A DNA stretch of 64,000 bases from Phyllobates terribilis (taxonomy: Eukaryota), in contig NW_027362769.1 of NCBI RefSeq assembly GCF_046119375.1, forward strand, positions 362,824,001-362,888,000, given 5' to 3'. Positions 1-64,000 of this stretch are shown one piece after another (position 1 is the stretch's first letter; each line of letters opens with the position of its first letter). Under the pieces are notes generated by a model. The model was not told the origin of the DNA. It did not search any database and saw only the letters and a list, made by a program, of their open reading frames with translations. The position numbers and the translations under genes were made by a program.

Positions 1-329
1 AAATACTTAACATAGTTAATATTTCCGTAACTCAGAACATAATAAAAAAATAGTAATTCCTGCTATTCCATTTGACTGGGCTAAACCTCTATGCCTTTAT
101 TGTCTCCCCCACCTCCCCCAATACATTCTACATTATTCTTAGTTGTTTTCCTTCATGTAGAAATAACCTACAAGGAAAGAAAGGGTTTATTTTAATTCCG
201 ATATTTATGTCCCATTGACTTGCATTGGTTTCCGGTATCGGAATCGGCGATATCCGATACTTTTTCGGTATCGGTCCGATACAATCCGATCCGATATTTC
301 CCGATATCGGAAGGTATCGCTCAACACTA
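1..329. mobile_element. Right end of a non-autonomous hAT-family element (TAGwGwTGAGC TIR family)
   Basis: It ends in GCTCAACACTA (319-329), identical to the right TIR of the hAT element at 17378-17388. Subterminal CCGATA/TATCGG repeats precede it. The left end lies outside the window or is lost. Confidence 0.6.
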
Positions 330-1068
330 GTCCTGTCACAAACCTCCTGCCTTTAGCTGTAGAATTGAGAAAAACTGCTGAGATGATCGGGGAGATATGA
401 GATCTGCATGGGAAAGTAGAATTGATCTTTCTAGAAATGTCTCTTGTAGGATAATTCCCCGATCAGTATATAGTCCTCCACAATAGTGATTGTGATGCAA
501 TGTACTGAAGAAAAACATCTGCTGCCCTAATCCCGAAACTCTACAGACTCCTGTATGTGATGTAAACGAGGAATAATCGCTGCACACATGCAGGTGTTCC
601 CGATATCGGCCCGACATAGGACCACGTGTTATATGAAGACAAGGAACAGAAAATCCATCAAGCACTGAGCGGGAATTCACCCATTGGTAACATTAGCTCC
701 TCCTCTTCCTCTGCGGATTATGAATTTCCCGCTCATTGTAGTTTCCACAACTTCTAAATGTAATGATGTAATTTCTTCCTCTGTGAAAAGTGTCCGGAAT
801 TATAGATAAAATCTACACAAATGTCTCATGTTATTCGGAGAAACATGAACTAACCGAATCATGTTATACCGGATGAAGGAGACCCCGGAATATCAGATCT
901 GGGGAGCAAGGGGTGGAGTAAAAAGCCACTGAACACAGGACAACTCGCTCATAAGATTACTGAAAGGATCAGAGCTGTGAAGGACTCATTCATAGGTTTC
1001 ACCATCAGTCTAGAAGGGTTAATCAGCTGTACTAGCGCCACCTGCCATTTACCCTGTGAATAGACAGA

Positions 1069-2427
1069 ACACAGGAGCAGCCACAGCTCTGATGTAGACG
1101 GGAGAGGACACAGGAGCAGCCACAGCTCTGATGTAGAAGGGAGAGGACACAGGAGCAGCCACAGCTCTGATGTAGACGGGAGAGGACACAGGAGCAGCCA
1201 CCGCTCTGATGTAGACGGGAGAGGACACAGGAGCAGCCACAGCTCTGATGTAGACGGGAGAGGACACAGGAGCAGCCACAGCTCCGATGGAGACGGGAGA
1301 GGACACAGGAGCAGCCACCGCTCTGATGTAGACGGGACAGGACACAGGAGCAGCCACAGCTCCGATGTAGACGGGAGAGGACACAGGAGCAGCCACCGCT
1401 CTGATGTAGACGGGAGAGGACACAGGAGCAGCCACAGCTCTGATGTAGACGGGAGAGGACACAGGAGCAGCCACAGCTCTGATGGAGACGGGAGAGGACA
1501 CAGGAGCAGCCACAGCTCTGATGTAGACTGGAGAGGAGACAGGAGCAGCCACCGCTCTGATGTAGACTGGAGAGGACACAGGAGCAGCCACCGCTCTGAT
1601 GTAGACGGGAGAGGACACAGGAGCAGCCACAGCTCTGATGTAGACGGGAGAGGACACAGGAGCAGCCACAGCTCCGATGTACACGGGAGAGGACACAGGA
1701 GCAGCCACAGCTCTGATGTAGACTGGAGAGGACACAGGAGCAGCCACAGCTCTGATGTAGACGGGAGAGGACACAGGAGCAGCCACCGCTCTGATGTAGA
1801 CGGGAGAGGACACAGGAGCAGCCACCGCTCTGATGTAGACGGGAGAGGACACAGGAGCAGCCACAGCTCTGATGTAGCCGGGAGAGGACACAGGAGCAGC
1901 CACCGCTCTGATGTAGACGGGAGAGGACACAGGAGCAGCCACCGCTCTGATGTAGACGGGAGAGGACACAGGAGCAGCCACAGCTCTGATGTAGACGGGA
2001 GAGGACACAGGAGCAGCTACCGCTCTGATGTAGACGGGAGAGGACACAGGAGCAGCCACCGCTCTGATGTAGACGGGAGAGGACACAGGAGCAGCCACAG
2101 CTCCGATGTAGACGGGAGAGGACACAGGAGCAGCCACAGCTCTGATGGAGACGGGAGAGGACACAGGAGCAGCCACAGCTCTGATGGAGACGGGAGAGGA
2201 CACAGGAGCAGCCACAGCTCCGATGTAGACGGGAGAGGACACAGGAGCAGCCACAGCTCCGATGTAGACGGGAGAGGACACAAGAGCAGCCACAGCTCTG
2301 ATGTAGACGGGAGAGGACACAGGAGCAGCCACAGCTCTGATGTAGACGGGAGAGGACACAGGAGCAGCCACCGCTCTGATGTAGACGGGAGAGGACACAG
2401 GAGCAGCCACCGCTCTGATGGAGACGG
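1069..2427. repeat. 39-bp minisatellite, about 35 units, directly 3' of the H2B stem-loop
   Basis: Plus-strand unit is GAGAGGACACAGGAGCAGCCACAGCTCTGATGTAGACGG. The minus strand of each unit contains AGAGCTGT or AGAGCGGT. Confidence 0.97.
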
Positions 2428-2433
2428 GGTGGT

Positions 2434-2449
2434 GGCTCTTAGAAGAGCC
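2434..2449 (-). terminator. Histone 3' stem-loop (SLBP site) of H2B
   Basis: Minus strand reads AAA-GGCTCT-TCTA-AGAGCC-ACCAC: a 6-bp stem with a UYUN loop and typical flanks. Confidence 0.92.
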
Positions 2450-2483
2450 TTTGGGGTGATGGCGGAGCAGCAGACGGANNNNN

Positions 2484-3065
<582 letters not shown>

Positions 3066-3661
3066 TGTCTATTGTTTACTATAGAGTAGAAACTTAAAAG
3101 CATTAAATGCACAGGTCGATCCTGCTACTTGTTACTGGTGTGGTGATGGTGCAGCGATTGCTTTTACCTTGCTGGGCAGTGATCTAGTATATTCAGCACA
3201 GTATACAAGGGATGACTGGTAAATATTTGTATAGGGGAAGATTAAGCATGGAGTCCAGTCATTATTTTATTCCATAAAACTTAAAAATCGGACTATTATT
3301 TTGCCTGGGTTTTCCGAGCCCCACACAATCCCCAAGTAGGGGATGGCAGGAGAGGGGGTTGATTCCAATCAGTGCCGTTATCTGTATATTCAGCAGTGAT
3401 CTGATGCTTCTCCGCTCCATCTACACGTGCAGGAGGCTCCTCACTCACCCACGTATTATTCTTTGCGGATTCCCTGTGGTGTCGGTTCCGATCACACCAC
3501 AGACTAAGACAAGTCTCTCATGTTCTACCAGGAGCCTGATGTGAGCGCTGCGGGTCTGGAGTGGGGGAAGGAGCCGCTTGTGTAAAGCATGTGTGTGATC
3601 AGCAGTCACACGGCCACTAAGGAGTGAAACGGAGGAGGAAACCCTTATATCTGGTTCTTAG

Positions 3662-6132
3662 TCATTGGCTTAGCTCTATTCCTCCCATTCTGTATATGCT
3701 TTTTTCATTTTTATTGCCCAGATGTAGTACTTTGCATTTTTCCCTGTTAAAAACCATTCTGTTGGTTGCTGCCCACTGCTCCAGTTTATTTAGGTCTTTT
3801 TGAATCCTCTCTCTCTCTTCTCTAGTATTAGCTATCCCTCCTAGCTTTGTGTCATCAGCAAATTTAATCAGTTTACCCTCAATTCCTTCATCTAAATCAT
3901 TGATGATGTTGAACAATACAGGTCCCAGGACAGAGCCCTGTGGTATCCCACTTGAGACATTCATCCAGCTGGATGTGAAGCCATTTACAACCACCCTTTG
4001 AGTCCGATCACTAAGCCAGTTATGAATCCACCTAACAGTTGCCTGGTCCATTGCATACTTGGTCATTTTTTCAATAAGGATGGTGTGAGATACTTTGTCA
4101 AATGCTTTGCTGAAGTCAAGATATACTATATCTACAGCATTTCCCTGATCCACCCAGTCAGTGATTCTGTCATAGAAGGAAATTAAGTTAGTCTGACATG
4201 ACTTGTTAGTTACAAACCCATGCTGACTCTGGTTAATCACTTCATTCTTATCCAGGTACTTACATACATGATGTTTAATAATTTGTTCAAAGATCTTTCC
4301 TGGTATAGAAGTCAGACTCACCGGCCTATAGTTCCCTGGGTCCACCTTCTTCCCCTTTTTGAAGATAGGAACAACATTTGCTCTTCTCCAGTCTTCTGGG
4401 ACTTCTCCTGTTCTCCAAGAATTTTCAAAGATTATGGAGAGTGGTTCTAAAATTTCTTCTACGATCTCCTTCAGTACTCTGGGGTGTAATTCATCTGGAC
4501 CTGGAGACTTGAACTCATTTATGTTAGCTAAATATTCCCTCACAATCTTTCTGTTTACAGATAACTTGGATTCTTCTATTCCTTTAAAAGGACAGTGAAA
4601 ATCAGTTGATGTTACATTTTCTTTCTGAGAGAAAACAGATGCAAAATAGGAATTAAAAAGTTCGGCCTTCTCAACATCCTCTCTTACCATTTCTCCATTT
4701 TCATCCTGTAAAAATCCTATAGCATCTTTGACTTTTCTTTTACTTTTGACATACCCCCAAAATCCTTTTTTATTGCTTTTGACATCTCTTGCAAGCCTTA
4801 ATTCATTGTCAGCTTTAGCTAACCTGATACGTGCCCTACAGGATCTGCAGACTGCATTATAATCTTCTTTAGATATGCCTCCCTCTTTCCATTTAATAAA
4901 CATTTCTTTCTTTCTTTTTAGCATGTGTTTAAGTTCTGTGTTCATCCATCCTGGTTTCCTTAAATGCTTCCCATTCTTCCTACTTTTCGGGATTGTTAAC
5001 GATTGTGCTTTGAGAATCTCATTTTTAAAAATTTCCCATCCTTCCTGGACATTTTTGTCCTTAAGGACATCCAGCTATTGGATCCCTCCTATTCTGTTTC
5101 TGAGTCTCTTAAAATCTGCCTTTCTAAAATCTAACCTTGAAGTTTGAGTCTTCACATGTCTTCCTCCTCTAGTTATCCAAAATTCTATAATAGCATGATC
5201 GCTGCCTCCTAGGGTCCCAGCCACCTTTACCTCCTCAACCATTTCCTCCCTGTTTATAAGGATTAGATCCAAAGTAGCAGATCCCCTTGTTTTCTCCCCT
5301 ACCTTTTGGAAGATAAAGTTGTCAGCAAGAGAGGATAAGAATTTGCTTGACCTGTTAGTTTTACTTGAGAGAGATTCCCAACAAATGTCTGGATAGTTGA
5401 AATCTCCCATGACCACTACGTCATATTTTTTGGAGAACTTGGTCATTTGATACATAAAGAGTTCATCCATATCTTCAGCTTGCCCAGGTGGCCTGTAGTA
5501 AATGCCTACAATGGTGTCCTTTCCGTTGTTCTCTCCTTGTATTCTTACCCAAACAGTTTCCACAGAACTCCCAGTCTCTGAAGCTTCAATCTCTGTGCAG
5601 ATATACGCTTTTCTAACATACAATGCGACACCTCCTCCTCGTTTATCAATTCTGTTTCTTGCAAATAAGTTGTATCCTTTTAGCCTTTTATTCCAATCAT
5701 GTGTATCGTCCCACCAAGTTTCAGTGATTCCAATGACATCATATTTCTTTTCCTGCATTAGTAGTTCCAATTCTCCTTGTTTGTTGCCCATGCTTTGTGC
5801 ATTTGTATAAAAACATTTTAGTTTGTGATTGGTTTCTCTTCCTCCCATATTTTTATTTAGATTTTTTTGTCTTTGTTCTTTCTTTCCACTTCCAGTAGCA
5901 GAGATCTCAATAGTATTTGTCAGCTGTATGGCTTTTTCTGGCCTTTTGCTTCCCTTCCCACATTGTTCTAGTTTAAAGCTCTCCTGATGAGTGTAGCAAG
6001 GCGACTTCCAAATACATGTTTCCAGTCTTCGTAAGGTGCACCCCATCTCTAGCAAGTAGTCCATCGTATAGGTAATTCATCCCGTGATCCAGAAATCCAA
6101 ATCCTTGTTGACGGCACCATCGACGTAGCCAG
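3662..6132 (-). mobile_element. CR1 LINE, 3' part: end of ORF1 plus ORF2 (APE endonuclease and RT), 3'-truncated
   Basis: APE motifs (CFYTNAQS, IGITETWW, GGGVALYV, VVMGDFN) and RT motifs (KSPGPD, NYRPVSL, YLDFSKAFD, PQGSVLGP, FADD). ORFs 5075-6064 and 3662-4945 are in one frame, separated by a TAG at 5075-5077. The ORF1 stop is at 5968-5970. Confidence 0.93.
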
Positions 6133-7049
6133 TAGAGATGAGCGTTGTTCTACTCGAACTGTTCGCCAATCTCAAATTCGAGCTGTTTTGGGCGGTGTTC
6201 GAGCCGGTCGGCGAACACGAACAATTTGAGAAAAATTCGGCTGTTCGAGGTTATGTTCGATAACTGTTCGTGCACCAAAATCATAACTGGATTTTTTCTC
6301 AGTAATGATGAAAATTAATGTTAATACGCAGTTTGAGTGTACAGCGGGGCGGGGGGAGGGGCAGGGGATGGATCTCTGCAGGAACAATGAAGATCACCAT
6401 TTTTTTTTCTCTTTCCCGCATTTGCAGTGGGGAGGTGCAATCTGTCAGCCTATCAGCAGCGCACACACGGAGCGAAGTGCTTTTTTTCACACAAGCAAGG
6501 GCATGTGTCATTGGCAGTGTATGTCACATGTCCTTGCCCTATAAGACCAAGCCATTTTCCCCGTCGCCACCATTTTCTCACTGCTGCAGCTGCGTGTTAG
6601 ACGGCACCGCTGTTGCTGTGTGCGCTATATCTTGTTAATTTCAAGCCAATTTTCGCACAAATATACAGATAGCTTGGGAGTAGGGAATAGTTGTGATTGC
6701 AGTCCTTTTAAGGACTAGGTTACAGCATTTCCTACGACTTTTATCAGGCAGGTCTGTGCTCTTAAATAGATAGATTGTGGGAGTAAAGACTAATTGTAAT
6801 TGGAGTCCTTTTCAGGACTAGGTTACATCAGTTCCTATCAGTTTTTGCCAGGCAGGTCTGTGCCAGTGCTGTGCAAGTTTTTTTCACAGCATTTGGCTGA
6901 ATCTAGCAAAGCTAATCCTTTTTGGCCTATTGCAGAGTGTGTTAGTCAGTGGAGTAGCCTATCTGTGTTGCAAGATATACCACCTGTGTATAGAATACCA
7001 ATTTTTTTACTGCACCTAGTGAAGTAAAATCTTTTGGGCATAGCATCAT

Positions 7050-9097
7050 TCTATTAGTCCATCTATACTGACCTCCATCAGGTTGCAAACTGAATATAAT
7101 TTTTTTCTGCATCTAGCTCTGAAAAAACATTTGGGCTTCTAGCAGTGTGTGGGACTTGGTCTATTAGTCCATCTATACTGACCTCCATCAGGTTGCAAAT
7201 TAAAAATAATTTTTTTCTGCATCTAGCTCTGAAAAAATATTTGGGCTTCTAGCAGTGTGTGGGACTTGGTCTATTAGTTCATCTATACTGACCTCCATCA
7301 GGTTGCAAATTAAAAATAATTTTTTTCTTCATTTATCTCTGAAAAAATATTTGGGCTTCTAGCAGCGTGTGGGACTTGTTCTATTAGTCCATCTATACTG
7401 ACCTCCATCAGGTTGCAAATTAAAAATAATTTTTTTCTGCATCTAGCTCTGAAAAAATATTTGGGCTTCTAGCAGTGTGTGGGACTTGGTCTATTAGTCC
7501 ATCTATACTGACCTCCATCAGGTTGCAAATTAAAAATAATTTTTTTCTGCATCTAGCTCTGAAAAAATATTTGGGCTTCTAGCAGTGTGTGGGACTTGGT
7601 CTATTAGTCCATCTATACTGACCTCCATCAGGTTGCAAATTGAATAAAAAAATTTTCTGCATCTAGCTCTGAAAAAATATTTGGGCTTCTAGCGGTGTGT
7701 GGGACTTGGTCTATTAGTCCATCTATACTGACCTCCATCAGGTTGCAAATTAAAAATAATTTTTTTCTGCATCTAGCTCTGAAAAAATATTTGGGCTTCT
7801 AGCAGTGTGTGGGTCTTGGTCTATTAGTCCATCTATACTGACCTCCATCAGGTTGCAAATTAAAAATAATTTTTTTCTTCATTTAGCTCTGAAAAAATAT
7901 TTGGGCTTCTAGCAGTGTGTGGGACTTGTTCTATTAGTCCTTCTATACTGACGTCCAGCAGGTTGCAAATTGAATATAATTTTTTTCTGCATCTAGCTCT
8001 GAAAAAATATTTGGGCTTCTAGCGGTGTGTGGGACTTGGTCTATTAGTCCATCTATACTGACCTCCATCAGGTTGCAAATTAAAAATATTTTTTTTCTGC
8101 ATCTAGCTCTGAAAAAATATTTGGGCTTCTAGCAGTGTGTGGGACTTGGTCTATTAGTCCATCTATACTGACCTCCATCAGGTTGCAAATTAAAAATATT
8201 TTTTTTCTGCATCTAGCTCTGAAAAAATATTTGGGCTTCTAGCAGTGTGTGGGACTTGGTCTATTAGTCCATCTATACTGACCTCCATCAGGTTGCAAAT
8301 TAAAAATAATTTTTTTCTTCATTTAGCTCTGAAAAAATATTTGGGCTTCTAGCAGTGTGTGGGACTTGTTCTATTAGTCCTTCTATACTGACCTCCAGCA
8401 GGTTGCAAATTGAATATAATTTTTTTCTGCATCTAGCTCTGAAAAAAATATTTGGGCTTCTAGCGGTGTGTGGGACTTGGTCTATTAGTCCATCTATACT
8501 GACCTCCATCAGGTTGCAAATTAAAAATAATTTTTTTCTGCATCTAGCTCTGAAAAAATATTTGGGCTTCTAGCAGTGTGTGGGACTTGGTCTATTAGTC
8601 CATCTATACTGACCTCCATCAGGTTGCAAATTAAAAATAATTTTTTTCTGCATCTAGCTCTGAAAAAATATTTGGGCTTCTAGCGGTGTGTGGGACTTGG
8701 TCTATTAGTCCATCTACACTGACCTCCATCAGGTTGCAAATTAAAAATAATTTTTTTCTGCATCTAGCTCTGAAAAAATATTTGGGCTTCTAGCGGTGTG
8801 TGGGACTTGGTCTATTAGTCCATCTATACTGACCTCCATCAGGTTGCAAATTAAAAATAATTTTTTTCTGCATCTAGCTCTGAAAAAATATTTGGGCTTC
8901 TAGCAGTGTGTGGGACTTGGTCTATTAGTCCATCTATACTGACCTCCATCAGGTTGCAAATTGAATAAAAAAATTTTCTGCATCTAGCTCTGAAAAAATA
9001 TTTGGGCTTCTAGCGGTGTGTGGGACTTGGTCTATTAGTCCATCTATACTGACCTCCATCAGGTTGCAAATTAAAAATAATTTTTTTCTGCATCTAA
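7050..9097. repeat. 110-bp tandem repeat, about 18-19 units, inside the hAT element upstream of the transposase
   Basis: Unit CATCTAGCTCTGAAAAAATATTTGGGCTTCTAGCAGTGTGTGGGACTTGG... with period 110 (for example 7131 to 7241). Degenerate single copies at about 13000-13110 and about 16515-16570. Confidence 0.95.
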
Positions 9098-9212
9098 CCC
9101 AGCCAATAGTTTTGGCCTAATACCACAGTTTGGCCACTCAGCTCTGCTCGGTTACCATCCATTGTTTTTTTGTGCAAACAACTCCAGAGTTGTGAATTAG
9201 TTAACCACCAAA

Positions 9213-12200
9213 ATGAGTGGAAAAAGGCCTGCTGCTGGTGGAAAGGGGAATAGGCGTGTTGGGAAGGGGAAAAAAGGTTGTGTCCGTGGGGTAGGTGTTA
9301 AAGCAACAGTAACATCTGCAGAAGAAAGACCATCTTCCAGCCAAACTAAAATGTCTACTTCTTTTAGCGGACAATGTGATAAGATCCCTTTCTTACGGCC
9401 ACGCCAATCGCTACAAATTCCAGATGAGGCACAAAAACAGCAGGTGCTTCAACGGATATCAAGTGCTCCTTTAAGTGGGCTCTCCTCCACATCAACTTCA
9501 ACATCACAAATACTCCAGTCCTCAAAGGTGTCACCCAAATCGCACTTGCTTCCTCACAGCTCCCAAATCTCCAGCTGCCCGTCTGAGTATGAGGTAGAAC
9601 AGATGGTTGAGTCTGCAGAGCTGTTTACTCATACTATAGCCTGGGAATCAGAGGTCGACTCCAGCGCTTCTGTGAATCCAGACGAGGAAATGATCTGCAC
9701 TGATGCCCAGAATCTTTATGAGTCGGATCCAGGACCAGACGCAGAAGGTTCTGACCATAATGTAGACCCTCATTCCCAAACTGTAACTCCTGTTGGTGGA
9801 GACAATGAGGAAGACGATGATAAGACTCAAATACCTGATTGGAGCGACAACTTTAGTTTTTTGTCAGGGCAGGAACAGGTTGGCTCTGAGGACGACGGGT
9901 GTGATAACGCACAGGGTGATGATGATGAGGTCGGAGATCCCACTTACTGTCAACCCACAGTCAGCCAAGAGATGAGGTCAGCAGAGGAGGTGGAGGAAGA
10001 TGCTAGTGACGACGAGGTCAGGTTGCGCCTTCCTGGACAGAGACGTAGTACTGGAAGCACGTCAACAACTGCATCCTCAAACACAACTCTGCCTCTCACC
10101 ACAAGTCGTGGTGGCTCTTCAGGTCGCATGGGTGCTAAGCCTTGCATAGCCTGGGCATTTTTTCAGATCGATAAAGATGACCCAACTCGTGTTATCTGTA
10201 ACATTTGTCAGCAAAAGCTAAGTAGAGGCCAAAAAATACATAGTTTGAGTACTTCATGCATGAACCGGCACATGGACATGAAGCATAAGTTGCAGTGGGA
10301 AGCTCAGTGTGCTACAATGCGGTCTAGCCGGCCGGGCCAACCACCGTCTGCCATATCTTGTGCATCCGCGGCCTCTTCATCCTCTGTGACTGGGGGGACA
10401 GCAGTCACACCTGTTTTGGGGCGCAGACCTGCCACCTCTTTACCCGCAACAGCCAGCGTGATTGGCAGGTCATCATTTTCTTTGGAGGTGGTAACACCAG
10501 CTGGTGTTGAGCGCTGTCCGACATCGATAGCACCACCTTTGGATCAAGGCAACCTAACATGTCCGCCTGCATCTTCCTCACAGACCGGCAGTTTGCTGGG
10601 GACACCCTTATCAACCCCGTCTAAGCACAATAGCCAGCCCTCGGTCCCTCAGATGTGGACAAGTAAAAGACCATTTCCTCCTAGCCATGAGAAAGCTAAG
10701 AGGTTGAATTTCACCATCTGCAAGCTCTTGGCTACAGAAATGCTGCCTTTCCGCCTGGTGGACACAGAGGATTTTCGAGACCTTATGTCCGTCGCAGTGC
10801 CCCAGTACCAGATGCCCAGTCGGCACTACTTCTCAAAGAAAGGTGTGCCTGCGCTCCACCAGCATGTCGCACACAACATCACCGCTTCTTTGAGAAACTC
10901 TGTGTGTGACAGGGTGCATTTCACCACAGACACTTGGACGAGTAGGCATGGACAGGGGCGTTACATGTCGCTGACTGGGCACTGGGTAACTATGGTGACA
11001 GCAGGACAAGGGGCTGCTGTCCAAGTCTTGCCGTCCCCACGAGTTGTGCGTCAATCCTCTTTATGTCATTTTTCCTCCACTGCTTCTGCCTCCTCAACCT
11101 CCTCTCGGTCTTCCACCTGCACCCAAAGGCTGTCTGGTCATGCCACAAGCTTTCTAACTGCGCAGAAGGGATCCTGCACACCTCCTTACTATGCTGGCAG
11201 TAGGGCTCAACGTCATCAGGCGGTTTTTACATTGAAATGTCTGGGAAATGTGAGTCACACAGCTGAGGAGTTGTGGTCAGCTCTGGAGAACCAATTTCAT
11301 GAATGGTTGTCTCCACTGGACCTGAAACCAGGGAAGGCCGTGTGCGACAATGCTGCAAACCTGGGTGCGGCCCTTCGCCGGGGCAATGTCACACACGTGC
11401 CTTGTATGGCTCACGTGTTGAACCTGGTTGTCCAGCAATTTTTAGCCCACTATCCCAGACTAGATGGCCTTCTGCAGAGGGCACGGTCGCTGTGTGCTCA
11501 CTTCCGCCGTTCGCATCCCGCAGCTCAGCGACTTACATCTCTACAGAAGTCGTTGGGCCTGCCACTTCACCGGCTAAAATGCGATGTGCCTACCCAGTGG
11601 AATTCAACTCTGCACATGTTGCAGCGACTGTGGCAGCACCGACAAGCCCTGGTGCAATACGTTCTGACGTATAGCCTGGGCCAACGAGATTCAGAGGTGG
11701 GGCAAATCACGCTGGAGGAGTGGTCTCAGATCAGGGACCTATGCACCCTTCTGCACAGTTTTGAAATGGCGACGAAGATGTTTAGTGCTGACGATGCCAT
11801 TATCAGCATGACTATTCCGGTGATTTACATGCTGGAGCACATGTTAAACAGAATTCGGAGTCAGGTGGTGGCACAAGAGGAGGTGGAGGAAGTAGAGGAG
11901 GAGGAGTTGTATGCGGAAGGGCTAACATCTGCAAGGTCCAGACGGTCGGCAGCACCAAGGCGGCAGGCATGTGAGGGTGGGGGAGATGATTTTACCAGGG
12001 CGCATGGTAGCAGCCAAACTAGTGAGGAAGGTGCAGGAGCCCAGGAAGAAGTGGAGGACGAACTGATGGAAGACTCATCAGATGAGGGAGACCTTGATCA
12101 CATTTCTGTTGTGCGAGGTTGGGGGGAGAGGACAGAGGAAGGAAGCATGATTGCTACCTCGCCACCAACACAACAGGGACTTGGTGCTCCTGGATGCGCA

Positions 12201-12914
12201 ACACACATGAGTGCCTTCTTGCTGCACTACCTGCAACATGACGGTCGAATTGTGAGAATTAGAAATAATCCTGACTACTGGGTTGCCACACTGTTAGATC
12301 CCCGGTACAAAAGTAAATTTGCAGAAATTATTCCTGCCATAGAAAGGGATGCACGCATGCAGGAGTATCAGCAGAGACTGTTGCAGAATCTTACATGTGC
12401 TTTTCCACAAAATACCAGTGGTGCACGTAGTGAATCTCACAGTTCCAACTTGCCAACCGTGGGACCGTCAAGTGTTCAGCACTCAAACCGTAACAGAACC
12501 ACAGTATCTGCTGGTAACATCAATTTTGCGGAATCATTTCACCACTTTTTTAGCCCATCCTTTGCAAGGCCACAGGAGACAAGAAGTCTGACACATAGTC
12601 AACGCCTAGAGACGATGGTACAGGAGTATCTCCAAGTAAACATTGAAGCCACGACTGTGTCACTGGACCCTTGCTCTTTTTGGGCTTCCAATCTGGATAA
12701 ATGGCCGGAGCTAGCCACTTACGCCTTGGAGATCTTGTCATGCCCCGCAGCCAGCGTTCTGTCTGAACGTGTGTTCAGCGCTGCTGGTGGTGTGCTGACA
12801 GATAAGCGCACGCGGCTCTCCACTGATAATGTAGACAGACTCACGTTCATAAAGATGAACAAATCATGGATCCGAAACGACTTTTCTACCCCTGTGTCAT
12901 CCTGGGGAGAGTAA
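9213..12914 (+). CDS. hAT transposase (BED zinc finger, DDE core, C-terminal dimerisation domain), 1233 aa
   Basis: BED finger (AWAFF...CNIC...HMDMKH), FTTDTW, CDNAANL, CMAHVLNL, CDVPTQWNS and CPAASVLSERVFS. The ORF is uninterrupted. Confidence 0.93.
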   Translation: MSGKRPAAGGKGNRRVGKGKKGCVRGVGVKATVTSAEERPSSSQTKMSTSFSGQCDKIPFLRPRQSLQIPDEAQKQQVLQRISSAPLSGLSSTSTSTSQILQSSKVSPKSHLLPHSSQISSCPSEYEVEQMVESAELFTHTIAWESEVDSSASVNPDEEMICTDAQNLYESDPGPDAEGSDHNVDPHSQTVTPVGGDNEEDDDKTQIPDWSDNFSFLSGQEQVGSEDDGCDNAQGDDDEVGDPTYCQPTVSQEMRSAEEVEEDASDDEVRLRLPGQRRSTGSTSTTASSNTTLPLTTSRGGSSGRMGAKPCIAWAFFQIDKDDPTRVICNICQQKLSRGQKIHSLSTSCMNRHMDMKHKLQWEAQCATMRSSRPGQPPSAISCASAASSSSVTGGTAVTPVLGRRPATSLPATASVIGRSSFSLEVVTPAGVERCPTSIAPPLDQGNLTCPPASSSQTGSLLGTPLSTPSKHNSQPSVPQMWTSKRPFPPSHEKAKRLNFTICKLLATEMLPFRLVDTEDFRDLMSVAVPQYQMPSRHYFSKKGVPALHQHVAHNITASLRNSVCDRVHFTTDTWTSRHGQGRYMSLTGHWVTMVTAGQGAAVQVLPSPRVVRQSSLCHFSSTASASSTSSRSSTCTQRLSGHATSFLTAQKGSCTPPYYAGSRAQRHQAVFTLKCLGNVSHTAEELWSALENQFHEWLSPLDLKPGKAVCDNAANLGAALRRGNVTHVPCMAHVLNLVVQQFLAHYPRLDGLLQRARSLCAHFRRSHPAAQRLTSLQKSLGLPLHRLKCDVPTQWNSTLHMLQRLWQHRQALVQYVLTYSLGQRDSEVGQITLEEWSQIRDLCTLLHSFEMATKMFSADDAIISMTIPVIYMLEHMLNRIRSQVVAQEEVEEVEEEELYAEGLTSARSRRSAAPRRQACEGGGDDFTRAHGSSQTSEEGAGAQEEVEDELMEDSSDEGDLDHISVVRGWGERTEEGSMIATSPPTQQGLGAPGCATHMSAFLLHYLQHDGRIVRIRNNPDYWVATLLDPRYKSKFAEIIPAIERDARMQEYQQRLLQNLTCAFPQNTSGARSESHSSNLPTVGPSSVQHSNRNRTTVSAGNINFAESFHHFFSPSFARPQETRSLTHSQRLETMVQEYLQVNIEATTVSLDPCSFWASNLDKWPELATYALEILSCPAASVLSERVFSAAGGVLTDKRTRLSTDNVDRLTFIKMNKSWIRNDFSTPVSSWGE

Positions 12915-13124
12915 AAGCTTGATGATTGGTTAAAATCACCCTACCAACCGTTTTAAGCTTTCAAATTACTAATCATGTTTATCTGTATCTTGACTGGAAA
13001 ATAATTTGGGCTTTGTAGCAGTGTGCAGCACTGATCCTATTAGGCCATCTATAATAAGCTTCACCAGATTTAAAATTAAAAATAATTTTTAGCTGCATCT
13101 AGCCCGGAAAATAATTTTGGGGCT

Positions 13125-13239
13125 CCGAGATGCGCAAGACACATAAGTGCCTTCTTGCTGCACTACCTGCAGCATGACCCTCATATTGTCAGAATTCGAA
13201 GTAATCATGACTACTGGGTTGCCACACTCTTAGATCCCC
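13125..13239 (+). pseudogene. Second, diverged fragment of the hAT transposase 3' region (resumes at 14614-14684)
   Basis: LHYLQHDPHIVRIRSNHDYWVATLLDP resembles 12220-12300, and 14614-14684 resembles 12395-12465. Confidence 0.75.
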
Positions 13240-14613
13240 CAAACTTTTCGATCAACCTTTTCATTTTAATAAAGACCAAAAAAATGGTCATTTTTGAAAT
13301 TATAAGCATTAGCAGGTTGTTAGAAACTGAAATCAAACAGTTTTCAACTCAAAACTTTATTCTAGGTGATGTTACATTTTCACATAGGACCCCTTGTTCG
13401 AAAGGAGCTTCTGAACTCTCTCGTCCATTGAATTTGTCAGGTTTTGGATGGTTTCTGCTTCAATTGTTTTGCATGAGGACAGAATACCCTCCCAGAGCTG
13501 TTGCTTAGATGTGAACTGCCTCCCGCCATCATAGACACTCCTTTTAATGATGCTCCAAAGGTTCTGAATGGGGTACAGGTCAGGGGAGCATGGGGGTCAC
13601 ACCATAAGTTTGTCCCCTTTTATGCCCATATCAGCCAGAGATGCAGATGTTTTATGTGCAGCATGAGATGGTGCATTATCATGCAGAAAAATGATCTTGC
13701 TGTGAAATACACGGTTCTTCTTCTTGAACCATGGCAGGAAGTGCTGTTTGAGAAAATCCACATACATTATGGAGTTCATCTTTAGCGCCTTCAGGGATCC
13801 TAAAGGGGCCGACAATCTCTCTCCCCATGATTCCAGCCCAAAACATTACTCCACCTCCTCCTTGTTGGCGCTGTAGCCGTGTTTGCGTGGGGTGTCCATC
13901 AACCAGCCATCCTCCACTCCATTCATCTGGACCATCGAGCGCTGCACGGCACTCATCCGTGAACAAAACAGTTTTGAAATCAGTCTTCATGTAATGTTTG
14001 GCCCACTGGAGCCGTTTCTGCTTGTGTGAAGTGGATAGAGGAGGTCGACAGGATGGCATATGCACAGCTGCAAACCTCTGAAGGACCCTGCATCTTGTTG
14101 TTCGGGGGACGTTGGAGGCACAAGCAGCTTCAAAAACTTGTCTGCTGCTATGACAAGGCTTTTTTGCCGCTGCTGTTTCAACCTGACGTAATTGCCTGTA
14201 GGAAAGAGTCCTCAATTTGCCCTTATCAGCACGCACACGTGTGTACTGTGAATCAGCTACATACTTCTTGATTGCCAAGACACTTCATCCTGATCATCGC
14301 ACAATGTTGATTGTAGTCATGCCTTGACCTAAAAACTCCACAATTTGTTGCTTCTCAGCAGCCGACACATCCTTTTTCTTTCCCATTTTGGCAGAAAATG
14401 TAGGCTGCTTAATAATGTGAGAGAGCCTTCTTAAGTAGTCTTGCCTTTCATTGGACACACCTGCCAAACTAATTAGCACAGGTGTCTGCAATTGCTTACA
14501 GTGATATAAAGAGCCCTGACACACATCACCATCAATGAGTTTAACTGACAAACAAACAAATTCTTCCCTTATCACTCCTAAACACTTTTTGCATAATAAT
14601 TTGGAACGCGGTG
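13240..14613 (-). mobile_element. Tc1/mariner remnant (one TIR kept, transposase frameshifted)
   Basis: HKQKRLQWAK, VLFTDE, GGGVMFWAG and FLHDNAPSH motifs. Terminus CACCGCGTTCCAAATTATTATGC (minus strand) is flanked by TA at 14614-14615. A second copy lies at 21566-22939. Confidence 0.88.
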
Positions 14614-14684
14614 TACATGTGCTTTTCCACAAAACACCAGTGGTTCACGTAGTGAATCTTACAGTTCTAACTTGCCAACCGTGG

Positions 14685-16504
14685 TCTGTATGGAATTGTT
14701 CAATAAAGGGCCCAAAATTAAGATAACATAGATGGGAGAGGTCTCTATGAATAGGAATTCCTAAGTATTTGATACCCTGTGAGGGCCAGGCAAAGGGAAA
14801 GTTGGACTGGATGGAATCCCATATGGATTTAGGGAGGGAGACATCGAGGGCCTCAGACTTCGCTGCATTGATTTTAAAATTTTACCATGTAACAAAGTGA
14901 TCTATTTCAGCCATAACAGCAGGGATGGATATATGTGATTGAGTGATATATACAAGGACATCATCAGCAAATAGAGAGCACTTGTACTCGGTGCCTCCCA
15001 CCTCAATCCACCTAATATTGGGGTTATGGCGAATTGATGAGAGCAGGTGCTCCGTCACTAGGATGTATAAGAGAGGGGACAGAGGACATCCCTGCCTTGT
15101 CCCATTGGTGATTGTGAAAGGTGATGAAAATGTTCTGACGCACCCCCTGGGCCTTGGGACACCCGGAGCCGGACCCTTTTTGGTGGATGCTGGTGGTTGT
15201 AGTCTTCGTGGCGGCGATCCGGTTCCGTGGCTCAGGGCGGTCAAACCAGTGGCGGAACTATTTATGTGGTTTTGATGTTTAAATGTCCGACTACGCCACC
15301 CGTGGATTGCGGTCAGAGTGAACCGCCGCTACAGGGCAGACCGCTAAGGCTGGTGTTGTGGGTGCAGCAGAGCGTAGCATAACTCCCCACGGGAGGAGTA
15401 TAGCCTCAGGGCAGTGTATGCGGAGGATGGGGGTGATGGTGCAGGGCAGCAGCAGTAACGACACGGAGTCAGTGATGCAGTTCAGGGCCTTTACTCACAG
15501 TTCTTATTATCCAGACCACGTCTGCAGGTAACGGCTGCCCACGTCGTACTGTGCTCACCAGGTGAGGGGCTCAGACAACTCCCAGATAACTTTGGAGCGC
15601 TTCACAGGACCCCCTTTGTGTGTCCTTTGTCTGGCCTTTCTTACCAACACTTCTGTCCGGCTGCCTCGGGCCTCCTCTTGGTAAACTTGGCGCCAGTTTC
15701 CCTGACCCTATGTGGTGCCTTCCTAGCGGGTGGAGCAAGGGGCTGCGCCACATAAAATGTCAGAGCCTCCGGTTTCTAGCTGAGGGTCGTTTCCTGCCTC
15801 CACTAGTTCGGGGACCGGTCTCCCCCTTTGGCCTGACCCCTCCACGCAGGTGGATTCGGGCGTGCGGTGGCGACTCGCCCGTCCGCACCCCTGGGATCCC
15901 TTCATTCCTCGTTCCTGGAGCCTTCTCCGCTCCTCTTCCTTCCTTCTCCCTCTTGCAGGCCTGGGCCTCTGTTACTAGGCCCGCCTCCGGAGCAGAGCTC
16001 ATGCAGAGCCCCTGCTCCCTGCCACTTCTGCTCAGACTTCTCTGCACTGAACTAAGATGGTGCCCACCTTTTATACTCCCTTCTCAATGCACCCAGGAAC
16101 TGCTTCCTCCCTGCTCCTGCACTGCAGGGTTCCCCTTCCTCAGTGTTCCCTCCCCCCACTCCAGCCAGGGACAGGGACTGTCGTGCCCATCTCAGGGGCA
16201 TATTGGTCGCCCTGCCCCACGGCAATGTGGTGTAATGCATGCAGGTGTCGGGTCCTGATCCACACTCCATCCTTATCTGAGAGTGAGATATCACACCTCT
16301 GGGTGAGGTGCAATACGTCTGTAGCAACCGAGCCCTCGGTGCTACAGTTCCATTTATCTTCAGCCTAGGTGACGTATTGTGATACAGGGCCGTGATTTTG
16401 GCTATAAAAGGGTCCCCTAGACCCCTACCCCAAGCTTTTTAAGAGAATCATATATGGCGTGCCAGGAGACTCTATGGAATGCTTTCTCAGCATCCAACGA
16501 GAGT
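14685..16504 (-). mobile_element. L1/Tx1-type RT fragment interrupted by a solo LTR
   Basis: LSLDAEKAF (about 16500), GTRQGCPLSPLL and SLFADD motifs. The frame rejoins (LKINGT|FSSPF) when 15136-16346 is removed. A second copy lies at 23011-24830. Confidence 0.85.
15136..16346. mobile_element. Solo LTR
   Basis: TG...CA termini with 4-bp TSD GTTC (15132-15135 and 16347-16350) and no coding content. A second copy lies at 23462-24672. Confidence 0.75.
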
Positions 16505-16589
16505 ATCTACTTACAAATATTTAACTGCATCTAGCCCAGGAAATACTTTGTGCCTAGTAGCAGTGTCTGCTAGTCAGCGGATTATCCCG

Positions 16590-16890
16590 GCTGTTAAGCA
16601 AGCTACACCACCTGTAGTTTGGACACTTAATTTTTTCAAAGGAAATGCTTCGGGACCACGGGATACTCAGTGAAGAGCATCAGGAGGCACCCCAAGGCAT
16701 AGGGGCTGGGACTGGCACTAGGATGCCTTGCGGTGGACAGCCGAGCTCGATCCTTATAAAAGCTTTTTAACTGCAGCAGCTTTAGTGGACGCTACTGGAG
16801 CTGGAATTACGCGGCTGCTGGCATGAGACTTGCCCTCCAATAGATCCTTGTAAATGGATTTAAAGTGTATTCATTCAAATTAGAGGGACA
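16590..16890 (-). pseudogene. Degenerate 18S rRNA fragment (conserved GCCAGCAGCCGCG core into V4) inside the hAT element
   Basis: Minus strand has TTGGAGGGCAAGTCT, GCCAGCAGCCGCG-TAATTCCAGCTCCA, GCTGCAGTTAAAAAGCT and CTTTGAAAAAATTA in 18S order, with many substitutions. Confidence 0.88.
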
Positions 16891-17388
16891 ATTTAAATTA
16901 AAAAGCTTAGAGCTGCCTCCACCACAGGGGGGCTCTCTCGACCCACCAGCGGACAGGCACCAGTATTGGGAGAGGGGGGCTGGCCGTCAGGGTTCACCGC
17001 GGCTCTGGCACAAACCCGGCGACACGGAGGTGGCACGGGCAGGAGCGGACTGAACGTGTCGGCTTCTCACTTTTTGGATTTTAGAAGGGCATGACATGCC
17101 TATATCTGTGTCTCCCCCTCCTTTTACTCCTCCACCTCTTTTCTTTTCGCATGACTATATGTACTTGTCACTTTTCCATGTGTTAGTTGTGTCTTCTGAG
17201 CAGTTTGTCAGCTTTTGGACACCTTTGAAGGTGTTTTCTATGTGTTTCTATGTGTTTTTGTTTGCCTGCCATTGGTTTTAACGGTGTTCGAAGGTGTTCG
17301 ACGAACAGTTCGACGAACAGTTCGGCGAACACACGGGTGTTCGACGAACCGAACCGAACTCGAACACTACGGGGGTGGCTCAACACTA

Positions 17389-18259
17389 GTAGCCAGTTGT
17401 TCACCTGTAGAATCTTATTCCACCTCATTGTTCCATGGTCATCCACTGGGAGGATGGATGAGAAGACCACCTGCGCTCCCAATTCTTTCACTTTCTTGCC
17501 TAAATCTTCAAAGTCACTGCAGATGGTTTCCAGGTCCTTTCTTGCGGTGTCATTTGTCCCCACATGTATTAGCAGGAATGGGTAGTGATCTGTAGGTCTG
17601 AAGAGTCTTGATATCCTGTCAGACACATCTTTAATTTTTGCTCCAGGAAGACAGCACATTTCTCTTGAGGTTATGTCTGGTCTGCAGATAGCGGCCTCTG
17701 TTCCTCTTAACAGGGAATCCCCCATGACCACCACTCTTCGTTTTTTCTTCACAACATTCTTCTTTCTCCATCCAGGAGGATTCTGAGGACTTACAAGGTT
17801 ATTCATTGCTGGCAAAGTCTTATCTTGCTGTATTTCTTCAAGGTTCTCCTGCGTGAGAGCCTGGTACTGGTTCCTGAGCAGTATGGGTGCTGACTGCCTC
17901 TCGATCCTCCTGCTTCTGTGGGTCACATGCTTCCATTCCTCTGTTTCGTCAGGTGCAGTTCGAATTTCTTCTCTTTCTGAATCATGAAGAGATAATTCTG
18001 CTCTGTCTAAGAACTCTTCACCTTCCTTAATGATTTTCAAGGTAGTTAACCTCTCTTCTAGATTTCGCAACTTTTCCTCCAACAGGGACACAAGCTTGCA
18101 TTTCTGGCATGTGAAGTTTGGCTTTTCCACTGGCAAGTCTGTGAACATGTAGCAGGATATGCAGCTCACCAAATGGCTCCTGGACTCTTCCATGTTCTTA
18201 CTGTTAATGTTCTGAAAACAGTGAAAAATGCTTCAAAATGCGCGCGCCGTTAGGCGCGC
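17389..18259 (-). mobile_element. CR1 LINE 5' part: ORF1 (Cys zinc finger, coiled coil, SGNH esterase), ATG at 18193
   Basis: CISC...CQKC, a leucine zipper, and VVVMGDSLLRG and LIHVGTND motifs. A second copy lies at 25715-26585. Confidence 0.9.
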
Positions 18260-20384
18260 GGTTTACCGATGTCCTCTTTTCAGCTCCAACAGCCAAAATC
18301 CAGTGTTCTTTGAGCTCGCGGAGACTCTTCACTTACCCCAAAATGCAGTGGAAATATGCAAATTATCTCCTCAGGACTCCTCCCCTGGTTTACCGATGTC
18401 CTCTTTTCAGCTCCAACAGCCAAAATCCAGTGTTCTTTGAGCTCGCGGAGACTCTTCACTTACCCCAAAATGCAGTGGAAATATGCAAATTATCTCCTCA
18501 GGACTCCTCCCCTGGTTTACCGATGTCCTCTTTTCAGCTCCAACAGCCAAAATCCAGTGTTCTTTGAGCTCGCGGAGACTCTTCACTTACCCCAAAATGC
18601 AGTGGAAATATGCAAATTATCTCCTCAGGACTCCTCCCCTGGTTTACCGATGTCCTCTTTTCAGCTCCAACAGCCAAAATCCAGTGTTCTTTGAGCTCGC
18701 GGAGACTCTTCACTTACCCCAAAATGCAGTGGAAATATGCAAATTATCTCCTCAGGACTCCTCCCCTGGTTTACCGATGTCCTCTTTTCAGCTCCAACAG
18801 CCAAAATCCAGTGTTCTTTGAGCTCGCGGAGACTCTTCACTTACCCCAAAATGCAGTGGAAATATGCAAATTATCTCCTCAGGACTCCTCCCCTGGTTTA
18901 CCGATGTCCTCTTTTCAGCTCCAACAGCCAAAATCCAGTGTTCTTTGAGCTCGCGGAGACTCTTCACTTACCCCAAAATGCAGTGGAAATATGCAAATTA
19001 TCTCCTCAGGACTCCTCCCCTGGTTTACCGATGTCCTCTTTTCAGCTCCAACAGCCAAAATCCAGTGTTCTTTGAGCTCGCGGAGACTCTTCACTTACCC
19101 CAAAATGCAGTGGAAATATGCAAATTATCTCCTCAGGACTCCTCCCCTGGTTTACCGATGTCCTCTTTTCAGCTCCAACAGCCAAAATCCAGTGTTCTTT
19201 GAGCTCGCGGAGACTCTTCACTTACCCCAAAATGCAGTGGAAATATGCAAATTATCTCCTCAGGACTCCTCCCCTGGTTTACCGATGTCCTCTTTTCAGC
19301 TCCAACAGCCAAAATCCAGTGTTCTTTGAGCTCGCGGAGACTCTTCACTTACCCCAAAATGCAGTGGAAATATGCAAATTATCTCCTCAGGACTCCTCCC
19401 CTGGTTTACCGATGTCCTCTTTTCAGCTCCAACAGCCAAAATCCAGTGTTCTTTGAGCTCGCGGAGACTCTTCACTTACCCCAAAATGCAGTGGAAATAT
19501 GCAAATTATCTCCTCAGGACTCCTCCCCTGGTTTACCGATGTCCTCTTTTCAGCTCCAACAGCCAAAATCCAGTGTTCTTTGAGCTCGCGGAGACTCTTC
19601 ACTTACCCCAAAATGCAGTGGAAATATGCAAATTATCTCCTCAGGACTCCTCCCCTGGTTTACCGATGTCCTCTTTTCAGCTCCAACAGCCAAAATCCAG
19701 TGTTCTTTGAGCTCGCGGAGACTCTTCACTTACCCCAAAATGCAGTGGAAATATGCAAATTATCTCCTCAGGACTCCTCCCCTGGTTTACCGATGTCCTC
19801 TTTTCAGCTCCAACAGCCAAAATCCAGTGTTCTTTGAGCTCGCGGAGACTCTTCACTTACCCCAAAATGCAGTGGAAATATGCAAATTATCTCCTCAGGA
19901 CTCCTCCCCTGGTTTACCGATGTCCTCTTTTCAGCTCCAACAGCCAAAATCCAGTGTTCTTTGAGCTCGCGGAGACTCTTCACTTACCCCAAAATGCAGT
20001 GGAAATATGCAAATTATCTCCTCAGGACTCCTCCCCTGGTTTACCGATGTCCTCTTTTCAGCTCCAACAGCCAAAATCCAGTGTTCTTTGAGCTCGCGGA
20101 GACTCTTCACTTACCCCAAAATGCAGTGGAAATATGCAAATTATCTCCTCAGGACTCCTCCCCTGGTTTACCGATGTCCTCTTTTCAGCTCCAACAGCCA
20201 AAATCCAGTGTTCTTTGAGCTCGCGGAGACTCTTCACTTACCCCAAAATGCAGTGGAAATATGCAAATTATCTCCTCAGGACTCCTCCCCTGGTTTACCG
20301 ATGTCCTCTTTTCAGCTCCAACAGCCAAAATCCAGTGTTCTTTGAGCTCGCGGAGACTCTTCACTTACCCCAAAATGCAGTGGA
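18260..20384. repeat. 127-bp satellite, array 1 (about 16.7 apparently identical units), each with octamer ATGCAAAT
   Basis: Period 127 is seen directly and in the ORF track. There are no spacers. The array abuts the CR1 5' UTR. Confidence 0.97.
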
Positions 20385-23300
20385 CGAACTGATGGAAGAC
20401 TCATCAGATGAGGGAGACCTTGATCACATTTCTGTTGTGCGAGGTTGGGGGGAGAGGACAGAGGAAGGAAGCATGATTGCTACCTCGCCACCAACACAAC
20501 AGGGACTTGGTGCTCCTGGATGCGCAACACACATGAGTGCCTTCTTGCTGCACTACCTGCAACATGACGGTCGAATTGTGAGAATTAGAAATAATCCTGA
20601 CTACTGGGTTGCCACACTGTTAGATCCCCGGTACAAAAGTAAATTTGCAGAAATTATTCCTGCCATAGAAAGGGATGCACGCATGCAGGAGTATCAGCAG
20701 AGACTGTTGCAGAATCTTACATGTGCTTTTCCACAAAATACCAGTGGTGCACGTAGTGAATCTCACAGTTCCAACTTGCCAACCGTGGGACCGTCAAGTG
20801 TTCAGCACTCAAACCGTAACAGAACCACAGTATCTGCTGGTAACATCAATTTTGCGGAATCATTTCACCACTTTTTTAGCCCATCCTTTGCAAGGCCACA
20901 GGAGACAAGAAGTCTGACACATAGTCAACGCCTAGAGACGATGGTACAGGAGTATCTCCAAGTAAACATTGAAGCCACGACTGTGTCACTGGACCCTTGC
21001 TCTTTTTGGGCTTCCAATCTGGATAAATGGCCGGAGCTAGCCACTTACGCCTTGGAGATCTTGTCATGCCCCGCAGCCAGCGTTCTGTCTGAACGTGTGT
21101 TCAGCGCTGCTGGTGGTGTGCTGACAGATAAGCGCACGCGGCTCTCCACTGATAATGTAGACAGACTCACGTTCATAAAGATGAACAAATCATGGATCCG
21201 AAACGACTTTTCTACCCCTGTGTCATCCTGGGGAGAGTAAAAGCTTGATGATTGGTTAAAATCACCCTACCAACCGTTTTAAGCTTTCAAATTACTAATC
21301 ATGTTTATCTGTATCTTGACTGGAAAATAATTTGGGCTTTGTAGCAGTGTGCAGCACTGATCCTATTAGGCCATCTATAATAAGCTTCACCAGATTTAAA
21401 ATTAAAAATAATTTTTAGCTGCATCTAGCCCGGAAAATAATTTTGGGGCTCCGAGATGCGCAAGACACATAAGTGCCTTCTTGCTGCACTACCTGCAGCA
21501 TGACCCTCATATTGTCAGAATTCGAAGTAATCATGACTACTGGGTTGCCACACTCTTAGATCCCCCAAACTTTTCGATCAACCTTTTCATTTTAATAAAG
21601 ACCAAAAAAATGGTCATTTTTGAAATTATAAGCATTAGCAGGTTGTTAGAAACTGAAATCAAACAGTTTTCAACTCAAAACTTTATTCTAGGTGATGTTA
21701 CATTTTCACATAGGACCCCTTGTTCGAAAGGAGCTTCTGAACTCTCTCGTCCATTGAATTTGTCAGGTTTTGGATGGTTTCTGCTTCAATTGTTTTGCAT
21801 GAGGACAGAATACCCTCCCAGAGCTGTTGCTTAGATGTGAACTGCCTCCCGCCATCATAGACACTCCTTTTAATGATGCTCCAAAGGTTCTGAATGGGGT
21901 ACAGGTCAGGGGAGCATGGGGGTCACACCATAAGTTTGTCCCCTTTTATGCCCATATCAGCCAGAGATGCAGATGTTTTATGTGCAGCATGAGATGGTGC
22001 ATTATCATGCAGAAAAATGATCTTGCTGTGAAATACACGGTTCTTCTTCTTGAACCATGGCAGGAAGTGCTGTTTGAGAAAATCCACATACATTATGGAG
22101 TTCATCTTTAGCGCCTTCAGGGATCCTAAAGGGGCCGACAATCTCTCTCCCCATGATTCCAGCCCAAAACATTACTCCACCTCCTCCTTGTTGGCGCTGT
22201 AGCCGTGTTTGCGTGGGGTGTCCATCAACCAGCCATCCTCCACTCCATTCATCTGGACCATCGAGCGCTGCACGGCACTCATCCGTGAACAAAACAGTTT
22301 TGAAATCAGTCTTCATGTAATGTTTGGCCCACTGGAGCCGTTTCTGCTTGTGTGAAGTGGATAGAGGAGGTCGACAGGATGGCATATGCACAGCTGCAAA
22401 CCTCTGAAGGACCCTGCATCTTGTTGTTCGGGGGACGTTGGAGGCACAAGCAGCTTCAAAAACTTGTCTGCTGCTATGACAAGGCTTTTTTGCCGCTGCT
22501 GTTTCAACCTGACGTAATTGCCTGTAGGAAAGAGTCCTCAATTTGCCCTTATCAGCACGCACACGTGTGTACTGTGAATCAGCTACATACTTCTTGATTG
22601 CCAAGACACTTCATCCTGATCATCGCACAATGTTGATTGTAGTCATGCCTTGACCTAAACACTCCACAATTTGTTGCTTCTCAGCAGCCGACACATCCTT
22701 TTTCTTTCCCATTTTGGCAGAAAATGTAGGCTGCTTAATAATGTGAGAGAGCCTTCTTAAGTAGTCTTGCCTTTCATTGGACACACCTGCCAAACTAATT
22801 AGCACAGGTGTCTGCAATTGCTTACAGTGATATAAAGAGCCCTGACACACATCACCATCAATGAGTTTAACTGACAAACAAACAAATTCTTCCCTTATCA
22901 CTCCTAAACACTTTTTGCATAATAATTTGGAACGCGGTGTACATGTGCTTTTCCACAAAACACCAGTGGTTCACGTAGTGAATCTTACAGTTCTAACTTG
23001 CCAACCGTGGTCTGTATGGAATTGTTCAATAAAGGGCCCAAAATTAAGATAACATAGATGGGAGAGGTCTCTATGAATAGGAATTCCTAAGTATTTGATA
23101 CCCTGTGAGGGCCAGGCAAAGGGAAAGTTGGACTGGATGGAATCCCATATGGATTTAGGGAGGGAGACATCGAGGGCCTCAGACTTCGCTGCATTGATTT
23201 TAAAATTTTACCATGTAACAAAGTGATCTATTTCAGCCATAACAGCAGGGATGGATATATGTGATTGAGTGATATATACAAGGACATCATCAGCAAATAG

Positions 23301-24915
23301 AGAGCACTTGTACTCGGTGCCTCCCACCTCAATCCACCTAATATTGGGGTTATGGCGAATTGATGAGAGCAGGTGCTCCGTCACTAGGATGTATAAGAGA
23401 GGGGACAGAGGACATCCCTGCCTTGTCCCATTGGTGATTGTGAAAGGTGATGAAAATGTTCTGACGCACCCCCTGGGCCTTGGGACACCCGGAGCCGGAC
23501 CCTTTTTGGTGGATGCTGGTGGTTGTAGTCTTCGTGGCGGCGATCCGGTTCCGTGGCTCAGGGCGGTCAAACCAGTGGCGGAACTATTTATGTGGTTTTG
23601 ATGTTTAAATGTCCGACTACGCCACCCGTGGATTGCGGTCAGAGTGAACCGCCGCTACAGGGCAGACCGCTAAGGCTGGTGTTGTGGGTGCAGCAGAGCG
23701 TAGCATAACTCCCCACGGGAGGAGTATAGCCTCAGGGCAGTGTATGCGGAGGATGGGGGTGATGGTGCAGGGCAGCAGCAGTAACGACACGGAGTCAGTG
23801 ATGCAGTTCAGGGCCTTTACTCACAGTTCTTATTATCCAGACCACGTCTGCAGGTAACGGCTGCCCACGTCGTACTGTGCTCACCAGGTGAGGGGCTCAG
23901 ACAACTCCCAGATAACTTTGGAGCGCTTCACAGGACCCCCTTTGTGTGTCCTTTGTCTGGCCTTTCTTACCAACACTTCTGTCCGGCTGCCTCGGGCCTC
24001 CTCTTGGTAAACTTGGCGCCAGTTTCCCTGACCCTATGTGGTGCCTTCCTAGCGGGTGGAGCAAGGGGCTGCGCCACATAAAATGTCAGAGCCTCCGGTT
24101 TCTAGCTGAGGGTCGTTTCCTGCCTCCACTAGTTCGGGGACCGGTCTCCCCCTTTGGCCTGACCCCTCCACGCAGGTGGATTCGGGCGTGCGGTGGCGAC
24201 TCGCCCGTCCGCACCCCTGGGATCCCTTCATTCCTCGTTCCTGGAGCCTTCTCCGCTCCTCTTCCTTCCTTCTCCCTCTTGCAGGCCTGGGCCTCTGTTA
24301 CTAGGCCCGCCTCCGGAGCAGAGCTCATGCAGAGCCCCTGCTCCCTGCCACTTCTGCTCAGACTTCTCTGCACTGAACTAAGATGGTGCCCACCTTTTAT
24401 ACTCCCTTCTCAATGCACCCAGGAACTGCTTCCTCCCTGCTCCTGCACTGCAGGGTTCCCCTTCCTCAGTGTTCCCTCCCCCCACTCCAGCCAGGGACAG
24501 GGACTGTCGTGCCCATCTCAGGGGCATATTGGTCGCCCTGCCCCACGGCAATGTGGTGTAATGCATGCAGGTGTCGGGTCCTGATCCACACTCCATCCTT
24601 ATCTGAGAGTGAGATATCACACCTCTGGGTGAGGTGCAATACGTCTGTAGCAACCGAGCCCTCGGTGCTACAGTTCCATTTATCTTCAGCCTAGGTGACG
24701 TATTGTGATACAGGGCCGTGATTTTGGCTATAAAAGGGTCCCCTAGACCCCTACCCCAAGCTTTTTAAGAGAATCATATATGGCGTGCCAGGAGACTCTA
24801 TGGAATGCTTTCTCAGCATCCAACGAGAGTATCTACTTACAAATATTTAACTGCATCTAGCCCAGGAAATACTTTGTGCCTAGTAGCAGTGTCTGCTAGT
24901 CAGCGGATTATCCCG

Positions 24916-25216
24916 GCTGTTAAGCAAGCTACACCACCTGTAGTTTGGACACTTAATTTTTTCAAAGGAAATGCTTCGGGACCACGGGATACTCAGTGAA
25001 GAGCATCAGGAGGCACCCCAAGGCATAGGGGCTGGGACTGGCACTAGGATGCCTTGCGGTGGACAGCCGAGCTCGATCCTTATAAAAGCTTTTTAACTGC
25101 AGCAGCTTTAGTGGACGCTACTGGAGCTGGAATTACGCGGCTGCTGGCATGAGACTTGCCCTCCAATAGATCCTTGTAAATGGATTTAAAGTGTATTCAT
25201 TCAAATTAGAGGGACA
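24916..25216 (-). pseudogene. Degenerate 18S rRNA fragment, duplicate copy
   Basis: Same sequence as 16590-16890 at +8326. Confidence 0.88.
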
Positions 25217-26585
25217 ATTTAAATTAAAAAGCTTAGAGCTGCCTCCACCACAGGGGGGCTCTCTCGACCCACCAGCGGACAGGCACCAGTATTGGGAGAG
25301 GGGGGCTGGCCGTCAGGGTTCACCGCGGCTCTGGCACAAACCCGGCGACACGGAGGTGGCACGGGCAGGAGCGGACTGAACGTGTCGGCTTCTCACTTTT
25401 TGGATTTTAGAAGGGCATGACATGCCTATATCTGTGTCTCCCCCTCCTTTTACTCCTCCACCTCTTTTCTTTTCGCATGACTATATGTACTTGTCACTTT
25501 TCCATGTGTTAGTTGTGTCTTCTGAGCAGTTTGTCAGCTTTTGGACACCTTTGAAGGTGTTTTCTATGTGTTTCTATGTGTTTTTGTTTGCCTGCCATTG
25601 GTTTTAACGGTGTTCGAAGGTGTTCGACGAACAGTTCGACGAACAGTTCGGCGAACACACGGGTGTTCGACGAACCGAACCGAACTCGAACACTACGGGG
25701 GTGGCTCAACACTAGTAGCCAGTTGTTCACCTGTAGAATCTTATTCCACCTCATTGTTCCATGGTCATCCACTGGGAGGATGGATGAGAAGACCACCTGC
25801 GCTCCCAATTCTTTCACTTTCTTGCCTAAGTCTTCAAAGTCACTGCAGATGGTTTCCAGGTCCTTTCTTGCGGTGTCATTTGTCCCCACATGTATTAGCA
25901 GGAATGGGTAGTGATCTGTAGGTCTGAAGAGTCTTGATATCCTGTCAGACACATCTTTAATTTTTGCTCCAGGAAGACAGCACATTTCTCTTGAGGTTAT
26001 GTCTGGTCTGCAGATAGCGGCCTCTGTTCCTCTTAACAGGGAATCCCCCATGACCACCACTCTTCGTTTTTTCTTCACAACATTCTTCTTTCTCCATCCA
26101 GGAGGATTCTGAGGACTTACAAGGTTATTCATTGCTGGCAAAGTCTTATCTTGCTGTATTTCTTCAAGGTTCTCCTGCGTGAGAGCCTGGTACTGGTTCC
26201 TGAGCAGTATGGGTGCTGACTGCCTCTCGATCCTCCTGCTTCTGTGGGTCACATGCTTCCATTCCTCTGTTTCGTCAGGTGCAGTTCGAATTTCTTCTCT
26301 TTCTGAATCATGAAGAGATAATTCTGCTCTGTCTAAGAACTCTTCACCTTCCTTAATGATTTTCAAGGTAGTTAACCTCTCTTCTAGATTTCGCAACTTT
26401 TCCTCCAACAGGGACACAAGCTTGCATTTCTGGCATGTGAAGTTTGGCTTTTCCACTGGCAAGTCTGTGAACATGTAGCAGGATATGCAGCTCACCAAAT
26501 GGCTCCTGGACTCTTCCATGTTCTTACTGTTAATGTTCTGAAAACAGTGAAAAATGCTTCAAAATGCGCGCGCCGTTAGGCGCGC

Positions 26586-27860
26586 GGTTTACCGATGTCC
26601 TCTTTTCAGCTCCAACAGCCAAAATCCAGTGTTCTTTGAGCTCGCGGAGACTCTTCACTTACCCCAAAATGCAGTGGAAATATGCAAATTATCTCCTCAG
26701 GACTCCTCCCCTGGTTTACCGATGTCCTCTTTTCAGCTCCAACAGCCAAAATCCAGTGTTCTTTGAGCTCGCGGAGACTCTTCACTTACCCCAAAATGCA
26801 GTGGAAATATGCAAATTATCTCCTCAGGACTCCTCCCCTGGTTTACCGATGTCCTCTTTTCAGCTCCAACAGCCAAAATCCAGTGTTCTTTGAGCTCGCG
26901 GAGACTCTTCACTTACCCCAAAATGCAGTGGAAATATGCAAATTATCTCCTCAGGACTCCTCCCCTGGTTTACCGATGTCCTCTTTTCAGCTCCAACAGC
27001 CAAAATCCAGTGTTCTTTGAGCTCGCGGAGACTCTTCACTTACCCCAAAATGCAGTGGAAATATGCAAATTATCTCCTCAGGACTCCTCCCCTGGTTTAC
27101 CGATGTCCTCTTTTCAGCTCCAACAGCCAAAATCCAGTGTTCTTTGAGCTCGCGGAGACTCTTCACTTACCCCAAAATGCAGTGGAAATATGCAAATTAT
27201 CTCCTCAGGACTCCTCCCCTGGTTTACCGATGTCCTCTTTTCAGCTCCAACAGCCAAAATCCAGTGTTCTTTGAGCTCGCGGAGACTCTTCACTTACCCC
27301 AAAATGCAGTGGAAATATGCAAATTATCTCCTCAGGACTCCTCCCCTGGTTTACCGATGTCCTCTTTTCAGCTCCAACAGCCAAAATCCAGTGTTCTTTG
27401 AGCTCGCGGAGACTCTTCACTTACCCCAAAATGCAGTGGAAATATGCAAATTATCTCCTCAGGACTCCTCCCCTGGTTTACCGATGTCCTCTTTTCAGCT
27501 CCAACAGCCAAAATCCAGTGTTCTTTGAGCTCGCGGAGACTCTTCACTTACCCCAAAATGCAGTGGAAATATGCAAATTATCTCCTCAGGACTCCTCCCC
27601 TGGTTTACCGATGTCCTCTTTTCAGCTCCAACAGCCAAAATCCAGTGTTCTTTGAGCTCGCGGAGACTCTTCACTTACCCCAAAATGCAGTGGAAATATG
27701 CAAATTATCTCCTCAGGACTCCTCCCCTGGTTTACCGATGTCCTCTTTTCAGCTCCAACAGCCAAAATCCAGTGTTCTTTGAGCTCGCGGAGACTCTTCA
27801 CTTACCCCAAAATGCAGTGGAAATATGCAAATTATCTCCTCAGGACTCCTCCCCTGGTTT
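26586..27860. repeat. 127-bp satellite, array 2 (10 units plus 5 bp)
   Basis: Same unit as array 1. Confidence 0.97.
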
Positions 27861-29536
27861 GAGAATACAGGGTCCTGCTCTCTGGAGTTTGAATTTCCCG
27901 TTCATTGTGCAGTTTCCGCAGCTTCTAATTATATATGTTTTACCTGTGATGAGAAATGTTTCAGAAACAGTCTATAAATAAAAGGGCAGACACGACACCA
28001 GCTGCAAGTGATCTACACTTCATATAGAAGCTTCAGATCACTGCTGAATATACCTATAACGGCACTGACAGTGATTAACCCCCCACTTCCATCATACCAG
28101 CATATTCGTAACATGCTATTCACTAATGTCCAGGAAGGGTCATTTCCGCACCTTACTACTCCCCTCATCATCCCTTGCATTCTGTACAATCTACATGTGA
28201 CATTCTGGCTGCTCCCGGTGACTAATCTATAGGATCCTGACTGAGCTCTGACATTTCTAAGATGGGCTTGTCACTTCAGATAGAATTGCTCTTGGGGTGC
28301 GGTGATTTGCCAGGAGCAGCAGCATGTGACCATGCCTGGACACGACCAGAGGAGGATTGTGGCAGCCAGGATTATTGCCTCTTCTAAGGACAGTGCAGGG
28401 AGGAAGCCGCGGTCAGCAGCACTGCTCAGATACTTAATATTTTGCCACCACTGGGATTTTCCGCTCATCAGAAATGACAATATTTACTTTCTCCTAATAA
28501 CACTTGTATTGTAATTGACAGAGATCATAAAACTCAGATATCACTTGTTTCTTCATATGAAGATTTGCATTTAGAGAACATTTGTTATTTTCATGTAGAA
28601 GATAATGACAACAGCTCAGGTCAAATAAAAAAAGGAACCGTATAAATAACAAAATCACTGAGCAGCTGATTGATTCTCATTCCAGTGGTCCCATATCCAA
28701 TGGAGAATACACTGTGATCTGGAAGGTGATTACATGAATGTGGTCAGTGGAGTTTATCTATAGACCGCACACTTCTCTTCACAGCAGAAGTAGTAACACA
28801 ATTACATGTAGAAGCTGCGGAAACTACAAGGAGCGGGAAATTCAAACTCCCTAACGTCCTGTGTTCAGCCAATCAGCAGAGGAAGGGGAGGAGCTAATGT
28901 TAATAGTTACCGAATAGGAAGTTGCCGCTCAGGGGCTGATGGCTTTTTCTGTTCTTTGTCCTTCTGGATCACGTGGTTTCAGGACGGTCGGATATCAGGA
29001 AATTTGCTTGTGTTGAGTGATCAATGGTCTCTTGGTTCCATACAGGAATTTCTATCATTTTCCAGGATCCAGGGAACTGTATCCGCTTTCTATAACACAA
29101 AGTGCAGAACTGATTCTAACAATGGTGACTCCATCACACCAGCAATATTCCGAGTGCCGGGAATATAAAGAAACGAGATACTGCAGTTTACAGAGAACTT
29201 TGAAAGAAGGAGGTGGGGATTTTATAAAATGTAGGTTAATATTATCTAGATAAACCTACTACAAAGCTGCAGAGGATATTAGTCTCTTAATCCTGATGCG
29301 TTTTCAGGATCAGACCCGTGCGGCTGATAGGAGTCAGCGAGTGTTCACAGGAGATAGCGCTGGATAATGGACGTCCTATAATGATCGCATCATATACACC
29401 AAGAAATCTGCGCATGTTTCCTAGATTCCTTCACAACACAGTCCAGACTCCTAATAGATTATATAAAGATATTATTCAATAATCAGGGCAGAGAAGCTGA
29501 TGTGAGGGATTAGCTCGTTATTATGGAGGATTTGGT

Positions 29537-29552
29537 GGCCCTGAAAAGAGCC
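29537..29552 (-). terminator. Histone 3' stem-loop of H3 copy 1
   Basis: GGCTCT-TTTC-AGGGCC followed by ACCAA. An HDE-like AACGAGCT lies 17-19 nt downstream. Confidence 0.92.
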
Positions 29553-29581
29553 TTTGTGTTAGTCAGACGTGTAGGACGGAT

Positions 29582-30046
<465 letters not shown>

Positions 30047-30642
30047 TTATACTCCTCTGCTCCTGTTACCGCGTCATGTGAACACGCCCCCTGCACTGCA
30101 TTGATAATATCATAAATTAACATGAGCCGCCAAAACAGGTGTGATATCCGCGACCAATCATTATTCCCAAAATCATCCCAACGCCCATTAATCCCGCCCT
30201 CAAAAAGAGGGGCAGGGTCTCTGTTCACACTCTTTTCTGGCTGCGGATACTGGCACAGGGTCACACCATGTCTACATGCGGCTTCTACAGCAAGAGCCGC
30301 CGTCGTCACTGTTCTTCTATGTCACCAGTACACGGAGCTGTACAGGGTCTACTCTATCATCAGTCAAATCACTGGTTCTCCAATTCTCTCATCGAAGTAA
30401 TAACCGCACACTAATCCTTTCACTAATAAAGACGCAGGTTACAAGTGGTGATTGATTAGGATGATGTAGATTTCTGTAGGACATCGGCCCCTTCCCTCCA
30501 TTGATTACACTGATCGGTCACCTGCACTGGTGTGATCGGGACACAGCGCAGCTCTATGCGGAGATGTGGGGAAAAGCTTATTCATTATAACACTGGAGCC
30601 GCTCCCTGTACACACTATAATCTAGAAGCGGCAGGATATACG

Positions 30643-31305
30643 GGCACTGATCATACAGCTCTGCCGGGGACAAGGTGGTGGCACTGATCATACAGCTCTG
30701 CAGGGGACAAGGTGGTGGCACTGATCATACAGCTCTGCAGGGGACAAGGTGGTGGTACTGATCATACAGCTCTGCCGGGGACAAGGTGATGGCACTGATC
30801 ATACAGCTCTGCCGGGGACAAGGTGGTGGCACTGATCATACAGCTCTGCCAGGGACAAGGTGGTGGCACTGATCATACAGCTCAGCCGAGGACAAGGTGG
30901 TGGCACTGATCACACAGCTCTACAAGGAACAAGGTGGTGGCACTGGTCACAGCTCTGCCAGGGAAAAGGTGGTGGCACTGATCATACAGCTCTGCAGGGT
31001 ACAAGGTGGTGGCACTGATCATACAGCTCTGAAGGGGACAAGGTGGTGGCACTGATCATACAGCTCTGCCGGGGACAAGATGATGGCACTGATCATACAG
31101 CTCTGCAGGGTACAAGGTGGTGGCATTGATAATATAGCTCTGCTGGAACAAGATGATGGCACTGATCATACAGCTCTGCCAGGGACAAGGTGGTGGCACT
31201 GATCATACAGCTATGAAGGGGACAAGGTGGTGGCTCTGATCATACAGCTCTGCTGGGAACAAGGAGGTGGCACTGATCATACAGCTCTGCAGGGAACAAG
31301 GTGGT
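30643..31305. repeat. 37-bp minisatellite (about 18 units) directly 3' of the H1 stem-loop, copy 1
   Basis: Plus-strand unit is GGCACTGATCATACAGCTCTGCAGGGGACAAGGTGGT. The minus strand contains AGAGCTGTA. Confidence 0.96.
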
Positions 31306-31351
31306 GGATCTGAAAAGAGCCTTTGTGGGGTAATAACAGGGCGGCTTTGGA

Positions 31352-31586
31352 TTATTCCTTAGCTGCGGGCTTCTTGGCTTTAGCTGCCTTCTTAGCAGGA
31401 CTCTTCGCAGCTTTGGGTTTGGCCGCCTTCTTAGCCGGACTCTTCGTCACCTTCTTGGGCTTCGGAGCGGCCTTTGGCTTCTTGGTCGCCTTCTTGGCAG
31501 CTGCTGCGGGCTACTTGGCCTTCTTCTGGCTCTTCTTTGCTGCGGTCGGAGCCTTCTTGGGCTTCTTCGGAGACTTGGCGGCTTTC
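31352..31586 (-). pseudogene. H1: Histone H1 3' fragment, cut off by the duplication junction with the 127-bp satellite
   Basis: Identical to 35704-35938. The stem-loop is at 31306-31321. Confidence 0.92.
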
Positions 31587-32212
31587 CTCTTTTCAGCTCC
31601 AACAGCCAAAATCCAGTGTTCTTTGAGCTCGCGGAGACTCTTCACTTACCCCAAAATGCAGTGGAAATATGCAAATTATCTCCTCAGGACTCCTCCCCTG
31701 GTTTACCGATGTCCTCTTTTCAGCTCCAACAGCCAAAATCCAGTGTTCTTTGAGCTCGCGGAGACTCTTCACTTACCCCAAAATGCAGTGGAAATATGCA
31801 AATTATCTCCTCAGGACTCCTCCCCTGGTTTACCGATGTCCTCTTTTCAGCTCCAACAGCCAAAATCCAGTGTTCTTTGAGCTCGCGGAGACTCTTCACT
31901 TACCCCAAAATGCAGTGGAAATATGCAAATTATCTCCTCAGGACTCCTCCCCTGGTTTACCGATGTCCTCTTTTCAGCTCCAACAGCCAAAATCCAGTGT
32001 TCTTTGAGCTCGCGGAGACTCTTCACTTACCCCAAAATGCAGTGGAAATATGCAAATTATCTCCTCAGGACTCCTCCCCTGGTTTACCGATGTCCTCTTT
32101 TCAGCTCCAACAGCCAAAATCCAGTGTTCTTTGAGCTCGCGGAGACTCTTCACTTACCCCAAAATGCAGTGGAAATATGCAAATTATCTCCTCAGGACTC
32201 CTCCCCTGGTTT
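31585..32212. repeat. 127-bp satellite, array 3 (about 4.9 units)
   Basis: Same unit as array 1. It starts at the junction inside H1. Confidence 0.96.
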
Positions 32213-33888
32213 GAGAATACAGGGTCCTGCTCTCTGGAGTTTGAATTTCCCGTTCATTGTGCAGTTTCCGCAGCTTCTAATTATATATGTTTTACCTGTG
32301 ATGAGAAATGTTTCAGAAACAGTCTATAAATAAAAGGGCAGACACGACACCAGCTGCAAGTGATCTACACTTCATATAGAAGCTTCAGATCACTGCTGAA
32401 TATACCTATAACGGCACTGACAGTGATTAACCCCCCACTTCCATCATACCAGCATATTCGTAACATGCTATTCACTAATGTCCAGGAAGGGTCATTTCCG
32501 CACCTTACTACTCCCCTCATCATCCCTTGCATTCTGTACAATCTACATGTGACATTCTGGCTGCTCCCGGTGACTAATCTATAGGATCCTGACTGAGCTC
32601 TGACATTTCTAAGATGGGCTTGTCACTTCAGATAGAATTGCTCTTGGGGTGCGGTGATTTGCCAGGAGCAGCAGCATGTGACCATGCCTGGACACGACCA
32701 GAGGAGGATTGTGGCAGCCAGGATTATTGCCTCTTCTAAGGACAGTGCAGGGAGGAAGCCGCGGTCAGCAGCACTGCTCAGATACTTAATATTTTGCCAC
32801 CACTGGGATTTTCCGCTCATCAGAAATGACAATATTTACTTTCTCCTAATAACACTTGTATTGTAATTGACAGAGATCATAAAACTCAGATATCACTTGT
32901 TTCTTCATATGAAGATTTGCATTTAGAGAACATTTGTTATTTTCATGTAGAAGATAATGACAACAGCTCAGGTCAAATGAAAAAAGGAACCGTATAAATA
33001 ACAAAATCACTGAGCAGCTGATTGATTCTCATTCCAGTGGTCCCATATCCAATGGAGAATACACTGTGATCTGGAAGGTGATTACATGAATGTGGTCAGT
33101 GGAGTTTATCTATAGACCGCACACTTCTCTTCACAGCAGAAGTAGTAACACAATTACATGTAGAAGCTGCGGAAACTACAAGGAGCGGGAAATTCAAACT
33201 CCCTAACGTCCTGTGTTCAGCCAATCAGCAGAGGAAGGGGAGGAGCTAATGTTAATAGTTACCGAATAGGAAGTTGCCGCTCAGGGGCTGATGGCTTTTT
33301 CTGTTCTTTGTCCTTCTGGATCACGTGGTTTCAGGACGGTCGGATATCAGGAAATTTGCTTGTGTTGAGTGATCAATGGTCTCTTGGTTCCATACAGGAA
33401 TTTCTATCATTTTCCAGGATCCAGGGAACTGTATCCGCTTTCTATAACACAAAGTGCAGAACTGATTCTAACAATGGTGACTCCATCACACCAGCAATAT
33501 TCCGAGTGCCGGGAATATAAAGAAACGAGATACTGCAGTTTACAGAGAACTTTGAAAGAAGGAGGTGGGGATTTTATAAAATGTAGGTTAATATTATCTA
33601 GATAAACCTACTACAAAGCTGCAGAGGATATTAGTCTCTTAATCCTGATGCGTTTTCAGGATCAGACCCGTGCGGCTGATAGGAGTCAGCGAGTGTTCAC
33701 AGGAGATAGCGCTGGATAATGGACGTCCTATAATGATCGCATCATATACACCAAGAAATCTGCGCATGTTTCCTAGATTCCTTCACAACACAGTCCAGAC
33801 TCCTAATAGATTATATAAAGATATTATTCAATAATCAGGGCAGAGAAGCTGATGTGAGGGATTAGCTCGTTATTATGGAGGATTTGGT

Positions 33889-33904
33889 GGCCCTGAAAAG
33901 AGCC
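33889..33904 (-). terminator. Histone 3' stem-loop of H3 copy 2
   Basis: GGCTCT-TTTC-AGGGCC. Confidence 0.92.
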
Positions 33905-33933
33905 TTTGTGTTAGTCAGACGTGTAGGACGGAT

Positions 33934-34398
<465 letters not shown>

Positions 34399-34994
34399 TT
34401 ATACTCCTCTGCTCCTGTTACCGCGTCATGTGAACACGCCCCCTGCACTGCATTGATAATATCATAAATTAACATGAGCCGCCAAAACAGGTGTGATATC
34501 CGCGACCAATCATTATTCCCAAAATCATCCCAACGCCCATTAATCCCGCCCTCAAAAAGAGGGGCAGGGTCTCTGTTCACACTCTTTTCTGGCTGCGGAT
34601 ACTGGCACAGGGTCACACCATGTCTACATGCGGCTTCTACAGCAAGAGCCGCCGTCGTCACTGTTCTTCTATGTCACCAGTACACGGAGCTGTACAGGGT
34701 CTACTCTATCATCAGTCAAATCACTGGTTCTCCAATTCTCTCATCGAAGTAATAACCGCACACTAATCCTTTCACTAATAAAGACGCAGGTTACAAGTGG
34801 TGATTGATTAGGATGATGTAGATTTCTGTAGGACATCGGCCCCTTCCCTCCATTGATTACACTGATCGGTCACCTGCACTGGTGTGATCGGGACACAGCG
34901 CAGCTCTATGCGGAGATGTGGGGAAAAGCTTATTCATTATAACACTGGAGCCGCTCCCTGTACACACTATAATCTAGAAGCGGCAGGATATACG

Positions 34995-35657
34995 GGCACT
35001 GATCATACAGCTCTGCCGGGGACAAGGTGGTGGCACTGATCATACAGCTCTGCAGGGGACAAGGTGGTGGCACTGATCATACAGCTCTGCAGGGGACAAG
35101 GTGGTGGTACTGATCATACAGCTCTGCCGGGGACAAGGTGATGGCACTGATCATACAGCTCTGCCGGGGACAAGGTGGTGGCACTGATCATACAGCTCTG
35201 CCAGGGACAAGGTGGTGGCACTGATCATACAGCTCAGCCGAGGACAAGGTGGTGGCACTGATCACACAGCTCTACAAGGAACAAGGTGGTGGCACTGGTC
35301 ACAGCTCTGCCAGGGAAAAGGTGGTGGCACTGATCATACAGCTCTGCAGGGTACAAGGTGGTGGCACTGATCATACAGCTCTGAAGGGGACAAGGTGGTG
35401 GCACTGATCATACAGCTCTGCCGGGGACAAGATGATGGCACTGATCATACAGCTCTGCAGGGTACAAGGTGGTGGCATTGATAATATAGCTCTGCTGGAA
35501 CAAGATGATGGCACTGATCATACAGCTCTGCCAGGGACAAGGTGGTGGCACTGATCATACAGCTATGAAGGGGACAAGGTGGTGGCTCTGATCATACAGC
35601 TCTGCTGGGAACAAGGAGGTGGCACTGATCATACAGCTCTGCAGGGAACAAGGTGGT
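34995..35657. repeat. 37-bp minisatellite (about 18 units) directly 3' of the H1 stem-loop, copy 2
   Basis: Same as 30643-31305 at +4352. Confidence 0.96.
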
Positions 35658-35673
35658 GGATCTGAAAAGAGCC
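35658..35673 (-). terminator. H1 3' stem-loop with a stem mismatch
   Basis: GGCTCT-TTTC-AGATCC against canonical AGAGCC. Confidence 0.85.
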
Positions 35674-35703
35674 TTTGTGGGGTAATAACAGGGCGGCTTT
35701 GGA

Positions 35704-36351
35704 TTATTCCTTAGCTGCGGGCTTCTTGGCTTTAGCTGCCTTCTTAGCAGGACTCTTCGCAGCTTTGGGTTTGGCCGCCTTCTTAGCCGGACTCTTCGTC
35801 ACCTTCTTGGGCTTCGGAGCGGCCTTTGGCTTCTTGGTCGCCTTCTTGGCAGCTGCTGCGGGCTACTTGGCCTTCTTCTGGCTCTTCTTTGCTGCGGTCG
35901 GAGCCTTCTTGGGCTTCTTCGGAGACTTGGCGGCTTTCTTGGCTGCAGCAGGCTTCTTGGGCTTGGCCGCAGCTGCTGACTTCTTCCTGGCCGCTTTGTC
36001 CTTAGTCTCCTGCTGCTTCTTGTTCAGCTTGAAGGACCCGGAGGCGCCGCTGCCCTTCACCTGGAGGAGGGCGCCCTTGGTGACCAGAGCCTTGACGGCC
36101 AGCTTCAGGCGGCTGTTGTTCTTCTCTACATCGTATCCTCCGACAGACAGAGCCTTCTTCAGGGCGGCCAGAGACACCCCACTGCGCTCCTTAGAGGCGG
36201 ACACGGCTTTCACGATCAGATCGGAGACGCTGGGACCGGAGGGCTTCTTGCTTTTTTTGACGCCCCCGGCGGCGGATTTCTTCGGCTGCTTCTTGGATTT
36301 GGCGGCCGGTTCCGCGGGAGGGGGAGCGGCGGCTGGTGCGGTCTCTGCCAT
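35704..36351 (-). pseudogene. H1: Histone H1 (somatic type) with premature stop at codon 163
   Basis: [18 protein letters not shown]..., globular domain ([15 protein letters not shown]...[10 protein letters not shown]). TAG at 35863-35865 is in frame with the normal TAA at 35704-35706. Confidence 0.9.
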
Positions 36352-36419
36352 CGTGTGCTGCGGAACTAGAACACAAATATTTCCTGATAGGAAACAAAAC
36401 ACTGAGGCCGGAGCTGGAG

Positions 36420-36779
<360 letters not shown>

Positions 36780-38239
36780 CGCTGTAATCTTCTCCAAAAA
36801 GTGGAAAGCACAGAAAGAAATATACTCTCTTGTGATGCCGGTTCTGTCTCCTCAGTCGCTTTTTATCCGCCGCTGCCCCGACCTCCTACCTTATCATTGG
36901 ATGGATCTGAAGCCGCCAATGTGAAGCAGACTTGTGGAAACACCAATAAGACGCAGCCTACACAGGTCACGTGACTTTTTGTTCATGAGTTTGAAGTTCC
37001 CGCTCAGCGGCTGATGGCTTTTCTGTTCTTTGTCTCCATATAACACAAGGTTCTATGACCGACCTATATCGGGAAAGCAGCTTGTGTTCAGCGATCATTG
37101 GTCGTTTACATCCCATACAGGAGTCTGGAGATTTTAGTTGAGCAGTCTCCGCTTTCTGTAATACAAGACCTGGGGTCAGGGATGCTTCGGTTTCCTTTCA
37201 TGGATATAAAGAGTGAATAAGCCATCAGCTGGCTATGCTTTGTTGTTCCCATTATTAAAGAGTGGGTCTCCTATACTGTTATTGCGTATGCAGTAACTAT
37301 CACTTCCCGGTGCCTGCGCAATGGAACCCTGCGGCGCAGTGCAGAGAGGGACGGCGCCAGGATGAAGCAAAGCGCGCCTTATGTGAGCGGCACTTTGCTC
37401 ATGCCCGAGAAGTGAGGTAGAACAGAGCACATCACAGGGCCGTGTGACGTGTAGGGCAGTGGGGTAATAAGGTAACTAACCATATAGGCGGATATTTTGG
37501 GGAACAATATACAGTTAGGTGGGGATTTATTGGCATCCGGGGGATGCCAAGCCTGTGGAAAATAGAGTAGATGAAAACACTTTTCTCTGCAATCAAGCCT
37601 CTACTATGAGCCATACAGGTATGTATAGATTTTCTTTTCTACAACCTGTATGCCCATAGTAGAGGTCTGATATCTCCCAGGGGGTGGCAGATTCCCTTAA
37701 CAGAATGTGTCTGTTGTATTTCAAATAAAGTGTTTACTCTGTGTCTGTGTGTTTATTTAACTCTTTACTTTACTTTATTTAGGCTTGGTAATGACAGGGT
37801 CTGATTGACATTTTGTCATCACCAAACAAAAGAGCTAGGTGTAAGCTAATCCAATTCACCCAATTTTCATCAGCATTCCCATTCATGTAATTTCTGGGGC
37901 ATCTGAAAGCTGTTTTAATATTTTTTTTTATTATATGCTCAATCCCCGAAGCCCTATCTTTTGTAAAATAACTAAAAATAAAAAACAACCATATCCCTCA
38001 CATGTCCGCTATCATGACGCAATCCAGATTGTCCCTCGGCGATCCGGGTCACATCTACAGCAGTGACTTCAGCAATCACTGATGTCACTGCTGTAGAAGA
38101 CAGCAATGTACACTGACAGGGGTGTAATCACTACTGCCAGTATACATTGCAGCTGCAAGAGTGAGGTCACTTGGGTTCATAAGCTGAAGATCAGCTGATC
38201 AGCCTCGGTGATCTCAGCCTCAGTGGAATGTGGGAACAC

Positions 38240-38479
38240 TAGTGATGAGCGACCATGCTTGCCACTGCTCGGTACTCGCCGAGCATCTCAGTACTCGAGA
38301 TGCTGGGAGCTCGCCGAATACTGCATGTTTGGCGCTATTTAGAGCACCAATCATACAGGGATTGTCTACCACTCACTGTAATGTCACAGCCTTGGTAGAT
38401 GTGGCATTACCCGACAATTTAGAACAGAAAGAATAGAGCATCACACATAGATTAGACAGATAGAAACATGTGAGTCACA
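38240..38479 (+). mobile_element. Left end of another non-autonomous hAT (TAGTGATGAGC TIR), interrupted by the Helitron
   Basis: The TIR at 38240-38250 matches the family at 6133. No matching right end was found. Confidence 0.45.
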
Positions 38480-41400
38480 TCTACTATATAATTGTCTTAT
38501 CCCGTCTGTCTGTCTATCTGTCTGTCTGTCTTTCTGTTTGTCTGTCCTGGAAATCCCGCGTCGCTCATTGGTCCGGCAGCGGCCAATCAGCGCCGCGGGA
38601 TTTCTGAAAAAAGATGGCGGCCGTTAGCGGCTCATCTGGCGGACGGAGGTCAGCGGCGATGCAGCGGGGAGATGAGCGGCGCTAGCAGCACAACTACCCC
38701 GACCGGCGCCGCTGACCTCCATGCGGCTAACGTCGGAAAATCAGCGGCTTGGCCCGCTGATCTCCCGACAGCAAGTGTGAACGGAGGACCGGGGAGCGGT
38801 GCCGCCGGTCGGGACGCTTCTGCTGCGAGCAGTCGCTCATCTCCCGGCTTCTCGCAGCAGATGGAGCCTCACAGGCAGCGGCGCTCCCCGGTCCTCGCTA
38901 ATACGGAGCCGCACAAGCAGCGCCGCTCCCGGGCTCACACTAATACGACGCTGATTGGTCGCAGTGGCCGACCGCGACCAATAAGCGAGATGGGCGGCAA
39001 ATTTAAACGCAGCTCTGCTGATTGGTCGCGGTGGCCGGCCGACCGCGACCAATCAGCGAGATGGGCGGCAAATTTAAACGCCGCTGTGCTGATTGGTCGC
39101 AGTGGCCGGCCGCGACCAATCAGCGAGATGGGCGGCAAATTTAAACGCCGCTGTGCTGATTGGTCGCGGTGGCTGCAGCGACCAATCAGCGAGATGGGAG
39201 GCAAATTTAAACGCCGCTGTGCTGATTGGTCGCGGTGGCCGGCCGTGACCAATTAGCGAGATGGGCGGCAAACTTAAACGCCGCTGTGCTGATTGGTCGC
39301 GGCCGGCCACCGCGACCAATCAGCGTGATGGCCGGGAAATTTAAACGCCGCTGTGCTGATTAATCGCGGCCGGCTACCGCGACCAATCAGCGAGATGGGC
39401 GGCAAATTTAAACGCCGCTCTGCTGATTGGTCGCGGTGGCCGGCCGACCGCGACCAATCAGCGAGATGGGTGGCAAATTTAAACGCCCCACTGCTGATTG
39501 GTCGCGGTGGCCGGCCGCGACCAATCAGCGAGATGGGCGGCAAATTTAAACGCCGCTCTGCTGATTGGTCGCGGTGGCTGCAGCGACCAATCAGCGAGAT
39601 GGGAGGCAAATTTAAACACCGCTGTGCTGATTGGTTGCGGTGGCCGGCCGTGACCAATTAGCGAGATGGGCGGCAAATTTAAACGCCGCTGTGCTGATTG
39701 GTCGCGGCCGGCCACCGCGACCAATCAGCGAGATGGCCTGGAAATTTAAACGCCGCTCTGCTGATTAATCGCGGCCGGCCACAGCGACCAATGAGCGAGA
39801 TGGGCGGCAAATTTAAACGCCGTTCTGCTGATTGGTCGCGTTGGCCGGCCGTGACCAATGAGCGAGATGGGTGGCAAATTTAAACGAGGCTCTGCTGATT
39901 GGTCGCGGTGGCCGGCTACCGCGACCAATCAGCGAGATGGGCGGCAAATTTAAACGCTGCTCTGCTGATTGGTCGCGGTGGCCGGCTACCGCGACCAATC
40001 AGCGAGATGGGCAGCAAATTTAAACGCCGCTGTGCTGATTAATCGCAGCCGGCCACCGCGACCAATCAGCGAGATGGGCGGCAATTTTAAACGCCGCTCT
40101 GCTGATTGGTCGCGGCCGGCTACCGCGAGCAATCAGCGAGATGGGCGGCAAATTTAAACGCCGCTCTGATGATTAATCGGGGCCGGCCACCGCGACCAAT
40201 CAGCGAGATGGGCGGCAAATTTAAACGCCGCTGTGCTGATTGGTCGCGGTGGCCGGCCGCGACCAATCAGCAAGATGTCCGGCAAATTTAAACGCCGCTC
40301 TGCTGATTGTTAGCGGTGGCCGGCTGCAATTAATCAGCGAGATGGGCGGCAAATTTAAACGCCACTCTGCTCATTGGTCGCGGCCGGCCACCGCGACCAA
40401 TCAGCGATATCGGCGGCAAATTTAAACGCCGCTCTGCTGATTGGTCGCGGTGACCGCGACCAATCAGCGATATGGGCGGCACATTTAAACGCCGCTCTGC
40501 TGATTGGTCGCGGTGGCCGGCCGTCCGCGACCAATCAGCGAGATTGCCGCCAAATTTAAACAACGCTCTGCTGATTAGTCGCGGATGGCAGACGCGACCA
40601 ATCAGCGAGATTGGCGCCAAATTTAAACAACGCTCAGCTGATTGGTCGCGGCTGCCAGCCGCGGCCAATCAGCGAGATTGGCGCCAAATTTAAACAACGC
40701 TCTGCTGATTGGTCGCTGACGCCAGACGCGACCAATCAGCGAGATTGGCGCCAAATTTATACAACGCTCTGCTTATTGGTCGCGGACGGCAGACGCGACC
40801 AATCAGCGAGATTAGCGCCAAATTTAAACAACGCTCTGCTGATTGGTTGCGGTGGCCGGCCGAGACCAATCAGCGATTTTGGTGCCAATTTGAAACACCG
40901 CTCTGCTGATTGTTCGCGGTCGCCGGCCGCGACCAATGAGCAGTATTGGCGCCAAATTTAAACGCCGCTCTGCTGATTGGTCGCGGTGGCCGACCACGAC
41001 CAATCAGAGAGATGGGCGGCAAATTTAAACGCCGCTCTGCTTATTGGTCGCGGTGGCCGGCCGCGACCAATCAGCGAGATGGCCGGAAAATTTAAACGCC
41101 GCTCTGCTCATTGGTCGCGGTGGCCGTCCGCGACCAATCAGCGAGATGGGCGGCACATTTAAACTCCGCTCTGCTGATTGGTCGCGGTGGCCGGCCGTCC
41201 GCGACCAATCAGCGAGATTGGCGCCATATTTAAACAACGCTCTGCTGATTGGTCGCGGCTGCCAGCCGCGGCCAATCAGCGAGATTGCCGCCAAATTTAA
41301 ACAACGCTCTGCTGATTGGTCGCTGACACCAGACGCGACCAATCAGCGAGATTGGCGCCAAAATTAAACAACGCTCTGCTTATTGGTCGCGGACGGCAGA

Positions 41401-42177
41401 CGCGACCAATCAGCGAGATTAGCGCCAAATTTAAACAACGCTCTGCTGATTGGTTGCGGTGGCCGGCCGCGACCAATCAGCGATTTTGGTGCCAATTTAA
41501 ACACCGCTCTGCTGATTGGTCGCGGTCGCCGGCCGCGACCAATGAGCAGTATTGGCGCCAAATTTAAACCCCGCTCTGCTGATTGGTCGCGGCCGACGGT
41601 CACGACCAATCAGCAATTTTGGTGCCAAATTTAAACAACGCTCTGCTGATTGGTCGCGGTCACCGGCCGCGAACAATCAGCAGTATTGGCGCAAAATTTA
41701 AACCCCGCTCTGCTGATTGGTCGCGACCGCCAGGCGCGACCAATCAGCGATTTTGGCGCCAAATTTAAACACCGCTTCGCTGATTGGTCGTGGTGGCCGG
41801 CCGTGACCATTAAGCGATATTGGCGCCATATTTAAACACCGCTCTGCTCATTGGTCGCGGTTACCGGTCACGAATAACCAGCATTATTGGCGACAAATTT
41901 AAACACTGCTCTGCTGATTAGTCGCGGCCGTGACCAATCACCATTATTGGCGACAAATTTAAATAACGCTCTGCTGATTAGTCGCGACCGCCGTCCATGA
42001 CAAATCTGCGATATAGGCGCCAAATTTTAACACCGCTTTGCTAATTGGTCGCGGTTGCCGGCCTCGACCAATCAGCGATTTTGGCGCCAAATTTAAATAC
42101 CGCTCTGCTGATTGCGCCCGGTCGGCCGCATACCTATTCTAGAATACCCGATGCGTTAGAATCGGGCCACCATCTAG
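38480..42177 (+). mobile_element. Non-autonomous Helitron, copy 1
   Basis: 5' TC (TCTACTATATAA), 3' CTAG (42174-42177), subterminal hairpin CCCGAT..ATCGGG (42147-42166). Inserted between A and T with no TSD. Confidence 0.85.
38940..42110. repeat. About 67-bp CCAAT-hairpin minisatellite (roughly 47 units) in Helitron 1
   Basis: Unit GCTGATTGGTCGCGG-TGGCCGG-CCGCGACCAATCAGC-GAGATGGGCGGCAAATTTAAACGCCGCTCT. Confidence 0.93.
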
Positions 42178-42934
42178 TATATAATAAGTACAGTGACAGT
42201 GTTGGTTACTGTACTTGTCATTTAGTGTTAAAATAAAGGATTTATTAAAAAAAAAATTGGCGTGGGGTTCCCCGTTATTTTAGTCTCTAGCGGAGGTTAA
42301 GCAGATGGCTGGGGCAGATGTTTGAAGCCTGGGAAGGGGGTAATTCCCACGGAGCTTCCCAGGCTACTAATATCAGCCCCCAGCTGAATACCTAGCCTTT
42401 ACTAGCTATTAAAATGGGGGACATGAACTCGACTCATCTGGATGCCGTCACAGCCAGACACTGAGGAGCTTCACTGAGGAGCTTCTCAGTGTCTGCGGCA
42501 TGGCAAACTGGATGGCAGCGTTCTGCTGCGATCCAGCCTGTCATGTCAATGTAGCAGAGCTAAAGCCATCCTGGGAACCATGGAAAGGTAAGGAATCCTA
42601 ACCTCTAGTATTAAAACCTTACGTATGTAAAGTGACGTAATGTTAATAAGGGATGAGAAGGCCTGAGACCTGGCTAATGGACACCCAGCCATGGAGAAAT
42701 ATACAAATGTAATGTCCAGCTCAAGGAAAAAGGAAACCACTCCTTTATTTGCAAAGAGTGCAAAAATCCTGAAACCGAAGCCTAAAGAGAAAAAGTGGAA
42801 AATAAATGCATGTGCATGCACTGTGTAGGCCCATGTTCACACTGGCCACCAAACATTCCAGGGGGCATCGTTTTTCTACAAGAGGTGTATATGATTATAT
42901 TCCAGGCGGATGTTATTTAACGTAATGTTAGTAT

Positions 42935-43803
42935 AAAAAATATATAAAACAACTTGCGCTAGTGTATAGGGTATGTGGCAAGAAATAACAATGAAGATGT
43001 TAAAAATGTCCAATTTTATTTAAATATGTAGGTTACAAGAAGTTAAAAATCATTGCTCGGTATAGAAATTTGAAAAGATTGAAATTTGGACGTGACGCTA
43101 TCCCAGACATTAACACACAATATCACATACGGGAAGGATTAGTTTTTGAAGTTGTGAACGAGTCCATAGCCAGTCCACCACCATCGGACACCCAAATATC
43201 AGAGGACAGATTTTCCACCCATCCAACACCAGACTATTATCATCAAACACAACTGGATGGCCATAGAGGCACAGCAACCAGCCCTCAACCTTCCACTGAA
43301 GCTACCTCCCCAATACTTACGCCCATTAACACACAAAACCGCTTTGACCCACTGGAAAAAAATTAATGAATACCCTAGCAATAATAATCAATATCCTACC
43401 GCCTCCCAAGACAACGGCTTGAGAACCAGATCGAACTCTCAACACCCACAAATTAGTAAAAGGGCCAGCAACTCAAATTTTTTTCAGTTGGCCCAAAGAA
43501 AAGGCGCCAAAGGGGCTGTAGAGTAGGGCAATTCTCCAAAAAGAAGAAACAATTAGAAGAGATAAACAGTAAAGGTGATTCTATTTTTAACCTAAGTAAA
43601 CACAACCTAAAACCCAATGAAATCAACCTACTTAATAAGGGCCTGAAGTTTGCCCCCTCGATAGGCCTTAACAAATTTCAGGCCTTTATTGGAATCAAAC
43701 AATTCATGAGAAAATTGGCTCTCAAAAAATATTACATAAAAAAGGAAACCCAAACTCCAACACAGGATCAAGCTAATCCGCCCACTTCATCGTATATACA
43801 CAC
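42935..43803 (+). mobile_element. Penelope-like element, 5' part (inverted terminal segment plus N-terminal ORF remnant)
   Basis: IFNLSKHNLKPNEINLLNKGLKFAP...FMRKLALKKYY resembles a PLE N-terminus. 42935-43055 is the reverse complement of 61433-61552. Confidence 0.75.
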
Positions 43804-44955
43804 CAGGGCCGGCTCCAAGTTTTTGTGGGCCCCGGGCGAAAGAGTCTCAGTGGGCCCCTTTAACAGATATTATGATTCCAGATGCACCCCTTAAGTGTGT
43901 AAGCCCCCCAACATGCAGCATCAGTCAAATTCTACATGCAAGAGGAATGAAATGCAACAACACCCCCTTACATATGCAAGGCGCCAACATGCAACATAAA
44001 GGGTATGTGCACACGGTCAGTAAACGCTGCTGATTGGATGCAGCACACTTGCGCTGCGTGCAAACCACAGCATTCGATAATACAAGCAAAGTGGATGGGA
44101 TTTGAAGAAATCCCATGCCCACTATGCATCTCCAGGCACCTGCGGATCACCCGCGGACACGGACTTGCGGCGCGTCTTTCCGTCAATTTCTCTTGTGGAG
44201 TCGCTAGTCTCCGCAAGAGAAATTAGATCAGTGCAATGTATAGGATGGGGTGAATCCGCATGGTTCAATGAACACATGCGGATTCACCTGCGTGCAGCGC
44301 TTTGGACGCAGCATAAAGTATACTGCGTTCAAAGCGTTGACAGTACAGATGGTGTGCCCATAACTCATTCCCTGTAAAAGCCCCCACAACATGCAACACA
44401 TGCATGCATCACCCCCTTCCCTGTGCTAGACCCTCAACATCACCCACTTACATATGCAAGTCCCCAACATGCAACATCACTTCCCTATGCAATTCCCCAC
44501 AATATGCAGTGCCATGCATGCATCACGCCCTTCCCTCTGCTAGACCCTCAACATCACCCACTTATATATGCAAGTCCCCAACATGCAACATCACTTCCCT
44601 ATGCAATTCCCCACAATATGCAATGCCATGCATGTGTGGCACCCCTGAGGGTTCGACCACCACATGAATGCTGCACTTCTCTAATGGAGTGTAGTGTTCC
44701 TCCTCTGAGGTAAGCCCGGTGTGATGGTCGCGACCCAGCCTTGCATCCAACACCACACTTCTCCACCAGAGGGAGCTAGTATGCACTAGGTGTTGCTCCC
44801 CTGGTTACAGGGAGACTGGGGAACACAAAGTGGTAGGAACCAGTTAGTGGGTGTGGGTGGAGGACTTACAAGTTAGTTACACCTTAAATTTCATATTTAA
44901 TAGAAAGCCATCTTTGATCTTGGTCTGTTGTTCTTCTCTGGTCCTTTGTCTAGCC

Positions 44956-46463
44956 CAGGGGTCCTCAAACTTTTTAAACAGGGGGCCAGTTCACGGTCCC
45001 TCAGACCATTGGAGGGCCGGAATATAGTTTTTAAAAAAAACTATGAACAAATTACTATGCACACTGCACATATCTTATTTGTAGTAAAAAAAACAATACA
45101 GGAACAAATACAATATTTAAAATGAAGAACAAGTAAAGTTAAATCAACCGGTATTTCAATAGGTAGGTAACTGTACCCAATAGGCAGCATAGGTCCTCAA
45201 TAGGCAGGTAAATGTCCCCAATAGGCAGCATCGGTCCTCAATAGGCAGGTAAATATCCCCAATAGGCAGGTAAATGTCCCCCATAGGCAGGTAAATGTCC
45301 CCAATAGGCAGCATAGGTCCCCAATAGGCAGGTAAATGTACCCAATAGGCAGCATAGGTCCCCAATAGGCAGGTAAATGTCCCCAATAGGCAGCATAGGT
45401 CCTCAATGGGCAGGTAAATGTTCCAAATAGGCAGGCTGTTTCCCCCTTATAATGCCATATGCAGGCTGTTCCACCCCTTATTATGCCCCATGCAGGCTGT
45501 TCCCCCCCATGTAATGCCCCATGCAGCATGTCACCGCCCCATATAATGCCCCATGCAGCATGTCACCCCCCCATATTATGCCCCATGCAGCATGTCACCC
45601 CCCCATATTATGCCCCATGCAGCATGTCACCCCCCCTATATTATGCCCCATGCAGGATGCCACCCCCCATATAATGCCCCATGCAGGATGTCACCCCCCA
45701 TATAATGCCCCATGCAGGATAACACTCCCCTGTCTTTATTATACCCCATGCAGCATGTCACCCCCCACATATAATGCCCCATGCAGCATGTCACCCCCCA
45801 TATAATGCCCCATGCAGCATGTCACCCCCCCAATATAATGCCACATGCAGCTTGTCACCCCCCCCATATAATGCCACATGCAGCATGTCACACCCCCCAT
45901 ATCATGCCCCATGCAGGATGTTTACCCCCCCATATTATACCCCTTGCAGCATGTCACCCCCCCATATAATGCCCCATGCAGGATGTCACCCCCCATATCA
46001 TGCCCCATGCAGGATGTCACCTCCCCATATTATACCCCTTGCAGGATGTCACTCCTCCATATAATGACCTATGCCTCCATACATTAAAAAAAAAAAAAAA
46101 ATCCAATACTCACCTCACTTCTCACCTGCTGCCGCTGCCGCTGCCCTACTCTTGTCTGGACTACAGCGTCGCGGCGGCGTCGTCCCGATCTGCGCTGCCT
46201 GTGACGGCACTCGGGAGGGCGCGGTGTAAAGACGTCACCGCATCCTCTGACCTGAGACGTCACAGAAAGCGCAGAGCAGGAAGACAGCGGATCTGCAGAG
46301 GCACAGGGAGAGGTAAGTATCCGCCTGCCGGGGCCCTGAGCAAGCGGGAGAGAAGGGCGGATGCTGACACCGCTCCCCTCTCCTCCACCCATAGCCCGGC
46401 GGGCCGGATAAAAGTCCTCCGCGGGCCGCATGTGGCCCGCGGGCCGTAGTTTGAGGACCCCTG
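44956..46463. mobile_element. Charlie-type hAT MITE with internal minisatellites, inside the 5' LTR
   Basis: TIR CAGGGGTCCTCAAACT and 8-bp TSD GTCTAGCC (44948-44955 and 46464-46471). Absent from the 3' LTR. About 20-bp repeats at 45150-45440 and about 33-bp repeats at 45440-46080. Confidence 0.9.
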
Positions 46464-46986
46464 GTCTAGCCTTTGCTAGTCTGTCGGCTGTCTCTGTGCA
46501 GTCAAAATACTGTGTGTAATGTGACCTCCCTCCGGGAGCGCAGATCCTATGTGGGCCTGCGCCGGTAAGGGACACAGCCCTCGTACCCTGGCCTTGGGAC
46601 GAGAGGTAGGTTGTAGACAAGGAATGTCTCAACCCGGCCAAGGACCAGGATCAAGAAGGCCCTGGGAGCTTTAGAGTGTGGCTCCCCAGCAAATGGGTCC
46701 CGGGGAGGATGCAGACGGAGCGGAGCACGCCACCTGTCCTCGCCTACCTGATCTATTCAGAGGGATTCCGGCTGCAAGAGGGGTACCGGCCCTCGACACC
46801 CGACCTTGTACTCTATGTCCTGGACGGGAAAGCCCGGTTAGGCCCTGAGGATCCCACCGGGCATCGGATGGAGAGGAATTGCCACCCGTGCCCTAGTCCT
46901 GAGAGGAGCTCAGAGGGAGACCCGGCCTATCTACACACGCACAGACGGGAAAGGGTGAAGTTTATAGTGCAGGAACACTCTGGTGT

Positions 46987-49900
46987 TGTTATGTTCTGCT
47001 ACCAGAGCTAAGGAAAGAGAGGAGATCTGTCCCTACGATAGAACTCAGCTGAATCCCTACGATGTAACAGGGAACCTGATCCTGCGATCAGACCTGCTAA
47101 AGTCCTAAGCTAGTCTGTACGGAGACCTATAGATGTGGGGAAGGAATCCCTACAAGTACTAAGGACTGGGAGGAAAATGGGACACCTCCTAACAGAAATA
47201 GTAGCAGACAGACGAACAAACAAAATATATAGAACATAGAGGTCCGCAGACCAAGCAAACTAACAGAGTTAGATACAGAGCACAGGCTAGCTAGAAAGTA
47301 GTTATACAATGAAGTCCAGCAAAGCCAGAAGGGCGGAGCAGGATTAAATAGGCCAACAAGGTCATGTGACCAGCAAAGGAAAAAACCTAAGAGCAAGGTT
47401 CTAACAGTACCCCCCCTTCTAAGAGGGTCCTCCGGATCCCCTAGGACCAGGCTTATCAGGAAATCTCCTGTGAAACGCTCTGATAAGTCTGGACGCGGAA
47501 ACATCATCTGACCTCACCCAAGAGTTATCCTCGGGTCCGAAACCTTTCCAGGCCACAAGATACTGCAAACTACCTCTATACCGTCTAGAGTTAAGGATGC
47601 GAGAAATTTCATATTCCCCGTCCTCCACCACCGGAGGAACAGAGGCAGAGGCGTCACCATCCGACACAACAGCTTTTTTTAACAGAGAGACATGAAATAC
47701 CGGATTAATTCTCCAGGAGGTAGGAACCTCCAACCTAACAGCAGATTGGTTGACAACCTGAAGCACCTTAAAGGGCCCTACAAACTTGGGACCCAATTTC
47801 TTAGAAGGAATCCTCAACCGCAGATTCCTAGAGGACAACCAAACCATGTCACCAACAGCGAACAAAACCTCCTGTCGTTTCCTATCAAAGTAGTCTTTAG
47901 ATTTTCTGTTGGCCTCCTGAAGATTACCACGCACATCCGTCCAAACTCTCTACAAATCACCGGAAAAATTCTCCTCCTCAGGCACGGCAGATCCCAACTT
48001 GGAGAACGACCCAAACGACGGATGTCTCCCAGAACAACAAAAAAAAGGCGAACAACCAGCAGAAGAAGATGTATGATTGTTCAGAGCAAATTCAGCAAGT
48101 GGCAGAAACTCAGACCACCCCTCTTGATTGTCTGCCACAAAACAACGCAAGAACTGCTCAACATCCTGGTTTTTCCTTTCTGTCTGGCCATTAGATTCAG
48201 GATGATATCCGGACGAGAACGACAAATGAACTCCCAACCTGTCACAAAAGGCACGCCAAAAACGAGCCACGAACTGAGGACCCCTATCAGAAACAATGTC
48301 AGTAGGAACGCCATGAAGTCTGACAATTTCCTTGACAAAGGCCTTAGCGAGAGTTTTAGCGCAGGGCAGTTTGACGAAGGGAACCAAGTGACACATCTTG
48401 CTAAAACGGTCCACGACCACCCAGATGACAGTAAAACCCTCAGAGGGGGGAAGGTCAGTTATAAAGTCCATAGCCAAATGTGTCCAAAGAGCACTGGGAA
48501 CCTCCAAAGGACAAAGCAACCCCGCAGCAGGAGTATGTGAGGACTTAGATCTAGCACATATAGTACATTGACGCACCCACTTAATGACCTCCTTCTGCCA
48601 TCCAGGCCACCAAAAACTGCGACCCACCAGTCTCTTGGTCTCAGAGATTCCGGGATGACCTGCCAACCGAGACTCGTGACACTCAACAAACAAATCTCTC
48701 CTAAAGGTCCCAGGCACAAACAACCTCCCATGAGGAGTGTTAGATGGGGCATTCTCCTGTGCTTTAAGAATCTCATCTTCCAAAACGGAGTCCAAAGCAG
48801 CTATCACAACACCTTCTTGTAAAATGTTCTCCTCTTTCTCAGCACCGACTATGGGAGAAAAACTGCGAGACAAGGCATCCGCCTTAACATTCTTAGTACC
48901 AGGGATGTAAGTAACGGAGAAATTAAACCGCGAGAAAAACAGTGCCCACCTAGCCTGACGAGCATTCAGGCGCTTGGCAGCATCAAGATATATCAGATTT
49001 TTATGATCCGTAAGAACCTGAACGGGAAATTCCGCACCTTCCAAGAAGTGGCGCCAGTGTTCAAATGCGAGTTTAATAGCCAATAATTCCCGATTACCAA
49101 TATCGTAATTCAGTTCAGTCTCCGAAAATTTTTTTGAAAAAAAGGCACAGGGATGTAATCCATCCCCGTTATCCTGAGACAATACTGCGCCAACCCCCAC
49201 AGAGGAAGCATCAACCTCAACCAAAAACGGCTTAGTCACATCAGGCTGCATAAGGATGGGAGCAGAGGTGAACCTCTCCTTGAGATACACAAAAGCTTCA
49301 ATGGCCTCAGAAGACCACTGAACCGCATCAGCACCTTTCCTGGTGAGATCGGTCAGAGGTTTGACAATACTAGAAAATTTTTTTATGAATTTTCTGTAAT
49401 AATTGGCGAAACCTAAAAACCTCTGTATCGATTTCAAACCAATAGGCCTAGGCCATTCCTGCACAGCTTGAACTTTAACCGGGTCCATCTCAAAACCTTC
49501 ACTGGAGATAATGTAACCCAAAAAACTAATTCTCTGTACAGCGAACTCACATTTCTCCAGCTTAGCAAAAACCGAATTGTCCATTAATAACTGTAATACC
49601 TCACGTACGCTCCGCCAATGAGACTCCAGATCCGGCGAATAAATCAAAATGTCATCCAAATACACAACCACATTTTTGCCGATCAAAGATCTAAGGATGT
49701 CATTAATAAGATTCTGAAACAATGCAGGAGCATTAGTAAGACCAAAAGGCATAACCAGATTCTCAAAATGACCCACAGGAGTGTTAAAAGCAGTCTTCCA
49801 TTCGTCACCCTCCTTCATGCGCAACAGATTGTATGCCTCCTTAAGGTCAATTTTAGAGAACCACTTGGCCCCCATTAACTGGTTAAACAGATCAGGAATC

Positions 49901-51954
49901 AATGGCAGTGGGTAAGGATTGCGTACAGTAATTTTGTTAATCTCACGAAAATCCAGACAAGGACGTAAACCGCCGTCCTTTTTTTTTGCAAAAAAAAATC
50001 CAACTGCCACAGGAGACTTAGAAGGCCTAATGTGACCGGCGGCCAAACTTGTCTGTATGTATTCCTCCAAAGCCTTCCTCTCAGGAATAGTAAGGTTAAA
50101 TAAACGACTTTTAGGAAGAGTCGCTCCAGGGACAAATTCAATAGAACAATCATAGTCTCTATGGGGAGGCAAAACCTGCGATTCCTTCTCAGAAAAAACT
50201 CTCCAAAAATCCTGAATAGGAACAGGCAATTCTCCCCTATCCAAAGCTGCAATACGCCCATTACAACACTTGTCATAACATTTATGGCTCCAGGATTTAA
50301 TTTCACTGGTAGACCAATCCAGTACAGGATTGTGAAATTTTAACCAGGGCAATCCCAATATTACTGGAGAAGGCAAGTTATTCAAAACTACCAAATCCAA
50401 TTTCTCATGGTGAACACCATTAATAGTGAGAGGAAATTCACAGACCTTGAGAGTAATATTCTTCAAAGGGGAACCATCCACAGAAACCACAGCAATGGGG
50501 GATGATAAAGGTTCGGGTTTTAAATTGAGTCTTTCCAAGAATCCCCCATCAATTACATTCAGAGTAGACCCACAATCAACAAACACCCGAAATTCCATTA
50601 ATTTTTCCTGAGCAATCGTGGAAGCAGCTAAAAATACACCCTTGGAATTTAAACAGGCAATACGGGCATGACTGACCATTTTTTTTTCTTTCTTCATACG
50701 AAGCTCACAGCCTTTAATCAAATGACCAGATTTTCCGCAATAGAAACACAAGCCTTCAAAAAATCTACGGTCTTTTTCTTGAGAGCGAGGTGCCACCGAT
50801 CCAATCTCCATCGGTTCACCACTGTTAGTACACACATTCTCATAACCAGAAACTGACATAGCAGAGGATTTGCTCTCATTAACCCTTGCACGCAGTCTCC
50901 TATCCACCCGTATAGCTAATTGCATAGCCTGTTGCAAATCTTCAGGTGTAGGATAAGCAATTAGCAGGTCTTTAACCCTTTCATTGAGCCCAGCAAGAAA
51001 TAGACTTTTCAGAGCAGAATCGTTCCACCCTGTTTGAGTAGACCAACGACGGAAATGAGTACAATATTTTTCCACATTACCTGATCCCTGTTTCAAACGT
51101 CTCAACTCAGATTCAGCTGATGAGACACGGTCAGGATCATCATATAATAGTCCCAAAGCAGAAAAAAAACTATCCACTGATCTGAAGCATGTATCACTAG
51201 GTTGCAAAGAAAAGGCCCACTCCTGAGGCTCTTTGCGCAAAAGTGACATTATGAACCCTATGCGCTGGGATTCATCCCCAGAGGACTTGGGTCTCAAACG
51301 AAAATACAATAAGCAAGCATTTTTAAATGAAAAAAATTCTCGGTGTTCACCAAAAAATAAATCCGGCAAACATACCTTAGGCTCCAAGAAATGTGCTCCA
51401 GGACAGTTACTCACGTGCTGACGGAGCTCGGCCACCTCCAGAGAGAGTCCCTGCAGGCGATGAGCCAAATCCTGAACCGACACCATGATGGAACAGAAAA
51501 ATCTTTCCTTAGAGAATTTGCAGGCTGGACTTACTGTTATGTTCTGCTACCAGAGCTAAGGAAAGAGAGGAGATCTGTCCCTACGATAGAACTCAGCTGA
51601 ATCTCTACGATGTAACAGGGAACCTGATCCTGCGATCAGACCTGCTAAAGTCCTAAGCTAGTCTGTACGGAGACCTATAGATGTGGGGAAGGAATCCCTA
51701 CAAGTACTAAGGACTGGGAGGAAAATGGGACACCTCCTAACAGAAATAGTAGCAGACAGACGAACAAACAAAATATATAGAACATAGAGGTCCGTAGACC
51801 AAGCAAACTAACAGAGTTAGATACAGAGCACAGGCTAGCTAGAAAGTAGTTATACAATGAAGTCCAGCAAAGCCAGAAGGGCGGAGCAGGATTAAATAGG
51901 CCAACAAGGTCATGTGACCAGCAAAGGAAAAAACCTAAGAGCAAGGTGCTAACA
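46987..51954 (-). mobile_element. Ty3/Gypsy chromovirus (sushi-like), full length
   Basis: 420-bp LTRs (46987-47406 and 51535-51954; I see 3 differences), 5-bp TSD GGTGT and a polypurine tract next to the 3' LTR. Confidence 0.96.
47419..51486 (-). CDS. Gypsy Gag-Pol single frame (Gag, CCHC, protease, RT, RNase H, integrase, chromodomain) with one premature TAG at 47950-47952
   Basis: CFYCGKSGHLIKGC, VFVDCGS, YLDD, DASSVG, HESRLAGH..CTIC, SDRGPQF and YLVAWKGFGPEDNSW. The two listed ORFs are in the same frame. Confidence 0.93.
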
Positions 51955-52485
51955 GGTGTAGGGTCGCTACCGAACACTGGACTTTCTCGGAGGTAGTCGG
52001 ACCCCCGTCCCTGGTGGCCGCAGGACTCCGCGGGGAGCAGGGAGTCGCCTTCCCGCTGACATCTCTAAGTGAGTAAAGCCTTGGAAGTTCACCCCTATGG
52101 CCTCTGGAGTGTTCATTACGCGCCATACCATGCGACGCGGTGCCCGTACTCCCCGCACTACTACCCCCTCTCTTTCCTGTTTGCCTGCCCTGAGGCCTTG
52201 CTCCGCCTGTGGGGAGCAGCGAGAACTTTAGCCGCCATGACACCGGGCCTCAGCGGACTGCAGCGGCGCTGGTCACTCTTCACCAGGCACCACAGGTGGC
52301 GTAGTCGTTAAAATAAGCCACTCAACCAGGACAAGCCCACAGCATCTTTTTCTAATGTGACGGCCCTGAGCACGGGTCGGGCCTAGGCCACGGCTGCATC
52401 CCATCTCTCCATCACAGGGCCCGACACCGAGTCCCCCATCACCCAGGGTAAAACATGGGCTTCTCTGAGTAGAGGCGTCACAACC

Positions 52486-52503
52486 TGGTGTAGTCGGCAG
52501 GAT
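52486..52503 (+). promoter_or_regulatory. Primer-binding site complementary to the tRNA-Ser 3' end
   Basis: TGGTGTAGTCGGCAGGAT, 3 nt after the 5' LTR. It matches 17 of 18 nt of TGGCGTAGTCGGCAGGAT, the complement of vertebrate tRNA-Ser as recalled. Confidence 0.85.
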
Positions 52504-52862
52504 CGCGTGCCCGCAGCAAAGGAAGAAGTGCCCATTGCTATCGGGTACTGTGTGCCTTACACCTTGAACTGTTGTTTACACTTAAAATGGCGCCCGCCCA
52601 AGAAGAACAGACGCCATAATGCTGTGAAAAGACTGTCTTTGAACACCTCCCATCGTGGGCTGGGCTCCCGCTTGGCGCCAAAAAGGTGGACTGCCCCTTC
52701 CATCAGAGACTGTCCGCGGGGTAATGCCCGTCAAACTGGATGGGCTGAACAAAGGCGGGCCTGTCAGCATTCCGCCCAGGAACCGCCCCGAGAGAGGAGG
52801 AAGAAGCAAAGCAACAAGGTTCGTCCATTGCAGTTGGAGCTTGGCAGTCAACGGAGGCAGAC

Positions 52863-53465
52863 ATGGATGCCTCTGGGGAGCAAGACCACGCATCTACTGA
52901 ACCCGGTTCAGGCCCTTCACCCGGCAGAGAGCAAGGCGGCAGCGTATTGACCCCGGGAGATATTACATTTCTCCAGCAGGAAGCTCCGGAACTCCTAAGA
53001 AGGCAGATAGAGGCCCAGGAGGCGGCGACGGCTGCGTGGCGGGAAGAGATGCTGCTGCGTATCCGGGACCGCTGTCAAGGAGTAGAGGTCCCAGGACAAG
53101 TCGACTCGGTGACAGAGGTCGAGAGCGGCCCAGCGGCGGGTGAGTGTGCAACCCCTGCCCTGGCTGCAGAGCCTACCGTGACTATCTTGGACCTCATGTC
53201 GGAGTACCTGATTCCCCACGAGGTCACCTGGGAGCAAGCGTTGGCTCCAGAGCTGCAATCGGCAGCCATGGGTGAGGACCTGCGATGCCGCCCAAACCCT
53301 GATTCGGAGGTGCCTGAAGCTGCAGAGGAAACTACCGGCTCCAACCCGGACTGGTCCGCGTCTACAGAGGACTCGCAGCAACCCGTTCTAACCTCGCTAC
53401 CTGCACGGCAGGAACCTGGCCCGAGGCTGAGGATTGGGCCTGGGAAAACTAGGGGGGCGACCTAA
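52863..53465 (+). CDS. Internal ORF1 of the LTR element (200 aa, acidic, predicted coiled coil, unknown function)
   Basis: The ORF opens about 360 nt after the PBS, and its TAA overlaps the next ATG. No recognised domain. Confidence 0.5.
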   Translation: MDASGEQDHASTEPGSGPSPGREQGGSVLTPGDITFLQQEAPELLRRQIEAQEAATAAWREEMLLRIRDRCQGVEVPGQVDSVTEVESGPAAGECATPALAAEPTVTILDLMSEYLIPHEVTWEQALAPELQSAAMGEDLRCRPNPDSEVPEAAEETTGSNPDWSASTEDSQQPVLTSLPARQEPGPRLRIGPGKTRGAT

Positions 53466-53956
53466 TGGGCTTCCCCCGGGAGACCAGGGCTGAAGCGCGG
53501 AGGAGGATCCAGTGGTGCAGCGACCAGATATTCCAGCTCGCATGGGAGCAGCGTCGGCGGGAGCAGCGCTGCGAGCACCTCGAGGCCAGGACCAAAGCTG
53601 CAAAAACTCGGGCGCGTCAGGAGGAGGCCACCCGTTCCAGTCCCCGGTACGAAGGCCAAGTCGTCCGTTTTCATCGTGAGGTGGGGTGGGGGTTCATCCG
53701 GTGTCCCCAGTTCCAGGACGATGTGTTCGTCAGCCGGCGGGAAGTCGAGCAGCGCCTCAAGAAGGGACACCCCGGTCGGAACCTCTTCCTGGGCGACACA
53801 GTGACTTTCACTCGCCACCAGGGGGAGCGTGGGTGGTACGCCCTGGACGTACACAAAGTGTCCGGGAGCGACACCACCCCGCGTTCAGCCTCAGGGGACC
53901 GGCTAGCCACCGTCGGGAGGAATGAGCCCTTTCCAAGACGGCAGCCCGAAGTTTAA
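53465..53956 (+). CDS. Cold-shock-domain protein (163 aa; CSD about aa 61-132) encoded by the LTR element
   Basis: YEGQVVRF..VGWGFI (RNP1-like), DVFVS (RNP2-like) and LFLGDTVTF...GWYALDV match the CSD/OB-fold pattern and spacing. Confidence 0.8.
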   Translation: MGFPRETRAEARRRIQWCSDQIFQLAWEQRRREQRCEHLEARTKAAKTRARQEEATRSSPRYEGQVVRFHREVGWGFIRCPQFQDDVFVSRREVEQRLKKGHPGRNLFLGDTVTFTRHQGERGWYALDVHKVSGSDTTPRSASGDRLATVGRNEPFPRRQPEV

Positions 53957-54356
53957 AGCAGCCCCCGGCTGTTGTTGCAGTTTTGTTTACAAGTTTAAAA
54001 GTTGACTTTTCCTATTATGCTTAATTTCTAACCCGGTTTCTAGAGACACCTGTCCCTGCGGACTAGCAGACAGACTCTTTCCCCCTGTATATAGTTTGCA
54101 TCTCCTTAGGTGCTCCATATTGGTTTTATGCAAAACCGCGGATATTCTCTACCTCAAAACCTCAGAAGAAAAACCTGTTAGGGTGGCTCTCCGGGAGGTC
54201 CAACTCTGGATCTGCATGCCTTGCAGCCACCCCAGGGCCAACGTGGAGGGTTTAGGACCGGTCCCTCGCACTTCTGAACTGACTCGGTGTCCTTGCACTT
54301 TACCTGTCTGTCTGCAATAATGTCTCTGGAAAAATGCTAGCACTTTTATAATTTTA

Positions 54357-56216
54357 CTAGATGGTGGCCCGATTCTAACGCATCGGGTATTCTAGAATAG
54401 GTATGCGGCCGACCGGGCGCAATCAGCAGAGCGGTTTTAAAATTTGGCGCCAAAATCGCTGATTGGTCGAGGCTAGCAACCGCGACCAATTAGCAAAGCG
54501 GTGTTAAAACTTGGTGCCTATATCGCAGATTGGTCACAGCCGGCGGTCGCGACTAATCAGCAGAGCGGGGTTTAAATTTGGCGCCAATAATGCTGATTGG
54601 TCGCGGCCAGCGAACGTGACCAATCAGCAGAGCGAGGTTTAAATTTGGCGGCAATAATGCTGATTGGTTGCGGCCGGCGGTCGCGACCAATCAGCAGAGC
54701 GTTATTTAAATTTGGCGCCAGTAATGGTGATTGGTTACGGCCTTGACTAATCAGCAGAGCGGTGTTTAAATTTGTCGCCAATAATGCTGGTTATTCGTGA
54801 CCGGTAACCGCGACCAATGAGCAGAGCGGTGTTTAAATATGGTGCCAATATCGCTGATTGGTCGCGGCCGGCCACCACGACCAATTAGCGAAGCGGTGTT
54901 TAAATTTGGCGCCAATATCGCTGATTGGTCACAACAGGTGGTTGCGACTAATCAGCAGAGCGAGGTTTAAATTTGGCCCCAATACTGCTGATTGGTCGCG
55001 GCTGGCGAACAATCAGCAGAGCGGAGTTTACATTTGGCGCCAAAATCGCTGATTGGTCGCGCCCGGCAGTCGCGACCAATCAGCAGAGCAGGGTTTAAAT
55101 TTTGCGCCAATACTGCTGATTGTTTGCGGCCGGCGACCGCGACCAATCAGCAGAGCGTTGTTTAAATTTGGCACCAAAATCACTGATTGGTCGTGGCCAG
55201 CGGTGGCGACCAATCGGCAGAGCGGGGTTTAACTTTGGCGCCAATACTGCTCATTGGTCGCGGCCGGTGACCGCGACCAATCAGCAGAGCGGTGTTTCAA
55301 ATTGGCACCAATCTCGCTGATTGGTCGCGTCTGCCGTCCGCGACCAATCAGCAGAGCGTTGTTTAAATTTGGCGCCAATCTCGCTGATTGGTCGCGTCTG
55401 GCGTCAGCGACCAATCAGCAGAGCGTTGTTTAAATTTGGCGCCAATCTCGCTGATTGGTCGCGGACTGCCAACCACCGCGACGAATCAGCAGAGCGGCGT
55501 TTAAATTTGCCGGACATCTCGCTCATTGGTCGCGGTGGCCGGCCGCGACCAATCAGCAGAGCAACGTTTAAATTTGCCACCCATCTCGCTGATTGGTCGC
55601 GGTGGCTGGCCGCGATTAATCAGCAGAGCGGCGTTTAAATTTGCCGTCCATCTCGCTCATTGGTCGCGGTGGCCGGCAGCAACCAATCAGCAGAGCGGCG
55701 TTTAAATTTTCCGTCCATCTCGCTGATTGGTCGCGGCCGGCCACCGCGACCAATCAGCGTGGTATTAGTGTGGGCCCGGGAGCGGCGCTGCTTGTGCAGC
55801 TCCTTCTGCTGCGAGAAGCTGGGAGATGAGCGGCTGCTCGCAGCAGAAGCATCCCGACCGGCGGCGCCGCTCCCCGGTCCTCCGTTCACACTTGCTGTCG
55901 GGAGATCAGCAGGCCAAGCCGCTGATTTTCCGACGTTAGTCGCATGGAGGTCAGCGGCGCCGGTCGGGGTAGTTGTGCTGCTAGCGCCGCTCATCTCCCC
56001 GCTGCATCACCGCTGACCTCCGTCCGCCAGATGAGCCGCTAACGGCCGCCATCTTTTTTTAGAAATCCCGCGGCGCTGATTGGCCTCTGCCGGACCAATG
56101 AGCGACGCGGGATTTCCAGGACAGACAGACAGAAAGACAGACAGAAAGACAGACAGAAAGACAGACATAGACAGACAGACAGACAAACAGACGGGATAAG
56201 ACAATTATATAGTAGA
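54357..56216 (-). mobile_element. Non-autonomous Helitron, copy 2 (about 20 CCAAT-hairpin units at 54420-55760)
   Basis: Same TC and CTAG termini, hairpin and A/T target as copy 1, in reverse orientation. Confidence 0.85.
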
Positions 56217-57841
56217 TACTTTTATACTATGCACCTTGTTATGTAACGTTTAAGAAATGTGCCTCCCATAAAGGGATGATAGTTTTGCATGTTATCATAA
56301 AAAGAAAAAATCCTGGGTGTTGCTTCTTTTGCAGCCCGCGGACGTGCTGTGTTTTACCAGGGGGGAATGTGGCGCCCCTGAGGGTTCGACCGCCACAGGA
56401 ATGCTGCACTTCTCTAATGGAGTGTAGTGTTCCTCCTCTGAGGTAAGCCCGGTGTGATGGTCGCGACCCAGCCTTGCATCCAACACCACACTTCTCCACC
56501 AGAGGGAGCTAGTATGCACTAGGTGTTGCTCCCCTGGTTACAGGGAGACTGGGGAACACAAAGTGGTAGGAAGCAGTTAGTGGGTGTGGGTGGAGGACTT
56601 ACAAGTTAGTTACACCTTAAATTTCATATTTAATAGAAAGCCATCTTTGATCTTGGTCTGTTGTTCTTCTCTGGTCCTTTGTCTAGCCTTTGCTAGTCTG
56701 TCAGCTGTCTCTTTGCAGTCAAAATACTGTGTGTAATGTGACCTCCCTCCGGGAGCGCAGATCCTGTGTGGGCCTGCGCCGGTAAGGGACACAGCCCTCG
56801 TACCCTGGCCTTGTAGGTTGTAGACAAGTAATGTCTCAACCCGGCCAAGGACCAGGATCAAGAAGGCCCTGGGAGCTTTAGAGTGTGGCTCCCCAGAAAA
56901 TGGGTCCCGGGGAGGATGCAGACGGAGCGGAGCACGCCACCTGTCCTCGACTACCTAATCTATTCAGAGGGATTCCGGCTGCAAGAGGGGTACCGGCCCC
57001 CGACACCCGACTTTGTACTCTATGTCCTGGACGGGAAAGTCCGGTTAGGCCCTGAGGATCCCTCCGGGCATCAGATGGAGAGGAATTGCCACCCGTGCCC
57101 TAGTCCTGAGAGGAGCTCAGAGGGAGACCCGGCCTATCTACACACGCACAGACGGGAAAGGGTGAAGTTTATAGTGCAGGAACACTCTGGTGTAGGGTCG
57201 CTACCGAACACTGGACTTTCTCGGAGGTAGTCGGACCCCCGTCCCTGGTGGCCGCAGGACTCCGCAGGGAGCAGGGAGACGCCTTCCCGCTGACATCTCT
57301 AAGTGAGTAAAGCCTTGGAAGTTCACCCCTATGGCCTCCGGACTGTTCATTACGCGCCATACCATGCGACGCGGTGCCCGTACTCCCCGCACTACTACCC
57401 CCTCTCTTTCCTGTTTGCCTGCCCTGAGGCCTTGCTCCGCCTGTGGGGAGCAGCGAGAACTTTAGCCGCCATGACACCGGGCCTCAGCGGACTGCAGCGG
57501 CGCTGGTGTCCCTTCACCAGGCACCACAGGTGGCGTAGTCATTAAAATAAGCCACTCAACCCGGACAAGCCCACAGCATCTCTTTCTAATGTGACGGCCC
57601 TGAGCACGAGTCAGGCCCAGGCCACGGCTGCATCCCATCTCTCCATCACAGGGCCCGACACCGAGTCCCCCATCACCCAGGGTAAAACACGGGCTTCTCT
57701 GAGTAGAGGCGTCACACATGCATCACCCCCTTCACTGTGCAAGCCCCACAACATGCAGGCAGTCCTGTGCATAAAGCATCAGCACATTTCATGTACATCA
57801 TCTTCCCCCCCTTCCCTGTGCAAGACCCACAACATACTGCA

Positions 57842-58298
57842 TTAAAGGGGTTATCCGCTACTAGGGCAAACCCTTTTCATATTCCACGCTTGGCCCAGAT
57901 AAAATAAAAAAGCCTATGCTCAGCTCTGATGCTGTTTCAGCGGTGTCGGTACGAGTGGTCTCTGGGCTCCCGTGCGGTTGTTGTGACACGTGACCCCGGC
58001 GACCAGTCAGCGCTGGCGTCACTGTCCCCACCTTCGTACAAATCGAACATCAACAGGAAGTCAGGGCTGTGGCTGATCTCAGACTTCCTCTTCATGTTCA
58101 GTTTGTGCGAAGGTGGGAACAGTGACGCCAGCGCTGACTGGGTGCTGGGGTCACGTGACACAACAACCGCACGGGAGCCCAGAGCCCGCTCGTACGGACA
58201 CCGCTGAAACGGCATCAGAGCTGAGTATAGGCTTTTTTATTTTATCTGGGCCAAGCGTGGTGTATGAACAGGGGTTGTTCTAGCAGTGGACAATCCCT
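57842..58298. mobile_element. Fold-back MITE (TTAAAGGGG-type), near-perfect palindrome of about 450 bp
   Basis: The left arm TTAAAGGGGTTATCCGCTACTAG...GCTCAGCTCTGATGC mirrors the right arm. Confidence 0.75.
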
Positions 58299-58839
58299 TC
58301 CCTGTGAAAGGCCCCACAACATCCAGCACATGTATGCATCACTACCCTCTATGTGCAAGACCCTCAACATCACACCTTTAGTTATGTAAGCCCTCACAAC
58401 CTGCAGAACTGTGCACATTCTGTGTGCAAGACCCACTACATGCAACCCTCATGTAGCAACCTGATCCACATTTTTATGCCCCCAAAACACAGTATCAGAC
58501 CATTTACACTTTGTCCTATACATAAAAACTAAATACATAATTTCTGTCTCCACACTGACCACTTATGCAGCTCCTCAGCCCTCCTAGGATCTGTAGTGAA
58601 GCATCACCTCATATACAGCAGCCTCAGCAGCACCACGCTGCTTCCTGGTATCGGTGGGGACTGAACTGGAGGAGACACCACCCCTTCCAATCGCATCATC
58701 ACCTCCCGGGAGAAACTCCATTTTAGACACTCCCAGAGTGAGCAGCGTTGTCCCAGACTGCCAGTGGGCCCCTCTGTTAGTCCAGGGCCCCGGCACTTGC
58801 CCGGGTGCGCTGGGTGGTGACGCCAGCCCTGATACACAC

Positions 58840-61560
58840 CCTCTCAATGAATACTCGGCAGCCTTTGAGAGCTTCCAGCATAATGTAATTACCGAAATAC
58901 GTAAACTCAGTGATAAAAGATGCACAAAACGGAAAAATAATCTAAGCATGGCTAAACGAAAGGCAATAAAATCCCTACAAAACAACCATGACATAATCAT
59001 ACGCCCTGCAGATAAAGGAGGAGGCCTCGTCATCATAGATAGCAAACATTATCAAAATGAGGCACTAAGGTACTTGCTAACGACCCTACCTCTACCTACT
59101 ATAACAAATAGAGACAACTTACCAAAAAGGGACTAGAAGCAGGTTTTATGAATAAAGCAGAATTTGACTATATTAACATCCGATCACCTAGATTAGCCGT
59201 GTTCTATTATCTTCCTAAGATTCACAAATCTCTTACCAATCCAAGAGGAAGACCCATCATCTCAGGGATACAGTGCCTCACTGCAAACCTTTCCAGATAC
59301 ATTGACAACCATCTACATGACTTGGTCCCACGCCTACCGGCCTAAATCAAGGACAGCCAACATGTACTACGCCTACTAAAACAAGTCACATGGGAGGAAA
59401 ATTACATCCTCGGCACCCTTGACATCACATCACTATATACAGTAATCCAACATAAAAAAGGATGCCAAGCGGCTCCATATTTCCTAAAAAAAACAGAATA
59501 AACTACCGGAGTACCAGATTTCATTCATCAATGAATGTATGCATTTCATTCTTTCACACAATTACTTCAAACACGGGAAGAACTACTATACCCAGCAATG
59601 GGGCACAGTGATGGGGACCAGGTTCACGCCCAGTTATGCAAACCTGTACGTCGGAAAATGGGAAGACTCCACCATCTACCCGGGTGGGTCGCTGAGATCG
59701 AACCTGGTCCTATGGCATCGCTTTATCGATGAGATCATTTTTATTTGGTCTGGCAACCAACTCTCTCTGGACAAATTCATTGAGGAGATTAACCAGAATG
59801 ACTTTACATTTTACCTCAACCACGAGTACCCAACAAATCAATTTTCTTGACCTCAATATCCATGTACGTGATAATCAGATCCACAACTGCACTTTTACCA
59901 AACCCACAGATGCAAACAGCTACATCTCCCTGGACAGTTGCCACCTCCCTAGTTGGTTATTCAACATCCCAAAGAGCCAATTTATGCGACTTCATAGAAA
60001 CTGTTCAGATACCAAATACTTTGAGGAGGAAGCAGGAGTACTAACCACCAAATTCCAAAATAAAGGATATGACCCCCATTTCCTCACCTCAACCAAAAAT
60101 CTAGTAAAACAAATTCCACGTGAAAACATTCTAAAGTGCCCCACTAGAACGATTCAGGTAGCATCTAATGATTTGAATGTACCCATTATGACACCCTATA
60201 ACTCAAATACACATTTACTAAAGAGAATCATTAAAAAACACTGGAGTATCCTACAAAATGAAAAGATTATTGGTGACAAACTAGCAAAGAACCCACGCTT
60301 TATATACAAGAAAGCATGCAACCTGGGAAATCTTGTGCCACAGTCCAAAATTACCCCCCTAAAAAATGGAACCCTCTCCTTTACTAAAGATATCTGCGGC
60401 TTCTTCCCATGTCAAAAATGCACAGTATGCAAAAAACTAAATATGAAAAAACAAAAAGTAATAACCGAAAGAGACGTAACACATACCATACCAGATTTAA
60501 TTACATGCACAAGAGAGGGGGTTATTTATTGCTTAAAATGTCCGTGCAAAAAACTATACGTAGGCAGAACGAAATGCCCCATTAATGAACACCTACGGAA
60601 TATCACCACCAAGTTTGACGGGCACCCACTTTCAAAACACTATGCTGAAAAACATGGGGGTTCCATAGCAGGAACTGTGGTGACAGCTATACAAAACGTG
60701 CCAAAACAATGGTGGAAAGGTGACTACCAGAAACAAATGTCTCGAGTTGAGAGTAAATGGATCTTTATGTTTGACTCTCTAAAACCTAGAGGCTTGAACT
60801 CAGAAATCGAACTGTTGCGATTAATGAAGATTGACGGCCAAAAAAAAGGAAAGAGAAAAAAAAAAAAGTGACAGCTAAGTGGCCATTGGTAAACTCCCAC
60901 CCATAGACCTATAAAAAGGACCCATAAGTGCCTAGGGATCAGCTCTGAAGAAGGAAACCGGAGTTTCTGAAACGCATCAGCCTTTCTGATCCCCCTAGGC
61001 CACCGTACCGGTACTCACCCACGTGACGTCACACAGGTCCTCAAGCTGCCAGTGTGCACAAGTGCGCAGGTTCTCTTCTGCACCGCCGAGTGCCGATAAA
61101 CACAGAGATTGGTGAGAGCGGCGGGTCTCTGGCCGGGACCCTGCACCTCCCCTCTCTGCACCATGCCACAAGCGCTCATTCATATAGTGGAGGAAGCTTC
61201 TTCTGCCACACGGACCGGCAGCCACACAGGTCCACTGACATTGGAGGTCCACAACTGACAAGAAGAGTGCAAATTAACTTTTCTCCATATAAGGGGGACC
61301 CTCCTACCTGGTCATCAAAAGACCCTCCAGGAAGCTCATAACTGCCTCTCAACCAGGAAAAACTTCTAGGGCTCCCATTATGACTATCTTCCCTCCTCCC
61401 ATTGCTTTTAGCCTACTAGCCAACTATTAAAACAATGATTTTTAACTTCTCGTAACCTACGTATTTAATAAAATTGGTCATTTTTAACATCTTCATTGTT
61501 ATTTCTTGCCACATACCCTATACACTAGCGCAAGTTGTTTTATATATTTTTTATCTTGAA
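58840..61560 (+). mobile_element. Penelope-like element, main part (RT and GIY-YIG, several stops and frameshifts) with 3' terminal region
   Basis: ADKGG, GTVMGTRFTPSYANL, RFIDEI and FLDL motifs, plus VIYCLKCPCKKLYVGRT (GIY-YIG with a Cys linker). Confidence 0.9.
60930..61000 (+). ncRNA. Type I hammerhead ribozyme motif of the Penelope element
   Basis: CTGAAGA (60945-60951), stem II AGGAAAC/GTTTCT, GAAA (60969-60972), NUH triplet ATC (60976-60978). Closed by stem I GCCTAGGGATCAG...CTGATCCCCCTAGGC. Confidence 0.72.
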
Positions 61561-62084
61561 AACGTCAGACAACTGTGGTAGTTGTCCTCTCTTGCAGCAG
61601 ATATAGGTCTTAACCATTAGCGCCACCATTCCATTGAATAATGTTAGTATAAGCTTATACACCAGTGGGATGTTATTTAATTATTATACTCCTGGTGTGT
61701 AGGGAACTAAGCCGGTATCTTTGCCGACAGTTGATGGTTGAGTTATTCAGCCATCATCCGCCTGCAACAGTCTTGAGAGGAGCTTAACTTCTTCAGTCTA
61801 TCACAGTGACGCAGGCTATGTGTCCACGATGCAGAAATGCTCCAGATTTTTTCCTGAAAGTTTCTACATCTCCCTGGCAGAAAAAACACATGCGGATTGT
61901 ACATGCGTTTTTCCTGCCAGGGACAAGCGGATGTGAAGCGTTCTTCACATGTATTTCCACATGCGAGTTGTCAATCGCTTTCCAAGCGATTTTAGCATCA
62001 CCTGGAAAGTGCTTGACAACTTGGTCACACTATATAAATCCACGCAGCCGGCATAGATTTATATAGTGTGACCGAAAGAATGTT

Positions 62085-62325
62085 AAAAAATAAAAAATAA
62101 ATTTATACTTACCTTCTGATGGCCCCCGGAGTCTTTATTCGATGCGTCTCGGCTTGCCGGCGGCTCGCGGTGCACTGAAAGGACCTGCCAACGTCAGCGG
62201 TCGCGTGACCCGTCACATGACTAAATGACGTCATGGCATGTCCTTGAGTCCACCGCGATCTGCCGGCAAGCCAGAACAAAGACACCGGGGGCCATCAGAA
62301 GGTAAGTATAATGTTTATTTTTTCA
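62085..62325. mobile_element. Palindromic MITE core
   Basis: ATACTTACCTTCTGATGGCCCCCGG and CCGGGGGCCATCAGAAGGTAAGTAT form inverted arms. Confidence 0.55.
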
Positions 62326-63495
62326 TTTTATTCTTTTTTTTTACAGGTTCTATGGTACCTGGGTCTGGAGGAGAGTCTCCTGTGCTGCACACCCGGGTAC
62401 CATCCGCACATTGAAACGCATGGAATCCGCATGTACAGATCCAGTGATGTGGAATCCAAGCGTTCCAGTGCAAGTCAATGGCGGCGAAAATGCAGCTCTT
62501 TCGCAAAATAATTGGTAGTGCTGCGTTTTTTTCCGCAATGATAATCGGCAGCAGAAATTTCCGCAGCATGTGCACAACACATGCGGATAATCGTTGGGGA
62601 CCATGGCAGACCTTCTATCAAGCGTTTTTTAAGCGTTTCTGCAGCGGAATTGCCATTGCGGGATTGCTTAAAAAACGCATCGTGGGCACAAAGACTCAGA
62701 ACATGTGATGGGCAGTTTGAATAGCCAATAGGGTGTCATGAAAGCAAGGGGTCTGCTGAAGACCCTCATATCTGTCATGTTTGCACGTCTGTATAAGCCA
62801 GCTCACGGCTGATGTTCACAGGTAACCATGGCTATAGCTATATACTATAGCTGTATACAGCGCTGTGCATAGTACAGGCAAACAGATGATCACAGGGTGG
62901 AATCACTTCCCAATTACTCCCGTTTAAATCAGAGAAACTTAAAAAATAAAAAAACACACATATGTGGTATTAATATATTTGTAAAATTGTTCTTTCAGTG
63001 TTCAGTGGAATTTTCAGTAAAGACCTGGTTAATTCTCATTGAAGAGCACTACATCCTGAGTTTTTTTTTTTTGTTGAGTTTTTGCTCTTCAAATCTGTTA
63101 TGTTGTGTGTCCTTGGTGGTTTTGTATTCATGTTATAAAAATATATTCATTTTCATTTATGATTGTCAGGTTATTTCTCCAACTATGAATTTCATTGATT
63201 AGATTTCTCCACCATGATCTGGAAAGGTGATGACAATATTTGGGATATTTCTCTTCACAGGGAAATAAGTTACATAGAGTAGAAGCTGGAAAGAACTGCA
63301 GAAACTGCACAATGAACGGGAAATTCAAACTCCCCAGCAGTTCAGTGTTCAGCCAATCAGCAGAGGAAGGAGGAGCTAATGTAGATTCTGTAAGACCCGC
63401 CCTGGAAACGCGTCACCTCTGCAGTCTTCTCTCTGGTCCACCCATCCGCTAAAAAAAAGAAGAGTCCGTGGGGCTTCGTCACAGTTTTCAGCTGA

Positions 63496-63816
<321 letters not shown>

Positions 63817-63848
63817 TTGTATTCTCTGCTCCATCCTGACAACCAAAA

Positions 63849-63864
63849 GGCTCTTTTCAGAGCC
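63849..63864 (+). terminator. Histone 3' stem-loop of H4
   Basis: Canonical GGCTCT-TTTC-AGAGCC. Confidence 0.93.
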
Positions 63865-63868
63865 ACCG

Positions 63869-64000
63869 TGTAACGGGTCTGGGAGGTGGAACCTCTGAGC
63901 AACTATACAAAGGGGCAGTCCTTGTAAGGAAGCGGGTGGCTCCCAGGGAAGGCGGGCAGGTAGTCACGGCAAGTGACAGGGACAGTCTCTGGGTAGAAGG
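63869..64000. mobile_element. Probable LTR terminus inserted just after the H4 stem-loop (runs off the window)
   Basis: TGTAACGGG starts 5 nt after the stem and no HDE-like AGAG core sits at the expected position. The other end is not visible. Confidence 0.45.

Follow-up and report, generated by a model that had tools for sequence, protein, structure and literature searches.

Non-autonomous LTR elements are commonly regarded as passengers that are non-coding or encode only Gag, and the internal region of TRIM and LARD elements is non-coding. Among LTR elements of frogs, Xenopus 1A11 and Xretpos (lambda-olt 2-1) are described as having a single ORF and lacking homology to pol; the 1A11 protein is presented as Gag-like, and both elements are taken as immobile (PMC4585706). 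Bdelloid LTR retrotransposons carry a captured ORF3 after gag-pol, which is reported to encode GDSL, DEDDy exonuclease or env-like products (PMC5408684). Some PNMA-type Gags are reported to contain a different RNA-binding domain, which is located inside Gag itself (PMC10516033). Here, we analyzed 64,000 nucleotides of the Phyllobates terribilis genome (contig NW_027362769.1, positions 362,824,001 to 362,888,000; hereafter the window). The segment at 44635-57716 of the window is a pol-less LTR element, namely a dead member of a non-autonomous LTR retrotransposon family, the only gene of which encodes a predicted cold-shock domain (CSD).

CSD elements resemble 1A11, Xretpos and Bhikhari-type elements in being pol-less and having one ORF. 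In contrast to the 1A11 protein, the ORF of CSD elements has no detectable Gag homology, as tested against PNMA-type Gag and Pfam; 1A11, Xretpos and Bhikhari are set apart by description. Whereas 1A11 and Xretpos are taken as immobile, CSD elements are found in thousands of copies, some of them with identical LTR pairs, which points to recent mobilization. An ORF under purifying selection distinguishes them from TRIM and LARD elements. The bdelloid ORF3 provides a parallel for a cellular-type domain as cargo of LTR elements, but the bdelloid cargo follows gag-pol whereas the CSD cargo is the sole gene of its element, and the term "cold shock" does not occur in the bdelloid paper (PMC5408684).

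The earlier note on this DNA, made from the letters alone, had described paired LTRs of about 1.35 kb, a target site duplication (TSD), a tRNA-Ser primer binding site (PBS), a polypurine tract (PPT) and an internal region of about 2 kb free of gag and pol once a Helitron was removed. All of these were recovered (Table 1). The three pieces of the 5' LTR match the 3' LTR at 1318 of 1348 aligned bases (97.8% identity). The same anatomy of LTRs, PBS, PPT and one ORF recurs in sister loci, and an exact 4-bp TSD was found in 15 of the 22 sister copies with both ends located. The PBS match to tRNA-Ser is complete (18/18) in most sister copies, and 6 of 20 pattern matches examined in the same genome were tRNA-Ser genes with a 3' end matching the PBS. 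With the Helitron-like insert set aside, the frames of the internal region of ~2.0 kb contain no Pfam match to gag or PR-RT-RH-IN. The leader is mostly 89-97% identical among copies with an ORF 79-94% identical to that of the window, and its 3' part forms the beginning of a longer ORF in an older subfamily.

Table 1. Features of the CSD element and of its later insertions, in window positions.
Feature	Positions	Strand	Remarks
TSD CATG, left copy	44631..44634	.	direct repeat
5' LTR piece 1, starts TG	44635..44955	+	98.8% to 56368-56688
Nested hAT-type MITE (later insertion)	44956..46463	.	short terminal inverted repeats; 8-bp TSD GTCTAGCC
5' LTR piece 2	46464..46986	+	95.8% to 56681-57193
Nested chromodomain Ty3/Gypsy (later insertion)	46987..51954	-	4.97 kb
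5' LTR piece 3, ends CA	51955..52482	+	97.3% to 57189-57716
PBS for tRNA-Ser(AGA/TGA)	52486..52503	+	17/18 bases match tRNA 3' end plus CCA
Leader	52504..52862	+	
Cargo gene	52863..53956	+	364 codons in sister copies; broken in window copy
Predicted 49-residue helix, directly N-terminal of CSD	53486..53632	+	pLDDT above 90 in helix
CSD	53651..53857	+	Pfam PF00313 E 3.5e-08, 33.7 bits; Foldseek probability 1.00
Helitron-like non-coding insert	54356..56217	+	66-bp-type tandem repeats; (GACA)n run; without TSD
Polypurine tract	56359..56367	+	inside motif TTTACCAGGGGGGAA common to CSD clades
3' LTR, TG...CA	56368..57716	+	1349 bp
TSD CATG, right copy	57717..57720	.	direct repeat

Three later insertions interrupt the element: a MITE, presumably of hAT type following the usual rule for its 8-bp TSD and termini, a chromodomain Gypsy and the Helitron-like insert. 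The first two split the 5' LTR, which the earlier note does not mention. The chromodomain Gypsy has 421-bp LTRs that are 99.3% identical, a 5-bp TSD (GGTGT) and the domain content gag-PR-RT-RH-IN-chromo. The gag-pol sequence within the element thus belongs to this nested copy and not to the CSD element. The Helitron-like insert is private to the window copy (none of the 20 sister loci compared has it). An inverted relative of this insert is located at about 38.5-42.2 kb of the window.

Sister copies contain a single ORF of 364 codons, which starts with an ATG corresponding to 52863 and includes the CSD. The previous description of two open ORFs needs to be corrected accordingly. In the window copy, a frameshift of one base near 53405 and a stop codon at 53450-53452 break the gene, which makes the copy dead and unable to produce the full protein. 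The start of the presumed second ORF of 163 aa is an internal Met of the intact gene. A conserved W-x-x-x-G-x-x-L-M-G-F motif precedes the predicted helix, and a C-terminal tail of about 30 aa follows the CSD.

The CSD proposed for the second frame was confirmed by a Pfam search, with PF00313 matching aa 63-131 above the curated cut-off (33.7 vs. 27 bits). Structure prediction agrees, as the model is a five-strand OB barrel matched by Foldseek to the CSDs of CspB, CspA and YBX. The domain is present in 20 of 20 aligned members and its core residues are near-invariant at 24-83% overall identity. RNP1 (G-W-G-F-I) and the Phe of RNP2 are kept. The residues W8, H29 and F30 of CspB are aromatic positions of the canonical CSD binding face. 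In the CSD elements, these positions read R/K, S/N/T and R, which are mostly basic or polar replacements. With the loss of three canonical aromatic positions, the ligand and affinity of the CSD may differ.

Among solved structures, the family profile best matches YBX1/YBX2 (40-42 bits), while the best bacterial Csp scores 36.7 bits and CARHSP1 19.9 bits. In the Foldseek ranking, YBX does not come out ahead of bacterial Csp. The Y-box CSD appears to be the closest by sequence, at a small margin, and we weakly infer that the CSD may have been captured from a Y-box gene. Y-box proteins also have the same fold and a long strand 3-4 loop of like length. However, identity is only about 30%, the canonical Trp and His positions are replaced, and the CSD protein has a long helix before the CSD and is without a long basic/acidic tail. 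In Lin28, the CSD is followed by CCHC knuckles, but the 20 members have no zf-CCHC match, and Lin28 is absent among the 36 profile matches. The best scores in the ESM Atlas (0.85 and 0.79) are generic CSD clusters that serve as leads only, and the matches in the viral fold library were all generic CSDs of phages and giant viruses, with 20-25% identity. The top PF00313 matches in the source genome, which we take to be copies of CSDE1/UNR, are unrelated to the cargo CSD beyond the fold. Among the 8 of 150 listed homologues that were identified, from a search open to proteins of any length, six are single-CSD frog proteins and two are multi-CSD proteins of dinoflagellates, and the named close homologues among these 8 come only from poison frogs.

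CSD elements are multi-copy and dispersed, have their own TSDs and lack pol. The clade of the window element (clade A) has 1,627 exact matches to the LTR end plus PBS genome-wide, and 29 of 30 sampled matches belong to the clade. A sister clade has 6,000 matches to its PPT plus LTR start, with 26 of 30 sampled loci carrying the ORF. Selection was assessed in 51 copies chosen by the PBS pattern, independent of the ORF. Variants private to one copy (355 non-synonymous, 133 synonymous and 16 stops) yield a dN/dS of 1.02. Variants present in at least 6 copies yield 0.19 (63 non-synonymous, 125 synonymous; Fisher p 1.2e-20), with no stop codons among shared variants of the 51 copies. For the CSD alone, variants in at least 6 copies (7 non-synonymous, 28 synonymous) give 0.09 (p 7.8e-08), and the W-x-x-x-G-x-x-L-M-G-F motif together with the helix is as constrained as the CSD (0.13). 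Both alternative frames and the antisense register range over 1.6-4.1, with no comparable signal. The ORF was under purifying selection while replicating, with the motif, helix and CSD as the most constrained parts. The central proposal of the earlier note, a family of non-autonomous LTR elements that encodes its own CSD protein, is strengthened by this conservation across copies. Of the findings named there as refuting it, neither the lack of a CSD match nor a dN/dS near 1 was observed, as the ratio for inherited variants is far below 1. In the sister clade B, the shared-variant dN/dS for helix and CSD is 0.13 (18 of 30 loci used). For the CSD of clade B by itself, private and shared variants do not differ significantly (p 0.26), because most private variants are synonymous there as well. 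Young families with the CSD partly or wholly deleted also spread, which means that mobilization does not require the protein. The ORF was not found in sequencing runs recorded as RNA; contigs of three runs presumed to be RNA and of one run of unknown type covered the ORF only in fragments, which does not show transcription.

The autonomous partner anticipated in the earlier note has a candidate in family D, which represents autonomous Ty3/Gypsy elements with a PNMA-type gag. All 11 loci recovered by a gag search share the PBS region and the PR-RT-RH-IN order, have LTR ends similar to those of CSD elements and a PPT with one base different. Family D and CSD elements have in common the tRNA-Ser PBS, the TG...CA ends, the 4-bp TSD and parts of the LTR, leader and 3' UTR. 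They differ in that family D has gag-PR-RT-RH-IN and no CSD, whereas both gag and pol are missing from CSD elements. In mosaics, a D-type LTR, leader (81-96%) and 3' UTR surround pieces of the CSD ORF, and at one locus (L321) the whole CSD ORF lies between D-type LTRs. The mosaics involve clade B and not clade A. What clade A has in common with D is limited to the PBS, the PPT, the termini and an LTR stretch of ~125 bp at about 70%. Among 30 sampled loci, none was an autonomous element with an A-type LTR. The common PBS, PPT and LTR ends as well as the mosaics make family D, judged by sequence, the likely helper of CSD elements. Two other candidates were rejected. The Gmr1 clade is defined by an integrase upstream of RT (PMC4131045), and the PR-RT-RH-IN order of family D does not place the integrase there. 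The nested chromodomain Gypsy differs in TSD length and its pol is only 38% identical to D pol.

On balance, we lean towards a mechanism in which the pol-less CSD element is copied by a PNMA-type Ty3/Gypsy helper, and the helix and CSD protein binds mainly its own RNA, protecting it and favoring its entry into particles. Gag and Pol of family D would copy the CSD element, and both would have swapped LTR, leader and 3' UTR segments. By analogy with the biology of CSDs, the protein would bind and chaperone RNA. The bound RNA would then be shielded and enter helper particles more readily. The cellular YB-1 is reported to support retroviral RNA levels and particle production (PMC6040738). Constraint on a gene dispensable for reverse transcription would mean that the product benefits its own template, as mutant copies would otherwise profit from a product available to all. 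The LINE-1 ORF1p combines a long helix with an RRM RNA-binding domain and acts in cis on the RNA of its autonomous non-LTR element. CSD elements may work alike, with an element-encoded long helix and a predicted RNA-binding domain that would act in cis, although the RRM and the autonomous non-LTR context differ and no homology is claimed. A broader scenario would see poison frogs harboring active satellite retroelements in thousands of copies, where gag-pol was replaced by a captured Y-box-type CSD acting in cis as a packaging or shielding protein that out-competes helper RNA. We consider this scenario plausible but tentative.

The same selection and fold results would also fit an anti-silencing or storage factor. 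Such a protein could mask the element RNA from piRNA or decay in oocytes, or disturb a host Y-box or silencing partner, rather than act in packaging. Y-box proteins mask oocyte mRNA, and the CSD has a Y-box-like profile match. High germ-line Gypsy expression reported in a poison frog points in the same direction (PMC6278860). However, a factor acting on host machinery would serve all copies, which makes the strong constraint along the replicating lineage harder to explain, and anti-silencing in cis would merge with the explanation by cis-packaging. We regard anti-silencing or storage as rather unlikely. The strong constraint on motif and helix and the short helper Gag (about 330 aa, PNMA plus one knuckle) would also fit a protein that is an adaptor or competitor aimed at the helper. 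The motif or long helix would bind the helper Gag, and the CSD would either tether the RNA of the element or sequester that of the helper, similar to satellite parasitism. Yet no sequence feature ties the motif to Gag, and such a role seems improbable.

Alternatively, the ORF could be an accessory gene of an unseen autonomous element, with selection acting in the parent and pol-less copies being deletion derivatives. There is precedent for LTR elements that have captured additional ORFs (PMC5408684), and in family C a gag fragment is fused in frame with the tail of the CSD ORF, an arrangement explicable by one deletion from a gag-pol-CSD parent. However, pol-less elements with D-type LTRs and parts of the CSD ORF can be the parents of family C. 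None of the 11 autonomous loci contains a CSD, and pol matches in the CSD loci examined fall outside the LTR pair or within nested elements. Furthermore, internal regions remain uniform at ~2.0 kb even between subfamilies with a protein identity of only 50-60%. An alignment search found no longer protein of 974-2780 aa with homology to the CSD ORF, which is weak evidence. We give the accessory gene little credence. The lack of shared stop codons is compatible with selection on only an open frame or RNA structure (e.g., avoiding nonsense-mediated decay), but amino acid changes are depleted too, and only in the frame of the ORF. A Gag-like ORF has been described for other LTR elements of frogs that lack pol (PMC4585706), which could suggest a decayed Gag forming its own particle. 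Against this, the profile-profile probability with the helper Gag is 0.04%, the 20 members have no capsid or knuckle Pfam match, and the model consists of isolated helices and disorder with no capsid fold. Both the open-frame and the decayed-Gag readings are largely refuted and highly improbable.

A literature search retrieved no description joining a cold-shock domain to an LTR element, though supplementary repeat libraries could hold the family unnamed. The sole gene of these elements encodes a non-Gag, cellular-type predicted nucleic-acid-binding domain under purifying selection along the replicating lineage. Thousands of CSD Pfam matches in such genomes are transposon cargo, which calls for caution in annotation, and some cargo ORFs are already annotated as "uncharacterized" or "CSD domain-containing" genes. 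CSD elements are one contributor to the very large genomes of poison frogs. The implication is that the protein of a parasite can improve the success of its own template within the life cycle of another element. CSD elements may thus offer a handle on RNA competition for retrotransposon particles and on the capture of host genes by retroelements.

The element is a real LTR retrotransposon of the non-autonomous kind, and its cargo, which is under selection and is not a Gag, is new among such elements. The frog elements 1A11 and Xretpos are likewise pol-less with a single ORF (PMC4585706), and autonomous LTR elements with captured accessory ORFs have also been described (PMC5408684). No description of a cold-shock domain (CSD) joined to an LTR element was found in the literature, with most subscription papers outside the search. 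The term "cold shock" does not occur in the main text of the poison-frog genome papers that the search found, nor does "cold" in a survey of frog LTR elements. The CSD family may be present but unnamed in Repbase or Dfam.

The cis signals listed in the earlier note, namely paired LTRs of about 1.35 kb, a TSD, a tRNA-Ser PBS and a PPT, were all recovered. The LTRs are identical at 1318 of 1348 aligned bases, and the 5' LTR lies in pieces because a MITE and a chromodomain Gypsy inserted later. CATG stands on either side of the element and the PPT directly adjoins the 3' LTR. ARAGORN recovered tRNA-Ser(AGA/TGA) genes of the PBS-matching type in 6 of 20 fetched pattern matches.

Features of the window and of other loci in its genome (G000)
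Feature	Position	Strand	Details
3' LTR	56368-57716		1349 bp
5' LTR	44635-44955, 46464-46986, 51955-52482		three pieces; partner of 3' LTR
MITE in 5' LTR	44956-46463		8-bp TSD; later insertion
Chromodomain Gypsy in 5' LTR	46987-51954	-	own 421-bp LTRs, 5-bp TSD, gag-pol; later insertion
PBS	52486-52503		17/18 bases match tRNA-Ser(AGA/TGA) 3' end plus CCA
CSD frame	53465-53956
One-base frameshift	near 53405
Stop	53450-53452
Helitron-like insert	54356-56217		missing in 20/20 sister loci
Tandem array	907-2803		39-bp unit; ends in N stretch 2479-2763, sole one in window
LINE	3665-6076	-	endonuclease and RT, two frames
Apparently intact hAT transposase	9201-12911	+	1237-codon open frame; zf-BED, hAT dimerisation domains
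8.3-kb duplication	about 13.7-20.5 kb and 22.0-27.9 kb		Tc1-like fragment, SGNH/OSK-like ORF, arrays of identical 127-bp repeats
Presumed histone H3 ORF	33934-34344	-	one visible substitution near C-terminus
Presumed shortened histone H1 ORF	35863-36351	-
Close relative of nested chromodomain Gypsy	L035:6887-9130		93-95% aa; inside 3' LTR of another clade A copy
Multi-CSD sequence, likely processed copies	L081-L086 (G000:C1:734.436-734.450 Mb)		presumably CSDE1/UNR-like; intron-less, partly duplicated, joined to LINE sequence
Dense LTR-end plus PBS matches	G000:C1:438.86-439.79 Mb		>40 in ~1 Mb, spacings recurring

The CSD seen earlier in a second ORF was borne out by Pfam (33.7 bits against a cut-off of 27) and by Foldseek, which gave a probability of 1.00 to the matches of the predicted core with cold-shock proteins and with the CSDs of Y-box proteins. 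The two ORFs themselves proved to be a single gene, since the commonest open frame in genomic copies spans 402 codons stop to stop and 364 from the ATG; the window copy is broken by a frameshift and a stop. A search of the 10.6-Gb genome gave 38,903 candidates, and the 150 scored were all 83-100% identical. The ORF is unbroken in 18 of 70 loci chosen by PBS pattern alone and starts about 75 codons farther upstream in an older subfamily. In the AlphaFold2 model of the 170-residue core (mean pLDDT 80.9), a helix of 49 residues leads into a five-strand barrel. The full-protein model adds one N-terminal helix, and the low-confidence remainder is likely disordered. As noted before, no Gag is recognisable: likeness to an alignment of seven PNMA-type Gags reached a probability of only 0.04%, and the CSD is the sole Pfam family common to the 20 aligned members. 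The binding face retains RNP1 with three canonical aromatic positions substituted and conserved Arg/His residues gained, so that the domain may recognise structured RNA or the backbone instead of U-rich single strands. Against solved structures, the family profile scored YBX1/2 highest (40-42 bits; all others at most 36.7), suggesting a Y-box gene as the source of the captured domain; the Foldseek ranking did not confirm YBX above other CSDs.

Selection was assessed in clade A, to which the element belongs. Of the 70 PBS-picked loci, 53 were nearly fully covered, exceeded 78% identity and had no more than three frameshifts; removal of 2 near-duplicates left 51. Variants present in one copy, read as post-insertion mutations, comprise 355 non-synonymous, 133 synonymous and 16 stop changes (dN/dS 1.02), compared to 63, 125 and 0 among variants in at least six copies, read as inherited from replicating templates (dN/dS 0.19; Fisher p 1.2e-20). 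Shared variants in the CSD (7 non-synonymous, 28 synonymous) give 0.09, likewise far below 1, and each variant being counted once without a tree, these ratios are a robust indication of selection and imprecise as estimates. The ORF is thus conserved across copies, in keeping with the family proposed earlier. The motif and helix preceding the CSD give 0.13 and the N-terminal parts 0.27-0.33. Without CpG-touching codons the ratios are 1.05 (one-copy) and 0.17 (shared). Read in either of the two other frames or in the antisense register, shared variants yield 1.6-4.1. In the sister clade B, helix and CSD show 0.13 for shared variants (18 of 30 loci).

Clade A has LTRs of about 1.3-1.4 kb, 92-98% identical within pairs (one partial alignment at 82%), and an internal part of about 2.0 kb. 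TSDs are exact 4-bp in 15 and 5-bp in 2 of the 22 copies with both ends found. Clade B has LTRs of about 1.2 kb; of 10 elements examined, 5 have pairs that are 99.8-100% identical. Its ORFs are longer and share the motif-helix-CSD core. Exact-pattern counts, which are lower bounds, reach 1,627 for LTR end plus PBS (reversed control 0) and 6,000 for the clade B PPT plus LTR start; in non-random samples of the first places on contigs C1-C3, 29 of 30 of the former were clade A and 26 of 30 of the latter had the CSD ORF upstream. Single-CSD homologues outside this genome, among those named, are protein sequences from Phyllobates, Ranitomeya and Anomaloglossus. At locus L374, with LTR ends of clade A type, and others in L368-L387, the PBS continues into up to about 50 bases of further tRNA-Ser sequence, as if reverse transcription had run past its usual stop. 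Some CSD elements (L322, L324, L327) carry a different, TGGCGTCACGAACAGGAT-like PBS, presumably of another tRNA-Ser isoacceptor, and some have simple repeats in place of the 5' part of the ORF.

A gag fragment adjoining a clade B element led to an autonomous family, D, the likely helper, with a PNMA-type Gag with one knuckle followed by PR-RT-RH-IN, and LTRs of about 1.0 kb. The CSD was found in none of 11 loci examined. Identity with Gmr1 was ruled out. Family D is a candidate for the autonomous partner anticipated earlier, sharing LTR and PBS: it and the CSD elements have the same PBS, related PPTs (TTTACTAGGGGGGAA versus TTTACCAGGGGGGAA), LTR ends that resemble each other and TSDs of 4 bp. 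Beyond their ends, clade A LTRs resemble those of D only over a stretch of ~125 bp at about 70%, and the helper link for clade A is weaker. Mosaic elements join LTR, leader and 3' UTR of D type to CSD-ORF segments, and L321 has a complete CSD ORF flanked by D-type LTRs without pol. Template switching between co-packaged RNAs generates such segment exchange. Further mosaics (221 pattern matches; L291-L320) have a helper-type leader and a partly deleted CSD ORF, the whole CSD being kept in 1 of 30 sampled. A very young non-autonomous family, C (L111:5078-6134 (-), L161-L190), has a short ORF in which a 99-codon piece of helper-type gag is fused in frame with the CSD ORF tail, with 98-100% identity in 150 of 150 scored matches and the junction common to 27 of 30 loci. 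CSD elements also lie within or adjoining the pol gene of helper-type elements (L047, L332, L151), which may merely reflect the helper's abundance.

Families with deletions in the CSD ORF also spread, and an element borrowing Gag and Pol would need no gene of its own. Rival explanations for the retained gene are that its protein counters silencing, that it acts as a Gag adaptor, or that a parent element remains hidden. Host YB-1 promotes retroviral RNA levels and particle output (PMC6040738). Because the gene is constrained in several lineages though dispensable, we consider it likely that its product benefits the very RNA that encoded it. With its CSD behind a long helix, the protein would load onto its own mRNA, protect or refold it, and so favour its capture by helper particles.
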